From: Lytechinus pictus
Taxonomy: Eukaryota
Length of the DNA stretch: 64,000 nt
NCBI RefSeq assembly: GCF_037042905.1
Contig: NC_087245.1
Coordinates: forward strand, 18,602,001-18,666,000
Reading direction: 5' to 3'
In this document: positions 1 through 64,000 of the stretch, piece by piece
Numbering within the stretch: position 1 is the stretch's first letter
Layout: every line of letters starts with the position of its first letter
Position numbers and translations under genes: made by a program
Notes under the pieces: generated by a model
Seen by the model: the letters and a program-made list of their open reading frames with translations, nothing else
The model's database searches: none
Told to the model about the DNA's origin: nothing

Positions 1-459
1 GATTGCAATTACTGAACTATTAGGCGTAGATGCCAGAAGAACACTAACAAGGTTTTGTGAGGTTCATATGTTTTCAAAACATTTTTTTTTTATCAAATCA
101 CAATTCTAATTGAAGAATACAGGTATATGTAGATGTGAAAAGTGATCAAGCGATTTTGTTTACAATTTGTACATGGATACATTATTTCATTTACTACAAT
201 GTACTGTTCATGTACACATCATAAACAACATACATTTGTCCAATATGTACTGGATGTTCCAGAATGATAAACTAAAATATCAAGTGGAGAAAAAATTATG
301 TATATTTGCATTGTTTGTATCCCGCTATGATTATAAAATTCACTTGTTATTCCCTGATGGATTATAAAGTGATCAAATGTGAAGACAGACATCGTCTCCT
401 GACAATGAAGATGAGACAGCTATTCCATTTCCACCCACACAAGATCCTAAAATACTTAC

Positions 460-1294
460 AAGTCCAAGCTCAATATAATGTAATATACAAGGATTTGGGG
501 ACACATTAATCTGAATGGTTGTAAAAAGCTTTGGGTGCTTGAAAATGTGAGATTTGAACTGATGGACTGATGGAATATGTTTGAAAATTTCTGCAAACAC
601 AAAGCCTTGGCAATAAATAAGATGCCATCCGTCTAGTATCCATTTTTCTATCATTCTCCTAAACACACAATATCTCTTTTCATAAATTGAAAGGCAGGCT
701 ACATAATATTTAAACGTATAAGAGACCATTTGCTTGGTTGGTAAATCGCCAATTTGTCTACTGCCAACTCGTCCACTCACTACATGGTCTACTTTTATTT
801 AGTCTTATGCCATTCCGTCCATAAACATTTCGTCAAATACATGTAACCATTTGGTCCAATAACGATTTGGTAAAATCATCACTTCGTCTTATCACCAATT
901 CGTCTATATTCGTCTTATAACCGGTTGGTCTAATACCCATTTCATTTTTTTTTTAAACAGATTGATTCACAGCAGCCTCCAAATATCAGGTATGTTCTCA
1001 GATAATTTAAAAGGATCACATGTACATGTATGCATTGAACAATGTACCCATCTTCAATGAAGTATTTTATCATAAACTATTAATAACAGAAATTCTTGAA
1101 AATCTACCATGCTACCAAACCATGCTGACATCAAAAAACAAAAACTCCGTAAAAGGAAAACAATAGAAAAAATACAAATTGTATCTGAACTTACCCGATT
1201 ATCCATTGATAATTTATGACAATCTTCTATTATGAATAATTTTCTGCTTTTATCAAACCCAAATTCAGTGGAGATTCCCCCCACCCCTTTAATT
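460..1294 (-). other. Two candidate minus-strand coding exons (1195-1294 and 460-510) of an unidentified gene that would continue left of the window
   Basis: Both have a CAG acceptor and a GTAAGT donor on the minus strand and are phase-compatible. They join as IKGVGGISTEFGFDKSRKLFIIEDCHKLSMDNR|INVSPNPCILHYIELGL. No homology recognised. Confidence 0.3.
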
Positions 1295-1508
1295 CTGAAG
1301 TCAAATTACAGGAGAAAATCATTACATATTTGCATTAATAATAGATTTATTCAAAGACTTAATTTTGCTGGTATCAGATTGCAATTTGTTCCACTTTTTT
1401 TAAACAGCTACTACTACTACACAGTCTTCTGTGTAGCAGATTTTACATACTGTAGGACTGGACAGAAATGTAATCATTTGGGAGCTTCTCTTTTATCCTT
1501 ATGACATT

Positions 1509-1970
1509 GAGGCCGTTCTCATTACGCTTTCTAAAACTAGTTTACTGGAAACCGATTCAGGAAACCACTTTGGAAGATCGCTTTGCTAGCGTTCCCACTT
1601 GATCACACGAAAGTGGTTTTCAAAATCACTTCACGTAAAGCGCTCTTGTTGCTATGGAAATGCTCTGTGGGGTGACACGTTTCGCGCGAAATTCGAAACC
1701 GCAGCATAGGCATTCTACACCTGTGGTGTGGAGTAGCGCGCTCAAAATGTGCGAAGATCGCTTCCCGAAGAACGGTTGTGTCCTCACTTACGCTAAAACC
1801 AGTTTAAAGAGGCAAAGCGATCTTGAAAACTACATCGCGAGGTGGTTTTCCAAACTGGTTTGGAAGATCGCTTCCAAGACTGCTTCGACCGTTCTCACTA
1901 CGCGTTAAACTAGTTTCCACTAAACTAGTTTCCAGTAAACTAGTTTTAGGAACGTAGTGAGAACAGCCTC
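1509..1970. mobile_element. MITE, possibly PIF/Harbinger-like
   Basis: ~40-bp imperfect TIRs GAGGCCGTTCTCATTACG..AAAACTAGTTTACTGGAAAC / GTTTCCAGTAAACTAGTTTT..CGTAGTGAGAACAGCCTC. TSD not clear. Confidence 0.7.
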
Positions 1971-2678
1971 TAAATGGTAATCAAATTTGGTAAGCAGAAG
2001 TAAATGTACCTTCACACACACAAAATGAACCAGTAGATTTTCTTTCACTCTCCATGCAGAGGATTAAGGGGAACATATTTCAAAAACGGGTGAGATAATA
2101 AAAAAAACATGCAAACTGCAATACCGAGAAAAAATAGGCCTTAAACTAAAGTCATTGATAATTCACAAAGCAGTAACATGAACGTCATTGTTCAAACTTT
2201 TGATAAATTATTTCCTGTTTGCGTAAAGTAGAACTTGGGTTGATCTCATTGTTCCCATGCCATTCTCTCCCTTTAAAGTCAACAGCCTTGAGAAACAGGG
2301 CAGCTTGTAGATTTTACACAATAGGCATGCCCCCCACAATGAAAAAACATTTTGTGTTTGAAACATACATGTATAACCTCAAGATTTTTTCAGTTTTTCT
2401 ACACCTTGATAAACCCCTCAAAAAAGTTTGGACATTAATTTCTCCCAACTCCCAATTTCACTCAATGCATATTTGATATCATTCCAAAGATCAATTAATT
2501 CTTTTTAAAATGATGCCATGCTTGTCATGATCATGCCATGACGAAAAGAGCAAGATTCAAAAGTGTTGGATGAGGTCTAAATTGAAAAGCTGCAAAACGA
2601 ACAGAAATAGTCATGAAGGGTCAGTAAAGAACATAATTCTTTTGTCTGTGTCAATAGAGATGAAAATCCATTCAAATC

Positions 2679-3562
2679 TAGCCTCTTGCCGAGGCCCTGG
2701 CGGCTGCTTCCCGAGCGAAGCGATGGATTTCCTATCGCGAAGTGAATTAGGCCTGGCGAGCGCAGCGAGCCAGGGCCTCTTGACATCTGAGCTGAATAAT
2801 ATATTCATGAGGAGCGTCTTCCTAATGAATACACATGAGTCATGAATATTACCGGTCACCTACATGTAGTAAACCAATGAAATGTCAAAACTGTTTCGTC
2901 CGGGGTTCGGAATACTAGTAGTCCACTATTCTGCGGGGGATTCATTTAATTGCGGGACACTAAAGGGGATATAACCAGCAAAATGCTACAAGAAGTGGTA
3001 CTACTACTAAAAGTACTAGCAGTAACAGACCCATCACCACCCCGAAACTTCCCGGGAGATCGGCCTGGTCAGACTCGAGTCAAGGGGAAGCACCAAGGCT
3101 GAACAACTCAACTCCAGCATTTCCTCACTGCACCGCGGAGATCGATAATCGACGCAGAGTGGAATCGCATAAAAGATTACATTTTTTCCATATCCTGTGG
3201 GTAGATTTACAAACACATCTCATCCTTTCAGTGCAGATTTAATTTCAACGACTTGCAAATCCTTAAATCGGTCAATATTCAGCATTATAGAGGCATATTC
3301 AATGCTCTTTGATATTTCGTCGTCACTCTTTGCCAAGAATCCACGGGTCGCCATCAAGATGAGCTCATGAATATTCAATATGACGTCATAGCAGCCCTTG
3401 CTCTCATTGGATGATTTTCACCGACCAGTTTTTGGTCGGAATATTGGTAAAAACAATAAAGAACAAAAGAAAGTCAGTGAAATTCGGCTCAGATGTCACT
3501 ATATTTCGCTTCGCTCGGGAAACAGCCGCCAGGGCCACGAGTCGTGCCACGACAAGAGGCTA
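2679..3562 (-). mobile_element. Non-autonomous AcademH-like DNA transposon with a RecQ-like helicase remnant
   Basis: TAG...CTA termini. TIRs TAGCCTCTTG..GGCCCTGGCGGCTG(C/T)TTCCCGAGCGAAGCG. 9-bp TSD ATTCAAATC (2670-2678, 3563-3571). Internal SF2 helicase motif I. Confidence 0.8.
3034..3354 (-). pseudogene. Truncated RecQ-like (SF2) helicase N-terminus
   Basis: ATG at 3354 gives MATRG...FKDLQVVEIKSALKG*DVFVNLPTGYGKN: Q motif plus Walker A, with an in-frame TGA at 3220-3222. Confidence 0.75.
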
Positions 3563-5556
3563 ATTCAAATCAAGCCCCTACTTCTCCATTTTTGATGTTT
3601 TGTTGTGGTGTATGTAGTGATGGTTCTGTGAGATAACATGATTTGAGTCATGGTTTGAAATACCCATGCATGTTTGTTGTTTCTTATGTGTTTGCTTATT
3701 TTTTTATTCAGGTCAAGTCCACCTCAGAAAAATGTTGGTTTGGATAAATAGGGAAAAAACAAACATAACGCTGAAAATTTCATCAAAATCGGTTGTAATA
3801 TATTAAGAAAGTTATAGCATTTTGAAGTTTCACTTATTTTTCACAAACAGTGATATGCACAACTCAGTGACATGCAAATGAGACAGTCGATGATGTCCCT
3901 CACTCACTATTTCCTTTGTTTTTTATTGTTTGAATTATACAATATTTCATCTTTTACAGATTTGACAATAAGGATAGTAATATTAATAATAAGATAAATA
4001 ATAATAATGATAATTATGATTAAATAATAATAATCATGATAAAAATAATGATAATTATGTCTTTATGATTAAATAACAATAATAATTATGATAAAATAAT
4101 AATGACAAAATGATAATAATGATAATATAATATGATGACAATAATAATAATAATTCCCGAAGGTTTTGAATGAGTCTTCCTTGTCACATTGCACTGGGAA
4201 ACTGTCCCCATCCCCTTGTCGAACGAGCACGATTTTATGTTGTGAGGGGACGGTATCACGAGTAATAATACTGTTGGAGCTATCCCCACTGCGTGCAAAG
4301 TGAACTTGATTTCCCGTAGAGTGGTCAGTGGGGACTGTATCACGAGTATATAATAGGGAGAGAATCCAAGTGTAAGTGTGTTTCATTTGTGTGTGTTATC
4401 ATTTCGCAAGTTCTCGAGCTGTGCGAGAGTTGTGGGGACTGTGTTCTGGAGAAAGGAAGTGATTTTCATGCGTTCTGCCTTCTGGTAGTGGTAGGTCATG
4501 TATTAATGTAGGTGTGATTCTAATAATCCCCATTTTTGGATTTGGGGACTATATCACGATTATGCCATTTTTGATAGAGTGTCAACATTTCTGAGATTAT
4601 TGATTCTTTTTTACAATTTAAATTACCCCCAATATTAGGGCAGGGAATTTGGCGGCCCCCTTTATGCAGCTAAACAGCTGCAAGCCCATGACTGTTTTAT
4701 GAAACGCCGGTACAAACCGGTCACACAATGCACACACAGAAATTCATTCAAAATCGAAACCACACACATCCATTCCAAGCAAAATGAAGCAAACCAGCGC
4801 GAACACTGACTGTGTCGAAGGCGAAGCATGGCATGGCAACCCCAACGAATTTATTTATTTTCTACAAAAAACACAGACAAATGCATACCTCTACATTAAG
4901 AATATAAATAAAAACAAACTCACTTCCTCAGGCTTACACATCAGGCGATAAATAGTTAACCAGACAGGGAGAAAAGTGTCATAGATAGTCCTCTAACACT
5001 GTAGAATGTAACACAAAAGATATTGGCAATGCCAAAAAAAAAAGTTGGAAAAACATACCGGCCGCGCCGCACGTACGTACGTACATACGTACCGTACGTG
5101 CGAATCGCGCGCGCGTACGCGTTCAGCAAAAAAATTAACCACGATTTTCCCAAGAAATGAACAAAATAATAAAAGTGACCCCCCCCCCCCCCGATGAGAG
5201 GGCAGTCAAATGTATTGATGTACACACGTGTGGCTAAATTAGTTCCAAACACCCCCTAAACGAGTTTTTCTGTGTGCAAAATAACCCCCTTAACAATTTT
5301 TTCGCGGGCTTTACTTTACACATTTTGGCCCCTAAACAAGTTGTTGCCAGAATAATATGACCTCGGGGAAAAAGCTTGGGGGAAAAAATACCCTTAACAC
5401 GTTTCGCCAGTCTTAAAAAAAAGCTTTGGAAAAAAAAAACATACCCTAAATACGTTTGACCCTGCGATGGACCATTGACCATTTTTTAAAACTATACCTC
5501 TTTTTTTTTTAAATCGGTGTTTTTGATCAGTACCCTAGCTAAACGAGTGCACGTTA

Positions 5557-8064
5557 AGGACGTTCCACAGTTAAAATGAAGTCCGTGTCATTTTCACCAA
5601 ATTTTGCAGAGAATTACTTTGGTATCTATGCATTATGAAAATGCAAAAAATAATATAGGTTCATGTGCTTATTTTTTTTCTACGGGTCTTCAAAGTAGCC
5701 GTATTTGAATGATATGCAATCTTGCGCAATCAAGAGAATTATGCCTCTCGTATAGACCTCACGAATTCAAGTAGAGTTTAAATCATCTCTACTCAGTGGA
5801 TACCGCATCAAACTTCATCAAATTTTCAAGATATATAACAAAGTGTATACCAATTTAAATACCAAAGTAACTAGTATATCTATTTGGAGTGAGCAGCGTC
5901 CTCATTTGGCAAGAATGGTGCAAAAACTCGGGAAAAAACAAATAAGTTCAAAGACGTGAATCTACTCAAAAATTTAAAAAAGTATTTTGTAAGCTGCACT
6001 TTTTTCAAAATCATGTCATTTTCATCAAAGTCGGCTAACTTGTAGAGGAATGCGTATCAAAGGTGTAGGGAAGGTAAAAATATGGGGTCCATAATGTGCT
6101 CGTTTTTTAACTATCAGTGTGTCCAAAGTGATGCAAGTCAGTGGCATGAAAATCGCCTAAAATGCGCCGAAAACGTGCAAAAGTCTTTTAATACCGTCTA
6201 AAATGCGAATGGTTCCGTAGTTTTGTTCCAAAACATTCAAAATCCATGTCATTTTTATCATACTCTTTGGATTTGTAGAGAAATATATTCCAAATTCGTT
6301 AAAATATTAAACATGCATATGGGGTCCATGTGGTCGATTTTAAACTATCAGTGTCCAAAGTGTTGCAAGTTGGCTTGAAAATCGCCTAAAATACGCCGAA
6401 AACATGCAAAAGTCTCTTAATACCCTCTAAAAAATGCAAATGGTTCCATATTTCGCTCCCCAACATTCAAAATTCATGTCATTTTCTTCATACTCTCTAG
6501 ATTTGTAGAAGAATATATTCAAAAGACGTTAAATATTAAAAATATGGGGTCCATTTGCTCGTTTTTAAACTATCAGTGTCTAAAGAGTTGCGAGTTGGTC
6601 CGTAGTTGGCTTGAAACAGCCCAAAATGCACCGAAAACAAGCAAAAGTCTGATAATAGTATACCGTGACTGTCTAATATACGAATGGTTCCGTAGTTCTG
6701 CTCCCAAACATTCAAAATCCATGTCATTTTTCATCATACTCTCTAGATTCGCAGAGGAATATATTCTGATGACGTTAAAATATTAAAAATATGGGGTACA
6801 TGTGCTCGTTGTCAAACTATCAGTGTCTAAAGTGTTGCGAGTTGGCTTGAAACAGTCCCAGAAACAGTCTATAACGCGCCTAAAACGGGCAAAAGTCTAA
6901 ATAATACCGTCCAAAATGTCGAAAATACGAATGATTCCTTAGTCCTGCTCTCAAACATTCAAAATCCATGTCATTTTCATCATACCCTCCATATTTGTAG
7001 AGGAATATATTTTGAAGAATTTAAGACATTTAAACTATGGGGTCCATGTGCTCATTTTCAAATTATCCGTGTCCAAAATATTGCAAGTTGGCTTGAAACA
7101 GCCCAAAATGCGCCGAAAACAAGCAAAAGTCTGTTAATACTGTCTAAAATGCGAATGGTTCCGTAGTCTTGCTTCCAAACATTAAAAAATCCATGTCATT
7201 TTCATCATACTTTGAACATAGATACTTTAGCACCTGAATATTCCAAATATGCAAAAATTAACAGGGGTCTATGTGTTTGATTTTTTGCTATAGAGCTTCA
7301 ACCTTAACCCAAAATGGATGTTCTAAGGAGTTTGGCATTTTTAGACCTCACGAGATCACAACAATGAGTTTAAAGCTCTATAAATAATCAGTCAAAATCC
7401 ATGAGAATTTGATTAAACTTTGCAATATGATTGATAATTGTATCCAAGCTGGATAATCTATTTGTATTGCTTTCAATTGTTTGTTCATTTAAGTCTAACA
7501 GCACTCTCAGTTCTTAGAAATTGCGGGAAAGATAACAAATACTTGAGAAGTAAAAGAAATGCTGCACTTTATTCAAAACCCATGTCATTTTCACCAAACT
7601 TTGCAAAGTTGTAGAGGAAGGTATACCTAAGAGGTGCAAACATAAAAAAATATGGGTTCATGTGCTTGTTTTCAAACTATCAGCACTCTTATTAGAGCAA
7701 ATGTGCTTCTTAAAACACCCCAAAAACGCGCCAAAAGCTTTGTATCTATGTGAGGAAAATTCCGAACCACTCTACCATTATTCAAACTCGGGGTCATATT
7801 CATCACACTTTGCAGCACTACAGAGAAAAGTATTTTTTAATATAACAAAATGGTCCATGGAATAATTCCAGTTTATTAGCTTAATGAAATAGCACATCGT
7901 ATCTGCAGTTAAGGTTAAAGTTAAGTGCAGATAAGGAGAAAGATCAGCTCACAATACCTATACAGCAGCTGATTAATCACCAGTTCATCCATTGTGACGT
8001 CAGCGCGCAGAGTATAAAATATGCGCAGATCATGATGCGCACAAACATAACTGTGGAACGTCCT
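5557..8064. mobile_element. Harbinger-like non-autonomous element with internal ~225-247-bp tandem repeats
   Basis: Perfect 17-bp TIR AGGACGTTCCACAGTTA and TTA TSD on both sides. The motif CATGTCATTTT recurs near 6012, 6245, 6475, 6720, 6967, 7192 and 7581. Confidence 0.75.
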
Positions 8065-8411
8065 TTATAAACGTTTTTTTTTTGGTCACGCGTATTTGAC
8101 TGCCCCCTCCCCCGGGAAAGTGGCGCCGGAATACGACTATATTATTCAACTTGATAATGAACAATTGATGTGCATTAATATGTGATTACTAGCCATAATT
8201 AGATGTGCTGTATCCCCTTAATTGTATTTTTCAAACTGGCTCTAAAGAAGTCAACAAAGACGAAAGCTAATATGGAGGCATTTGAGTTGACCCTCATCCC
8301 CTTTCATCTCAATGTGGGAATATACTAGTATTATATACTCTCATCTCAAGAGCGTATGGTAGAAGTAAACTTGTCATCAGATTATGGCTATTTTTCAGTG
8401 CTCAACTACAT

Positions 8412-10089
8412 CATAGGCGGATCCAGGGGGCCCGGGCCCCCCATAGGCGGAGCAAAAAAAAAGCCGGAAAAGAAAGGGGGGGGAATAAGAAGGAAAAAGA
8501 GAGGAGAGAAAAGAAGAGGAATATAAGAGGAGGAAGACGAGTGAATAAAATAAGATGAGGGGAAGACTTGGAAAATAATTTTAAAATATTTCATGTCACT
8601 ATATAAAATTTTCGCTCGCGCTTCGAGCTCGCATTGACTTTTAGGTGATTTACATATCTTGCTCAATATGGAGCTTAATAGAGTGTCAAATTTTTAAGTC
8701 AATATGCCAAACATATTTCAGCTCGGAAATCGAACTTTCATTACTTTGTTTGATTCACAAATTGTATTTTAAAGTTTTAAAGTGCTCTTTAAAAATTCGT
8801 GTTTTATGGTCTGAATATTAACATTTTCTGCTCGCGCTGCGCGCTCGCAAAATTTAATTTGTCAGGTACCTATTATTTTCCTGTATTTAAAGTTCTCAGA
8901 ACACCCCCGGAGTGAATAGGGATATTTTGAGAACTTTAAATATACAGGAAAATAATAGGTACCTGACAAATTAATTTGTCCCTTTTTTCAGAATGGAATA
9001 TCGACAAGTTTCATCTCGCGCTTGGGAAGAGAAATAGGAAGAAAGTCATCATTTTCATAATTTTTTATGATGACCTAAATGTCCCTGTCCTATGTCAAAA
9101 CTCAAAGTAATAATAATGAAACATATCACCTTTTTTTTTAAACTGTGATCCATATCCACCTCATAATTTTCCTACAAACTGCTTGAAATACAGTGCTTAA
9201 ATTGACCCTTTTTCAGATCGGAATATCAAATATTTAAAACTTGCGCTTCGCGCTCGCTCTATTGATATTCATAATGAAAAAGGTATGTAGAATGTCCAGT
9301 TTCTAGGTACGTCGAAACCTGAAACACGTGCGTGCATGTTTATTAAAAACAGCTTGTTCTCTATTCAAATCATTATCTAGTTTCAAATCACAATATCAAA
9401 AATTTTCTGCTCGCGCTTTGCGCTCGCATTATTAATGTAGGAGGATTTCCAATTAGTCATCCTTTTCATTATTTACAAAACATGAAAAGTGTGTCCCATT
9501 TTTAGGTGTAAATCTCGATTTTTCCGCTCACGCTTCGCGCTCGCATCAATTGTTTAGTTGGGCCTATATACCTGTCCTTTCACGATTACAAAAAGTGCTT
9601 AGAATTTCCATTCTTCAAGTAGAAATGTCAAAATTTTAAGCTCGCACTTCGCGCTCGCATTATTTGATTGTTGAAATTTGTAACATCTTCATGGCTAATT
9701 GCTAGCAGCCGTTAACTAAAAACGTAGACCCTATTATAAAATTCTGCTCGCGCTTCGCGCTCGCAGTAATTATTTAGTTGGATACACATCATGTTTAGGA
9801 TCACAGACATTACCCAGAATGTTTAAATTTTAGGACAAAATACATGAAATAAAAAAAAATAGCTTTCGCTTCACGATCGCACTATTTAAATACTATAGTC
9901 TGCTGGTAAGGCTTATGAGATTATTATATATTTATGATGAATTATAAGAATAAAGCTTAGAAGTGACTATTAGGACTACCCCTTCAAAGAAACAAACAAA
10001 AATAAACTTCGAGCGGCCGATCGCGGAAAATGTGACTGAAAAAAAATCAACCCCCCCCCCCCTATTGGCGAAGGCTGGATCCGCCCCTG
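8412..10089. mobile_element. hAT-like non-autonomous element with GCTCGCGCTTCGCGCTCGC internal repeats
   Basis: Termini CATAGGCGGATCCAG / CTGGATCCGCCCCTG, flanked by the 6-bp direct repeat CTACAT (8406-8411, 10090-10095). Confidence 0.65.
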
Positions 10090-11492
10090 CTACATGTATA
10101 TACAGGTGCATATCCTGGATTTTGCACCCCGGGGACCCGACCTCATTTTGGCGCCTCTGTGAACTTTTGGTAAAATGGCACCCCCCTCCCGCCAAACAAT
10201 CATTGGTGCATGCCTTAAATGCATGTTGAATTATCTTATTAATCACGAGAAAAAGGGCAATCGAAGACAACTTTTTTTATGTGTTCATGACAAAAAAATA
10301 TCCATGAATATAATTACTATAATGCGACCAGAAAACATAAATAGAATTTTAAGAACTTATAGGGGTTTCAGTTTGGTTTAACTTCTCATCAGAGTGGTAG
10401 CCCCTACTAAAATTATGTGTGCAGGAGCTGTAATTTCTTTACCAGTGGCAGATCCAGCCTTCGCCAACAGGGGAAGGTGATATTTGTATATGTATGTTTC
10501 CAGATCGGACATTCTTTTGCAACCGTGAACATCATGGGTATATACATTTTAACAATATCGATGCGAGCGCCAAACGCGAGCTGTAATTTTTTGATATTCT
10601 GACCTCAAATTTGGAAATTCCATAGGTATTCCATATAGGTATCAAGCAAATCGTTTTGATGAGAGCGGGAAGCGCGAGCTTAAATTTTTGATATTCCGAC
10701 CCAAAAAGTTGGACATTCCAAGCACTTTATCTAACCATGAACAGGATCGATCGGCACCTTATCTATCTCAACATTTTATGCGAGCGTGAAGCGCGAGCTG
10801 ACAATTTCCGACCCAAAAACTGGACATTCTAAGCATTTTTTTAACCATGATCAGGATGGGCATCTATTTAAACAATAATTGTGCGAGGGCGAAGCGCGAG
10901 CTGACAAAGATTGATATATTCTGACCTAAAATTTGACATTCTAAGCACTTTTGGTAATCATGAACTGTACAGCTGGTCATCTAATTCAGCAATTGATGCG
11001 AGCGCGAAGCGAGAGCTGAAAATTTATGTTTTTCTGCCTTTCTACGGACATCCTAAGCGGTTTCTGTAATCATGATAGGCATCTAATTAATCGATGCAGG
11101 CACGAACTGAAAATTTTTGATATTCCGACTCAAAACTTGTAATTCTAAGCACATTTTGGGACCATGAACATGATGAGTATCTATATAAACAATTGATGCG
11201 AGCTGATTCTTTTTTACATTCTGATTAAAAATTTGGACATTCGAGTAAGCATTTTTGGTAATCATGAACAGGATGAGTATCTAACAAAACAGTTTACGCG
11301 AGCGCGAACTGAAAATTTTTGATCTATCGACCCAAAGTTGGACGTTCTAAGCATTTTATTTAACCATGAACAAGATCGTCACCCTATTAAACAATTAATA
11401 CGAGCGAGATGAAATTTTTTTATATTCTGACCTAAAAATTGGATTTTCTAAGCACTTTTGGTAATCATGAACAGGATGGGCATCTAACTATA

Positions 11493-11926
11493 CAGTGCGT
11501 ATAAAAAAAACGGGACAGATTTGAAAAGTCTATAAAATTTTTGTTTCAATTTATGATCTCTATATTTTGGTGTCAATAGGTGCTCTGAGGTCTTATCCTT
11601 CAAATGCTATTAAAATAATTTAGTTTCGTTCATGCTTGAGCGAACGCGGAATGTTTTTGTCTGGGGTTAAAAAGGAGGCTTGCGCCAAAATGGCATAAAC
11701 TTATAAAATATGATGGTCGGACTTCTCGCTAATCAACAGACTTCCTCTTTACCTTTTCATTATCTTTGCCATAATTTTCGAATTATGAGGTCACAGGCGC
11801 GTAGCCAGGGGGGGCGGTGAGGGCGGTCGCCCCCCCCCCCAAAAAAAAAAAAACGCCCCCAAAAAGAAAAAAAAAGAAGGGAAAAAAGAGAGGAGAAAAG
11901 GAAAAGGGAAGAATGGTAGCTTTGTG

Positions 11927-11957
<31 letters not shown>

Positions 11958-14252
11958 TTTCCTCAAAAGAGAAACTCCTTCACTCTTGCTCTAAATTTAT
12001 ATGTGAATTTTGCTTCCGCGCTGTGCGCGGTTAAATAACAATACTGAAGTTCTCCATTGTTTCCCCCACCCTTTCTCTAACCCTGTTTTTCCACCTCAGC
12101 TATATGTGTTTCTTGCCAGTTAAAGTTCAACTGTATACATTAGGGCATGGAATTAGAGTAAGGTTAGGTCGAAGTATATGAAGTTGATCGCGCAACTTCT
12201 AGTCGGGTCGGCTGCTGGCGGGTAAAATCTTTATATCAATTTCTGCCGTCACCTCCATAAAGTCAACTTTTAGCTTTTAAGCTTATTCCTAAACAACCAT
12301 AATTTTGGGGCAAACAGGTTCCTAATTTAAAAAGAGGAAGGTATAAAATTCGTGTCGTATTAAATAAAAAAGTACAATATTTTTTTATCAAATTCTATTA
12401 AACTTCATGTCATTTCCCAGCACATTCATCTCCTGTCCTGTTTTGCGCCCTCAGTTGAAATTTTGAATGACACTTAAGTTTCTTTATAATTCAAAATGAA
12501 GCGCTTCAGGATAAGTCAAATAAATTAGGCATCCTTTTTTATATAATTTCAATAAATCACAGAAGTTTCAACTTTTTGCGCACTATTTTCCTTGTAATGA
12601 AGTTCAAAAATCTTAGAATTAGAGCCGATGGGGGTATTACAAATATCTGCATTTGATGTAACGTCCGCCCTTAGAAATTTCAGAGTTTCATTGCTCTGCG
12701 CGGGGAGGAATATCTTTCTTCCGGCATATACACTTCTTCTCCTCTGTTTTGCGAGTTAAAGATATGCACTGTCGCTAAATTGTTTATAATCAAATCTGAT
12801 CTTTCCAAGGGAAGTATTCAATATATCTTTGAGAATACTCTTTTCTCGGGACCCTTTTCGTGGCAAAAAAATTGATAAAACGCTTCAGCTTCCGCGCGGG
12901 GTTATCATTATTTTAATTTCCTCCATTGTATTCCTCTTTTGTGCATTCACAATCACTTTTGAAAACAAGGTTCATGAAAACAAGGTTCAAAATCACGATA
13001 TAGTCAAAGAATTGGAGCTGATATAGGTACTAGAGACAAGAGAGACGGCTCCTTTTCATTTTAATTCATGAAACACCAAAACCTTCGCGCTTCGCCCCTA
13101 GGGAGCGCGCTTCGCGCGCTCTGTAAGTGTTGGCACGCTTCGCGTGCATTTACCGCCCCCTCCAAAATGAAATCCTGGCTACGCGGTTGTGAGGTCAAGA
13201 TTCATTTCCAAATCTATTTATTTGCTTGAATAGTTCTGTTGTTCCTTTTTAATATGTTCTCTTTTAGCTTTGAATATTCCTTCTTTAGGCAGGAACAATT
13301 CTTTTTTTAAACCAAAGTATGGGAGAGCGTGTTTTTTTTTCAAATCCTTTCATTGTGTGCTACAAAGGTTATGGTGCCTTTGAACAGTGGCATACTGATG
13401 GGTGGGGGCTTGGGGCGCTTCCCCCTATAAAAAAAATCATGACCAAGAAAAGAAAAGTGGAAAGGAAAATAACAGAAAACATAGAAAGTGAAATATGATA
13501 TAATTTTCTGAATATTATGTCAAAATCACAAAATTGGATATTTCAATAAAAAAGTGGAAATTTTTGCTTGCTCGCTTCACAACTTTTTAATACATTTTAC
13601 CCGATCTGCCATATCTTTCTCCTTCAAAATTGACTCAATACACCATTGCCATTAAAAGGCGTGAATCTTTTCCTGTTTGTCCTGTCAAGCACATAATTAA
13701 ACTTGGTGAAGGGTTCAATAACCCCTTGAAAATAGGATTCATGTCTTTTATAATTACCATATCATAATTTGTTTTACATAATAAAAGGATTTGAATAATT
13801 ACAAATTCTCCCAACTGATAATGCAAATCTTCTTACTTGGGTTGACAAAAAGTCTTTTTTTTTCTTACTTATGAAGGAAAATTCAAATGTAAAAGAAGTT
13901 TAAATGAAAAACAAAATAATTCAGGTAAATAAATAAATTTGTAAATGAAATTTGACAGCATAATTCGAAAATTATGGCAAAGATAATGAAAAGATTAAGA
14001 GGAAGTCTGCTGATTAGCCAAAAGTCTCATCATCAAATTTCTCATTTCTGCCAATTGGGCGCAAGCCTCTTTTTGAACCCCCAACAAAAACGTCCCTTGT
14101 TCGCTCAAGCATGAACAACATTTATTTTTTTAAATGGCATTTCAAAGATAAGATCTCAGAGCATCTATTAACATAAAAATATAGATAAAATAATTTGAAA
14201 CAAATTTTTTATATAGACTTTTCAAAACTGTCCCGTTTTTTTATACGCACTG
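11493..14252. mobile_element. Tc1/mariner-type non-autonomous element
   Basis: TIR CAGTGCGTATAAAAAAA(A)CGGGACAG.TTTGAAAAGTCTATA at both ends; TA TSD. Confidence 0.8.
11794..13189. mobile_element. hAT-type element nested in the Tc1-like element
   Basis: Termini CAGGCGCGTAGCCAGG / CCTGGCTACGCGGTTG; 8-bp TSD TGAGGTCA (11786-11793, 13190-13197). Confidence 0.8.
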
Positions 14253-14271
14253 TATGCATTTGATGCGAGCA

Positions 14272-14455
14272 AACATGAAACATGAATTTGGCGCCCCCGG
14301 TCAAACATCAAATTGGAGCCCCAAAGGCCGAATATGAATTTGGCGCCCCGTCCTAGTTGAACATGAATTCGGCGCCCCCTATATGTCAAACATCAATTGG
14401 GCGCCCCTAGGTAAAACACAAAATCGGCGCCCCTTCCCCCTATGTTGAACATCAA
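14272..14455. repeat. Short degenerate tandem repeat (AACATGAATTTGGCGCCCC-like, ~6 copies)
   Basis: Motif recurs about every 26-30 bp. Confidence 0.6.
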
Positions 14456-15909
14456 TGAGAAGCTGCCAAGACCCGGGTCATGCTGCCAAAACGGTCAAAA
14501 ACATGAAAAGAGGGAAAAGGGGTCTATAGCAGATTGTATAATTATACTATTCTAGTCTAATTTCCTTAATTATGAATAAACCATCAATACGAATTGGGCC
14601 TGAGGCCCTGAATATCCTTTATATGGTCCAAAATATGGTCCAATGATTCTTATTAATTTAAATATGTATTAAAGACAAGTTATACATGTTTTTTTTTCAA
14701 TATTATTATCATTTTATATTTGTCATTCTCAATGATAGTTGTTCTTGTACCAGTGGCGTAGCTAGGATTTTTTTCCTGGGGGGGGGGCACTGGGGGTCCT
14801 TGCTTTTTAATGGGGGCAACATTTTTTTCTGTGTGTACGGTATGTGCCACACGGGCGGATCCAGCTTTCGCCAATAGGGGGTGGGGCCCAAAATTATTTT
14901 CCCCTATCGGTTGCCCAAAGTTGATTTTTGTTTCTTTGAAGGGATAGTCCTCACTGTCACTTCTCATATAAAACAACATAAATATGAAATACTCTCACAA
15001 GCCCTATATAAAAAGTGCGAGCGCGAAGCGCGAGCTAATATCTTTTTTACTTTCATGTATTTTGTCCTGAAAATTTAACATTCTGGACAATGTTTGTGAT
15101 CCTGAACAAGATGCGTATGTAACTTGATAATTACCGAGAACGCCAAGCGCGAGCAGAAATTCTAATAAATGTTCTTGATTCAAAAGGGACATGTTAAGGA
15201 CTTATTACAGCTACCCATGAAGACAATACATATTTCAACAATTAAATAATGCGGTCGCGAAGCGCGTGTTGAAAAAATTGAGATTTTAGACCTAAAACGG
15301 GACACTCTATTCAGGATGAGTAATTGGGTATCTTCCTACGTTAATAATGCGAGCGTGAAGCGCGAGCAGAAAATTATTGATATTATGATCTGAGACTGGA
15401 TAATCTCTAAGCACGTTTTAAATAAAGGACAAGCTGCCCATATATCAATAAACATGCGTGCGCCTGTTTTAGATTTAGACCTAGAATATGAGCATTCTGT
15501 ATACATTTTTTTTCAATCATGAAGATCAATAATGCCAGCTCGAAAAGGGTCAGTTTAAGCACTATTTCAAGCACTGTGATGTAGCAAAATTGTGAACTGG
15601 ATGTGGATCAAACTTAATAAATGATGCGAGCGCGAATTATTATTTTGACCTGTAGAACATTCAAGGACATTATGTCATCATATGAAAATGATGACTATCT
15701 TCCTATTATTCATAAGCGCGAGATGAAACTTGTTGATAAACCATTCTGAAAAAGGGCCAAGTTAGTTTAAATGTTATTTTCTCATTTATTAATCTAATGT
15801 GCTTACTTATTGAGAGCGTGGAATTTGTTCGCATATACATTCGTAATTCCGAGGCCTCGTTATTCCGAAGGTTAGGATATTCCGAAAGTTCGTTATTCCG
15901 AAGGTTCGA

Positions 15910-16466
15910 AATACCCTTTTTACACACGCTAAAATTTCCTTAACCCCGTACTATAGGTGGGGCTAAATTGCCATTTAGCCCCACCTATAGTACGGGGTTA
16001 AGCTTAGCCCACTTTCTTTTTACACAGCATTTTTGCAAAGTGGGCTAACCCCACCTTTAGTACGGGATTATTTGGCCCTGCAAAAAAGCAGGGTTATCCC
16101 AGCAATTGCGGTGCTAAGAGCGATAGTACGGGGTTAAGATCGCTAGTGTAAAACGAAAGTGGGCTAAGCTTAACCCCGTACTATAGGTGGGGCCAAATGG
16201 CAATTTGACCCCACCTATAGTACGGGGTTAAGGAAATTGTAGCGTGTGTAAAATGGTACGAGTGAAGTACTTGTACTACGAATGATCGACAAAAACCACT
16301 AGTCCGGGGTTAGCAAGTTTCGTGTGTGAAAAGCAAGCATTCCTTATCCGGGGTTAGCAATAACAATTTGGCATGTGTAAAAAGGAAAAAAAATAGTACG
16401 GGGTTAAGGATAGTACGGGGTTAGCGATAGTCCGGGGTTAAGAAAATCCTGTGTAAAAAGGGTATT
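15910..16466. mobile_element. Palindrome-rich MITE inserted in the foldback left arm
   Basis: TIR AATACCCTTTTTACACA / TGTGTAAAAAGGGTATT; internal hairpins TTAACCCCGTACTATAGGTGGGG..CCCCACCTATAGTACGGGGTTAA. Confidence 0.7.
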
Positions 16467-17074
16467 AGTCCGAAAAACGAAATGAGGTTCGTTATTCCGA
16501 AGGTTCGTTAATCCAAAAACGAAATGAGCTTCGTAATTCCGAAGTTTCGTTAGTCCGAAAACGAAATGAGGTTCGTTAGTCCGAAAACGAAATAAGGTTC
16601 GTATTTCCGAAAATGAAATTAATTCATTTTGGTAACAAGAACGGTGTTGTCCTTACAAGATAACATGATATTATGCAATAATAAAATAACGAACGATGAT
16701 ACATGTGTGTGTTGTGGCCAAAGCATGTATTGCATTAAGGATATGCGGCCGGATCAAGCATACGCTTAATTTCGATTTTATCTGAGCTGCCCAAGCAAAT
16801 GATTTAAAGACGCAGGGGATTAAGTGTGTTGGTCGCGTGCGAGTAACCTCCAGATAATAGGATTTGTATTGGAGGAGATGTCATTTTCAATAAGAGCTTA
16901 ATGCTGGTAATAAAAATAGTAATGATGATCATGATAATCCCAAACGATGATCATGATAAAAATGGTGATAAAGAATATAAATGTTAATAAAATGTTATTG
17001 ATCGTTACGCCTAGAACAATGTTAATCCTTTTTTCATGATTACAAAAAATGCTCGGAATGTTTGCTCTTTATGT

Positions 17075-17440
17075 GGGGCGTATAAATGGACCAGTGGATT
17101 AGTCTTCTGACTATGAAACAGAGGGTAGTAGGTTCGAATCCCAGCCATGGCGTAATTTCCTTCAACAAGAAATTTATCCACACTGTGCTGCACTCAACCC
17201 GGGTGAGGTGAATGGGTACCCGGTATAGGAAGAAATTAATTAAATGCCTTCCTTTGGGGGCCCAGGCAGCCCAGCTAAAGCCGGGGCAATAGCAGGGCCC
17301 GCTGGCAGAACAGTTTTCAGAACTGAAGTGGCTTCCCTTGGTAGATAATACCAATATTATCATTATTATTATAGTAGTAGTAGTAGTAGTAGTAGTATAT
17401 TGTAGTAGTAGTATAGTATTATCATTACTATTATTATTGT
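17075..17440 (+). mobile_element. tRNA-derived SINE
   Basis: tRNA-like head with B-box GGTTCGAATCC (17131-17141), SINE-like body, and an (ATT/AGT)n tail. Confidence 0.7.
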
Positions 17441-19029
17441 GTCCTATTAGGCCTACATGAAATGTCCAAAGTTTGAGCTCGTGATTCGCTCGCAATATCT
17501 CTCAAGGGTGCCCTTTAAACAGTAATTAGGTCTATGATTGACCAAAAAGTGAGTTTTACAACTTCAGATTTGATAGTTTTCCAAACCGCTTGCTCGCGAA
17601 AATAAAACCTGAATATATATCTTATCAATCGAAAATCAATTTAAAAAACTTTGCTCAACTTAATTACGACAAAACATACAACTTTACACAGATGATAATC
17701 TCATGGTGAAAATACCCGTTTGCACCAAAATGCCCGTTTTGGCATATAAGTGCACCTTTTTTGGCTTTGCCCCCCCCCCCCCAAATGAAAATACGTTCCG
17801 CCGCCCCTGGTTGAAACATGTATCGTCTTCATGGCTGACTGCAAAAATTCCTTAACATGACCCTTTTAGATCAGGTCAGAGCTTATATTTAAAATTTCTG
17901 CTCGCGCTTCTTGCTCGCAGTTGTTACCTAGTTAGGCATCTTGTTTTGAAGATCACAAGCATATTGCCCATCATATTTTCAACAAAAAATTTTGAGCTGC
18001 CGGTCGGGGAAATTATGGGTGAAAACATTTCGCCCCCCCTATTGGCGAAAGTTGGATCCTCCGGGGGGGGGGGGCAGGGGGCACTTGAACCCCCAAAATA
18101 ATTAACAGGGAAATGCTATTTGGTATTTTTCCAAAATGGGAAATTCCTTTTTTCAAAATAAATACTCTTTTTAAAGTATACATTTTAGATTAATTTTCAG
18201 GCTGGAATATTACAATTTTTCAGCTCACGCTTCGCACTCGCATTATTCGATTGGTAAAATAATTATGTATCCTAAAGAGGTCACTAAATGCAGTCCTTTA
18301 TAACAGGTTCCTTTTCTGGTCAGTTTATTTAAGCTCGCGCTTTGCGCTCGTGTTAACTCTTTAGTTAATTTATGGACCCTATATATAGGGTCCATGGTTT
18401 AATGATAGCAGAAACCTGCTCGAAATTTTTTATTTTCATTTCTTATTGAAATGCCCTAAATTTGAGCTTGTGATCCACGCTCGCAACATCTCGCAATAAT
18501 GACATTTTAACAGTAATTGCATGACCCCAAAAACGAAAATTAATTCGGCCACCCTTGCCTTCCCATCCTCTTAACAATTGAACAGCAACGGTGTTTCTCC
18601 CCCCTCCCCCCTCCCCCCACCACCACACTTGCCCTTCCTCTGCTTTCCCGGTTTTCATTTTTCGGATTAACGAACCTTCGGAACAACGAACCTTCGGGAC
18701 AACGAACCTTATTTCGTTTTCGGAATAACGCCACAAATGTTCGGATTAACGAACCCTTTTTCGTTTTCGGATTAACGAACATCGAGGTATAGACAATTTG
18801 CGTGTTTAGGAATTACGAACCTTCGAAATTTCGAAGTGTAACCGAATTTGTTGATATCAAGGCTTCAAAACTGCATATTTAAAGCACTTTTCTAATCACG
18901 AATATGACTGACTCATGGGTTAATACATTTTTAACAATATTCTTGATGCGAGCGCAAATAGCGAACCGACTTTTTTTTATATTATGAATTGTATCATGAC
19001 AAGGGGATTTTAAGTAGCTTATTAAATAT

Positions 19030-20537
19030 CACTGGCGTAAATCCCGGGGGGATGGGGGGGATATATCCCCCCACTTTTTGAGGAGGGGGATGGCCTGTAC
19101 AAACATCCCCCCCCCCCCCAGTTTTTACGAAAGAAATTAAGAAAAAATCACAAGAGATAATTGTTTATTGGTGAAAATTCTTCCTAAAATACTGCTTAAC
19201 AAATAAAACAATATCATTAAATCATAAAATGCAAATAAAGAGCCAGTTCGCCATTTCCAAACGAAATACTTATGTCCTTATTATAACATTGAAGAGAAAC
19301 CCCCGTTTCTTCCAATTCATCAATGTTGGGGTCTTTGGGAAGGGATTAAGATGGAATGTCAAAACATTTTTAATGTAATCTCTAATAAAACCATTAACCA
19401 TCATGGGGTAAAAAAGTTAATAATATTGGAGGGTATTTGCCATATGGACATACAGTGGCGTAACTACGGGGGGCATGGGGGGCACATCCCCCCCCCCCCC
19501 ATCGGCTGACCCAAAAAAAAAACGGGGAAAGTGGGAAAAGGAGAAGAGGGAGAAAGGAAGAGAAGCGAGGTGGGAAAGAAGAAAATATTATTCATTATAA
19601 TGTTATATTATATTATAGTTATGTTATGTTACATTATACATAAGAAACATTTTTATCATAACTTTATGAAACATAATTTGCCCAGGGCCTCCGTCTTCAT
19701 TGTTCCTGGTGCTCGCATTGTCTGTTTAACGAGATATATACTCCTGTTGTACTTAAACATCCCGTTTTCAAGTCAATATAAACCAAATATATTTCCTAGC
19801 ACTTGAGTTATCGTTGTTTTACGTAGTTACATATGCTTCTTTTTCATGACTCAAAAAGTGATTGCCTCATGTTAAGGTCTTCGTATATATGAAACATTTC
19901 CTGTCCGTGATTACGTTCGCATTAGTGGATTGGTGAGATATGTCTGCTCTTCATGAATTCCTAAAATCAGTCCTTAAAATGTCCCTTCTTTTGATCTGAA
20001 TATCAAAAATTTTCAGCTCGCGCTTCGCGCTCGCATCATTTGGTTAATGAAATACGTATGGTCCTAGGTAATTCCTACAAAGAAACCTTAGAATGCCCCA
20101 CTTCAGGTCTGAATTATCTAAGTTTTCAGCTCGCGCTTCGCGCTCGCATTGTTTAGCGAGACAGGTACCTATCATGATTATACAAATTTGATTATAATGT
20201 CCCTTTTTAGGTGTGAATATAACAAAATTTCAGCTCGCGCTTCGCGCTCGCATTATTTGATTAGTGAGTATGTACATATCCGTTCAATGACATTGTCCTT
20301 ATGTCTCTATTAGGTCAGTATAACTGCCAACTGAGCGCGCTTCGCGCGCTCACTAGCGCACTCACTCAGTGATTCAAAAAATGTGCTGGTGCCCCCCTCC
20401 CCCAATGCCGTGATCCACGGTACGCCACTGTGGACATATCAATGACAATTCCTTGCATATCTAAAAACATGATTGCAAAAAAAATGCCAAAATATTTCAG
20501 TCATCCCCCCACCCATCAACACGGATTTACGCCAATG
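19030..20537. mobile_element. hAT-type non-autonomous element
   Basis: Termini CACTGGCGTAAATCC / GGATTTACGCCAATG; 8-bp TSD TTAAATAT. Confidence 0.8.
19453..20430. mobile_element. hAT-type element nested in the previous one
   Basis: Termini CAGTGGCGTA / TACGCCACTG; 8-bp TSD TGGACATA (19445-19452, 20431-20438). Confidence 0.8.
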
Positions 20538-22014
20538 TTAAATATGTTACGGTAAACATACTATAGCAGCGCTATAGTTGATAGGCCTTTACGTTTTGAC
20601 AGTCAAATCTGAAAAGGGATAAAGTTTGAGAACTTTATGGAATAGGCCTACGTGAAGACAATAGGAACTGGGCAAAGCTCCATATCAGCGCGCCTATACT
20701 GAGCAAGATATGAATCTCATCGAACAGGCAATGCGAGCGCGAAGTGCGAGCGAAAATCTTATATAGTGACATGAAAGCTTTTTTTCGGAAGTCTTCCCCT
20801 CAACTTATTTTATTCACTCGTGTTCTTCCTCTTATTTTCCTCTTCTTTTTTCCTTCTATCTTTCCCCTTCTTTCTTTCTCCCCCCTTATTTTTTGCTCAG
20901 CCAATTTTTTCAGGGGCTGGGGGCACGTGCCCCCCCCCCCCGTATAGCTATGCCCTTGTGTTGTATTGTGATAATACTTGTTTCAGTGACTGTTATTTTG
21001 GGTCGGCCTATATTCATAAGGGCAGTTATTATCTGAAGGCTATACATGTTTGGTTAGTCATGACCATATAAAGATGTACTTGCAAAATAAACAGTATTTG
21101 GCTATAATATAATGTAATTAAAAGTAATCATGAGCAGTCCAACTTGTACATAAAACTTTTTCTATTTTTTCTGTTTTCTTATTTGTCAATGCTTCCTCCA
21201 CTTTTCTCTCTCTCTCTCTTGTAATTATTTTTTTTATGTCGTGAGTTTGAATATCCCCCATGAAGCTTGGCATATGGTTATTGGCAAAACAAAACAAAAA
21301 AGCTCAATTTTTTAACTGCTCATCGAATAGCTGGGTAACTGATGAACTAGATTGACATGGTGCTTTCATCGGCCGTTTTCCTCGAGTCACCTATGACTAA
21401 TCATCAGCCGAGAAGGAGACTTTCTCCAACTGTTGACCAACATAAACACATTGGCCCCAGTATCCGATTTACAGAATTAATCATAGTGATGAAAGCATCC
21501 GGGCTTTCTGTGCAGTGTTCCCCAAAGCATTATAATAGATTTTTAAAAACAAACTAACCGAAAAGGCATGCAAATACATATTATACATATACATAACACA
21601 TTCTTCCGTCAATATTTGTCTTTTGTATTTTAGGTAAATTTTGAGAAAATCGAAAATACCAGGCATGCCATTCTTTAAAGGGGTTACAGCCTGAAGGCTG
21701 AATAGTCGCTGGCAAGGTTGTATTAAAAAATTGAAACCTTGAAACAGAAGGTTGGTTGGTGTTTATTTTAACGGCGTTTGCATTACGCCTTTTCTGATCA
21801 TATATATTTTTTCTCGATTATTCAAAAAAAAAATCTTCATTTTTCTATTAAATAATCTGTAGAAAGAGCACAAGTTGCAAAAACAAAAATAAGGCAAAAC
21901 CAACGGAAAATAAGCTAGGGAACAGAAATGAAGGCTATATGCTTTATTTTTTGGTCTATATACATTGCCTCGTTGGGCATCAGATCAGAGTATTGATACA
22001 CAGCCTAGCTACAT

Positions 22015-22184
22015 CAGGGGCCGCGGAACCGGGGGGCTGGGGGGGGGGGGGCTTCAGCCCCCAACTTTTTCCCAAAACCGTGTACAAAAACGTAAAATTG
22101 ACCATATTTGATTGTGATTTTTAGCATGGTCAGCCCCACACTTTTGCCCCCCCCCCCACTTTGAAAACCGTTCCGCGGCCCCTG
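22015..22184. mobile_element. Small MITE
   Basis: TIR CAGGGGCCGCGGAAC / GTTCCGCGGCCCCTG; no TSD seen. Confidence 0.6.
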
Positions 22185-22329
22185 TATAATACAGGACCTA
22201 TTTCATATTATTATTTTTTTCGGGGGGGTCATATACACACTTCTGTATTAAGTCATGCCATTGCAATGTGTCGAGTAAATAGAAAAAGTGAAAGTAATGT
22301 AAAGAAAGAAAAAAATAAGAAAAATACAA

Positions 22330-22620
22330 ATTATTATTATTATTTTGTTTGGCGTCACCTGTGCCTGGGAGGCGAAAAGCGAACTGAATCACTATGACCC
22401 GCAGGTCTCTCCTCCCGATATAACTGATTGGGGGGAATGCAGGTGGACCACTACACCGGGGTTTCCCCCTACTCTTATACGAATAGTGCAGTGGGTTCTT
22501 TACGTGCAAATGTGGTGACTCTCCTCTACACGGGGCCTCCATTTAACGTCCTATCCGAGGGACGGAGTGTTTTCCATTGTAACATAGCCTGCATCTATGA
22601 AACATGGGAGAGACGTTTAC
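22330..22620 (-). mobile_element. 5'-truncated SINE with a Meta-domain-like centre
   Basis: Minus strand reads CCGTCCCTCGGATAGGACGTTAAATGGAGGCCCCGTGT...GCACGTAAAGAACCC, resembling the recalled MetaSINE central domain; (AAT)n tail. Confidence 0.55.
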
Positions 22621-24223
22621 ACACAAATGAAATAAAATAAATAAATAAATAACAATTACAGATATATATACAAACTTCTATATAATGTCACTTTCCGTCC
22701 TCCTCTCTTCATTCTTTTTTTTTCCTTCTCTGTATTGTGTTCTTTTTTCCTTTTTGTATTTTTTTCTTTTTTTCGTTGACAATTAGGAGAAAGTTGTATT
22801 TGTGCTAGTCTTGTATGAAGACCTACTTGTTGATCAAAGTTTCTGTCTACAGTGCATGCATGCGCCATATCATATAGGCCAAAGTATCTTCTTCTTGGTG
22901 ATACTCCTCAACGTTCCTATTACAGGAACCACCCGAGGAGGATGGTATCATAGACAGTAACATTCGCGATTTCGAATAATTTTTTTCTCTGACTTTTTTT
23001 TTAGTTCTTGATGCCGCGCACGAAGCCTGAGAGTAGACTAATTCTAGTTGTTAAAAGACCATGCTTGTTTGACGAAATTCCGCTCTCTCTCGTGAAATCG
23101 CCGCTTTGGTTAAATTTTGCAGAGAGGATCTAAATCCAATAGCTTCAGGCAAACAAAGTTTGTAGAGGGTCAAGGTGAGTGTTATATTCGAAGATTCAGA
23201 TAGGGGTCTACGCGTATTTTGAAGAATTTATACTGATTTTGCGATGACCATGCGACGACCGGCATCGATGCAGAGCCAGACGTCCCAGTCCCAGAGCAGG
23301 TAGACCAAAGGCAAAAGCTTCGGTCTATGTTATATTGGTTGTTCCGCTGAACTCCGCTGGAGCTGGAGCTGGCTCCACTCACCAATTAATACCGAGACCG
23401 AAGTTCTAACTCGATCTGTACAGGGATTCAATGGCCATAATTGTACTTGATGCCCCCAGGGGACATAAACTTTTTTACCTTTTGGTACTCCTTGATTTCC
23501 CGATGATTCTTCGTTACCGAAATGTAAACTACTAAATATTTCTTTTCTCTCACGATAATTTATAAAAAAAATTAGAAAGTAGTTCCGGTTTGCGCTAGCG
23601 CACCCCATATGAGATGCGAGTACAAATGCGCAAACAGGTGCATCTAGATGAGCGCGCATCCTTGCCTCCTCATCTATCCTCTTATATATTTATTACTTGC
23701 ACTTGATGCCCCCAAAATTGATGAAAGCAGTGATCGGGCAAGTAATCCTAGAAGTAGAACTAGAAGTGTTGACAAAATTAACCTTGATAATGATAGCTAG
23801 TTTGTTGTACTTGATGCCCCCAAATTTTCCAGTTATTCAGCACGTTTATTCAGAAGTTTACATTCCACTAACCCCATTTCCCCTCTTTCATGTCTTTCTA
23901 TTTTCTAGCCGCGCAAGCCTTCATAACATCGTCGAATCAAATTAACCTTGTTGAATGTTGGCTAAATTAACCTTGATAGCTAGAGAATAAACTCTCTATT
24001 AATTATTACTTGTACTTGATGCCCCCAAAAATTTCAACAAAATTAACCTTGTAGCCATAATTAACCTTGTTGGCAAAATTAACCTTGATAGCTAATGTAA
24101 CCTTGAGAGCTATAGCTCGTCTCTCTTTAGTCAGCTGGCATAGCCAGGCGGCTTCTAGAGAGTAAAAATCATTTACTAACGTAAGGTTACTCTCATACGA
24201 AGCCAGGCCTTCTATCTCATAGA

Positions 24224-26073
24224 CAAGGCTCCACATTAACTTTTTTTGGTGGTGGCCCATTCGGGCCACCAAAACCATCAAATCATTTTTTTTGGTGGCC
24301 CGATATTAAAGTTTGGTGGCCCGAAAAATATAAAGAAAAACATTAAAAATGAATAAAACAAACTTCTGAAATATTAATTCTGCAGCCACTACCACTAAGT
24401 TACTTTCACTTTATACTTCTTGTATGTAAACCTTGTTTACTGTTATTTACTTTGCTAATTGATAATTGTTTCTATCGTTGTAAAAATGAAATGATTGAAA
24501 GTGAATAAATGAATTGTATTGTTCGCAGGTTGTGTGGACTTTTTTTAAAATCTCTGTATAGAGATAATATTAGGTAAAGTAAATAAATAGTGCATAGCAA
24601 ACTCAGATAGATGTACAAAACAATGTTTTTTCCTTCCTTCCTCTTTGAATCCTAAAACCTAGATTTTGCATGCCCCAAATCCAGTTTATTTCTGTTTTCT
24701 CTTTTGCAACTTATTATAGAAGGAGAAAATCACAGAAAAATATGCTGCAAAATTAGAACAATGCATAAAAGGGGGAAACAAACGAAAATAATTTTAAAAA
24801 AGTATATAACAAAAAGAAAAAAAAAATAAAAGAAATTAGTGAAATAAAACAAAAGAAAGAAAATGAAGAAAGAAAAAAACGAACAGGGGAAAAAAGAAAA
24901 AAATTAGAGAGAAAAAAGAGAAGAAAATGAAAGAAAAATTAATAAAACAAAGTTAATATAAAAATGGGGAAAAGGGGAAAATTAAGAAGCCATTACATAT
25001 ATTTTTAACAGCTGTGGCAACAGTCTATTCTGACTGGAATATAATTAAAAGCCAAGCAAATTAATTTTCACTTACCTTTTGGGAATGGCACATTTCTACT
25101 TTTATATCCTTTAGTTTGTATTATTTTATTTTCAGTAGAAACATATTTTTTAATCAGGCATATTCAATGGGAAGGGGTATAAATGGTTTAACCACTGTCA
25201 AAAAAAAATGAAAGGAAAAAAAAAGAAAACGGCAAAAACTATATCTGGAAAAAGTGTGAGAAAAGTCCTTCCCTATATTTGCCAAAATGTTGGGAAAAAA
25301 AATCACATTTCATATCAATGAAATGCCTTCCCAAAGTATTTACTTTCTCAAGAGTGGTTTAAGAAGTCATTTATAAACAAGAAAGAAATAAACTGTCTGT
25401 CTGTTTAAGGCTAGAAAATACACAGCTTCGAAAGAAACCAAGTATCAACATACATACAAATGCACACGTGGGACTGTGATGTACTTGCCTATGTGTTTTT
25501 ATGTGTATTAATTCATGTGGAAATCGGTCTTTTTGAGTCAAAAGAGAGGTCATAATTCCTCTTCTTAATACTTGCAAATAATCAGGGTACACCAGATTTT
25601 CGTAATATAGACTGTAGAATTGCATTTCATTGGTGTAAAAGGTGACTTTGACTTAGATTTTCAAAGTTCTGTGGAAGATTTCTCAGCAGCAACATTTTTT
25701 ATCGCAGCTCCCTGAGTCTGAATGGGCTGAGCTAGATCTAGAGCACAGCTGTATGCAGTGGCTTCATGCAAAGCTCACGCCAGCCGGCCGGCGCGGCTGG
25801 CTGGATAATAGCTACTGTATGCTATAGCTGTAGGCCTAATATGCAAACTTTGTGTGTGTGTATTTGTGTGTAGATCAACAAAAAGGGCGCATGACAGGCT
25901 TGCAATTTGAGCTGTAGAAAGTTGATAAATGCGTGCAAAATTGGGAGAAAAATTGCGCTACTTTGAAAATTATTGGTTGTCCGATTCGGGCCACCAAAAC
26001 TTAACATTTTATCAATAATGGTTGCCCGAGGTGAATTTTTGGTGGCCCCGGGCCACCGCTAATGTCGAGCCTC
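24224..26073. mobile_element. hAT-like element; its right part is also present inverted at ~52460-53050
   Basis: AGGCTC(C/G)ACATTA termini with GGTGGCCC..GGGCCACC subterminal motifs. Confidence 0.55.
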
Positions 26074-26245
26074 CACACAAAGGAAGCCAAAACCTGAAAC
26101 TTTCACCCCCGAGATTTCTACTTCTAAAAGATCTAGCTCTAAATCATGTACATGGGATAAAACTTCATTTCCGACATTTCTACGCTCTTGTTGTTATTTT
26201 TAAAACAAGAATTCATCAAAAAAATGAAAAAATATTGTGAAAAGA

Positions 26246-26363
26246 CGGAAGAGACTTGCCCGATGTTTACGCCGCCATCTTGTTTCTTATTGTACTTCCC
26301 CAACGTTGGGGAAGTACAATAAGAAACAAGATGGCGGCGTAAACATCGGGCAAGTCTCTTCCG
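26246..26363. repeat. Perfect 118-bp spacerless palindrome
   Basis: The 59-bp arms are exactly complementary, centred at CCCCAAC|GTTGGGG (26304/26305). Confidence 0.95.
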
Positions 26364-29139
26364 CAATGCAAAATCCCCCCGTCGGGGCTCTTCAATTTTT
26401 GTCTTTAATGAATGAAAATTTTGAAAATTAACGCGACCAAAATGCAAATTAATATTCCCTCTTGGCATTAATTGCCAAAAAACGGGCAAAAATCAAGTTA
26501 AAAGGACCAAAAACAGTGACTTACCTCGGCTGTCGCGCAAATTCACGTCCCTGTTTTATCCGATCTTAAGTACATAAACATATGGCCATTGAGTTCCCTG
26601 TACAGATCGCGCTAGAACTTCGGTCTCTGTATTTGGTGAGCGAAGCCAACGGAGTTCAGCTGAACAACCAACATAACAGAGACCGAAGCTTTTGGTCTAG
26701 TCTCTCTTATATTACTTGCACTTGATGCCCCCAAAAATTTCAACAAAATTAACCTTGTTGGCAAAATTAACCTTGATAGCTAATGTAACCTTGAGAGCTA
26801 TAGCTCGTCTCTCTTTAGACAGCTGGCAGCCGTCTGTTTCGAGGAGTTTTTAACATTTTTTTTTTTTTAAATTTCTCCTCGTACACAGACGGCTCGCTAG
26901 CGTGCAGCCACCATTAGGGGACTCGCAATGCAAAATCCCCCCGTCGGGGCTCTTCAATTTTTGTCTTTAATGAATGAAATTTTTGAAAATTAACGCGACC
27001 AAAATGCAAATTAATATTCCCTCTTGGCATTAATTGCCAAAAAACAGGCAAAAATCAAGTTAAAAGGAACAAAAACAGTGACTTACCTCGGCTGTCGCGC
27101 AAATTCACGTCCCCGTTTTATCCGATCTTAAATACATAAACATATGGCCATTGAGTTCCCTGTACAGATCGCGCTAGAACTTCGGTCTCTGTATTTGGTG
27201 AGCGAAGCCAACGGAGTTCAGCTGAACAACCAACATAACAGAGACCGAAGCTTTTGGTCTAGTCTCTCTTATATTACTTGCACTTGATGCCCCCAAAAAT
27301 TTCAACAAAATTAACCTTGTAGCCAAAATTAACCTTGTTGGCAAAATTAACCTTGATAGCTAATGTAACCTTGAGAGCTAAAGCTCGTCTCTCTTATATT
27401 ACTTGCACTTGATGCCCCCAAAAATTTCAACAAAATTAACCTTGTAGCCAAAATTAACCTTGATAGCTAATGTAACCTTGAGAGCTAAAGCTCGTCTCTC
27501 TTATATGACTTGTACTTGATGCCCCCAAAAATTTCCACAAAATTAACCTTGAAGCCAAAATTAACCTTGTTGGCAAAATTAACCTTGATAGCTAATGTAA
27601 CCTTGAGAGCTATAGCTCGTCTCTCTATATTGTACTTGATGCCCCCAATTACTTTATTTGTTGCGCGATCAACCAAATAACGCGCGGATGGATATCAACT
27701 CGCTGATGATAAACAAGGTCGGGTCGAGGATCCACGAATCAAGGTAAAATAGTTGATGTCCCCTGGGGACATCAAGTACAATTATGCCATATCTTTAGGT
27801 ATTATGCTCGAACAAACCAGGGAACTGGGAGTTGCGCGACAGCCGAAGTAAGTCACCGTTTTTGTCCTTAGTTTTATTTTAACATTGTTTAAGTGGCATT
27901 TAGTTTAGACAGCTGGCAGCCGTCTGTTTCGAGGAGTTTTTAAACATTTTTTTAGTTTTTTAATTTCTCCTCGTACACAGGCGGCTCGCTATCGTGCAGC
28001 CACCATTAGGGGACTTACAATGCAAAATCCCCCCGACGGGGCTCATTGATTTTTGTCTTTATTTCATAAAAATATTGAAAAAGATTTGTACCAAAATAGA
28101 GATTATTATTCCGTTTTGGCCTGAAATGCACCAAAACGGGGGGAAATAAACTTGAAAGGGGAAAAAACAGTGACTTACTTCGGCTGTCGCGCAACTTAAC
28201 TTCCTTGTTTTATCCGAACTTAAGTACATAAACATATGGTCATTGAGTCCCCTGTACAGATCGCGCTAGAACTTCGGTCTCTGTATTTGGTGAGTGGAGC
28301 CAATGGATCGAGTTCAGCGGAACATCCAACATAACAGAGACCGAAGCTTTTGGTCTACATTTATTTATGCAATTAATTATCATGCGTTCTGCCGCTGACT
28401 CCGGAGACAAAAATTAAAAGATCTGGGGCCTGTTGCATGATGAGATGAGCGATACGTAGGAACGTCCTAGCCCTAGGACCATTCTTCCGAGATAGGAAGA
28501 TTAGGGACAAATAATCAGCACTTTCCGTTTGAACGAAGGCAATTTTGTCTTCCAAGTCCGCGACATTGTTTGATATCGATATTAGTATCGGAAAAATATT
28601 TAGTCTTCATCGTCACCTGAAGTTGAACCTTTTATTTCGGAATGACGACTTTTCATAAAATCATATATTTCAATAGATGGAGATAAAAAAATATAATGTT
28701 TTATTTATTACTGATTGTAGAATGGATGTATGGAGCTTACTTTAGTCTTTATGAGGTAAAAGGAGAAAAAAACTTTATAGATTCACAAACAAACTGGATA
28801 AAATCGATATTTTCATTATTTCCCTTATTTAGCACAGTGCAGGCCTCTCGATTAACTTCAATTTTCGAAAGTCAGCCGGGCACCCTGGACTGAACTTTAG
28901 GTGGTCAAATGGCAGTTTAGGTGGTCATCACATGCATATTGAAAATATTGTATCATGACAAATTGTAAAGTGTATCAACTCTGTGTAAGTTTGCTGCGAA
29001 ACACTACATTACTGGTGGAACCTTTCTGTGGATTAAAAAGGACAAACTCAAGCCTTTGTTTCAAAGGAGATTTAAAAAAATTACTCATGATCCTTTTCGC
29101 ACCTTTGTTTACTCGAGACTTGTTCATTTTTAGACTTAA

Positions 29140-30467
29140 AGGAGAATGAAACCCAAAATGTAATACCACATAATATCATTGATAAGTAAATGATAATCAA
29201 AATGAATCCACTTATACCCAAATCCGATTTCCCAGAGTGGAGTACCACCTCTTCAAAGTTGGGCTTCTTCACGTTCAAAGTCTCTGAATGGAGATCGCCA
29301 TTGTTGCGAGGTTCATTCAAAATCGTGACGTCAGCGACGTACAACTGCTCTCGGTACTAACTTCCATGTGCAGCTAGTCACAGGCTGAAACCAACCCAGA
29401 GTTTGCATAATATAGATGCTTTTTTACAAGATATGAATATAATATACACATAAAACACTTTAAATAATTATCAAAAAGCTATTCAAATTATTTTATGGTT
29501 TAAAACACAAATTGATGAGTTTTGATGAAAATGTTTACACATTTATTTACGATATCCAAATTGGCAAATTTGACAAAGCTAAATTTGTTCGTAGACAGTA
29601 TAGTACAGCCACCCACTCATCACACGTATTGCGAGGTTAGTATATAGCTAGCACCGTGAACCGCGTTTTTCAGTGGATTTCTATCTAGTGGGTCGCGCGT
29701 GCTGGGATCTTCCTTCTGGTGTCCACAACACATGACTTCCATGGCTTGATTTTTCTGTGCGCGGCAGCATGTAATGAACACTTGAGTGCCGACCACCGGC
29801 CCCTGAACCGAGTGATCGTGTTGACTTTTATGTTAGAAGTTTGGTTGTTTATCCCGTTTGAATATCGTTAAATTGTTAATTGTGCTATATTTCAATATAT
29901 CTAACGTTGTTTATTATTTGTTACCGTCGATTTAAGTATTATCGGACGTTTGTATTGAAATAGAACTTAGTTAGAAGGCCTGAGAGCCTACGACTTCGAG
30001 CCCCAATACTCGGCTGAAGAAATCGGTAAAATGCTCGCTACGAACAACATCATTCCTCTTGAATTTGGAAGAATTGTAGTTTTTTTCCACCTTTAGTGCA
30101 GCCAATCATTTTTAAAGAGATTTCTGGCCTCTTCTGCGGATCAGGAATTTGGCAAAAGCTGCATTTTGTGCCCCTTACTGACCTATTTTCGGCAGCCAGA
30201 TCCACTCTGGCCCATGTATTTTATGCTAGCAATCAAAGGCGAGTGCCGAGGTCGGACACCGAGTTGTACGTCGCTGACGTCACAACCCCCCACAGAGATA
30301 TAGGGAGGATGAGCAAAATGGCGATCTCCACGGGTCTTTCAAAATCAAATATTGACTTGGCATATCATGGGAAATAGGAAACCGTTCTGCCTCATTTTAA
30401 TTTTATTTTAATCAGTGAAATGTAATCAGTTTATGACCAGATAATAAATCTATCCTTTCATTTTCCT
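29140..30467. mobile_element. Kolobok-like non-autonomous element
   Basis: TTAA on both sides; termini AGGAGAATGAAA / TTTCATTTTCCT; inverted subterminal GTGACGTCAGCGACGTACAAC. Confidence 0.65.
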
Positions 30468-31626
30468 TTAAAGTTAGAGGTACGTTTTAAAATGAACAAG
30501 TGTAGCTATATTACCCAAAAATTAAGATAATCATAAATATTGGCGAATGATACATCAAATGAAAGGTCTTTGCATTAGAAATGCAACGGAAAAAAATCAA
30601 GAAAATTTGGCCATTGGTTAAGGAGTTATGGGTAATTAAAGATCAAATTTTTAAAATGCATTCTGCCGCATATTTGTGATGCCTCAAAATTTTCGCGATA
30701 AACATTTCATGTTTGAAAATTGCTCCACGTCATTCCAAGAATATTTTCCCTCAAGTGTTGCGCAACTTTTGAGTCCAAAATTATGGTGCTCGGGTATGTG
30801 GTTTTGAAATTATGCAACATTTGGTAGTACATGTCAGCCCCCAAAATGCTGAAATATGTGATTTAATTTTTCAAAGCGAAAAAATATGTAAGAAAACGTC
30901 TTTGATATCAGTTGTTTAAAAAAAAAAATTGTTAGAAATGCCATGAAGAATACGTACGGCAAAAATTAGCTCTCTACAAGCTTTAATTACTGAATTAGAA
31001 CAGAAAATAGGATTTTATGAATAAATTAGCATATAATTATTTCATATAAAATGAAGTATATACATGTAAATATATATATATACAGTGGAGTTTAGCTCTA
31101 CAATCAAGTAGTTGATGTCATTTTTCTACAATCTTTTTAATTTTTGTTGCTATATCATGATCTTTTGTAGAGAAATGGGGGAGCATATTCATGCTAATTT
31201 ATTCATGAGATTATGTTTTTGGCTGCCAACACTGATCATTTGCATGTTGCACTGTACAATGTACCTCGATGACTCCAGCAATGCTGAATGTGGATATGCT
31301 GTGTGTGCATGTGTCATGTGATCACGAGAGTGGCTGACTGATGCAAGTACAAAGTGGGGAGATTCAGTCATTCAGGCTTTGAGCGTGAGGAGGGGAGAGA
31401 GCCGGGGGGGGGGAGCAAAATATAATGGTTTTGTGTATGTTGTGTGTACCTCGTTGTTACTATGTTATGCTTATGCGCTATTATTTTTTTTTCTTATGTT
31501 TCTTTGTTTTTTGATGATGATCCTTCAATGTCAGGATTTTATATCAATAAACTTAATTTGAAAAATTTGAATTTGTATGACTGTATTACAAGCTGTGTAA
31601 GTTTTTTGTTCAAAGGCTGCAGTATA

Positions 31627-34600
31627 CAGTGCGTAACAAAAAAAAGTTTACACTTTGAAAAAGCCCTGGGAATTAAAAAATATACAACATGTAGGTAATT
31701 TTTTCACATAATATCGGTTTGGGTCTCATCTATCTAATGAAAGTAAAAGTTTTGACAGAATGTTACATTTGAGTGAGCACTGTCCATTTTTGTAAAGCTC
31801 GCAGAAATCTGTTTGCGCAGAAATGCTTGTTTTCACGCTGTGTCAAGGGGAAAGGGCGAAATCAAACTTACCCTGCGAAACATTTTTCATACATTTCCCT
31901 TGCACTTTTAGTCAATTGAAATAAAACGGATGCATTCAAACATTTTGTAACAATTTTGCCGCCCAAATTTTAATTTCAACACTTAGTAAGCACAACTTTT
32001 ACCCTTTTTGTGCTAGCTGGATCTGAGGACATAACTGAATCTGAACAAAAGTTAATATCAGACATCTCCAGCATTTTTTTACTAAGTCTTTATCATTTAA
32101 AGTAGGTTTACATTTCATTTTTCATTTAATACTTGTTTCTCCACACTTTTTCCAAGCTTGACAATGATTAACAAAATGAAAATCAAGCCTAAGCCATTTC
32201 ATGTAAATCACAGCTCAGTGTAAAGCAAATATCGTCACAATGGCCTCGAAGTGTGGGGGACTGGGGTGGGGCACAATGCACTCTTTGAAGAGTTTTGGAC
32301 AAGGAAACAAGTTAAAAAAGGTTAAAGATTTCTTCAAATAATTTTACTAGCTAAATTCCACGTGTTCTTCATGATTAAGTTCTACTTTTATTCGCATAAC
32401 TATTTCAAAGTTCTGCGCAAATCATTTTTCAATAACTTTTCAAAAGTAAGTGGTGCTCACTCAATCGGAAATATTTTTGGACGGTTATATCTTCATTTTG
32501 CTTAAATGGATCTTTACCTATGTTAAAATGTGGAAAAATCTTCAAGATATTTAATACAAATGGTTCTAGGACAACTACCCCCTGGACAATCACCCCCCGG
32601 ACAACTACCCCCCGGACAATTACCCCCCGAGGACAATTACCCCCCGAGGACAATTACCCCCCGGACAATTACCCCCCGGACAATTACCCCCCGAGGACAA
32701 CTACCCCCCGAGGACAATTACCCCCCGGACAATTACCCCCCGGACAATTACCCCCCGGACAATTACCCCCCGGACAACTACCCCCCGGACAACTACCCCC
32801 CGAGGACAATTACCCCCCGGACAACTACCCCCCGGACAACTACCCCCCGGACAATTACCCCCCGGACAACTACCCCCCGGAAAATTACCCCCCGGACATT
32901 TACCCCCCGGAAAATTACCCCCTGGACAACTACCCCCCGGACAATTACCTTCAGAAAATCCCCCCTTCTCTCCAGCATCAATGTTAGAATAAGGCGGGAC
33001 CCATTGTAAGTTTTGGTTGGTGGCACAGGTTTCCGAAATATTTTCTACTTTATCTTACTTTAATAACTTTTTCTTTCTCTTTTATATTGCTCTTTCTCCT
33101 GTTTTCTCACTTTCTTCTTTTTTCCTTTTTTGTTTTTGTTTAGCGGCGCCTTCTGCATCATGAAAAATGGGGGGGGGGGGGGGCTTGCACCCGAAACCTC
33201 CCGTTTGGCTATGCATATATACATCAGAAAATTTGTAAACTGGCCCTCATTCTAAGTTTTCATAGAACAATTGAACACGATTAGTCATAATAATCACATA
33301 TGCTGAATATCCCTGATTCCAACTGATCTGATTTTTTTAAATATTTATTTTGGGTTTAATTTCAGGTAAGAAATCAGGCAAATAGATAAAACGTAAAAAA
33401 AACACCTTAATAGGTAGAAAAATTGAAAGTCGATAACGCAACTATGAACACTAACACTGTCAAGTAGACCTATAAATCTGTTTTTTTAACAGTTCAACTA
33501 ACAAGAAGCTAAGAATTATGAAACAATTGGTGCACATTCCAGATTAAGATGTGGCTTCATAACTTAATACAGTTAGCTAAAAAACTTTATGCAAAGATAA
33601 TACACACAAGAACACCTTGTAAATTACAAGGTGTGTTTGTGTGTATTATTCTTGGGTGAAAGCAATTAAACATTAAAGAAGGAAATTAAGTACCAAATTT
33701 ACTAAATTGTAAACAATATGACATAATCAAATACAGTGTTTTTTCTATACAAATTGGCAATCATGATAGTATACAATTCGTTTAAGGTGCATTTTAAGGA
33801 CGGTTTGTAAGAATTTATAAAGAAGTAGGCCTATGCAAATCAAATAATGCGACCGAGCACCGTGAGCTGAAAATATTAATATTTAGACCATAAAACGGAC
33901 ATTTTACAGAGCACTTGAAAAATCAATTTGTAAATTAAAAAATAATGAAAGCTCGATATCCGAGATGAAATATGTTTTGTATATTGACTTCGAAACTTGA
34001 TATTTTAAGCTCCATATCAGCCTATATTGAGCATGATATTAATCTCATCGAAAAAGCAATGCGAGCGCGAAGCGCGAGCGGAAATACTTGATATTCCGGT
34101 ATGAAAATGGTGAATTTGAGCACTATCTAAAGCATTGTGTATGGAAATTGTGAAGTGGATGTGGAAAGCACTTAATAAATGATGCGAGTGTGAAGCGCGA
34201 GCTGATGTCTTCATTATTATTTTGACCTAGGACCTGGACATTCTAGGTCTAAGGACATTTTGTCATCATATGAAAATGATGACAACTTTCTTATTCCTCT
34301 TCCTGAGCGCGATATGAAACATATGAAACTGTGATATTGTCGATATTCTTTTCTGAAAAGGGACAATTTAGTCATTAAGAATTCATGAAAATTTTATTAT
34401 CATATTTATTAATGTAATAAGCCTAAATGAGTGAGTAAAATGTGTTGACACTGAGGCCTGAAAACTGGATATTTTAAGCACTTTTGTAATCATGAATAGG
34501 ATATGTGAGTTGATGTATTTTTAACAAAAATGCGAGCGCAAATCGTAAGACGAAATTTTTGGTAAACTGTCATAAAAGGGGGGTTTTAAGTAGTTTGTTA

Positions 34601-35787
34601 TATAATTTGGCAAATCAAATAATGCGAGCGCATAGTGCAAGCTGCAAGTTATATTCACACCATAAAACGGACATTTAACAGAGCACTTAAAAATCAGTTT
34701 GTAAATCAAACAAAATTATGAATAATGTCCGAGCTGAAATATGCTTTGTAAAATCGACTTCAAAACTTGACATTTTAAGCTACATATCAGCCTATTTAGC
34801 AAGATGTGTATCTCATCGAACAGGCTATGCGAGCCCGAAGCGCGAGCGAAAAAATTAATATAGTGACATGAAATATATTTTTTTATCATTTTCCAAGTCA
34901 TCCCCTGACCTTTTTTTTTTCACTCGTCTCCCTCTTATTTTAACTCTTATTTTTCCTCCTTTCTTTCCCCTTCTTTTTCTTTTTTCTTTCTTTCTCCCTT
35001 TTTTTCTTCATTTGTTTTGCTCTGCCGATAGGGGGGGGGGGGCGGGCCCCTCGCCCCCCTGGATCCGCCTATGGATGGAGCTCAATTTTACAGCTTTCCT
35101 ACGGCGTACGTTTGATTCCAAGATACTCGAGAATGCCTTGAGTACTTCTTACGTCAAACGTACGGCCGACGTATGACTCTGTGCACTCCCTTTGTCTATA
35201 TAGGGGGTAATTGTCCGGGGGGTAGTTGTCCGGGGGGTAATTGTCCGGGGGTAGTTGTCCGGGGGGTAATTGTCCGGGGGGTAGTTGTCCGGGGGGGTAA
35301 TTGTCCGGGGGGTAGTTGTCCGGGGGGTAGTTGTCCGGGGGGTAATTGTCCGGGGGGTAGTTGTCCGGGGGGTAATTGTCCAGGGGGTAGTTGTCCGGGG
35401 GGTAGTTGTCCGGGGGGTAATTGTCCGGGGGGTAGTTGTCCAGGGGGTAGTTGTCCGGGGGGTAATTGTCCGGGGGGTAGTTGTCCGGGGGGTAATTGTC
35501 CGCGGGGTAATTGTCCGGGGGGTATTTGTCCGGGGGGGTAATTGTCCGGGGGGTAGTTGTCCGGGGGGTAATTGTCCGGGGGGTAATTGTCCTCGGGGGG
35601 TAGTTGTCCTCAGGGGGTAATTGTCCGGGGGGTAATTGTCCGGGGGGTAATTGTCCTAGGGGGGTAATTGTCCGGGGGGTAGTTGTCCGGGGGGTGATTG
35701 TCCAGGGGGTAGTTGTCCTGATACCAATACAAATGTATAATATTACAGGATTTTTTCTAAGTGTAAACTTTTTTTTGATACGCACTG
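31627..35787. mobile_element. Tc1/mariner-type MITE interrupted by a foldback element
   Basis: TIR CAGTGCGTA.CAAAAAAAAGTTTACAC; TA TSD. Confidence 0.8.
32562..35725. mobile_element. Foldback/MULE-like element with 15-bp tandem-repeat inverted arms
   Basis: (CCCCCCGGACAAYTA)n at 32570-32950 and its reverse complement at 35203-35719; GG...CC termini; 9-bp TSD AATACAAAT (32553-32561, 35726-35734). Confidence 0.85.
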
Positions 35788-36651
35788 TATAGAGGCGGGT
35801 CCAGGATATACCTGCATGAAGGGGGGGAGGAGTAAAAAAACGGACCCCCCTCAAGTTTCTGTTGATAACCCTTTTGTTCCCTTGTCAATTTTTTTCCCTA
35901 GGTCCCCCCTAGATGGGGCCCCCCCTAAAATTTTGGTTGATAACCCTATTTTTTTTTCTGGTGGACCCCCCAAAAATATTTTTTTTTGGCTTGCCGCCAC
36001 CAATAAAAGGGGGAGGGTACACATGTAAAAGCAGCATGTTACATTACATTTTTTTATATAATGGCTCTCTAGGGGGTGGGTAGGATGTGCCCCTCCCCTT
36101 TGGATCCTCCACTGGTCATGTACAGGGCAAGAATTTAAATTGGGGGTGCACGGGGGGTGTAAATAACCTCTGGTGTCAAGGGGGCACAGTCAGCCCGTGC
36201 CCCCCCCCCTTGAGAGGCACAATTAAAATTTAAATGCTGTGAAAACTTAAGTGTGCCCCCCCCCCCTTTGAAAGTGAGGACTTTTTTGTTTGCTTGTCAG
36301 ATTTTTTCGTAGAAGAAATGTACTTCATTTTTGGTTGGAAACATTTTTTTGTTGTTGCTTTTTCCTCAGGAAAATGTGCTCCCCCCACCCTTAGAAAATC
36401 CTAGATCCACCAGAGTGTCAATAATGTTTGAAAAGAGATATACCCCTTCCATCCCTGATGTAACCCATTTGCTGTCAAAAAATATATACTGTATTTGAAG
36501 AGGGGGCTGACATACCCCCTTTGTCTCCTTTGGCTTCACGCCTGATGATTGCACATGTACAATGTATGACTTGTCATTGTATACATGCACAAACACACAC
36601 ACGACACCACGTGTAGATAACGTGTTTTACCGGCGCCGTGACCACTGCACT

Positions 36652-36865
36652 TATGGGCAGCCAAAAGGGTCAAAATTAATAATCTCAAAAATAAAGAAAC
36701 TCAGAAATATAACATTCAGAAATTAATACATTACTTTGGACGACTAGTAAATACGTCAAAAATAAAGAGGCTGCATTTATTTATGAAAGACTGAGATACT
36801 ACATTTATTTCTGAGAGTTTCTTAATTTTTGAGATTGTTAATTTTGGCCCTTTTGGCTGCCCATA
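36652..36865. mobile_element. MITE, possibly IS3EU-like
   Basis: ~40-bp TIR TATGGGCAGCCAAAAGGG.CAAAATTAA; TAT...ATA termini; imperfect 6-bp flanks TGCACT/TGCACC. Confidence 0.6.
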
Positions 36866-37424
36866 TGCACCGGCTAGCGACACAGTCGGACACACAGTCA
36901 CGTCACAGAGCTCGATCGCGATGCGCTCGGTCTATTCGTATCAATTCACCCCATCACTGCACAAGTTCAATGCGACATTTGTTATTCATTAGAGGTGCGA
37001 ATTGTTATTTATATCAAACAACCATTTCAAAAGTGTCATTGTTAATGCCAGTTCATCCTCGCTCAAACTCAAGAAAAATTATGATTCATTAGTCCGACTT
37101 TGCATTGAGTTTTAGATTTGCGGGCAACATGCGACACATTTGTGAACTCGGAAAATAACCATCGCCCGAAGAAAAAACCTTCCCCAATTCATACATCGGC
37201 ATCAAGAAAACGTTGCCTGAGAAATAAAAGATAAATAAAGGCCGAACAAAAATTGTAAATATTCATGAATTATGCAAACAAAAAATCACTTCAAAAAACA
37301 CAATTTTGCTTACCCGTTTCGTATTTCCATCATCAAAACAACTTATCGAACTCGAAATCATGTTCACAAAGAAAGAAATTTGATGTTTCATCGAATGGCG
37401 ATGATATGAGAGAGAAAATAAAAC

Positions 37425-37546
37425 CCGGAAGTCAAATCTCGCGAAACTCGATATTTTCAAGATGGCAACTTTTTTGGTGATGTACGAATGACAAGATCGT
37501 CTCTGTAAAATGGATTATTATGGACCTCAAAGTACACGATGTAAGT
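37425..37546 (+). promoter_or_regulatory. Candidate housekeeping promoter and short first exon
   Basis: ETS site CCGGAAGT (37425), TCTCGCGA (37437), YY1-like CAAGATGGC (37458), and donor GTAAGT at 37541. Confidence 0.4.
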
Positions 37547-38808
37547 TTTAAATGTAATAATTTTGTGTAGTACAAAATTATCTTCCCGTGCATGTCTTTT
37601 TTATTTTATAAAAAGTTTGAGTGATTGTAGAAATTATGTTTATGATCTCGCCAATTTAACACGGTGACATATACGAGAATGTTTTAAAGTCGAACCGGCC
37701 GTGATAGCTAACAAGTGTCAATGACATTTCCTGAAATAAAAGCACAACACCCTTACCAACACTGAGGTAAACCATGCATAATAAAATGAATACAACTTCA
37801 CCAAAACTGAAATTGGAAAGAACATCATTCAATTCACATGTGATCATGGTTATGATAAATTTATTGTCAAAACATCACACCAAGTTAACAGTCGTTGCTG
37901 CGGAAATGTTGAAGTGCACTCACTCCATAAAGTGAATAAAGTGTGATAAAATATGTACTATCAAACCAAGACTTGTTGTCATGATTTGGTCTGTCACATG
38001 TGTAAACTATTTTTTTCCTTTTTTTACCCCCAATACTAAATGTACTTACTTGACATATAGGCTTCACTTTCAGCCACCCCCCCCCCCCCATTGACTGGTA
38101 CAAATCGATGCAAACCAATGGTTTATTTATGATGTTTATGTAATGTTTATATTTTTTATTTGTAAAAGATTCCACAATTCAGCCTCTGGCTGTGAAAGAA
38201 TTTATAGCAACTTTTTATGAAATGGGCCCCAGAAGTATACATTACAGAAAGAGTGGGAACAAAACCACAAGTGGCTTGGATGAGGCAAAACATAAACAAG
38301 TGATCATGTCGTTGTCCATTTCCCAACATCACAAAATGTGTCCTCAATCACCAAATTACACACAACAAGCTCACCACACGTTGAATTAATTTGATACTAT
38401 AATGAAAGGACTTAACTTTATTCAAGTTCAATGGGCCGATCAATGACCGGATACGCCGGCCGTCGATCGGCCCATGAAAGTCATGCGCTAGTGCCATGGG
38501 CTAGCCGAACCGTCAGTGGGTTGATCAACTTTATTACCTCTAGAACAGTTATACTGAATTAATTTTTGCCATTACACTTTTCCTGTAATTTGATATGCTT
38601 GCCATATTACCTAAATAATTACATGTACTTTGCATATTTCATTCTATGATGTGCATCCAACATTTGTGTTTCCTTTATTGTAATTTGATTCAATTATCTG
38701 TCAGTAAGGATTTAGTATATAATTATTATTATTTTTTTTCAATTAATATTTTAGAATAATGCTCAAGTAGTACAGGCTGTATGATCTGTTATATCCATTT
38801 GGTACAGT

Positions 38809-38846
<38 letters not shown>

Positions 38847-40199
38847 CCTCTTTAGCAAAACTGTTGGGGGCACATAAAATTCAAAAAATCTCAATATCAT
38901 TTCTATATTTTTTTAATTATTATTATTACTATGCAGTTCTTAATTTCTCTTCTTTTTCTTCATCAAAGGAGGCGAGTTTCCTGTAATTTTATTTTACTAT
39001 TTGTTGTCTCAATGATTGTTATGTATTAGGTGCTGGAGCCTGGCGAGTACACATGTCATTAATAGGAATGTGGAGGCATGCTCTTGCTGTTGTCTAGGGC
39101 ATTCCTCCTTATTTCATTTCATTGTTGCTTGTCAGGCTCTAGTACCTCACTCAAATCTGAGTTATCTTTGTGCTATGTTATGTTAAGCATTACACACATA
39201 TCAGTCCGGCATGGGTATTCAAATTCTTCCCAATACCCGTCTTTATTCCTTTTATGTATCTTGCCTGGCGTTACGTACATACTTTTTAAAATAATGTTTG
39301 TCAATGTGTTGTATTTGAATTTTAATAATGTGCAATTTTATATATTGAATGTGCAATATTCTCTCAACGGTTTTTCCATGAGGGCTCGCATGCCTCTGGG
39401 CAATAGTACTGAATTTTACTTTTGCGAGCCCTGGCCCATGGAAAAACCGTTTTCTTACTGTTTTCTTCTTCTCTTTCATTTCTACCTTATCTATATTTAA
39501 TTATTCAATTTCAAATTGTATTTATGTAATTACATTGTACAATTTTTGTATGTTTTTATGGCCAAATAAATAATAATAAAATAATAATAATAAATAACTT
39601 ACATGCCGCGAAATAATGAAGGGTATTGAATATGCGGTCATATTGAGAGCGTACGGTAGTGCCGCACAATACCTACATGTAATGGTGGGATCACCAGTCT
39701 GTTGAATGATATCATATACCGAGGCATAAGAGTGTGTACCTCATACACACAAAATTTACAAAACTAGGTACCAGTCTTGCTCAGTGTGTGCATGCACTTT
39801 CGATCACAGGAGTGAGATTGATTGCATGCGTGGTACTAGACTAAGCGCGACTGTTTTTGATGCGTGATGTGGATCGAATCTACAATGAAGTCGGGGAGAA
39901 TTGTAAAAAAAAATGGAATAATCAGTGCAGAATTTGTCTAAACGGATTTCGAAATTTCTAAACGTAAGCAACAAAATATAAGTTTAAACGCTCTGCATGA
40001 GAGAAGTTTCATTCGTTTTAGACCTACTCATTTTCGGTTTTCTACATTTATCTTTTCTGGTGGTCAGCCTGGGCACTATTACCCGACTTTTAGGGTGCCC
40101 GACGGAGCTTTAGGCGGTCAATGGCCCCTGGACCGCCACCAATTTCGAGCCCTGACAGTGGCAAATTGTAAAGAACGGATAGCGGTGCTTTCAACGCTA

Positions 40200-40453
40200 G
40201 CGGGCGTGTACATTTTGCTTATTACATGACGTCATCCAGCCACTGCCAAGAGCCAATTTATGAATGAAAATATAGTAAGCATGCGCAGTGCAAGCCTTCC
40301 ATTGCCCCACACAGTATTCCACCAAAACAAGTGTGCAATTCTCTATCACCTCGTACCAAAATTGACGTAGAATTTCACTTTCCTTTATTTTATATGAATT
40401 ATGAAAGGTATTCTCGGAGGATCTATTTTCTCACCGTTACCGCACAGGTAAGT
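40200..40453 (+). promoter_or_regulatory. Candidate promoter and first exon
   Basis: TGACGTCA, CCAAT and GCATGCGCA motifs followed by a perfect donor CAG|GTAAGT (GT at 40448). Confidence 0.4.
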
Positions 40454-41067
40454 GAATTTCGATTACTTCTTGCTTTTCTGTCAAAATCTTACGAATTAGC
40501 GTTGATATGGCATCGTGTTCGTTGGAGTTTGTAGAGTCTATTGCAACGTGTACAAAGTCCATTGATTTCCGGGTTTCGGAGCGTCGCGTGAATATGCATG
40601 AAATTGCAGAGTCTCAATCATTTTCGATCGATACATTCGCACGCAGTCGAAGGAATTATTTTGGCGACCACGTAGTAATGACGTGATCTGCGCGATTGGC
40701 CAATCAGCTGTCTCCAATTCGATGAGCTGAGACGGTCTATCCATTGTACACAGTCTATGGACAATTTGCCACTGTGTTTAGAACATGGTGTCCTTTTAGA
40801 GACACCTTTCATTGATATTTCAACGAAAGAGACCCTTGTCCGACATAAAAATTGAATTAACAGAGCAATTTCGACATTGTATTAGTTCAATATTCTGATT
40901 TTTTTTTATAGAATTACTTATGGTATTTATAATGATAATTTTGCAAATTATGCGTTAAATGTTATTTGTTGAGGTAAAAATATGGTTTGAATGAAGTAAA
41001 CAAAATCAATGTGTCTGATTGTTTGAGACTAAAAAGGAAAATATGAGAGGCTGTGTGTGAAAAATCT

Positions 41068-42724
41068 AATTAGGTGGTCTGTCTATGACAGATCACCTCT
41101 TAATTTCGTCAGAATTTTCTTTATTATTTCTTTATTTATTTTTAGCACCTATGTTTGTCGCCAACTTTTCTCCGAATTGGCTGAATCAATTTGGCTGATT
41201 TTTCTGTCATATATAGAGTCTATCATAGAGACGGCATACTAAGCTTTTCAAGGTCATCTGATTACGATGACGTCATCTACGCGCCATTTTGTAAAATTCT
41301 CAATTTGATCATATCAACATAACGGATCATCAATAATCAACCATATTTACATCACATAAACTTTAGGTTAAAGTTCATCTGTCAATGTCATCAAAGGTCA
41401 TGTAAAGGTCATGACGCGCGCGTCAAAGCAAAAAAAATTCTCCAAATGGCCTATAAAATTTTTTGGGTACGTTTCAAGTCATTTTAAGCATTTCAAAAAT
41501 TTGCGCGCGTTTCCGCACGTAACGCCATAACACAACGCAGAAACACAGTTTTTTATATATCATTGCATTGATGATATAATTCTGAGCAATTTGATACCTT
41601 GATCAACCTTCTACGACCATTAATAACGAAATTAACACCCGTTAAAGTTTGCAGCACGTGTGTGCGCGAGCTCTCACTACAGGCCATATATGGGCAAAAA
41701 CATGTCTATTGAAAATTCACTGTAGCTCTTTAAATAGTCCGTTGACCCCAATTTTTTTTTTTCTTATATCGATAGAGTATGAGTTGTAGATTTGATTTCA
41801 TGTCACCATTGTCCCTCAATTTGATCATGACGTCATCAAAATTGCGCCTAAACTGAAAATTTCATTTTTTTCAAAAATGACGTCATCAAATTTATGCAAA
41901 TTTGATCGTAACTCCGTATATATTGATTGTTTTTCGCCCATATTTGATATATAGTAGTTTAGAATGTACTCTTTCTCCTCAGTTATCATAAATTTTCATT
42001 TTGAAAAACGCATCATGGCGTAAAACAGCGATGAAAAGAGGCATGTCATTTTTCCTCATTTTGCGTGTAATCTCTATGGGACATGACTTTTTCTCAAAAC
42101 TAGATTCTACATTCCTCTATTTCGTGAGCTATATCTCCATTTTTTCTTGATAGTTATCCCTGAGCTTTTAGTATGTTGTAGCTGAGATTCTTAGCTTTCG
42201 GAAGTGTTCCTTCATTTCTCGATCAGATGCCGAGATCATGCCCGTTTTTCGCTTGCAAAATTGGATTTGTAATTCTCAAATTTACTTACGTGTAATGTCT
42301 ATGGGAACATATAATTCCTATGGGGAATATCCTGGCTCAATGGATAACGCACTTGACTAGCGTCCTCGGGGTGCAGGTTCGAGTCCTAGGGTGAACAAGA
42401 TGATTTTTTTTTCTTTTTTTTCTTTTTACCACCTCGTACATGATCCTTTATGACAATTAAAAGGTATAAAAGTTAAAATTTAGCAAGATAAAACAGATTA
42501 TACTTTTTTCATACTTCAATTGTCATATATTAATGAGACCTTTTTCACAGTGCTTTATCATCTCCCCTCATCTCCAGTCTTTCACAACTATTCTATCCAT
42601 AATGAACATTCCGTTGTCATCATGATGATCATATTGATCTACATGAACATGGTAATAGTGATCATGATGCCGAGAGTAAGGACAGACCACCTAATTCGTC
42701 TGCATGACGAATTAAATTCTAGTT
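41068..42724 (+). mobile_element. Helentron/HINE-like non-autonomous rolling-circle element
   Basis: 5' subTIR AATTAGGTGGTCTGTC with an adjacent inverted partner; 3' subTIR GACAGACCACCTAATT (42681-42696); hairpin AATTCGTC-tgcat-GACGAATT; CTAGT end. Confidence 0.7.
42326..42395 (+). pseudogene. Degenerate tRNA-like sequence (resembles tRNA-Arg) inside the HINE-like element
   Basis: A-box TGGCTCAATGG, B-box GGTTCGAGTCC, and a T-run at ~42404. Anticodon and acceptor stems do not pair well. Confidence 0.6.
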
Positions 42725-43230
42725 TATTTATTTTATTTGTCAGATATCACACAAGAAATACAAATGTGAGTGTTTAGAGTATAAACATACCTTTGCATGA
42801 TGAGTAATTGAAGACAAGCAAAATCTGAAAATTGCTGCAAACATGTCCAAGTGGGTAAAGTAGTGCTTTGCAATAATAAAACATTGAAAAATGTGTGAAA
42901 TCAATCCGCAATGGGAAAAATACAATTTTCAGAAACAATGCTAAAAATTACAACCATCATAAACGTTTGTCATATTTAAAGTTGATAACTTTATGGAAGT
43001 TTATATAAGAATATAGCTTTATGAATATTATGTTCAACATTTCATGTAGTCGAGACTACATTATTGCTTTAACGTGACATAGGGGCCGATAGGGCCTACC
43101 CTACGATTTAAAATGCGTCTCTTCGTATGGACTTTCCATAATCTTTTATTTTATTGGTACAACGAACTTATCTTCATTTGTAATGATCGTGATGGATTCG
43201 TAAGCTACTAGGCCGATAGCTAACAACGCT

Positions 43231-44000
43231 TAACGTCCATGCGCAGTGAGTCGCCATGTGCAATTTTTTTACTGTTGCGCCACTCACCTGTCACTGCCTG
43301 ACCAAAATGGTTCTAGAAATCATTTGCAATGTTGAAAAGTGTCTTGTGGCATCTGATATTAGGCCTAATCCTGGATAAAAGATCCAGCAAAAGAAAAAGG
43401 AGTTTAGCGCAGTCAAAGTCAGACTTGCAAACTTGGTCCGTACGGTGCGAATTTTAGCTGCCATTTTTCTCGGGCGACAATTTGAGAATCCCACACTAAG
43501 CAATTGATGTTTCCAAAGCTGCCCGCTCAAGTTATAAACATTTGGTATCAAAATATAGATTATAAAAAAATGCTCATGATCATTTCATTTTGAAAGTGGG
43601 GGTGACAATTGTTATCAAAATAAGAGGGGTGGCGTCTCAACGTATCTCAACCTACGGAGAGGTTTCAACAACGCAGCTGAGTCAATGCACTTTTGTTTAC
43701 GATCGGTGCGTGTGTGTGCACATGCGCGATATGTCTGTGAAGTAAATGTATTGGATGTTTCAAATCGGCGACTCAAAATTCACTCATCATTGTGTCGCCG
43801 TTCCGGAAGTGCGTAATTCATGACGTTCTTACTTAAAAATGCAACAATTTCAGGAGAACAGTTTTTCATATATTTGAAAGGATTTGTGGATACTTTCATC
43901 TTATACAAAGATTTGGGTAAGACTTTTAGTTTTTTTTGCAAAATTGAAGGTTGAAGACCGCCGATTATTGCTGATGGCGACTCACTGCGCATTGACGTTA
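43231..44000. promoter_or_regulatory. Candidate bidirectional promoter of La/SSB and a divergent transcript
   Basis: CpG-rich. ETS site CCGGAAGT at 43803. Plus-strand donor G|GTAAGA at 43917 and minus-strand donor CAG|GTGAGT at 43287. A 27-bp inverted motif lies at both edges. Confidence 0.55.
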
Positions 44001-45081
44001 GTCTTGACACTGGGTCTGAAGTTCTGAACCAGCCACACTCGATCGAGCTAGCTAGCTTGGTGGCAACTGGAAAATCTGCCCACGCTGCGTAATACAATAG
44101 GCTTGACCCTTGACTCGCTTCATTATGACTTAGCTACAGCAGAAGAGCTACATGTATGGTATGAGGCACCGTTTTGTAGCGCATTTTGTAGAAAAATTAT
44201 TATTCAACAAGTAATAATTATTAAAATGAAATCTATATTTTAGTTGTAAATAATTACTATTATATCAATAGTAATTATTTACAACTAAATTACTTGTATC
44301 TAGGAAAACAAACTAATTCAACTTTAAAATCTGCACAAACGGATACAGAACACGTAAGTTGCATTTTAAATGCACGCATACAAGCCTACATGGGACCCAT
44401 TTAGGGGTCACATCCAGCTAGATCCTTTTTAGGGGGGTCGGCACCTCTTTTTCGGGCAGATTTCAATAAAAATGGTATCAAAATGCTCTGATAGGAGATG
44501 ACACTGCATCAAATAACCGGATGCCCAAAGGAATTTGAAACATTTACCTTGTTTAACCCCTGTAAATCCTACCTCTACTATAATATAAAAAAATCATGAT
44601 GTGTATGATTTATGTGAGGGATTATACTCTATCATGATATACATTAGAGCATGTATACTTACCCATGTTGTCTTTTTGCACAAATGTAGACCATACTAAA
44701 TGCTGGTTAGTTCTTTTGTCTGTTTAATCCCTTTAGATTTTTTTTTTTAACTGCAAAGTCATTTTTGTCTACATTTACCACATACCAAATCGTTATTGTA
44801 ATACATAACTATTACCAATGGGTAATTCTACAAGTACTGGTAAGTCAAAATGGTAATTGTAAAATATCAATAAAATGTTATATGAAATTACATAAGTTTA
44901 CCGATGATACCAACACTCTTTGACAATTTGCTGGTGTTATCTTTTATTTTGATTGGACTGCCTTTTCTGTTAGTGAATGTCATATAACTCTCTAGAATAA
45001 ATTAATCTTTTCATTTTGTTCCCCTCTATACATTAGGAAATACCACATTGTTGTGTTTGCTGGTAGTCACCTATTGTCATA

Positions 45082-45195
45082 ATGGCAGAAACAGAAGTCA
45101 AAACTGAAGTCGAAATGGAAGTCAAAACCGAAGTCAAAACTGAAGGTGATGCACAGCCCACTGCATTGGAGAAAAAGATTGCAAGACAAATTGAG
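45082..45195 (+). CDS. SSB: La coding exon 1 (exon starts at 45037 after CATTAG)
   Basis: MAETEVKTE...ALEKKIARQIE|gtagga. Confidence 0.9.
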
Positions 45196-45447
45196 GTAGG
45201 AAAATAAATTTATTAACAAATGTCCCTAAATTTGTTTATCAAAAGCCAGACCTTAAATTTCAATATTTCTAGGCTAAGACCAAGACACATTTCTATATAA
45301 TATCATAACACAAATGGGCAAAATTAAAAGGGCACAAAAATGGCATCAAGGCCATTTTAGGCATCATCAAAATTGTTTACCACATTCATGTACTTCATAC
45401 TTACCCTTTTTATTTTTGTTTTATTATTGTTATTGTCATTTATACAG

Positions 45448-45517
45448 TACTACTTTGGAGACTCCAACCTAAAAAGAGATACATTCCTGCAGCTAAAGAT
45501 CAGAGAAGACAATGGAT
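45448..45517 (+). CDS. SSB: La coding exon 2 (La motif)
   Basis: YYFGDSNLKRDTFLQLKIREDNG(t)|gtatcctttt. Confidence 0.95.
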
Positions 45518-46083
45518 GTATCCTTTTACAAAAAAAAACACTGACTGATGATGTATATGTGCTTTATTAAAATACTTTGTAATTTAAGTTTTGATGAGTG
45601 TAGTGACTAAATAGTAGTTTGTAAAAAAAAATATGCTGGTGTTGGAAGGTTGACTTATTGTGGTAAAGAAGAAGAGAAGGAGGGAGGAGGAGAAAAAGAA
45701 GAAGAAGGAGGAGGAAGAGGGAGTGAATCTATTTGAAGTGCAATTATTAACTTTTAGAGTTACAATGTATGTAGTGGGGGCTTCTTGTTTTTTTCTTGAT
45801 GGCAATTACATTCTTTAAATGACATCCAGAACCTCTCTTTATATCCTGGAACTGCCCCTGATCTCAAATGATCAGGATGATGATTGTGATGATGATGATG
45901 ATGATGATGACGACGATGATGATGATGATGATGATGATTGTGATGTCTGTGGTGGTGATGAGGCATATATGATATAACATAATGATAACAACAATTAGGA
46001 TATCATCTGTTAACTTGGGCATTTTTATGTCCTTCTTACTAATGATATACATACGCATATAATCCTTGACTTAAAAACTAAAG
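45518..46083 (+). other. U12-type (minor spliceosome) GT-AG intron
   Basis: 5' site GTATCCTTT; branch point TCCTTGAC at 46063-46070, with the A 14 nt from the 3' end; no polypyrimidine tract. Confidence 0.9.
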
Positions 46084-46190
46084 GGGTCCCACTTGAAACC
46101 ATGATCAAGTTTAACAGACTGAAAATCTTGACATCAGACTTCGATGTCATTGTCCAAGCTCTTGAAAACTCTCCAACAGGTCTAATGGAG
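46084..46190 (+). CDS. SSB: La coding exon 3
   Basis: (W)[35 protein letters not shown]|gtgagt. Confidence 0.95.
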
Positions 46191-46434
46191 GTGAGTGCAA
46201 CATTCTAAATTACTCAAAAATATAGATTAAAAAAAAACAGTTTTCCAGGAACCTAATAATGTTATCATTGTGCCAAAATTACATTTTATATAGTTGAAAA
46301 TTCAAGTAAAAGCATGCTTACATATTATGCACCTATTTGTACAGTTACATATTCTCATTTGGTAGGAAATATATGAAATTATGTGCTAAAAACAAAAAAA
46401 TTAAATCTTCAGTATTAATCTGTCTGTATATCAA

Positions 46435-47130
46435 TTTTTGTTGTCGCTTTTCCGACAACAGCGGCAGAGGCACATGAAATTTTAACCAAAGGTTAAGTTT
46501 GTGAAATGACATAACTTAAAAATTATATAGACCTAGTACATGAAACTTGGACATAAGGTTAATCAAGTAATACTATACATCCTACCTGAGTTTCAGGTCA
46601 CATGACCAATGTCAAATGTCATTTAGGGTAAATTAACTTAATAAACTATGTTGGGGGAATCAACATCAAAATCTTAACCTAAGGTCTAAGGTTTTGTAAT
46701 GTCTTCATAACTTAGAAAGTATATGAACCTAGTGAATGAAACTTGGGACACAAGGGTAATAAAGTATTACTGAATTTCAGGTCACATGACCAAGGTCAAA
46801 GGTCATTTAGGGTTAATGAACTTTGGCCAAGTTGGGGGTATTTGTTGATTTGCCATCATAACTGAAAGTTTATGGATCTAGTTCATTAAACTTGGACATG
46901 TATCACTGAACATCCCGTACAGACATAGGGGTAATCAAGTTTCACTGGCAAGTCTTAGGTCACATGACCAAGGTCAAATGTCATTTAGGGTCAATGAACA
47001 TAGTATTATATCATTATATGAATGGTGTCTTTTGTGAATAATTATTCTATAATAGTTTTCAAAGTCAGCACTGTTGCTATATTGAATGCATAATACAGGT
47101 GTGACTGCTAGAGGCCCTCCACTTGTTTTT
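46435..47130 (+). mobile_element. HINE/DINE-like element, degenerate copy 1
   Basis: Shares the internal repeats (CATGAAACTTGG..GTCACATGACCAAGGTCAAAGGTCA) and the 3' end CCACTTGTTT with the copies at 49533, 51450 and 53057. Confidence 0.7.
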
Positions 47131-47354
47131 TCAAATTAGATGATTTGAACCTGTGTGCGAAGCCATATCATATCTTTAGATTGCAATCCACATTAGTTTT
47201 ACATCCAGTATGGTGAAAGATGATTTGTTGAAAGCAAACTTGTTATCAGATTCATTGATTTATTGAAAGAGAGTCCATACTGGTGACCAGTGAAATAAAT
47301 AACAAATTTAGTTTGCTTTGGTTTGTGAAATTGTCTTGACTTTTTTTCACATAG

Positions 47355-47456
47355 ATAAGTGAAGACAAATTGAAGATCAGAAGAGCAGTGAACAAGCCAC
47401 TACCTGAAGAAACCGCTGCATACTGGCAGTCTATGAGAGCAAGGAGTGTCTATTGC
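47355..47456 (+). CDS. SSB: La coding exon 4
   Basis: ISEDKLKIRRAVNKPLPEETAAYWQSMRARSVYC|gtatgt. Confidence 0.95.
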
Positions 47457-47679
47457 GTATGTCAATTCACATTCTAACAAGATTATCAGTGTAGTTATTC
47501 TATTTTATATTCTCCAAAGGATATCAGATCTTTTCATGATTGAAGTGCTATAAAAATATTATTAACACACAATCTTCAGCATCTTTTCCCATATCTGCAG
47601 TAATCCTGTATCTAAACCTTGTGATCCTTCCTTCAGTTCTACCTAAGATTATTATGAGATGCCTGTATGATCTCATTAA

Positions 47680-48447
47680 AGGGATGGTCTGGGCTGAAAA
47701 TATTTATATTTAAATAAATAGAGTAAAATTCACAGAGCAATATGCTGAAAATTTCATGAAAATAGGATTACAAATGTGTGTATTTGAGTTTTGTCAGACG
47801 TGTATCAATCAGATATGATTATTTACGTCTGGGACCGACCTTTAACGTCACCATCCGAAAGACGTGACCAGGGCTCGAACCTCGAACCTCTGCATCAATT
47901 TGTAACTTCCCCACAGCTTGGATTACAGGCGCACGCCACAACGCCCAATGATGAAGTTATATAATTTTAGATTGTATCAATATTTTTTTAAAACAGTTAT
48001 ATGCACTTCGTCATGAATATTCATTAGGTGGGCTGATGATGTCACATCCCCACTTTTCCTTATAACATAAGATCATAAATGTTTCATTTTTGTTGAATAC
48101 ATGTATAAATGATGTGTCTCCATTATGATGAAATAAGTTGTGGCAATAAATAACTAATGCATTTAATCAGTTGTCAATCCAATTTTTTTAGTTCTTGGTA
48201 GAAATTTTTTGAATAAACCTAATTTCATATAATAAAATCCAAAAAAACAAGTGGGGATATGACATCATCAGCCCACCTAATGAATATTCATAAGACATGC
48301 CTAGAACTGTTTCACTGGAATAATGCAAATCTTTAAAATTCAATAACTTCGTTATTTCTGATCAGATTTTGATCAAATTTTCAGCATTTTGCTTTGTGAA
48401 TTGTACTCTTTATTGAGATATATATATCTCCAGCCTGGACCATCCCT
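47680..48447. mobile_element. Kolobok-like MITE
   Basis: TTAA-associated ends AGGGATGGTC..GGCTG / CAGCC..GACCATCCCT; internal inverted repeats. Confidence 0.7.
47776..47946 (-). mobile_element. Candidate SINE with a 7SL (Alu-domain)-like head
   Basis: Minus strand begins GGGCGTTGTGGCGTGCGCCTGTAATCCAAGCT, followed by B-box GGTTCGAGCCC, a Meta-domain-like segment and a (CA)-type tail. It interrupts the host MITE. Confidence 0.7.
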
Positions 48448-48781
48448 TAAATACACTGTTCAGCAGCATTCATCCATGAGCATGATTTGACCAGTGTTTC
48501 CTTTACTGAATCCAATTCCGGATCTAAGTCACACTTGAAGTCCAACATCTCTAGAATTCTCCCATCCTCTTCCCTGGTAGATGCCTATGGAAAGCCAGGA
48601 GAAAGTGCATAGTGAATACTGTAATACCCTTTTGCTACTTACTCAAATTATACAGTCCAACTACTTTTTGTGCTTGTGGGAAGGAATATGTTGTTGGAAA
48701 GGGTTAGTTGTGTGAGCTGTCTGCATGAAAGCAAAATTTCTAATAATTTTAATGATCTTATATGATACTTTGACTTTACAG

Positions 48782-48889
48782 AAAGGATTTCCAATTGATG
48801 CTGATCTGGATATGATGCAAGAGTACATGGATCAGTTTGGAGAGTGTGTTCACATTCAACTCAGGAGAGATAAGGAAAAGAAATTCAAG
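48782..48889 (+). CDS. SSB: La coding exon 5 (RRM1)
   Basis: KGFPIDADLDMMQEYMDQFGECVHIQLRRDKEKKFK|gtcagt. Confidence 0.95.
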
Positions 48890-49532
48890 GTCAGTATCTC
48901 TCAATGACAAATGGCTTCAAGTGATTTGGTAAAGCATCAGCTCCATGACCCTACATGCTATAAACATATATATCCATTACCGATGTACAGTATATGGTAT
49001 TATAAAAAAAAGAAGCAATGAAAATTCAAAGTCAAAGGAATCATAATGTGCTTCGAATGGTGTAAAAATGAGAATATCACCGAGATTCCAGATGAATTTC
49101 CCTCATAGCATGCAATATGTGTACCAAAGAACCATTTCGTGAATGACACTATTCACTCGTAGATACCATGATGCCATCATTAATTTCTAATCCTTCATAT
49201 TCCTGGTTCTTTATCTGGCCAAATAAACATAGAACTGTAGTTATATGCTACAAACACAAGCATTTGATGAATTAACCATCAAAGCATTCAAAAAGTACCT
49301 CAAGGGGCAGTCACACGTTGCTGAATTAGATCGTGGCTGTTTGGCAATACACTTTGCTCTGCCAAAGATCATGATGATTCCATATTTTGACTCTGCTCAT
49401 CTGACCATCCTTAGCACATGAAGAATTCTCATTTGCTGGAATTTGACAAGCATATATTCTTTGATGGCTGAAGGTATGGCCACATGAACAACCAAGTAGC
49501 CCCATTGAAATCAGTGTAAAATTGTCAGTTAA

Positions 49533-50486
49533 TTTTTGTCTCACCTGCATAGCAGAGTGAGACTATAGGCGCCGCTTTTCCGACGGCGGCGGCGGCGTCA
49601 ACACCAAATCTTAACCTGAGGTTAAGTTTTTGAAATGACAGCATAACTTAGAAAGTATATGGACCTAGTTCATGAAACTTGGCCATAAGGTTAATCAAGT
49701 ATTACTGAACATCCTGCCTGAGTTTCATGTCACATGACCAAGGTCAAAGGTCATTTAGGGTCAATGAACTTAGACCATGTTGGGGGAATCAACATCAAAA
49801 TCTTAACCTAAGGTTAAGTTTTTGAAATGTCATCATAACTTAGAAAATATATGGACCTAGTTCATGAAACTTATACATAAGGTTAATCAAGTATCACTGA
49901 ACATCCTGCATGAGTTTCACGTCACATGACCAAGGTCAAAGGTCATTTAGGGTCAATGAACTTTGGCCGAATTGGGGGTATCTGTTGAATTACCATCATA
50001 ACTTTGAAAGTTTATGGATCTGATTCATGAAACTTGGACATAATAGTAATCAAGTATTACTGAACATCCTGTGCAAGTTTCAGGTCACATGATCAAGGTC
50101 AAAGGTCATTTAGGGTCAATGAACTTTGGCCAAATTGGGGTATTTGTTGAATTACAGCCATAAATTTGAAAGTGTGTTGGTCTAGTTCATAAAACTTGGA
50201 CATAAGAGTAATCAAGTATCACTGAACATCCTGTGCGAGTTTCAGGTCACATGATCAAGGTCAAAGGTCATGTAAGGTCAAAGAACTTTGGCCACGTTGG
50301 GGGTATTTGTTGAATTGCCATCATATCTCTATAAGTGTATTGGTCTAGTTCATAAAACGTGGAAATACGAGTAACCAAGTATCACTGAACATCTTGTGCG
50401 AGTTATAGTAGTTTTCAAAATCAGCACCGCTGCTATATTGAATCGCGTGATGCAGGTGAGACGGCCAGAGGCATTCCACTTGTTTT
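49533..50486 (+). mobile_element. HINE/DINE-like element, full copy 2
   Basis: T-run flanks; subTIRs GTCTCACCTGCAT / ATGCAGGTGAGAC; (GGC)n; ~150-190-bp internal repeats. Confidence 0.8.
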
Positions 50487-50700
50487 GGTACCAGGCCAAT
50501 ATACACTTATTTTAATATCGCTACTAGTATTCATCTCGGGGGATGTTGTGAACATATTCTACACAAAGTTTATGCTATAATTGTTTGTCATCATGCTCTT
50601 TTGAGAAATGGTATCCAAAACTCTCAAATGCAAAAATTAAAAGTATTATTGTGACATTGCTTCAGTATTGTATCATGTTTGTTTTATGTTGTATTGACAG

Positions 50701-50801
50701 GGTTCCATCTTTGCTGTGTATGACACTATTGATTCCGTCAAGAGGTTCCTAGAAGCAGAAGACTTGAAGATTGGTGATCAGGACGTAGTCAAGATGAAAA
50801 A
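50701..50801 (+). CDS. SSB: La coding exon 6 (RRM1)
   Basis: GSIFAVYDTIDSVKRFLEAEDLKIGDQDVVKMK(aa)|gtaatg. Confidence 0.95.
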
Positions 50802-51287
50802 GTAATGTAGTCCAGTAAAAAAAAATTGAAATATTTTAGTTGTGTGCAAGGGATTTGTTAATCATATCTATGATGCATACATGTACAATAGATTTGGAGT
50901 CTTCTTGTTGATGCCATACTGTATTTTCATTCCTTAATTGTTTTCAGAAGCATTGCCTTGATTATCTATACAGGTTTAACTTTGTCTACTATAACCAAAC
51001 ATATATGTAAGTTGAATATTCAAACAAGTCAAAGAAAAAAGTACAATTTTTTTATTCTCCACACACTTACATGCAGTTATTGTTTGTGTTTTTTTATATT
51101 TGTATGTCTATTAATCGCCCAAAGTGGCAGAGTCTACCATTGTTTCAGAATCTGATCTTTGTTTGTCTTCGTGAATACAGGTGTTACTTGAAATGTCATT
51201 AAAAGCTGGAATTTATTCAGGTTATTAGCCAATGCATTTTCTCTAACTCCTGTTGATATTTAATTATTGATTCTGTTTTCTTTTGAG

Positions 51288-51359
51288 GGATGATTACATC
51301 AAAATGAAGGCTGATGAGAAGAAATCAAGAAAGGAGGATGAAAAGAAGAAGAAATTAGA
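51288..51359 (+). CDS. SSB: La coding exon 7
   Basis: (K)DDYIKMKADEKKSRKEDEKKKKL(ga)|gtgagt; the acceptor is TTTTGAG. Confidence 0.9.
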
Positions 51360-51449
51360 GTGAGTGACTATCACTAAACATATATTAAAATAGTAATATT
51401 AAAATAAAAATCAAGAGACTTACTATATGTCCTTGCTGGCATGTTTACA

Positions 51450-52293
51450 TTTTTGTCTCGCCTGCATAGCAGAGCGAGACTATAGGCGCCGCTTTTCCGA
51501 CGGCGGCAGCGGCGTCAACATCAAATCTTAACCTAAGGTTAAGTTTTTGAAATGACATAATAACTTAGAAAGTATATGGACTTAGTTCATGAAACTTGGA
51601 CATAAAGTTAATCAAGTATTACTGAACATCCTGCCTGAGTTTCAGGTCACATGACTAAGGTCAAAGGTCATTTAGGGTCAATGAACTTAGACCATGTTGG
51701 GAGAATTTATTTTCAAAATCTTAACCGAAGGTTTAGTTTTTGAAATGACATCACAACTTAAAAAGTATATGGACCTAGTTCATGAAACTTGGGCATAAGG
51801 TTAATCAAGTATTAGTGAACATCCTGCACCATTTTCAGGTCACAGGTCATTTAGGGTCAATGAACTTTGGTCAAGTTGGGGGTATTTTTTGAATTACTAT
51901 CATAACTTTGAAAATTTATGGATCTAGTTCATGAAACTTAGACATAAGGTTAATCAAGTATTAGTAAACATCCTTCCTGAGTTTCAGGTCACATGACCAA
52001 GGTCAAAGGTCATTTAGGGTCAATGAACTTTGGCCAAGTTGGGGGTATTTGTTGAATTACCTTCATAACTTTGAAAATTTATGGATCTAGTTCATGAAAC
52101 GTGGACATGGGTGTAGTTGACAAGTCTTAAGTCACCGTTCAAATGTCATCTATGGTCAATGAACGTGGTATTATGTCATTATATGAATGGTGTTTTTGTG
52201 AATGATTATTTTATAGTAGTTTTCAAAGTTAGCACTGCTGCTATATTAAATCGCGTAATGCAGGCGAGACTGCCAGAGGCTTTCCACTTGTTT
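51450..52293 (+). mobile_element. HINE/DINE-like element, full copy 3
   Basis: subTIRs GTCTCGCCTGCAT / ATGCAGGCGAGAC; same internal repeats as copy 2. Confidence 0.8.
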
Positions 52294-52349
52294 AATGGCC
52301 TTGTGCCTTTATCTTAAGTAAAAATCTGTCTGTTGTAAAGGGTGCTCAG

Positions 52350-53606
52350 CAGAGCTGCCAAATAGTACGATTTTGTCGTATTCCGTACGATTTTTCACTT
52401 AAAATACGACACTAGGATTCTTACAAATAAAATACGATTTTTTGAAAATATAGCTATGGTAAGGCTCGACATAACAGAAATCCACCTCGGGCAATCATTA
52501 TTGAAAAATGTTAAGTTTTGGTGGCCCGAATCGGGCAACCAATAATTTTCAAAGTAGCGCAATTTTTCTCCCGATTTTGCACCATTTATCAACTTTATAC
52601 AGTTCAAATTGCAACCAATTCGTCATGCGCCCTTTTTGTTGATCTACACACAAATACACACACACATGACAGTACATAGGCTTACCGCTCTAGCTAGCAT
52701 ACAGTAGCTATTATCCAGCCGGCCGGCTGGCGTGCGTGAGCTTTGCATGAAACCACTGCAGCTACATGTAGCTATCTGTGCGCTATCAGCCTATTCAGAC
52801 TCGGGGAGCTACGATACGAAATGTTGCTGCTAAGATATCTTCCACAGAACTTTGAAAATCTATTTGCAAGCATTAAAAACAGGAATTATGACCTCTCTTT
52901 TGACTCAAAAAGACCGATTTCCAAATGTATTAATACACATAAAAACACATAGGTGAGTACATCACAGTCCCATATGTGCATTTGTATGTATGTTGATACT
53001 TGGTTTCTTTCGAAGCTGTGTCTTTTCTAGCAAAAAATAAGCAGACAGTTTTTTCCTTTTTGTCTCACCTGCATAGCAGAGTGAGACTATAGGCGCCGCT
53101 TTTCCGACGGCGGCGGCGGCGGCGGCGTCAACACCAAATCTTAACCTGAGGTTAAGTTTTTGAAATGACAGCATAACTTAGAAAGTATATGGACCTAGTT
53201 CATGAAACTTGGCCATAAGGTTAATCAAGTATTACTGAACATCCTGCCTGAGTTTCATGTCACATGACTAAGGTCAAAGGTCATTTAGGGTCAATGAACT
53301 TAGACCATGTTGGGGGAATCAACATCAAAATCTTAACCTAAGGTTAAGTTTTTGAAATGTCATCATAACTTAGAAAATATATGGACCTAGTTCATGAAAC
53401 TTATACATAAGGTTAATCAAGTATCACTGAACATCCTGCATGAGTTTCACGTCACATGACCAAGGTCAAATTACAGTGAGCACAACAAAATAATGAGATG
53501 TATAGTAGGAAAGTACACGACGGGTATGAATAGGATTTTTTGTCTAAAAATAGGATTTTTTGGGTGAAATAATAGGTTTTTTTGTCAAGTGTGGTTGGCA
53601 GCTCTG
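52350..53606. mobile_element. hAT-like composite element with a 6-bp TSD carrying fragments of two other elements
   Basis: Perfect TIR CAGAGCTGCCAA; TSD GCTCAG (52344-52349, 53607-53612). The interior holds an inverted copy of ~25380-26070 and a truncated HINE (53057-53470). Confidence 0.8.
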
Positions 53607-53945
53607 GCTCAGGAATGTGCTGCTCACTTTTGATTTTTTTTGCTATTGTTTGAATGGTCTTTGGTATTATTTGCTTTACTGGTTTTTAATTCTAATCATT
53701 TCATTTTCTTCATGTTATACATAAAATGGATTGTAGCTATGCCTAATGTTTGTTGTTGTCATTGATTACTCCTTGAGTAGATTTTTCGTTTTAAAAAAAT
53801 TGTCTTTTCCCTTTCTAAAAACGGCATTTGTTGTGTGCTAAATTCAGTTATGGAATTCGGAAAAAAGTATGTAAGTGGCAAAAAGATTTTGATGTTAATA
53901 TTATCACATCAATTCATTTCAATAATGTCTTTATTTTTCCAACAG

Positions 53946-53988
53946 GCAAAAAGAACAGAAGGAAAAGGACCAAGTAGAAGCAATACAG
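53946..53988 (+). CDS. SSB: La coding exon 8
   Basis: (E)QKEQKEKDQVEAIQ|gtaaga; phases fit both neighbours. Confidence 0.9.
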
Positions 53989-54081
53989 GTAAGAATCCTC
54001 CAATATTCAGCCACAGTAACACACTAGTTACATGAAAATGGAATGAACAAATAAATGTAACGTCCTTAATGTTATTGATAT

Positions 54082-54193
54082 TCTCCTGAAGACGACAAGA
54101 ACACACTTGTCGAATCGTCGAGATTGGGTGGTCCTTTTCAGAACCAACACTTGCCCAAGAAAGATATATGGTCTACCGTGAAACCTACTACAC
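54082..54193 (+). mobile_element. Penelope-like solo repeat starting with a minimal hammerhead-ribozyme motif
   Basis: TCTC-CTGAAGA-C-GACAAG-AACACA-CTTGTC-GAAt-C-GTC-GAGA (54082-54123); 12-bp TSD TGTTATTGATAT (54070-54081, 54194-54205). Confidence 0.7.
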
Positions 54194-54580
54194 TGTTATT
54201 GATATCATTCTTCATTTTACATTATGTGTAAAAACGAGTAGAGTGTTATTTATTACACATTTAATAGAAAATGAGAAAACAAAATGCCTTGAAGCAGTAA
54301 GATTGTATCAAGTTGTAGTACATGTATGTACGTGATGACACCTTTTAGTGTGATTTTGAAATGTGATAGATTTATATTCTTTCTATATTGGAGTTAATGA
54401 TCAGAGAGCTCACAGGTAGCCACTACTCACTATTATTTTGTCTCATTTCACAGTAAATGAAGAAAAAAATGAGCAAACGGACAGGATTGTTGCAAGATAT
54501 GAATTGAAGTTCAATTGATCTTGACCACCCATTCACATGTGTCGAAGATACAGTACATGTCACAGAAAACCATCCTTTTA

Positions 54581-57500
54581 TTCACTTCAGTGGTGTACTA
54601 ACGATCAGGGATCGATAGAAGGATAGCATGTCATGTTAATTCTTTCTCATCTCATTTTAGAGTGAGTTTGATGATTAGAAGTCTTCACTTCAGTGGTGTT
54701 ATAACAAACAGGCATCAAAAAAAGGGTAGCATGTCATGTTAATTCTTTCTCATCTCATTTTAGAGTGAGTTTGATGATTATAAGTCTTCACTTCAGTGGT
54801 GTTATAACAAACAGGCATCAAAAGAAGGGTAGCATGTCATGTTTAATTCTTTCTCATCTCATTTTAGAGTGAGTTTGATGATTAGAAGTCTTCACTTCAG
54901 TGGTGTTATAACAAACAGGCATCAAAAAAAGGGTAGCATGTCATGTTAATTCTTTCTCATCTCATTTTAGAGTGAGTTTGATGATTAGAAGTCTTCACTT
55001 CAGTGGTGTTATAACAAACAGGCATCAAAAGAAGGGTAGCATGTCATGTTTAATTCTTTCTCATCCCATTTTAGAGTGAGTTTGATGACTATGAGAAGGG
55101 TTGTGTTCTTCACTACAGTGGTGTAATAATGATCAGGGATCGAGAGAATGATAGCATGTCATGTTTAATTCTTTCTCATCCCATTTTAGAGTGAGTTTGA
55201 TGACTATGAGAAGGGTTGTGTTCTTCACTACAGTGGTGTAATAACGATCAGGGATCAAGAGAAGGGTAGCATGTCATGTTTAATTCTTTCTCATCTCATT
55301 TTAGAGTGAGTTTGATGATTAGAAGTCTTCACTTCAGTGGTGTACTAACGATCAGGGATCAAGAGAAGGATAGCATGTCATGTTTAATTCTTTCTCTTCC
55401 CATTTTAGAGTGAGTTTGATGATTAGAAGTCTTCACTTCAGTGGTGTACTAACGATCAGGGATCAAGAGAAGGATAGCATGTCATGTTTAATTCTTTCTC
55501 TTCCCATTTTAGAGTGAGTTTGATGATTAGAAGTCTTCACTTCAGTGGTGTACTAACGATCAGGGATCAAGAGAAGGATAGCATGTCATGTTTAATTCTT
55601 TGATGTCCCATTTTAGAGTGAGTTTGATGACTATGAGAAGGGTTGTGTTCTTCACTTGAGTGGTGTAATAACGATCAGGGATCAAGAGAAGGATAGCATG
55701 TCATGTTTAATTCTTTGATGTCCCATTTTAGAGTGAGTTTGATGACTATGAGAAGGGTTGTGTTCTTCACTTCAGTGGTGTACTAACGATCAGGGATCGA
55801 GAGAATGATAGCATGTCATGTTTAATTCTTTGATGTCCCATTTTAGAGTGAGTTTGATGACTATGAGAAGGGTTGTGTTCTTCACTACAGTGGTGTAATA
55901 ACGATCAGGGATCGAGAGAATGATAGCATGTCATGTTTAATTCTTTGATGTCCCATTTTAGAGTGAGTTTGATGACTATGAGAAGGGTTGTGTTCTTCAC
56001 TACAGTGGTGTAATAATGATCAGGGATCGAGAGAATGATAGCATGTCATGTTTAATTCTTTGATGTCCCATTTTAGAGTGAGTTTGATGACTATGAGAAG
56101 GGTTGTGTTCTTCACTTCAGTGGTGTAATAACGATCAGGGATCAAGAGAAGGATAGCATGTCATGTTTAATTCTTTGATGTCCCATTTTAGAGTGAGTTT
56201 GATGACTATGAGAAGGGTTGTGTTCTTCACTTCAGTGGTGTACTAACGATCAGGGATCGAGAGAAGGATAGCATGTCATGTTTAATTCTTTGATGTCCCA
56301 TTTTAGAGTGAGTTTGATGACTATGAGAAGGGTTGTGTTCTTCACTACAGTGGTGTAATAATGATCAGGGATCGAGAGAAGGATAGCATGTCATGTTTAA
56401 TTCTTTCTCATCCCATTTTAGAGTGAGTTTGATGACTATGAGAAGGGTTGTGTTCTTCACTTCAGTGGTGTAATAACGATCAGGGATCAAGAGAAGGATA
56501 GCATGTCATGTTTAATTCTTTCTCATCCCATTTTAGAGTGAGTTTGATGACTATGAGAAGGGTTGTGTTCTTCACTACAGTGGTGTAATAACGATCAGGG
56601 ATCAAGAGAAGGATAGCATGTCATGTTTAATTCTTTGATGTCCCATTTTAGAGTGAGTTTGATGACTATGAGAAGGGTTGTGTTCTTCACTACAGTGGTG
56701 TAATAACGATCAGGGATCAAGAGAAGGATAGCATGTCATGTTTAATTCTTTGATGTCCCATTTTAGAGTGAGTTTGATGACTATGAGAAGGGTTGTGTTC
56801 TTCACTTCAGTGGTGTACTAACGATCAGGGATCGAGAGAAGGATAGCATGTCATGTTTAATTCTTTGATGTCCCATTTTAGAGTGAGTTTGATGACTATG
56901 AGAAGGGTTGTGTTCTTCACTTCAGTGGTGTACTAACGATCAGGGATCGAGAGAATGATAGCATGTCATGTTTAATTCTTTGATGTCCCATTTTAGAGTG
57001 AGTTTGATGACTATGAGAAGGGTTGTGTTCTTCACTACAGTGGTGTAATAACGATCAGGGATCAAGAGAAGGATAGCATGTCATGTTTAATTCTTTGATG
57101 TCCCATTTTAGAGTGAGTTTGATGACTATGAGAAGGGTTGTGTTCTTCACTACAGTGGTGTAATAACGATCAGGGATCAAGAGAAGGATAGCATGTCATG
57201 TTTAATTCTTTGATGTCCCATTTTAGAGTGAGTTTGATGACTATGAGAAGGGTTGTGTTCTTCACTTCAGTGGTGTACTAACGATCAGGGATCGAGAGAA
57301 TGATAGCATGTCATGTTTAATTCTTTCTCATCCCATTTTAGAGTGAGTTTGATGACTATGAGAAGGGTTGTGTTCTTCACTACAGTGGTGTAATAACGAT
57401 CAGGGATCGAGAGAATGATAGCATGTCATGTTTAATTCTTTGATGTCCCATTTTAGAGTGAGTTTGATGACTATGAGAAGGGTTGTGTTCTTCACTACAG

Positions 57501-60500
57501 TGGTGTAATAATGATCAGGGATCGAGAGAAGGATAGCATGTCATGTTTAATTCTTTCTCATCCCATTTTAGAGTGAGTTTGATGACTATGAGAAGGGTTG
57601 TGTTCTTCACTACAGTGGTGTAATAACGATCAGGGATCAAGAGAAGGATAGCATGTCATGTTTAATTCTTTGATGTCCCATTTTAGAGTGAGTTTGATGA
57701 CTATGAGAAGGGTTGTGTTCTTCACTTCAGTGGTGTACTAACGATCAGGGATCGAGAGAAGGATAGCATGTCATGTTTAATTCTTTGATGTCCCATTTTA
57801 GAGTGAGTTTGATGACTATGAGAAGGGTTGTGTTCTTCACTACAGTGGTGTAATAACGATCAGGCATCAAGAGAAGGATAGCATGTCATGTTTAATTCTT
57901 TGATGTCCCATTTTAGAGTGAGTTTGATGACTATGAGAAGGGTTGTGTTCTTCACTACAGTGGTGTAATAACGATCAGGCATCAAGAGAAGGATAGCATG
58001 TCATGTTTAATTCTTTGATGTCCCATTTTAGAGTGAGTTTGATGACTATGAGAAGGGTTGTGTTCTTCACTTCAGTGGTGTACTAACGATCAGGGATCGA
58101 GAGAAGGATAGCATGTCATGTTTAATTCTTTGATGTCCCATTTTAGAGTGAGTTTGATGACTATGAGAAGGGTTATATTCTACACTACAGTGGTGTAATA
58201 ATGATCAGGGATCGAGAGAAGGATAGCATGTCATGTTTAATTCTTTGATGTCCCATTTTAGAGTGAGTTTGATGACTATGAGAAGGGTTGTGTTCTTCAC
58301 TACAGTGGTGTAATAATGATCAGGGATCGAGAGAAGGATAGCATGTCATGTTTAATTCTTTCTCATCCCATTTTAGAGTGAGTTTGATGACTATGAGAAG
58401 GGTTATATTCTACACTTCAGTGGTGTAATAATGATCAGGGATCGAGAGAAGGATAGCATGTCATGTTTAATTCTTTGATGTCCCATTTTAGAGTGAGTTT
58501 GATGACTATGAGAAGGGTTGTGTTCTTCACTTCAGTGGTGTAATAACGATCAGGGATCAAGAGAAGGATAGCATGTCATGTTTAATTCTTTCTCATCCCA
58601 TTTTAGAGTGAGTTTGATGACTATGAGAAGGGTTATATTCTACACTTCAGTGGTGTAATAATGATCAGGGATCGAGAGAAGGATAGCATGTCATGTTTAA
58701 TTCTTTGATGTCCCATTTTAGAGTGAGTTTGATGACTATGAGAAGGGTTGTGTTCTTCACTACAGTGGTGTAATAATGATCAGGGATCGAGAGAAGGATA
58801 GCATGTCATGTTTAATTCTTTGATGTCCCATTTTAGAGTGAGTTTGATGACTATGAGAAGGGTTGTGTTCTTCACTACAGTGGTGTAATAATGATCAGGG
58901 ATCGAGAGAAGGATAGCATGTCATGTTTAATTCTTTCTCATCCCATTTTAGAGTGAGTTTGATGACTATGAGAAGGGTTGTGTTCTTCACTTCAGTGGTG
59001 TAATAACGATCAGGGATCAAGAGAAGGATAGCATGTCATGTTTAATTCTTTGATGTCCCATTTTAGAGTGAGTTTGATGACTATGAGAAGGGTTGTGTTC
59101 TTCACTACAGTGGTGTAATAATGATCAGGGATCGAGAGAAGGATAGCATGTCATGTTTAATTCTTTGATGTCCCATTTTAGAGTGAGTTTGATGACTATG
59201 AGAAGGGTTGTGTTCTTCACTACAGTGGTGTAATAACGATCAGGGATCAAGAGAAGGATAGCATGTCATGTTTAATTCTTTCTCATCCCATTTTAGAGTG
59301 AGTTTGATGACTATGAGAAGGGTTATATTCTACACTTCAGTGGTGTAATAATGATCAGGGATCGAGAGAAGGATAGCATGTCATGTTTAATTCTTTGATG
59401 TCCCATTTTAGAGTGAGTTTGATGACTATGAGAAGGGTTGTGTTCTTCACTTCAGTGGTGTAATAACGATCAGGGATCAAGAGAAGGATAGCATGTCATG
59501 TTTAATTCTTTCTCATCCCATTTTAGAGTGAGTTTGATGACTATGAGAAGGGTTATATTCTACACTTCAGTGGTGTAATAATGATCAGGGATCGAGAGAA
59601 GGATAGCATGTCATGTTTAATTCTTTGATGTCCCATTTTAGAGTGAGTTTGATGACTATGAGAAGGGTTGTGTTCTTCACTACAGTGGTGTAATAATGAT
59701 CAGGGATCGAGAGAAGGATAGCATGTCATGTTTAATTCTTTGATGTCCCATTTTAGAGTGAGTTTGATGACTATGAGAAGGGTTGTGTTCTTCACTACAG
59801 TGGTGTAATAATGATCAGGGATCGAGAGAAGGATAGCATGTCATGTTTAATTCTTTCTCATCCCATTTTAGAGTGAGTTTGATGACTATGAGAAGGGTTG
59901 TGTTCTTCACTTCAGTGGTGTAATAACGATCAGGGATCAAGAGAAGGATAGCATGTCATGTTTAATTCTTTGATGTCCCATTTTAGAGTGAGTTTGATGA
60001 CTATGAGAAGGGTTGTGTTCTTCACTACAGTGGTGTAATAATGATCAGGGATCGAGAGAAGGATAGCATGTCATGTTTAATTCTTTGATGTCCCATTTTA
60101 GAGTGAGTTTGATGACTATGAGAAGGGTTGTGTTCTTCACTACAGTGGTGTAATAACGATCAGGGATCAAGAGAAGGATAGCATGTCATGTTTAATTCTT
60201 TGATGTCCCATTTTAGAGTGAGTTTGATGACTATGAGAAGGGTTGTGTTCTTCACTACAGTGGTGTAATAACGATCAGGGATCGAGAGAAGGATAGCATG
60301 TCATGTTTAATTCTTTGATGTCCCATTTTAGAGTGAGTTTGATGACTATGAGAAGGGTTGTGTTCTTCACTACAGTGGTGTAATAATGATCAGGGATCGA
60401 GAGAAGGATAGCATGTCATGTTTAATTCTTTGATGTCCCATTTTAGAGTGAGTTTGATGACTATGAGAAGGGTTGTGTTCTTCACTACAGTGGTGTAATA

Positions 60501-61186
60501 ATGATCAGGGATCGAGAGAAGGATAGCATGTCATGTTTAATTCTTTGATGTCCCATTTTAGAGTGAGTTTGATGACTATGAGAAGGGTTGTGTTCTTCAC
60601 TACAGTGGTGTAATAATGATCAGGGATCGAGAGAAGGATAGCATGTCATGTTTAATTCTTTCTCATCCCATTTTAGAGTGAGTTTGATGACTATGAGAAG
60701 GGTTGTGTTCTTCACTTCAGTGGTGTAATAACGATCAGGGATCAAGAGAAGGATAGCATGTCATGTTTAATTCTTTGATGTCCCATTTTAGAGTGAGTTT
60801 GATGACTATGAGAAGGGTTGTGTTCTTCACTACAGTGGTGTAATAATGATCAGGGATCGAGAGAAGGATAGCATGTCATGTTTAATTCTTTCTCATCCCA
60901 TTTTAGAGTGAGTTTGATGACTATGAGAAGGGTTGTGTTCTTCACTACAGTGGTGTAATAATGATCAGGGATCGAGAGAATGATAGCATGTCATGTTTAA
61001 TTCTTTGATGTCCCATTTTAGAGTGAGTTTGATGACTATGAGAAGGGTTGTGTTCTTCACTACAGTGGTGAAATAACGATCAGGGATCGAAAGAATGATA
61101 GCATGTCATGTTTAATTCTTTCTCATCCCATTTTAGAGTGAGTTTGATGACTATGAGAAGGGTTGTGTTCTTCACTTCAGTGGTGT
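54581..61186 (+). repeat. Tandem array (115-bp unit, with 103/104-bp variants at the 5' edge) made from the La intron-exon 9 junction
   Basis: Each unit is pyrimidine tract-TTTTAG|AGTGAGTTTGATGACTATGAGAAGGGTTGTGTTCTTCACT(A/T)CAGTGGTGT... There are 58 acceptor copies from 54660 to 61136; the last opens the real exon. Confidence 0.97.
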
Positions 61187-61277
61187 CAATGATCAAACAT
61201 CTCGGGAGGATCTCAAGGAACTCTTCAGTGATCATGGCACCATCCAATGGGTTGACTATGAGAGAGGACAGTCTGAG
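61137..61277 (+). CDS. SSB: La coding exon 9 (RRM2)
   Basis: [47 protein letters not shown]|gtaaga. Confidence 0.95.
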
Positions 61278-61323
61278 GTAAGAAGAAGTCGTGTATCACT
61301 TCTTGTATCACATGTGACCCATA

Positions 61324-61638
61324 GGCCTGTATTCCGAAGTCAGGTGTAACTTAGACTCTGGTCTAAAGCCGTGGTTTAACTATAGATAGCCAATATTGAC
61401 ATAAGTAATAAATCTCTTACATTAGAGGATCAACGAATCAGCTCATGTGACTCAAATCATTCTGAACTGTCTTGGAAGGATGAAGAAGATACTTTGTCTT
61501 CACTATTAAAGAATCAGAAAAGAGCAAAGTGAATATAAGCATACAATGCAAACAAAATTTTTACATGTTTGGCTTCCCATAATTATGTCACAGGGTTAGA
61601 CCATGGTCTTAGTTAAACCAGACTTCAGAATCTGGGCC
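61324..61638. mobile_element. Harbinger-like MITE
   Basis: Imperfect TIR GGCC...ATTC.GAAGTC.GGT.TAAC; 3-bp TSD ATA. Confidence 0.65.
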
Positions 61639-62367
61639 ATAGAGTCTACCATACAGACATCAAACTTGTATTTAGAAGTTTGAATTGCAAAAGTTGAAGA
61701 AAATAAGACCATTCCATGCTTTATTGGCTATTTATTACCAATATGTCATTACATTGAATATATTTGAATTTTTGAAAGTATTTTTTCAAGTGTCTGTTTA
61801 TTGAAATTCAACTGCTGCAAGATAAATTGCTGTTGTGATTGACCTTTAGTCCCTGTAATACAAAGGGAGATAAAAGAAATGGCTAGGTTACATAATGCGA
61901 GGTAATGAGAACTTGTTGATTGAAGCCATAGTTCAGCTTTGAAAGAAAGGTTCGGGGATAGACCTTTGGAAAAGGCTTTCTAGATGATCTAATTACTAAG
62001 TATGGTGGAGAGGGTAATGAGTCTTTAAAAAGAATGGTCCAAGAGCATGATAGTCAACGTGACACTTTATTTTAATAGTACAGTGATTGGGACAGGTCGG
62101 TACCCATCATGAAATTGACAGATCACTATTCACAGCTGACAATTAATAGGATCTTTTAGGGGAAAGTGACACGAAATAGGATTTTCCTCTCGAGATAGGA
62201 TTTTTAAACTTGTAAAAAGTAAGATTTTTGGTTGTTTCTCAAAATCGTAGACAAAATTAGGGCTTTAGGCTTGAAAATGGGTTAAAAAGAAATCAAGAAT
62301 AGTTATTTTTTTCACAATAAATGTTGGCAGTTCTCACTATTGATGAATATACTTCCTGTATGTCTAG

Positions 62368-62557
62368 GGAACAATCCGCTTCAGTGAGGATACCAAAGCA
62401 CAGGAAACGCTGGATAAGGCCAAAGCTGCCAAAGAGGGCGCTCTCCAAGTCCGAGGCTGTGAGATCACATTCCGTGTACTTGAAGGAGAAGAGGAGGAGC
62501 AGCACTGGATGAAGGTGTTTGAGGATAAATCAAGGGCTAGGCTAAAGAAACAACAAG
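62368..62557 (+). CDS. SSB: La coding exon 10 (RRM2)
   Basis: GTIRFSEDTKAQETLDKAK...ITFRVLEGEEEEQHWMKVFEDKSRARLKKQQ(g)|gtaatg. Confidence 0.95.
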
Positions 62558-63005
62558 GTAATGATCTGTGTTCATGAAAAAGCAAATATGGGACAATAGA
62601 TCTTTGAAGCCTTTATTCACCTCCAGAACAGCAACCACAGTAATAATGATTGGAAAATATGATGTTAATTTCATTCTATGTGAGGGATCAAACTGATAAC
62701 CAAGCTCTGCATGCTTGGTTAACATTTAGAACACCATTGCTGGCCAAATAGCATCTGATAAACTGACTCGATTTATTTCTTGCGATAGAATTGCAATCTA
62801 ATTCCCTCAATAATGCCAAAAGTACAACATAGTTTCATGATCAGAAAAATGAAATAAAAGCTTGGGCTATTTTAATCCTGACATGGCTCACAGAATTTAT
62901 ATAGCTGGTAATAATTTTCAAAGTAACGATTCCATGTTTAAATCAGGGATTTTTTTTTGCAATTGACTATATATCATTGGGGGTTTTCTCTTATATTGTT
63001 TTCAG

Positions 63006-63155
63006 GGAGGAGAGGTAAAAAGCAGAAGTGGTTTGAGAAGCGAGATAACCGACGAGGAGGAGATCGAGGACATCGGGATAGGGGAGATCAACAACAGATG
63101 GGCAAGAAGACAAAGTTTGAAAGTGACGATGAGGAGGGAAATGGAAATTCAGAAG
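63006..63155 (+). CDS. SSB: La coding exon 11 (basic/RG-rich region)
   Basis: (G)RRGKKQKWFEKRDNRRGGDRG...GKKTKFESDDEEGNGNSE(g)|gtttgt. Confidence 0.9.
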
Positions 63156-63778
63156 GTTTGTTTATCATGATTTGATCATAAAGGGGTATTTTTTCTTCAA
63201 AAATGTTGCTGATAATTAAAAAAATATTTTTAAACATCAAGTTCAAGTTAATATACAGGGCTCCATTCTTACAGTCTTTGCTTTTCTTGGGGCAATTCTA
63301 ATCTTTATGCATGTTTGTGCATTGTTTACTCTTGAGTTTTATGGAAAAGAAATTAATTGATATTCGTTTGTTTGTTTTTTCATTTGCTGTTTTAGAAAAT
63401 TATGTGTTTACATTAACTTCAATTTATTCACTATACCATAACATATTTGAGAACACGGTAGTGATTTCAGAATTTAATAGTAGATGTTCACACTATAAAG
63501 AAGGGCGTATGCACCATGGAGTGGGGCCTTAGATAAAAAAAAACAACTAAGTATTTGAATTGATTTAATTTTCATTAGAAATCATGTGCGATAGTGTCAC
63601 TAAGTTCTTTCTTCCTTCTGCATTATTTACTATTGTTTCATTCTTTTCATCCTTCCTCTCCTATCTAGTATGTTTAAGTACTTCCTTTTTACTCAATATT
63701 TTTTTAACCTTTTCATTACCACAATTACTAAATCCTTTCCTCATCAATTTGTTTTTCTCATCCACCTCTTCACTCCAG

Positions 63779-63888
63779 ATGTCAAACCTGAGCAGGATGT
63801 TAAACCTGAGCAGGGTGTCAAGCGACCGGCCGACGATGGAGATGCTGGTCAACCCTCGCCCAAGAAGGAGAAAACAGAAGACTCTTAA
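63779..63888 (+). CDS. SSB: La coding exon 12 (NLS and stop)
   Basis: (D)VKPEQDVKPEQGVKRPADDGDAGQPSPKKEKTEDS*. Confidence 0.9.
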
Positions 63889-64000
63889 CCTTCTGCAGTC
63901 TAAGTTGTTCAATCTTGCTGGACTTAAGTTAAATGGACAGTCCTGTGCTGCCATTTTTCAAAGACTCTTTAATCTTGTTTGGAATAGAGACACTCTTGGA

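What the first reader, a model, noticed from the sequence alone, without database searches (positions are those of the whole stretch)
47776..47946. Candidate 7SL-derived chimeric SINE in an invertebrate-like genome
Seen: the minus strand starts GGGCGTTGTGGCGTGCGCCTGTAATCCAAGCT (47946-47915). It matches the recalled Alu/7SL 5' domain GGGCGTGGTGGCGCGCGCCTGTAATCCCAGCT at 29 of 32 positions. A B-box GGTTCGAGCCC follows (47881-47871), then GTCTTTCGGATGGTGACGTTAAAGGTCGGTCCC, which resembles the SINE central segment at 22532-22563, then a short CA tail. It is inserted into a MITE, so it has moved. Knowledge: 7SL-derived SINEs are known to me mainly from primates, rodents, tree shrews and hagfish. Inference: an independent origin by fusion of a 7SL head to a resident SINE.
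Basis: partly seen in the sequence, partly recalled or inferred. Interest (0 to 1): 0.8.

Follow-up and report, generated by a model that had tools for sequence, protein, structure and literature searches.

The report
Echinoderm SINE with minimal 7SL head
This is one inserted copy of a many-copy short mobile element in a likely sea-urchin genome; its first ~45 bases match signal-recognition-particle (7SL) RNA, the piece that drives human Alu, and were likely grafted onto an ordinary tRNA-type element, an origin that the papers I found report only from a few vertebrates.

Summary
Observation confirmed. The minus-strand head matches the Rfam metazoan SRP 5' domain (E 6e-5; 28 of 31 positions) and keeps both hairpins and the loop-loop pairing. 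The match ends near 47905, so no 3' 7SL piece is present. A tRNA-type T-arm/B box follows, then about 40 nt of the Deu domain, a 13-bp hairpin and a CA tail. In public runs of two organisms, everything 3' of the head is a very high-copy repeat with a sharp 3' end. Three marine metagenome elements share body and tail (78-86 of 91 nt) under non-7SL heads, which supports a head swap. The copy interrupts a MITE, and that MITE is absent at the same site in the sister organism. Not tested here: the head across the family (one further contig seen carrying part of it), the host's own 7SL, the LINE partner, Dfam/Repbase. This scan has already noted what reads as the same family at 16 other places in this genome (unchecked AI notes, about 1,000-1,500 copies). 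Eight literature searches found no invertebrate 7SL SINE. Verdict: new variant of SINE1, interest 0.7.

The parts
47906..47946 (-). 7SL (SRP RNA) 5' Alu-domain head: helix 3 (47946-47927), conserved single-stranded turn (47926-47923), helix 4 (47922-47908)
   Evidence: Rfam Metazoa_SRP alignment; helix 3 has 6 of 8 standard pairs, helix 4 has 3 of 3, loop-loop register 47938-47935 with 47917-47914 has 4 of 4 pairs (best of 6 registers tried)
47936..47945 (-). A-box position of the 7SL internal promoter (inferred by position)
   Evidence: Aligns to the model positions that Kojima 2020 gives for box A (human 7SL nt 6-15); function untested
47947..47949 (-). Ambiguous 3 nt: either the 5' copy of a 3-4 bp target-site duplication, or the element's own first three bases
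   Evidence: Empty-site reconstruction needs a 3-nt excess if the element starts at 47946, none if it starts at 47949; Rfam pairs these three bases with 47907-47905
47870..47904 (-). 3' half of a tRNA-type SINE head with T-arm-like B box (47881-47871) and a 7-nt tandem duplication (47888-47875)
   Evidence: 47904-47876 aligns to the head of L003 (5 of 1000 shuffles reach the score); L002 weaker (89 of 1000); L001 none (929 of 1000). A 7-nt deletion at this place is in 2.4% (X1) and 0.9% (X4) of DNA depth, 18% in X13 and 298 of 1071 RNA reads
47831..47868 (-). First ~40 nt of the Deu (Nin) conserved SINE domain; the rest of the domain is absent
   Evidence: By eye against the Deu-domain alignment in Kojima's supplement and BivaMD-SINE1 in Nishihara's supplement; 47862-47831 invariant in L001-L003 except one position
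47795..47831 (-). 3' hairpin (7-bp plus 6-bp stems), predicted LINE-recognition signal
   Evidence: -13.0 kcal/mol, z -4.3 against 300 shuffles; 13 of 13 pairs in the window, L002 and L003, 11 of 13 in L001, no compensatory change
47776..47794 (-). A-rich spacer and (CA)n tail; family 3' end
   Evidence: 161 (X1), 141 (X4) and 39 (X13) contigs and 730 RNA reads (X22) stop matching at 47775 and run into unrelated flanks behind a CA run (agreement 0.40-0.45)
47773..47775 (-). 3' copy of the possible 3-bp target-site duplication
47680..48447 (.). Host MITE with long inverted arms; TTAA at 47676-47679 on the left and an imperfect match on the right (Kolobok-like, label recalled)
   Evidence: Arms 79-81% identical; high-copy in runs; organism A contigs match up to 47679 and then continue with unlike sequence, i.e. 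no MITE at this site (X4 record 17, X1 record 1)
47355..47456 (+). Exon of a La (lupus La/SSB) protein gene; MITE and SINE lie in the following intron, the SINE antisense
   Evidence: phmmer to PDB La protein E 1.2e-5; RNA reads cover the exon; no Pfam hit for the 34-aa piece

Best explanation
This is an inserted copy of a high-copy SINE whose ~45-nt head matches the 5' Alu domain of 7SL RNA and likely replaced the 5' half of the head of a short tRNA-type Deu SINE. SHOWN: the modules, the high copy number of everything 3' of the head, the insertion into a MITE, and sister elements with the same body and tail under other heads. INFERRED, origin: a reverse transcriptase copying the tRNA SINE switched template to 7SL RNA near 47905, as proposed for the 5S-plus-partial-tRNA heads of vertebrate SINEs. 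INFERRED, life cycle: RNA polymerase III transcribes it from a hybrid internal promoter (7SL A box, tRNA-type B box 64 nt further on; no T4 terminator inside, the first lies 14 nt past this copy's end). The head would fold into the two-hairpin domain, bind SRP9/14 and dock on ribosomes. A resident LINE that recognises the 3' hairpin and CA tail would copy it into new sites with short or no target duplications.
For: SRP model match confined to the 5' domain, with hairpins and loop-loop pairing intact. Summed contig depth over the body is 18,000-23,000 times the single-copy intron, over the segment next to the head (47888-47908) about 12,000 times, and over 47909-47912, inside the 7SL-like part, about 5,000 times; 370, 344 and 51 contigs and 416 reads run over the ends of the laid stretch, whose other end is single-copy (not copy numbers). 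The head-adjacent segment keeps 55-65% of the body's depth in 3 of 3 contig runs. L001-L003 share 78, 84 and 86 of 91 body-and-tail bases; their upstream DNA does not resemble the head (229, 462 and 91 of 1000 shuffles score as well) and has no SRP hit. Precedent for head swaps: Nishihara 2016, Kojima 2020. The 46-nt 5' domain binds SRP9/14 and supports Alu retrotransposition (Moldovan 2025).
Against: No genome was held: host 7SL gene, copy count, consensus and LINE partner are untested. The Rfam score is far below the gathering threshold and the hit vanished in the whole-window scan. Head fold z is +0.56. tRNA ancestry of the B-box segment rests on 1 of 3 sister loci at a significant level, and ARAGORN and Rfam call no tRNA in L001-L003. 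RNA reads show no start or end piles, and 94% of laid reads run on into unlike sequence, so there is no sign of a free polymerase III transcript (a cDNA library could miss a 171-nt RNA). The hairpin shows no covariation in 4 sequences.
Confidence: 0.8

Rival explanations
1. A one-off or rare chimeric retrocopy: a 7SL 5' end was joined to an ordinary tRNA-headed SINE during one insertion, like U6/L1 chimeras, and the abundant family itself is tRNA-headed.
For: tRNA-type-headed relatives with the same body exist; depth falls toward the 5' end, to 23-33% of body depth in the last bin; only one clear second head-bearing contig was seen.
Against: High depth continues into 47909-47912, inside the 7SL-like helix 4 strand, and no variant at 10% or more is listed for 47864-47912 among the 40 of 49 rows shown. 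The last bin is an edge bin and the tool drops human-like records. A second copy has the same junction. Sixteen unchecked notes describe such elements elsewhere in this genome (leads only).
Confidence: 0.08
2. A real 7SL-headed family, but the head serves only as a replacement A box and 5' end; SRP9/14 binding plays no part in its spread.
For: The head's fold is no more stable than shuffles; a LINE that recognises a 3' hairpin may not need ribosome targeting; tRNA-type heads carry the same body in other animals.
Against: The 7SL piece ends at about nt 45-46 counted from 47949, the length of the minimal SRP9/14-binding domain, well past the A box; hairpins and loop-loop pairing are intact.
Confidence: 0.25
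3. The whole 5' 75 nt, B box included, comes from the host's own divergent 7SL, so the element is a 7SL 5' fragment fused directly to Deu with no tRNA remnant.
For: Host 7SL is unknown here; the tRNA-side alignment is significant in 1 of 3 loci only; box B of human 7SL lies at a similar distance from box A (nt 76-86).
Against: The SRP model matches poorly after helix 4; the B-box-to-Deu segment is colinear with the heads of L002 and L003.
Confidence: 0.07
4. Already catalogued in Repbase or Dfam (for example from a sea-urchin genome) without a paper.
For: The family is abundant and would be picked up by automatic repeat finders; these databases could not be searched.
Against: Repbase's curator wrote in 2024 that SINE1 is known only from primates, rodents and hagfish (PMC10886601, passage); a 2026 paper from the SINEBase group lists only supraprimates, hagfish and Urop (PMC13023118).
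Confidence: 0.12
5. Chance resemblance or human Alu contamination.
For: Low Rfam bit score; not listed in the whole-window scan.
Against: 28 of 31 identities with conserved structure; the head is continuous with a repeat native to these animals and sits cleanly inside a MITE.
Confidence: 0.01

Closest known systems
SINE1-1_EBu (Ebu1-1), hagfish; Kojima 2020, PMC7245038 (main text parts 1-3 of 4 read; supplement searched, passages seen)
   Same: Independent 7SL-headed SINE born by chimera formation with an older tRNA SINE; non-L1 partner; microsatellite tail; low thousands of copies
   Different: Ebu1-1 keeps 96 nt of 5' 7SL plus the 3' end (S-domain deletion) and its own 7SL B box, has an RTE bipartite tail, (AAC)n and ~17-bp TSDs. 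This element has about 45 nt of 7SL, no 3' piece, a tRNA-type B box, a Deu fragment, a hairpin plus CA tail and at most a 3-4 bp TSD
Alu/FLAM/B1 (Euarchontoglires) and Urop (shrew mole); Kosushkin 2026, PMC13023118 (part 1 of 5 and passages read)
   Same: Same 5' Alu domain at the front
   Different: These are built wholly of 7SL pieces around a ~183-nt deletion, end in poly(A) and use L1. None of that holds here. Tree-shrew Tu leftmost units of dual 7SL/tRNA origin are mentioned in that paper; I did not see their sequences
SA46, the engineered minimal 46-nt Alu domain; Moldovan 2025, PMC12199147 (abstract and Discussion part 1 of 2 read)
   Same: The head here is the same piece by position and length
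   Different: SA46 is a laboratory construct driven by an outside promoter. The authors argue that such a truncated 7SL could not succeed naturally for lack of a B box; this element appears to have borrowed one
DeuSINE / Nin-DC superfamily, including sea-urchin SINE2-3_SP and SINEs with 5S plus partial-tRNA heads; Nishihara 2016, PMC4824008 (parts 2-3 of 6, supplement parts 1-2); Luchetti 2016, PMC5804259 (passages)
   Same: Carries the start of the Deu domain; head replaced by another polymerase III RNA with a tRNA remnant left behind
   Different: Only about 40 nt of Deu, against 70 nt in the shortest form described there; the new head is 7SL, not 5S

Membership tests
SINE1 (7SL-headed SINE, Kojima's definition) | 5' part derived from 7SL RNA | tested here: met
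   Rfam Metazoa_SRP E 6.1e-5, 28 of 31 identities, structure kept; below gathering score
SINE1 | Head closest to the host's own 7SL gene | not testable with these tools
   No genome held; claimed in earlier scan notes, unchecked
SINE1 | Many dispersed copies with a common 3' end | tested here: met
   141-161 contigs per DNA run end at 47775 with unrelated flanks; very high summed depth
SINE1 | Uniform chimeric structure (head on most copies) | tested here: inconclusive
SINE1 | Internal polymerase III A and B boxes | tested here: met
   Sequence level only: A-box position in head, B box 47881-47871; transcription not shown
SINE1 | 3' tail shared with a partner LINE | tested here: inconclusive
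   Hairpin z -4.3 and CA tail; no LINE found in window, viral or prokaryote collections
SINE1 | Target-site duplication | tested here: inconclusive
   3-4 bp duplication or blunt insertion fit equally
Alu/B1/Urop/Ebu1-1 architecture | 5' and 3' 7SL segments joined across an S-domain deletion | tested here: not met
   Model match ends after helix 4; the 3' model strand finds only scattered identities
Alu/B1/Urop | Poly(A) tail, L1 dependence | tested here: not met
   Hairpin and (CA)n tail
DeuSINE / Nin-DC | Deu/Nin central domain (70-330 bp described) | tested here: inconclusive
   About 40 nt match the domain's start by eye; the downstream part is absent, so not filed as a member
MetaSINE | 66-bp Meta domain after a tRNA head | tested here: not met
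   By eye the body matches the segment after the Meta domain in BivaMD-SINE1, not BivaMeta-SINE1
SINE2 (tRNA-headed) | Complete tRNA-like head | tested here: not met
   No tRNA family hit at E<=1; only a T-arm-like 3' half

The most novel reading that the evidence does not exclude
The first invertebrate 7SL-derived SINE and a natural SA46 element: a fourth independent origin that keeps only the 46-nt SRP9/14-binding domain and became self-propagating by borrowing a tRNA SINE's B box. It would show that the S-domain deletion seen in every described 7SL SINE is not required, and that SRP9/14 ribosome docking helps even with a hairpin-recognising LINE, enough to overtake its tRNA-headed parent in two related species.
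Probability: 0.5. Interest if true: 0.85.

Novelty: new variant of a known kind. Interest (0 to 1): 0.7.

Why it matters
7SL-derived SINEs are called exceptional: three origins are described, all vertebrate, and all keep both ends of 7SL around the same deletion (PMC13023118, PMC7245038). Moldovan 2025 showed that 46 nt suffice in cell assays but reasoned that so short a head could not spread in nature without a B box. This element looks like that predicted exception. It also comes with a natural control: tRNA-headed sisters with the same body and tail. That makes a long-standing question testable, namely whether the 7SL head is kept as a promoter or as an SRP9/14 ribosome-targeting device. 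The copies that differ between two related species would also be insertion markers.

Tried and rejected
No whole genome was held, so copy count, consensus, host 7SL and LINE searches were not possible. Whole-window Rfam scan: SRP hit not listed among 7 matches. Other copies in the window: none (blastn; nhmmer, next best E 0.35). The SINE at 22330-22625 as parent: rejected; it shares only the Deu start and has the longer domain and a different tail. Meta domain, my first guess from memory: rejected. Collection scans with body, head-adjacent or tail motifs: metagenomes 3 hits of 1 scan; viral contigs 1 hit in 3 scans, L004, an 18-nt chance match in unrelated sequence, dropped; prokaryote genomes 0 in 2 scans. 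ARAGORN 0 of 3 and Rfam no tRNA or SRP hit on L001-L003. Covariation in the tail hairpin: none in 4 sequences. Free transcript in RNA run X22: no start or end piles. Summed contig depth was not turned into a copy number: overlapping short contigs inflate it and the tool warns against it. I laid 4 of the 24 listed runs. Scan look-ups by sequence and by relatives returned nothing. Pfam gave nothing for the 34-aa exon.

Full report
Observation. The 171-nt element lies on the minus strand at 47946-47776. A Rfam scan of 47000-48700 gives Metazoa_SRP as the best of 5 matches (47949-47857, 27.9 bits, E 6.1e-5; gathering score 70) and lists no tRNA family. In that alignment I count 28 identities in 31 model positions plus one inserted base. 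A rough binomial chance for the window is about 1e-6. The whole-window scan at E<=0.5 did not list the hit; I take this to be the stricter filter, but did not test that. Scored by coordinate against the model's pairing, helix 3 has 6 of 8 standard pairs (one of the two others is the model's own G-G), helix 4 has 3 of 3, and the two loops can pair at 4 of 4 positions in one of six registers. This two-hairpin fold (-10.3 kcal/mol) is essentially the minimum-energy fold (-10.9), but it is no more stable than shuffles (z +0.56). After helix 4 the SRP model finds only scattered identities, so neither the S domain nor the 3' strand of the Alu domain is present.

The rest of the element. A B-box-like T-arm lies at 47881-47871, preceded by a 7-nt tandem duplication. 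The segment 47868-47831 matches, by eye, the first ~40 nt of the Deu domain in Kojima's supplementary alignment and the post-Meta segment of BivaMD-SINE1. It is not the Meta domain. This explains the likeness to 22532-22563 (26 of 34 columns; 0 of 1000 local and 0 of 100 window-wide shuffles; nhmmer E 0.35): that neighbour is a different Deu-type SINE with the longer domain and another tail, and not the parent. A 13-bp hairpin follows (47831-47795, z -4.3), then an A-rich spacer and CA repeats. There is no T4 run inside; the first lies 14 nt downstream.

It has moved. The flanks join into one continuous match with the MITE's opposite arm (166 of 210 columns identical). The join fits either a 3-4 bp target duplication with the element starting at 47946, or a blunt insertion with the element starting at 47949; Rfam pairs those three bases with 47907-47905, so I cannot choose. 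The MITE (47680-48447) lies in an intron after a La-protein exon (47355-47456; PDB La E 1.2e-5). Contigs of organism A, whose intron differs from the window by 5-7%, match up to 47679 and then continue with unlike sequence (139 letters in X4 record 17; X1 record 1 ends at the same place). So neither MITE nor SINE is at this site there. Organism B (X13) shows none of the four exon differences listed, so the window is closer to B.

It is a family. I laid 47300-47912 on 4 of 24 listed runs. Summed contig depth over the body is 18,000-23,000 times the single-copy intron in both DNA runs, about 12,000 times over 47888-47908 and about 5,000 times over the edge bin 47909-47912. These are not copy numbers. 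Firmer counts: 161, 141 and 39 contigs and 730 RNA reads end at 47775 and run through a CA repeat into unrelated flanks. Among the 40 of 49 variant rows shown, only two fall in the element (47782, 47863), so this copy is close to the majority sequence. Three things point to it: the head-adjacent segment keeps 55-65% of body depth in 3 of 3 contig runs; 370, 344 and 51 contigs run over the ends of the stretch; and one X1 contig continues behind 47912 with about 20 letters matching this copy's head apart from a 2-nt insertion, with a decayed version in X4 (table 5c, 12 of 16 rows shown, by eye). In RNA run X22 the element is far deeper than the La exon and equal on both strands, 94% of laid reads run on into other sequence, and there are no start or end piles. 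That fits copies embedded in host transcripts and says nothing for a free polymerase III RNA.

The parent lineage. One metagenome scan with a body motif returned 3 loci. All three share body and tail (78, 84 and 86 of 91 nt), but their upstream DNA does not resemble the head (229, 462 and 91 of 1000 shuffles score as well) and has no SRP hit. L002 and L003 have A-box- and B-box-like tRNA-type heads by eye, though ARAGORN and Rfam call no tRNA. The window's 47904-47876 aligns to the 3' half of L003's head (5 of 1000 shuffles), weakly to L002 (89 of 1000) and not to L001 (929 of 1000). The 7SL likeness ends and the tRNA-SINE likeness begins near 47905, which is nt 45-46 counted from 47949. The source animals of L001-L003 are unknown.

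Mechanism. Shown: modules, abundance of the part 3' of the head, insertion, sister heads. Inferred: a template switch from the tRNA SINE to 7SL RNA during reverse transcription, as proposed for 5S-plus-partial-tRNA heads (Nishihara 2016) and for the hagfish SINE1 (Kojima 2020); a hybrid A/B promoter; SRP9/14 binding and ribosome docking; copying by a LINE that recognises the 3' hairpin (general rule from the SINE literature; no partner found). Moldovan 2025 showed that a 46-nt 5' domain associates with SRP9/14 and supports retrotransposition, and argued that such a short 7SL piece failed in nature for lack of a B box. This element appears to be that piece with a borrowed B box.

What is known. 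Kojima 2020 (parts 1-3 of 4 read), Kojima 2024 (passage) and Kosushkin 2026 (part 1 of 5 and passages) list 7SL SINEs only in Euarchontoglires, hagfish and shrew mole, all with 5' and 3' 7SL pieces. Eight searches listed no paper whose title or abstract start reports an invertebrate one; most hits were seen as listings only. Matetovici 2016, Kojima 2018, Luchetti 2016 and PMC11481361 were seen as passages. The library lacks most subscription papers, bioRxiv supplements were not seen, and Repbase, Dfam and SINEBase were not searchable. Taxon: I read the genome as sea urchin from the recalled look of the MITE and from earlier scan notes; no call of mine names it.

Earlier scan notes. Sixteen distinct notes describe a 7SL-headed SINE elsewhere in this genome, most at 169-186 nt, with about 1,000-1,500 copies, 45-47 nt from the host's own 7SL and a LINE partner. 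I saw no sequences, so 'same family' rests on their descriptions. My junction estimate agrees; their copy number, host-7SL match and partner are untested here and are not counted as evidence.

Verdict. Real feature. It works like Alu at its front end (inferred) and meets the broad SINE1 definition as far as tested, but it is not a member of the Alu/B1/Urop/Ebu1-1 architecture. New variant of a known kind; confidence 0.8; interest 0.7.

Noticed in passing
window 47680-48447: The MITE is absent at the orthologous site in organism A (contigs stop matching right after TTAA at 47679), so MITE plus nested SINE is a lineage-specific or polymorphic insertion in a La-gene intron. Whether the SINE entered before or after the MITE moved here is open.
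   Followed up: partly
window 47875-47888: A 7-nt tandem duplication makes two B-box-like starts. The single-unit form is 1-2% of DNA depth in organism A but 18% in X13 and 28% of RNA reads in X22: possibly a subfamily or a few highly expressed embedded copies.
   Followed up: partly
window 22330-22625 (minus): A 5'-truncated Deu/Nin-type SINE with a (TAA)n end; a different family from the finding.
   Followed up: partly
L001:330-482, L002:335-486, L003:168-372: A very short tRNA-type SINE lineage (head, ~40-nt Deu start, hairpin, CA or CAAC tail) with three different heads on a nearly invariant body; may itself be undescribed.
   Followed up: partly
table 5c and joints: Several contigs show head-to-tail tandem copies of the element (joints going back to 47775).
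   Followed up: no
   Followed up: no
window 46445-47129, 49532-50486, 51444-52293, 53051-53470: A family of ~190-nt tandem repeats present in four blocks of the same region.
   Followed up: no
window 32527-33009 and 35099-35884: Two arrays of a short GC-rich minisatellite that give long low-complexity open frames.
   Followed up: no
window 17131-17140, 39880, 42333-42376: Further B-box-like (and one A-box-like) matches that may mark other SINE heads; 42333 with 42376 has tRNA-like spacing.
   Followed up: no

Follow-up and report, generated by a model that had tools for sequence, protein, structure and literature searches.

Tandem repeats that reiterate a splice junction have been described in amphioxus and in humans. 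In amphioxus, such 'mirage' minisatellites occur in the genes for Adh3, troponin C, PGBD5 and the globins BflGb6 and BflGb9 (PMC3087553, PMC3902484). The units span an intron-exon boundary and many retain splice signals, with regular splicing left undisturbed (PMC3087553). The BflGb6 array lies on the acceptor side and consists of 3-6 units of 150-160 bp, which comprise the intron's 3' end together with the 5' part of exon 2. Amphioxus units are described there as evolving in concert, array edges excluded, and the arrays as showing length polymorphism and somatic instability.

Human boundary minisatellites include the 37-bp VNTR in intron 7 of F7 and those of IFI6 (6-16), CBS, LMNB2 and PDGF (PMC1557585). 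There, one terminal unit is placed on the exon-intron boundary and identical splice sites are reiterated in the intron. These cases are donor-side, with 4 to 25 5' pseudo-sites. The copy that adjoins the real exon body is used, and the pseudo-sites are silent though functional in principle; use of the two nearest pseudo-sites is described for IFI6 and CBS. A 5'-to-3' scanning model was proposed for F7 (PMC1557585). Among the papers listed in our literature searches, none reports a junction minisatellite from an echinoderm, and acceptor-side boundary repeats appeared there only under the name 'mirage'.

Here we describe an acceptor-side array in intron 8 of the La gene of the sea urchin Lytechinus pictus. 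All positions refer to the analysed stretch of 64,000 nt (the window).

The La gene and its exons

The lupus La protein-like of Lytechinus pictus aligns exon by exon to the window in tblastn (Table 1), and the 47 aa encoded by exon 9 are 100% identical to it. The gene is thus La, as had been proposed in a sequence-only reading of this DNA. Exons 8 and 9 are followed by the donors CAG/GTAAGA at 53989 and GAG/GTAAGA at 61278, respectively (the slash marks the splice boundary). The peptide at the exon 9 junction (10 letters) is conserved in named La proteins from Strongylocentrotus, Diadema and Patiria, which indicates that exon 9 is ancestral and the array derived.

Only the acceptor of exon 9 is repeated: when the junctions of nine exons were probed on both sides (30 nt, at most 5 mismatches, 4 kb searched to each side), 17 of the 18 probes matched themselves alone. 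Rfam returned 0 matches at gathering scores over 44000-64000.

Table 1. Features of the La locus and of its intron 8 array (window coordinates).
Feature	Position	Strand	Basis
La coding exon 8, 44 nt, ends ...QKEQKEKDQVEAIQ	53945..53988	+	tblastn; splice sites from sequence
Intron 8, 7148 nt, array = 92% of length	53989..61136	+	sequence
Older 5' part: one partial unit, then ten acceptors, units of 103/104/115 nt	54578..55616	+	motif spacing, alignment
48 units, each exactly 115 nt	55617..61136	+	TRF, motif spacing
Exact 952-nt internal duplication, shift 8 units, higher-order structure	58330..60201	+	58330-59281 = 59250-60201
Real exon 9, 141 nt, start of RRM_3/xRRM	61137..61277	+	protein identity, tblastn, domain, RNA
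La exon 10	62368..62559	+	tblastn; RNA joints 54, 68, 15 reads
La exon 11	63005..63155	+	tblastn; RNA joints 28, 39, 17 reads
La last coding exon (12), includes stop codon	63778..63888	+	tblastn, sequence

Architecture of the array

The array has a period of 115 bp and spans 54578-61186; its 5' start was placed by alignment of a double unit with the 5' flank. Tandem Repeats Finder (TRF) reports 54.2 copies of period 115 over 54992-61186 (95% matches, 0% indels). The window contains 58 occurrences of a 20-nt acceptor motif, regularly spaced and head to tail, which correspond to 57 decoys, the copy number as assembled, plus the real site at 61137. In the unit, 65 nt from the end of intron 8 are joined to 50 nt from the start of exon 9, and its terminal copy is the authentic junction. 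Each unit within 55617..61136 contains a pyrimidine tract, TTTTAG, the 50-nt start of exon 9 and the motif AGA/GTGAGT at +2. This motif is donor-like: it fits 7 of 9 consensus positions, as many as the real exon 9 donor, and lies 116 nt past the preceding acceptor. Altogether, intron 8 contains 57 complete tract-plus-AG signals and 11 TACTAAC motifs.

The sequence-only reading had described this unit, ten acceptors at 54660-55616 followed by 48 units of exactly 115 bp, and a last copy that alone continues into the rest of exon 9 and its GTAAGA donor. All of this is borne out. Ten exon-like starts are found at 54661-55617, spaced 103, 104 or 115 nt; the real exon start lies exactly 48 x 115 nt beyond 55617; and no copy but the last extends into the remaining exon 9 and the donor at 61278. 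The donor-like motif of the units, and the fact that repeats of this kind already have a name, had escaped that reading. The exon homology of the unit stops at +50 (position 61186). Homology beyond this point was rejected, as the local alignment score of 14 was equalled by 349 of 1000 shuffles.

That reading had also assigned to the units a peptide with either F or Y at one position. This applies to the 115-nt units, where the codon is TAC in 31, TTC in 18 and TTG in 1 of 50. It does not apply to the seven of 57 units that have 103-104 nt owing to an 11-12-nt deletion, all located in the 5' part (54578..55616), six of which read SEFDD-stop (TAG at codon 6).

Decoys differ from the real site (-65 to +50) by 33-63 mismatches in 7 of the 10 5'-most copies and by 3-11 in the other 50. 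Four of the 57 are letter-identical to it over the 91 nt between -40 and +50, and in 14 of 57 the sequence upstream agrees with that of the real site over at least 38 nt; local signals therefore cannot distinguish the sites. The 50 full units comprise 19 distinct variants in a patterned, non-trivial order. A second exact internal duplication of 519 nt accompanies that of 952 nt (Table 1); together with the diverged 5' edge, the two duplications correspond to concerted evolution with the edges left out. The array is of local origin and not dispersed: in the 812-Mb genome there are at least 26 matches, a lower bound obtained with one first-look candidate, and 26 of 26 fall at 54578-61195 of the window.

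When read in the frame of exon 8, all 57 decoys run into a stop, at codon 34 in 35 of them, codon 40 in 15, codon 6 in 6 and codon 23 in 1, in agreement with the expectation of a stop within about 40 codons. A coding tandem repeat or exon duplication was rejected: the longest open stretch in any of the six frames is 55 aa, there is no unit RNA depth in RNA runs X15 and X16 (see below), and the unit length of 115, which is no multiple of 3, counts against it.

Use of the acceptor sites in RNA

Three raw RNA runs from one study (X15, X16 and X17) were chosen by species label and about 6% of each was read, with NMD unblocked. Reads were placed on 60950-63200 only, which covers two decoy acceptors and exons 9-11; the donor side of intron 8 is for this reason visible as a loose end rather than as a joint. 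The junction from exon 8 to 61137 is represented by 30 reads in X15 and 30 in X16, with loose-end agreement of 0.99 and 0.95, and the loose end on reads starting at 61137 is the last 30 letters of exon 8. Exon 9 is covered to a depth of 63 (X15), 81 (X16) and 27 (X17), and the joint from 61277 to 62368 is present. On the decoy-specific stretch 60950-61101, the depth is 0 in X15 and X16 with NMD unblocked. The sequence-only reading had argued that the spliceosome must skip 57 near-identical acceptors and that the locus may be a strong natural test of exon definition. Its structural part holds: the decoys reproduce the real acceptor exactly or nearly so, and in X15 and X16 exon 8 is joined to the last site, so that the array does serve as a natural test of acceptor choice.

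If decoys were chosen at random, the spliced RNA would contain about 28 units on average, which would pile onto 60950-61101, so that the depth of 0 bounds decoy use. Decoy-acceptor reads were judged among the loose ends listed; 122 further loose-end entries could include a few of them. We infer that steady-state decoy use is well under 1%; rare use followed by NMD decay may occur.

Regular splicing with use of the authentic site only is thus what X15 and X16 display, and some array RNA is present in X1 and X17. X17 has a depth of 1-2 on the decoy part and retains 10 reads that fit two places, which shows that array reads were not filtered away. In this run there are about 10 array reads per 236 nt compared to about 1 read per 1090 nt of unique intron, these being very small numbers. 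X16 has one read in unique intron 9 and none in the array, a pattern hard to reconcile with 57 copies in the intron, unless removal of intron 8 is quicker or this animal carries fewer of them. X1 is a set of Logan contigs for which an RNA origin is a guess. In 2 contigs it contains decoy-specific sequence, with the array-consensus T at 61071 at a word depth of 196/196. The summed word depth is 204-234 on the decoy-specific part versus 390-442 on exon 9, with none on unique intron 9. This signal could come from DNA carry-over, from some use of decoys, or from pre-mRNA whose array signal is multiplied by copy number.

Recursive splice sites (ratchet points) combine an acceptor with a near-immediate donor inside a long intron, and their junction regenerates a donor AG/GT. 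The La unit resembles such a site in having an acceptor and a close donor-like motif, but AG/A/GTGAGT would leave one extra base. Stepwise splicing via the decoys was therefore rejected: the junction would need AG/GT, the unit has AG/AGTGAGT with its donor-like GT at +2, and the mRNA junction lacks the extra base.

Origin of the array and alternative explanations

The array is probably a tolerated, locus-specific junction ('mirage') minisatellite, the decoys of which are skipped and which has no dedicated function. Its structure, its uniqueness in the genome, the use of the real site and the lack of decoy reads in two raw RNA runs were observed. As to its origin, a 115-bp piece (65 nt of intron 8 end and 50 nt of exon 9 start) may have been duplicated in tandem, then amplified and partially homogenised by unequal exchange or slippage, with the array extending upstream within the intron until it had about 57 copies. 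Presumably neutral, it would be transcribed in its entirety as intron and then removed. The 57 decoys would go unused if the 3' splice site is committed jointly with its exon, as it is only behind the last copy that the other 91 nt of exon 9 follow, with the strong donor GAG/GTAAGA 141 nt downstream. Exon definition is our suggested cause of the skipping; the donor-like GTGAGT motif 116 nt after the acceptors means that in its simple form it cannot alone explain why 116-nt pseudo-exons are ignored.

The array might have been inflated by the assembler, the true allele having one or a few units. The exact 952-nt duplication and the lack of array reads in X16 despite one intron 9 read would fit such an artefact, which we nevertheless regard as unlikely. 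The 19 variants among 50 full units, their patterned order and the diverged 5' edge speak against it, as does decoy-specific sequence in the independent samples X1 and X17. In X17, the ratio of array to unique-intron reads is roughly that for tens of copies, though numbers are very small. The 812-Mb assembly comprises 368 contigs, and an array of 6.6 kb should be short relative to long reads. Moreover, a second array of the same style is present on another contig, in an intron of the housekeeping gene FDPS (C6:12079923-12086533), with 35.6 copies of 186-bp units (95% matches). Its units carry a pyrimidine tract, TTTAG and an exon start, and the last copy alone reaches a GTAAAT donor.

It had also been suggested that the array controls La dosage or isoforms: some transcripts would join decoys and yield proteins with La motif and RRM1 or NMD targets, with copy number tuning their share. 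Early stops in 57 of 57 decoys, the four decoys that equal the real site between -40 and +50, and array sequence in X1 with roughly half the word depth of the exon are compatible with this, and NMD could conceal the products. The suggestion is not upheld, and we consider it improbable. Beside the 30 + 30 real junction reads of X15 and X16, decoy-specific depth is 0; the measurable alternative acceptor use of a poison-acceptor or NMD-coupled dosage switch was not seen in these runs (NMD unblocked), and in two Lytechinus species the annotated La proteins show the single junction. Similar arrays in FDPS and in amphioxus genes, the latter without splicing effect (PMC3087553), suggest a mutational process rather than a device specific to La. 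The array thus does not appear to regulate La.

That the array acts as a U2AF/U2 sink or timer, slowing intron 8 removal and pacing La output with decoys never joined, is highly improbable: the 57 tract-plus-AG signals that intron 8 combines with 11 TACTAAC motifs and the array RNA without unique intron 9 RNA in X1 would suit it, but no direct evidence supports it, X15 and X16 lack any retained array RNA, and junction arrays exist in unrelated genes.

Comparison with known systems

Taken as a tolerated minisatellite, the La array is a known kind of repeat, an extra member of its class that is notable mainly for its 57 copies. It extends 'mirage' minisatellites from amphioxus to echinoderms, at a record copy number. 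There is a slight chance that junction-anchored minisatellites are no random subset of intronic repeats and arise from a mutational process tied to splice junctions. Such a process would operate throughout the genome of this urchin, perhaps also in deuterostome invertebrates generally, and of its known products the La array would then be the largest. Junction arrays are also a trap for gene predictors and assemblers in annotation.

As a natural experiment on 3' splice-site choice, the locus offers 58 serial acceptors, four of the decoys being identical to the real site across 91 nt. The gene is essential and well expressed, and the urchin is a laboratory animal with injectable embryos. An identical acceptor context of 91 nt (-40 to +50), even when presented 57 times, appears insufficient to commit a 3' splice site in vivo, and this holds despite a donor-like GTGAGT 116 nt downstream.

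The FDPS array, known here from DNA alone, shares the architecture of the La array, although gene and unit sequence are unrelated. As in the amphioxus arrays, the unit is tandem and spans the boundary, splicing is kept, and evolution is concerted except at the edges. Unlike these, the La array is found in an echinoderm, in the gene for a housekeeping RNA-binding protein, and has 57 decoys compared to the 3-6 units reported for BflGb6. With the human cases it shares a terminal unit on the boundary, use of the copy that adjoins the exon body, and silence of the others. Those cases are donor-side, whereas the La array is acceptor-side and has 57 decoys, none of which was seen in use in X15 and X16. 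Under the scanning model put forward for F7, the first site encountered would be preferred, while La uses the last of 58, which argues against first-come or 5'-to-3' scanning and for commitment via the downstream exon.

An array of decoy acceptors in intron 8 of the La gene

By sequence comparison, the gene which carries the array is La. The 430-residue Lytechinus pictus protein, named lupus La protein-like in its source, was matched exon by exon to positions 45082 to 63885. The 47 residues encoded by exon 9 are 100% identical to this protein; their identity to La is 87–89% in Strongylocentrotus and Diadema and 70% in Patiria. The RRM_3/xRRM domain begins with this exon (PF08777, E 3.8e-12 with the exon alone as query).

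Intron 8 has a length of 7148 nt, of which the array occupies 92%. Tandem Repeats Finder reports a 115-bp period at 54992-61186 (54.2 copies, 95% matches, 0 indels). When the 5′ flank is aligned against two consecutive units, the array start falls at 54578, and the span of 6609 nt corresponds to 57.5 units. A 20-nt motif covering the acceptor and the exon start occurs 58 times. Ten exon-like starts from 54661 to 55617 are separated by intervals of 103, 104, or 115 nt, and beyond 55617 exactly 48 x 115 nt extend up to the real acceptor at 61137. The sequence-only reading had described a 115-bp acceptor array with 57 decoys ahead of the real site, which is borne out by the repeat finder, the motif count, and the spacings. 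The array structure is real as assembled, its copy number being that of the assembly.

The repeat unit consists of 65 nt from the 3′ end of intron 8 and the 50 nt with which exon 9 begins. The match to the real exon ends at +50, and the remainder of the unit has no significant likeness to the remainder of exon 9 (the score was equalled by 349 of 1000 shuffles). Among the 57 units, 50 have 115 nt (19 distinct sequences), five have 104 nt, and two have 103 nt.

Coordinates of the junction arrays and La exons
Feature	Position	Details
La exon 8	53945-53988	donor CAG/GTAAGA
La exon 9	61137-61277	donor GAG/GTAAGA
FDPS junction array	425-6992 of the stretch L009 (G000:C6:12079924-12086491)	186 bp x 35.6 copies, 95% matches

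TTTTAG is present in every decoy. The preceding tract is of the real-site type in 15 of the 58 sites, of a weaker GATGT type in 36, and of other types in 7. Over 38 nt or more on the upstream side, 14 of the 57 decoys are identical to the real site, and four of these (at 56422, 58952, 59872, and 60677) have the real-site sequence from −40 to +50. In the frame of exon 8, all 57 decoys lead to an early stop (codon 34 in 35 cases, 40 in 15, 6 in six, and 23 in one), and no open frame longer than 55 codons was found in the array in any frame on either strand. Not mentioned in the sequence-only reading is a donor-like AGA/GTGAGT one base past the acceptor in each unit. Of its 9 positions, 7 agree with the consensus, as many as in the real exon 9 donor, so that, formally, 116-nt pseudo-exons exist.

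Seven of the ten 5′-most copies have 33–63 mismatches over 115 nt, as compared to 3–11 for the other 50 decoys. The array body contains exact internal duplications of 952 nt (shifted by 8 units) and 519 nt (shifted by 7 and 15 units). Such duplications together with a diverged edge are the usual signature of unequal exchange, the edge presumably being outside homogenisation. A two-unit query against the species' own 812-Mb assembly (368 contigs) gave at least 26 matches, with 26 of 26 within 54578-61195 and one candidate at first look; judged from the genome sequence, the La unit is not a dispersed repeat. With 18 La junction probes, nearby echoes were obtained for the exon 9 acceptor only.

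RNA evidence on acceptor choice

X15, X16, and X17 are raw rRNA-depleted RNA runs from one study, chosen by species label, and about 6% of each was read; X1 is a set of contigs, the RNA nature of which is a guess. Reads were aligned at 90% likeness to 60950-63200, which comprises two decoy acceptors, the real acceptor, and exons 9–11. At this threshold, reads of any unit are able to land on this region. As positive controls, the joint 61277->62368 is covered by 54 (X15), 68 (X16), and 15 (X17) reads and the exon 10–11 joint by 28, 39, and 17 reads, respectively.

At 61137, the loose end corresponds to the 3′-terminal 30 nt of exon 8 in 30 reads each from X15 and X16, with a consensus agreement of 0.99 and 0.95 among the loose-end rows listed (122 more lie beyond these). 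The exon 8–exon 9 junction in RNA has zero extra bases. The decoy part 60950-61101 has a depth of 0 in X15 and X16, compared to depths of 63 and 81 for exon 9. Splicing to a randomly chosen decoy would leave about 28 units in the transcript on average, all stacking on 60950-61101, and the depth of 0 thus bounds steady-state decoy use, which we infer to be far below 1% in X15 and X16 (samples without NMD block).

In X17, the depth on this decoy part is 1–2, and the array-consensus T at 61071 occurs in 3 reads. Ten X17 reads fit two places, showing that array reads were not removed by the mapping tool. Two observations stand against a clean picture. X1 contains short decoy-specific contigs with a summed word depth of 204–234, compared to 390–442 on the exon; unique intron 9 sequence is absent from X1. 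X16 contains one read from unique intron 9 and zero array reads.

We consider the La array most likely to be a tolerated minisatellite, which may have arisen from a boundary duplication. Acceptor commitment would require an exon body and a strong donor downstream, and the decoys would be ignored for this reason. The earlier proposal that the array controls La dosage or isoforms is unsupported by the RNA seen in X15 and X16.

Other repeats and variants

The last coding exon starts with an 18-nt tandem repeat (63778-63821, 2.4 copies), which encodes DVKPEQ twice and has units ending in CAG. In Lytechinus variegatus, two named La isoforms of 435 and 429 aa are distinguished by precisely six residues, DVKPEL, at the equivalent position. 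This difference would be compatible with in-frame tandem acceptors at a distance of 18 nt. The RNA reads here join the first of the two candidate acceptors. At the end of exon 11 (63135-63155), RNA exits at 63135 (22 reads in X15) and at 63155 (28 reads in X16, and seen in X1 as well). The window encodes GNGNSE at this exon end, residues that are missing from the named L. pictus protein; the double exit reflects an indel allele or else the use of an alternative donor. La exon 1 carries a 12-nt coding repeat (45089-45145, 4.8 copies), resulting in a TEVK-rich N-terminus, MAETEVKTEVEMEVKTEVKTE.

In intron 9, 61330-61640 has heavy RNA coverage on both strands with many mismatches (X1 word depth up to 18918) and probably represents a dispersed element whose transcripts come from other loci. 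Tandem repeats in La introns at 49598-49963, 50003-50404, and 51737-52108 (periods 192, 162, and 149 nt) have similar consensus words and resemble copies of a single dispersed element that contains a repeat of its own. Two 15-nt arrays at 32569-32949 and 35203-35718 (24.7 and 33.9 copies) are mutual reverse complements, separated by about 2.25 kb of raised G+C (0.44), and may represent the inverted termini of a mobile element.

Comparison with described junction minisatellites

The same genome carries a second junction array, in FDPS. The Pfam profile PF00348 gave 52 matches, of which about 40 are stacked at C6:12079923-12086533, all on profile positions 168-234. Every copy combines a pyrimidine tract with TTTAG and the acceptor-side front of the exon; only the last continues to a donor.

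According to PMC1557585, human F7 carries a 37-bp VNTR, the first unit of which lies on the exon 7/intron 7 boundary, with 4–8 identical silent 5′ pseudo-sites. IFI6 has 25 pseudo-sites, of which the nearest two are used, and CBS, LMNB2, and PDGF have further boundary minisatellites. The same paper recounts older work on globin constructs in which a donor or an acceptor had been duplicated and the proximal copy alone was used, while another group reported the opposite. These five gene arrays are donor-side, whereas the La array is acceptor-side, and its 57 decoys are a striking number compared to 25 in the largest of these cases. The term "mirage" for intron-exon junction minisatellites and the class itself appear in PMC3087553 and PMC3902484. 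These describe an acceptor-side mirage in amphioxus BflGb6, with units of 150–160 bp that comprise the intron 3′ end plus exon 2's 5′ portion and number 3 and 6 in two haplotypes. The La array is one more member of this described class.
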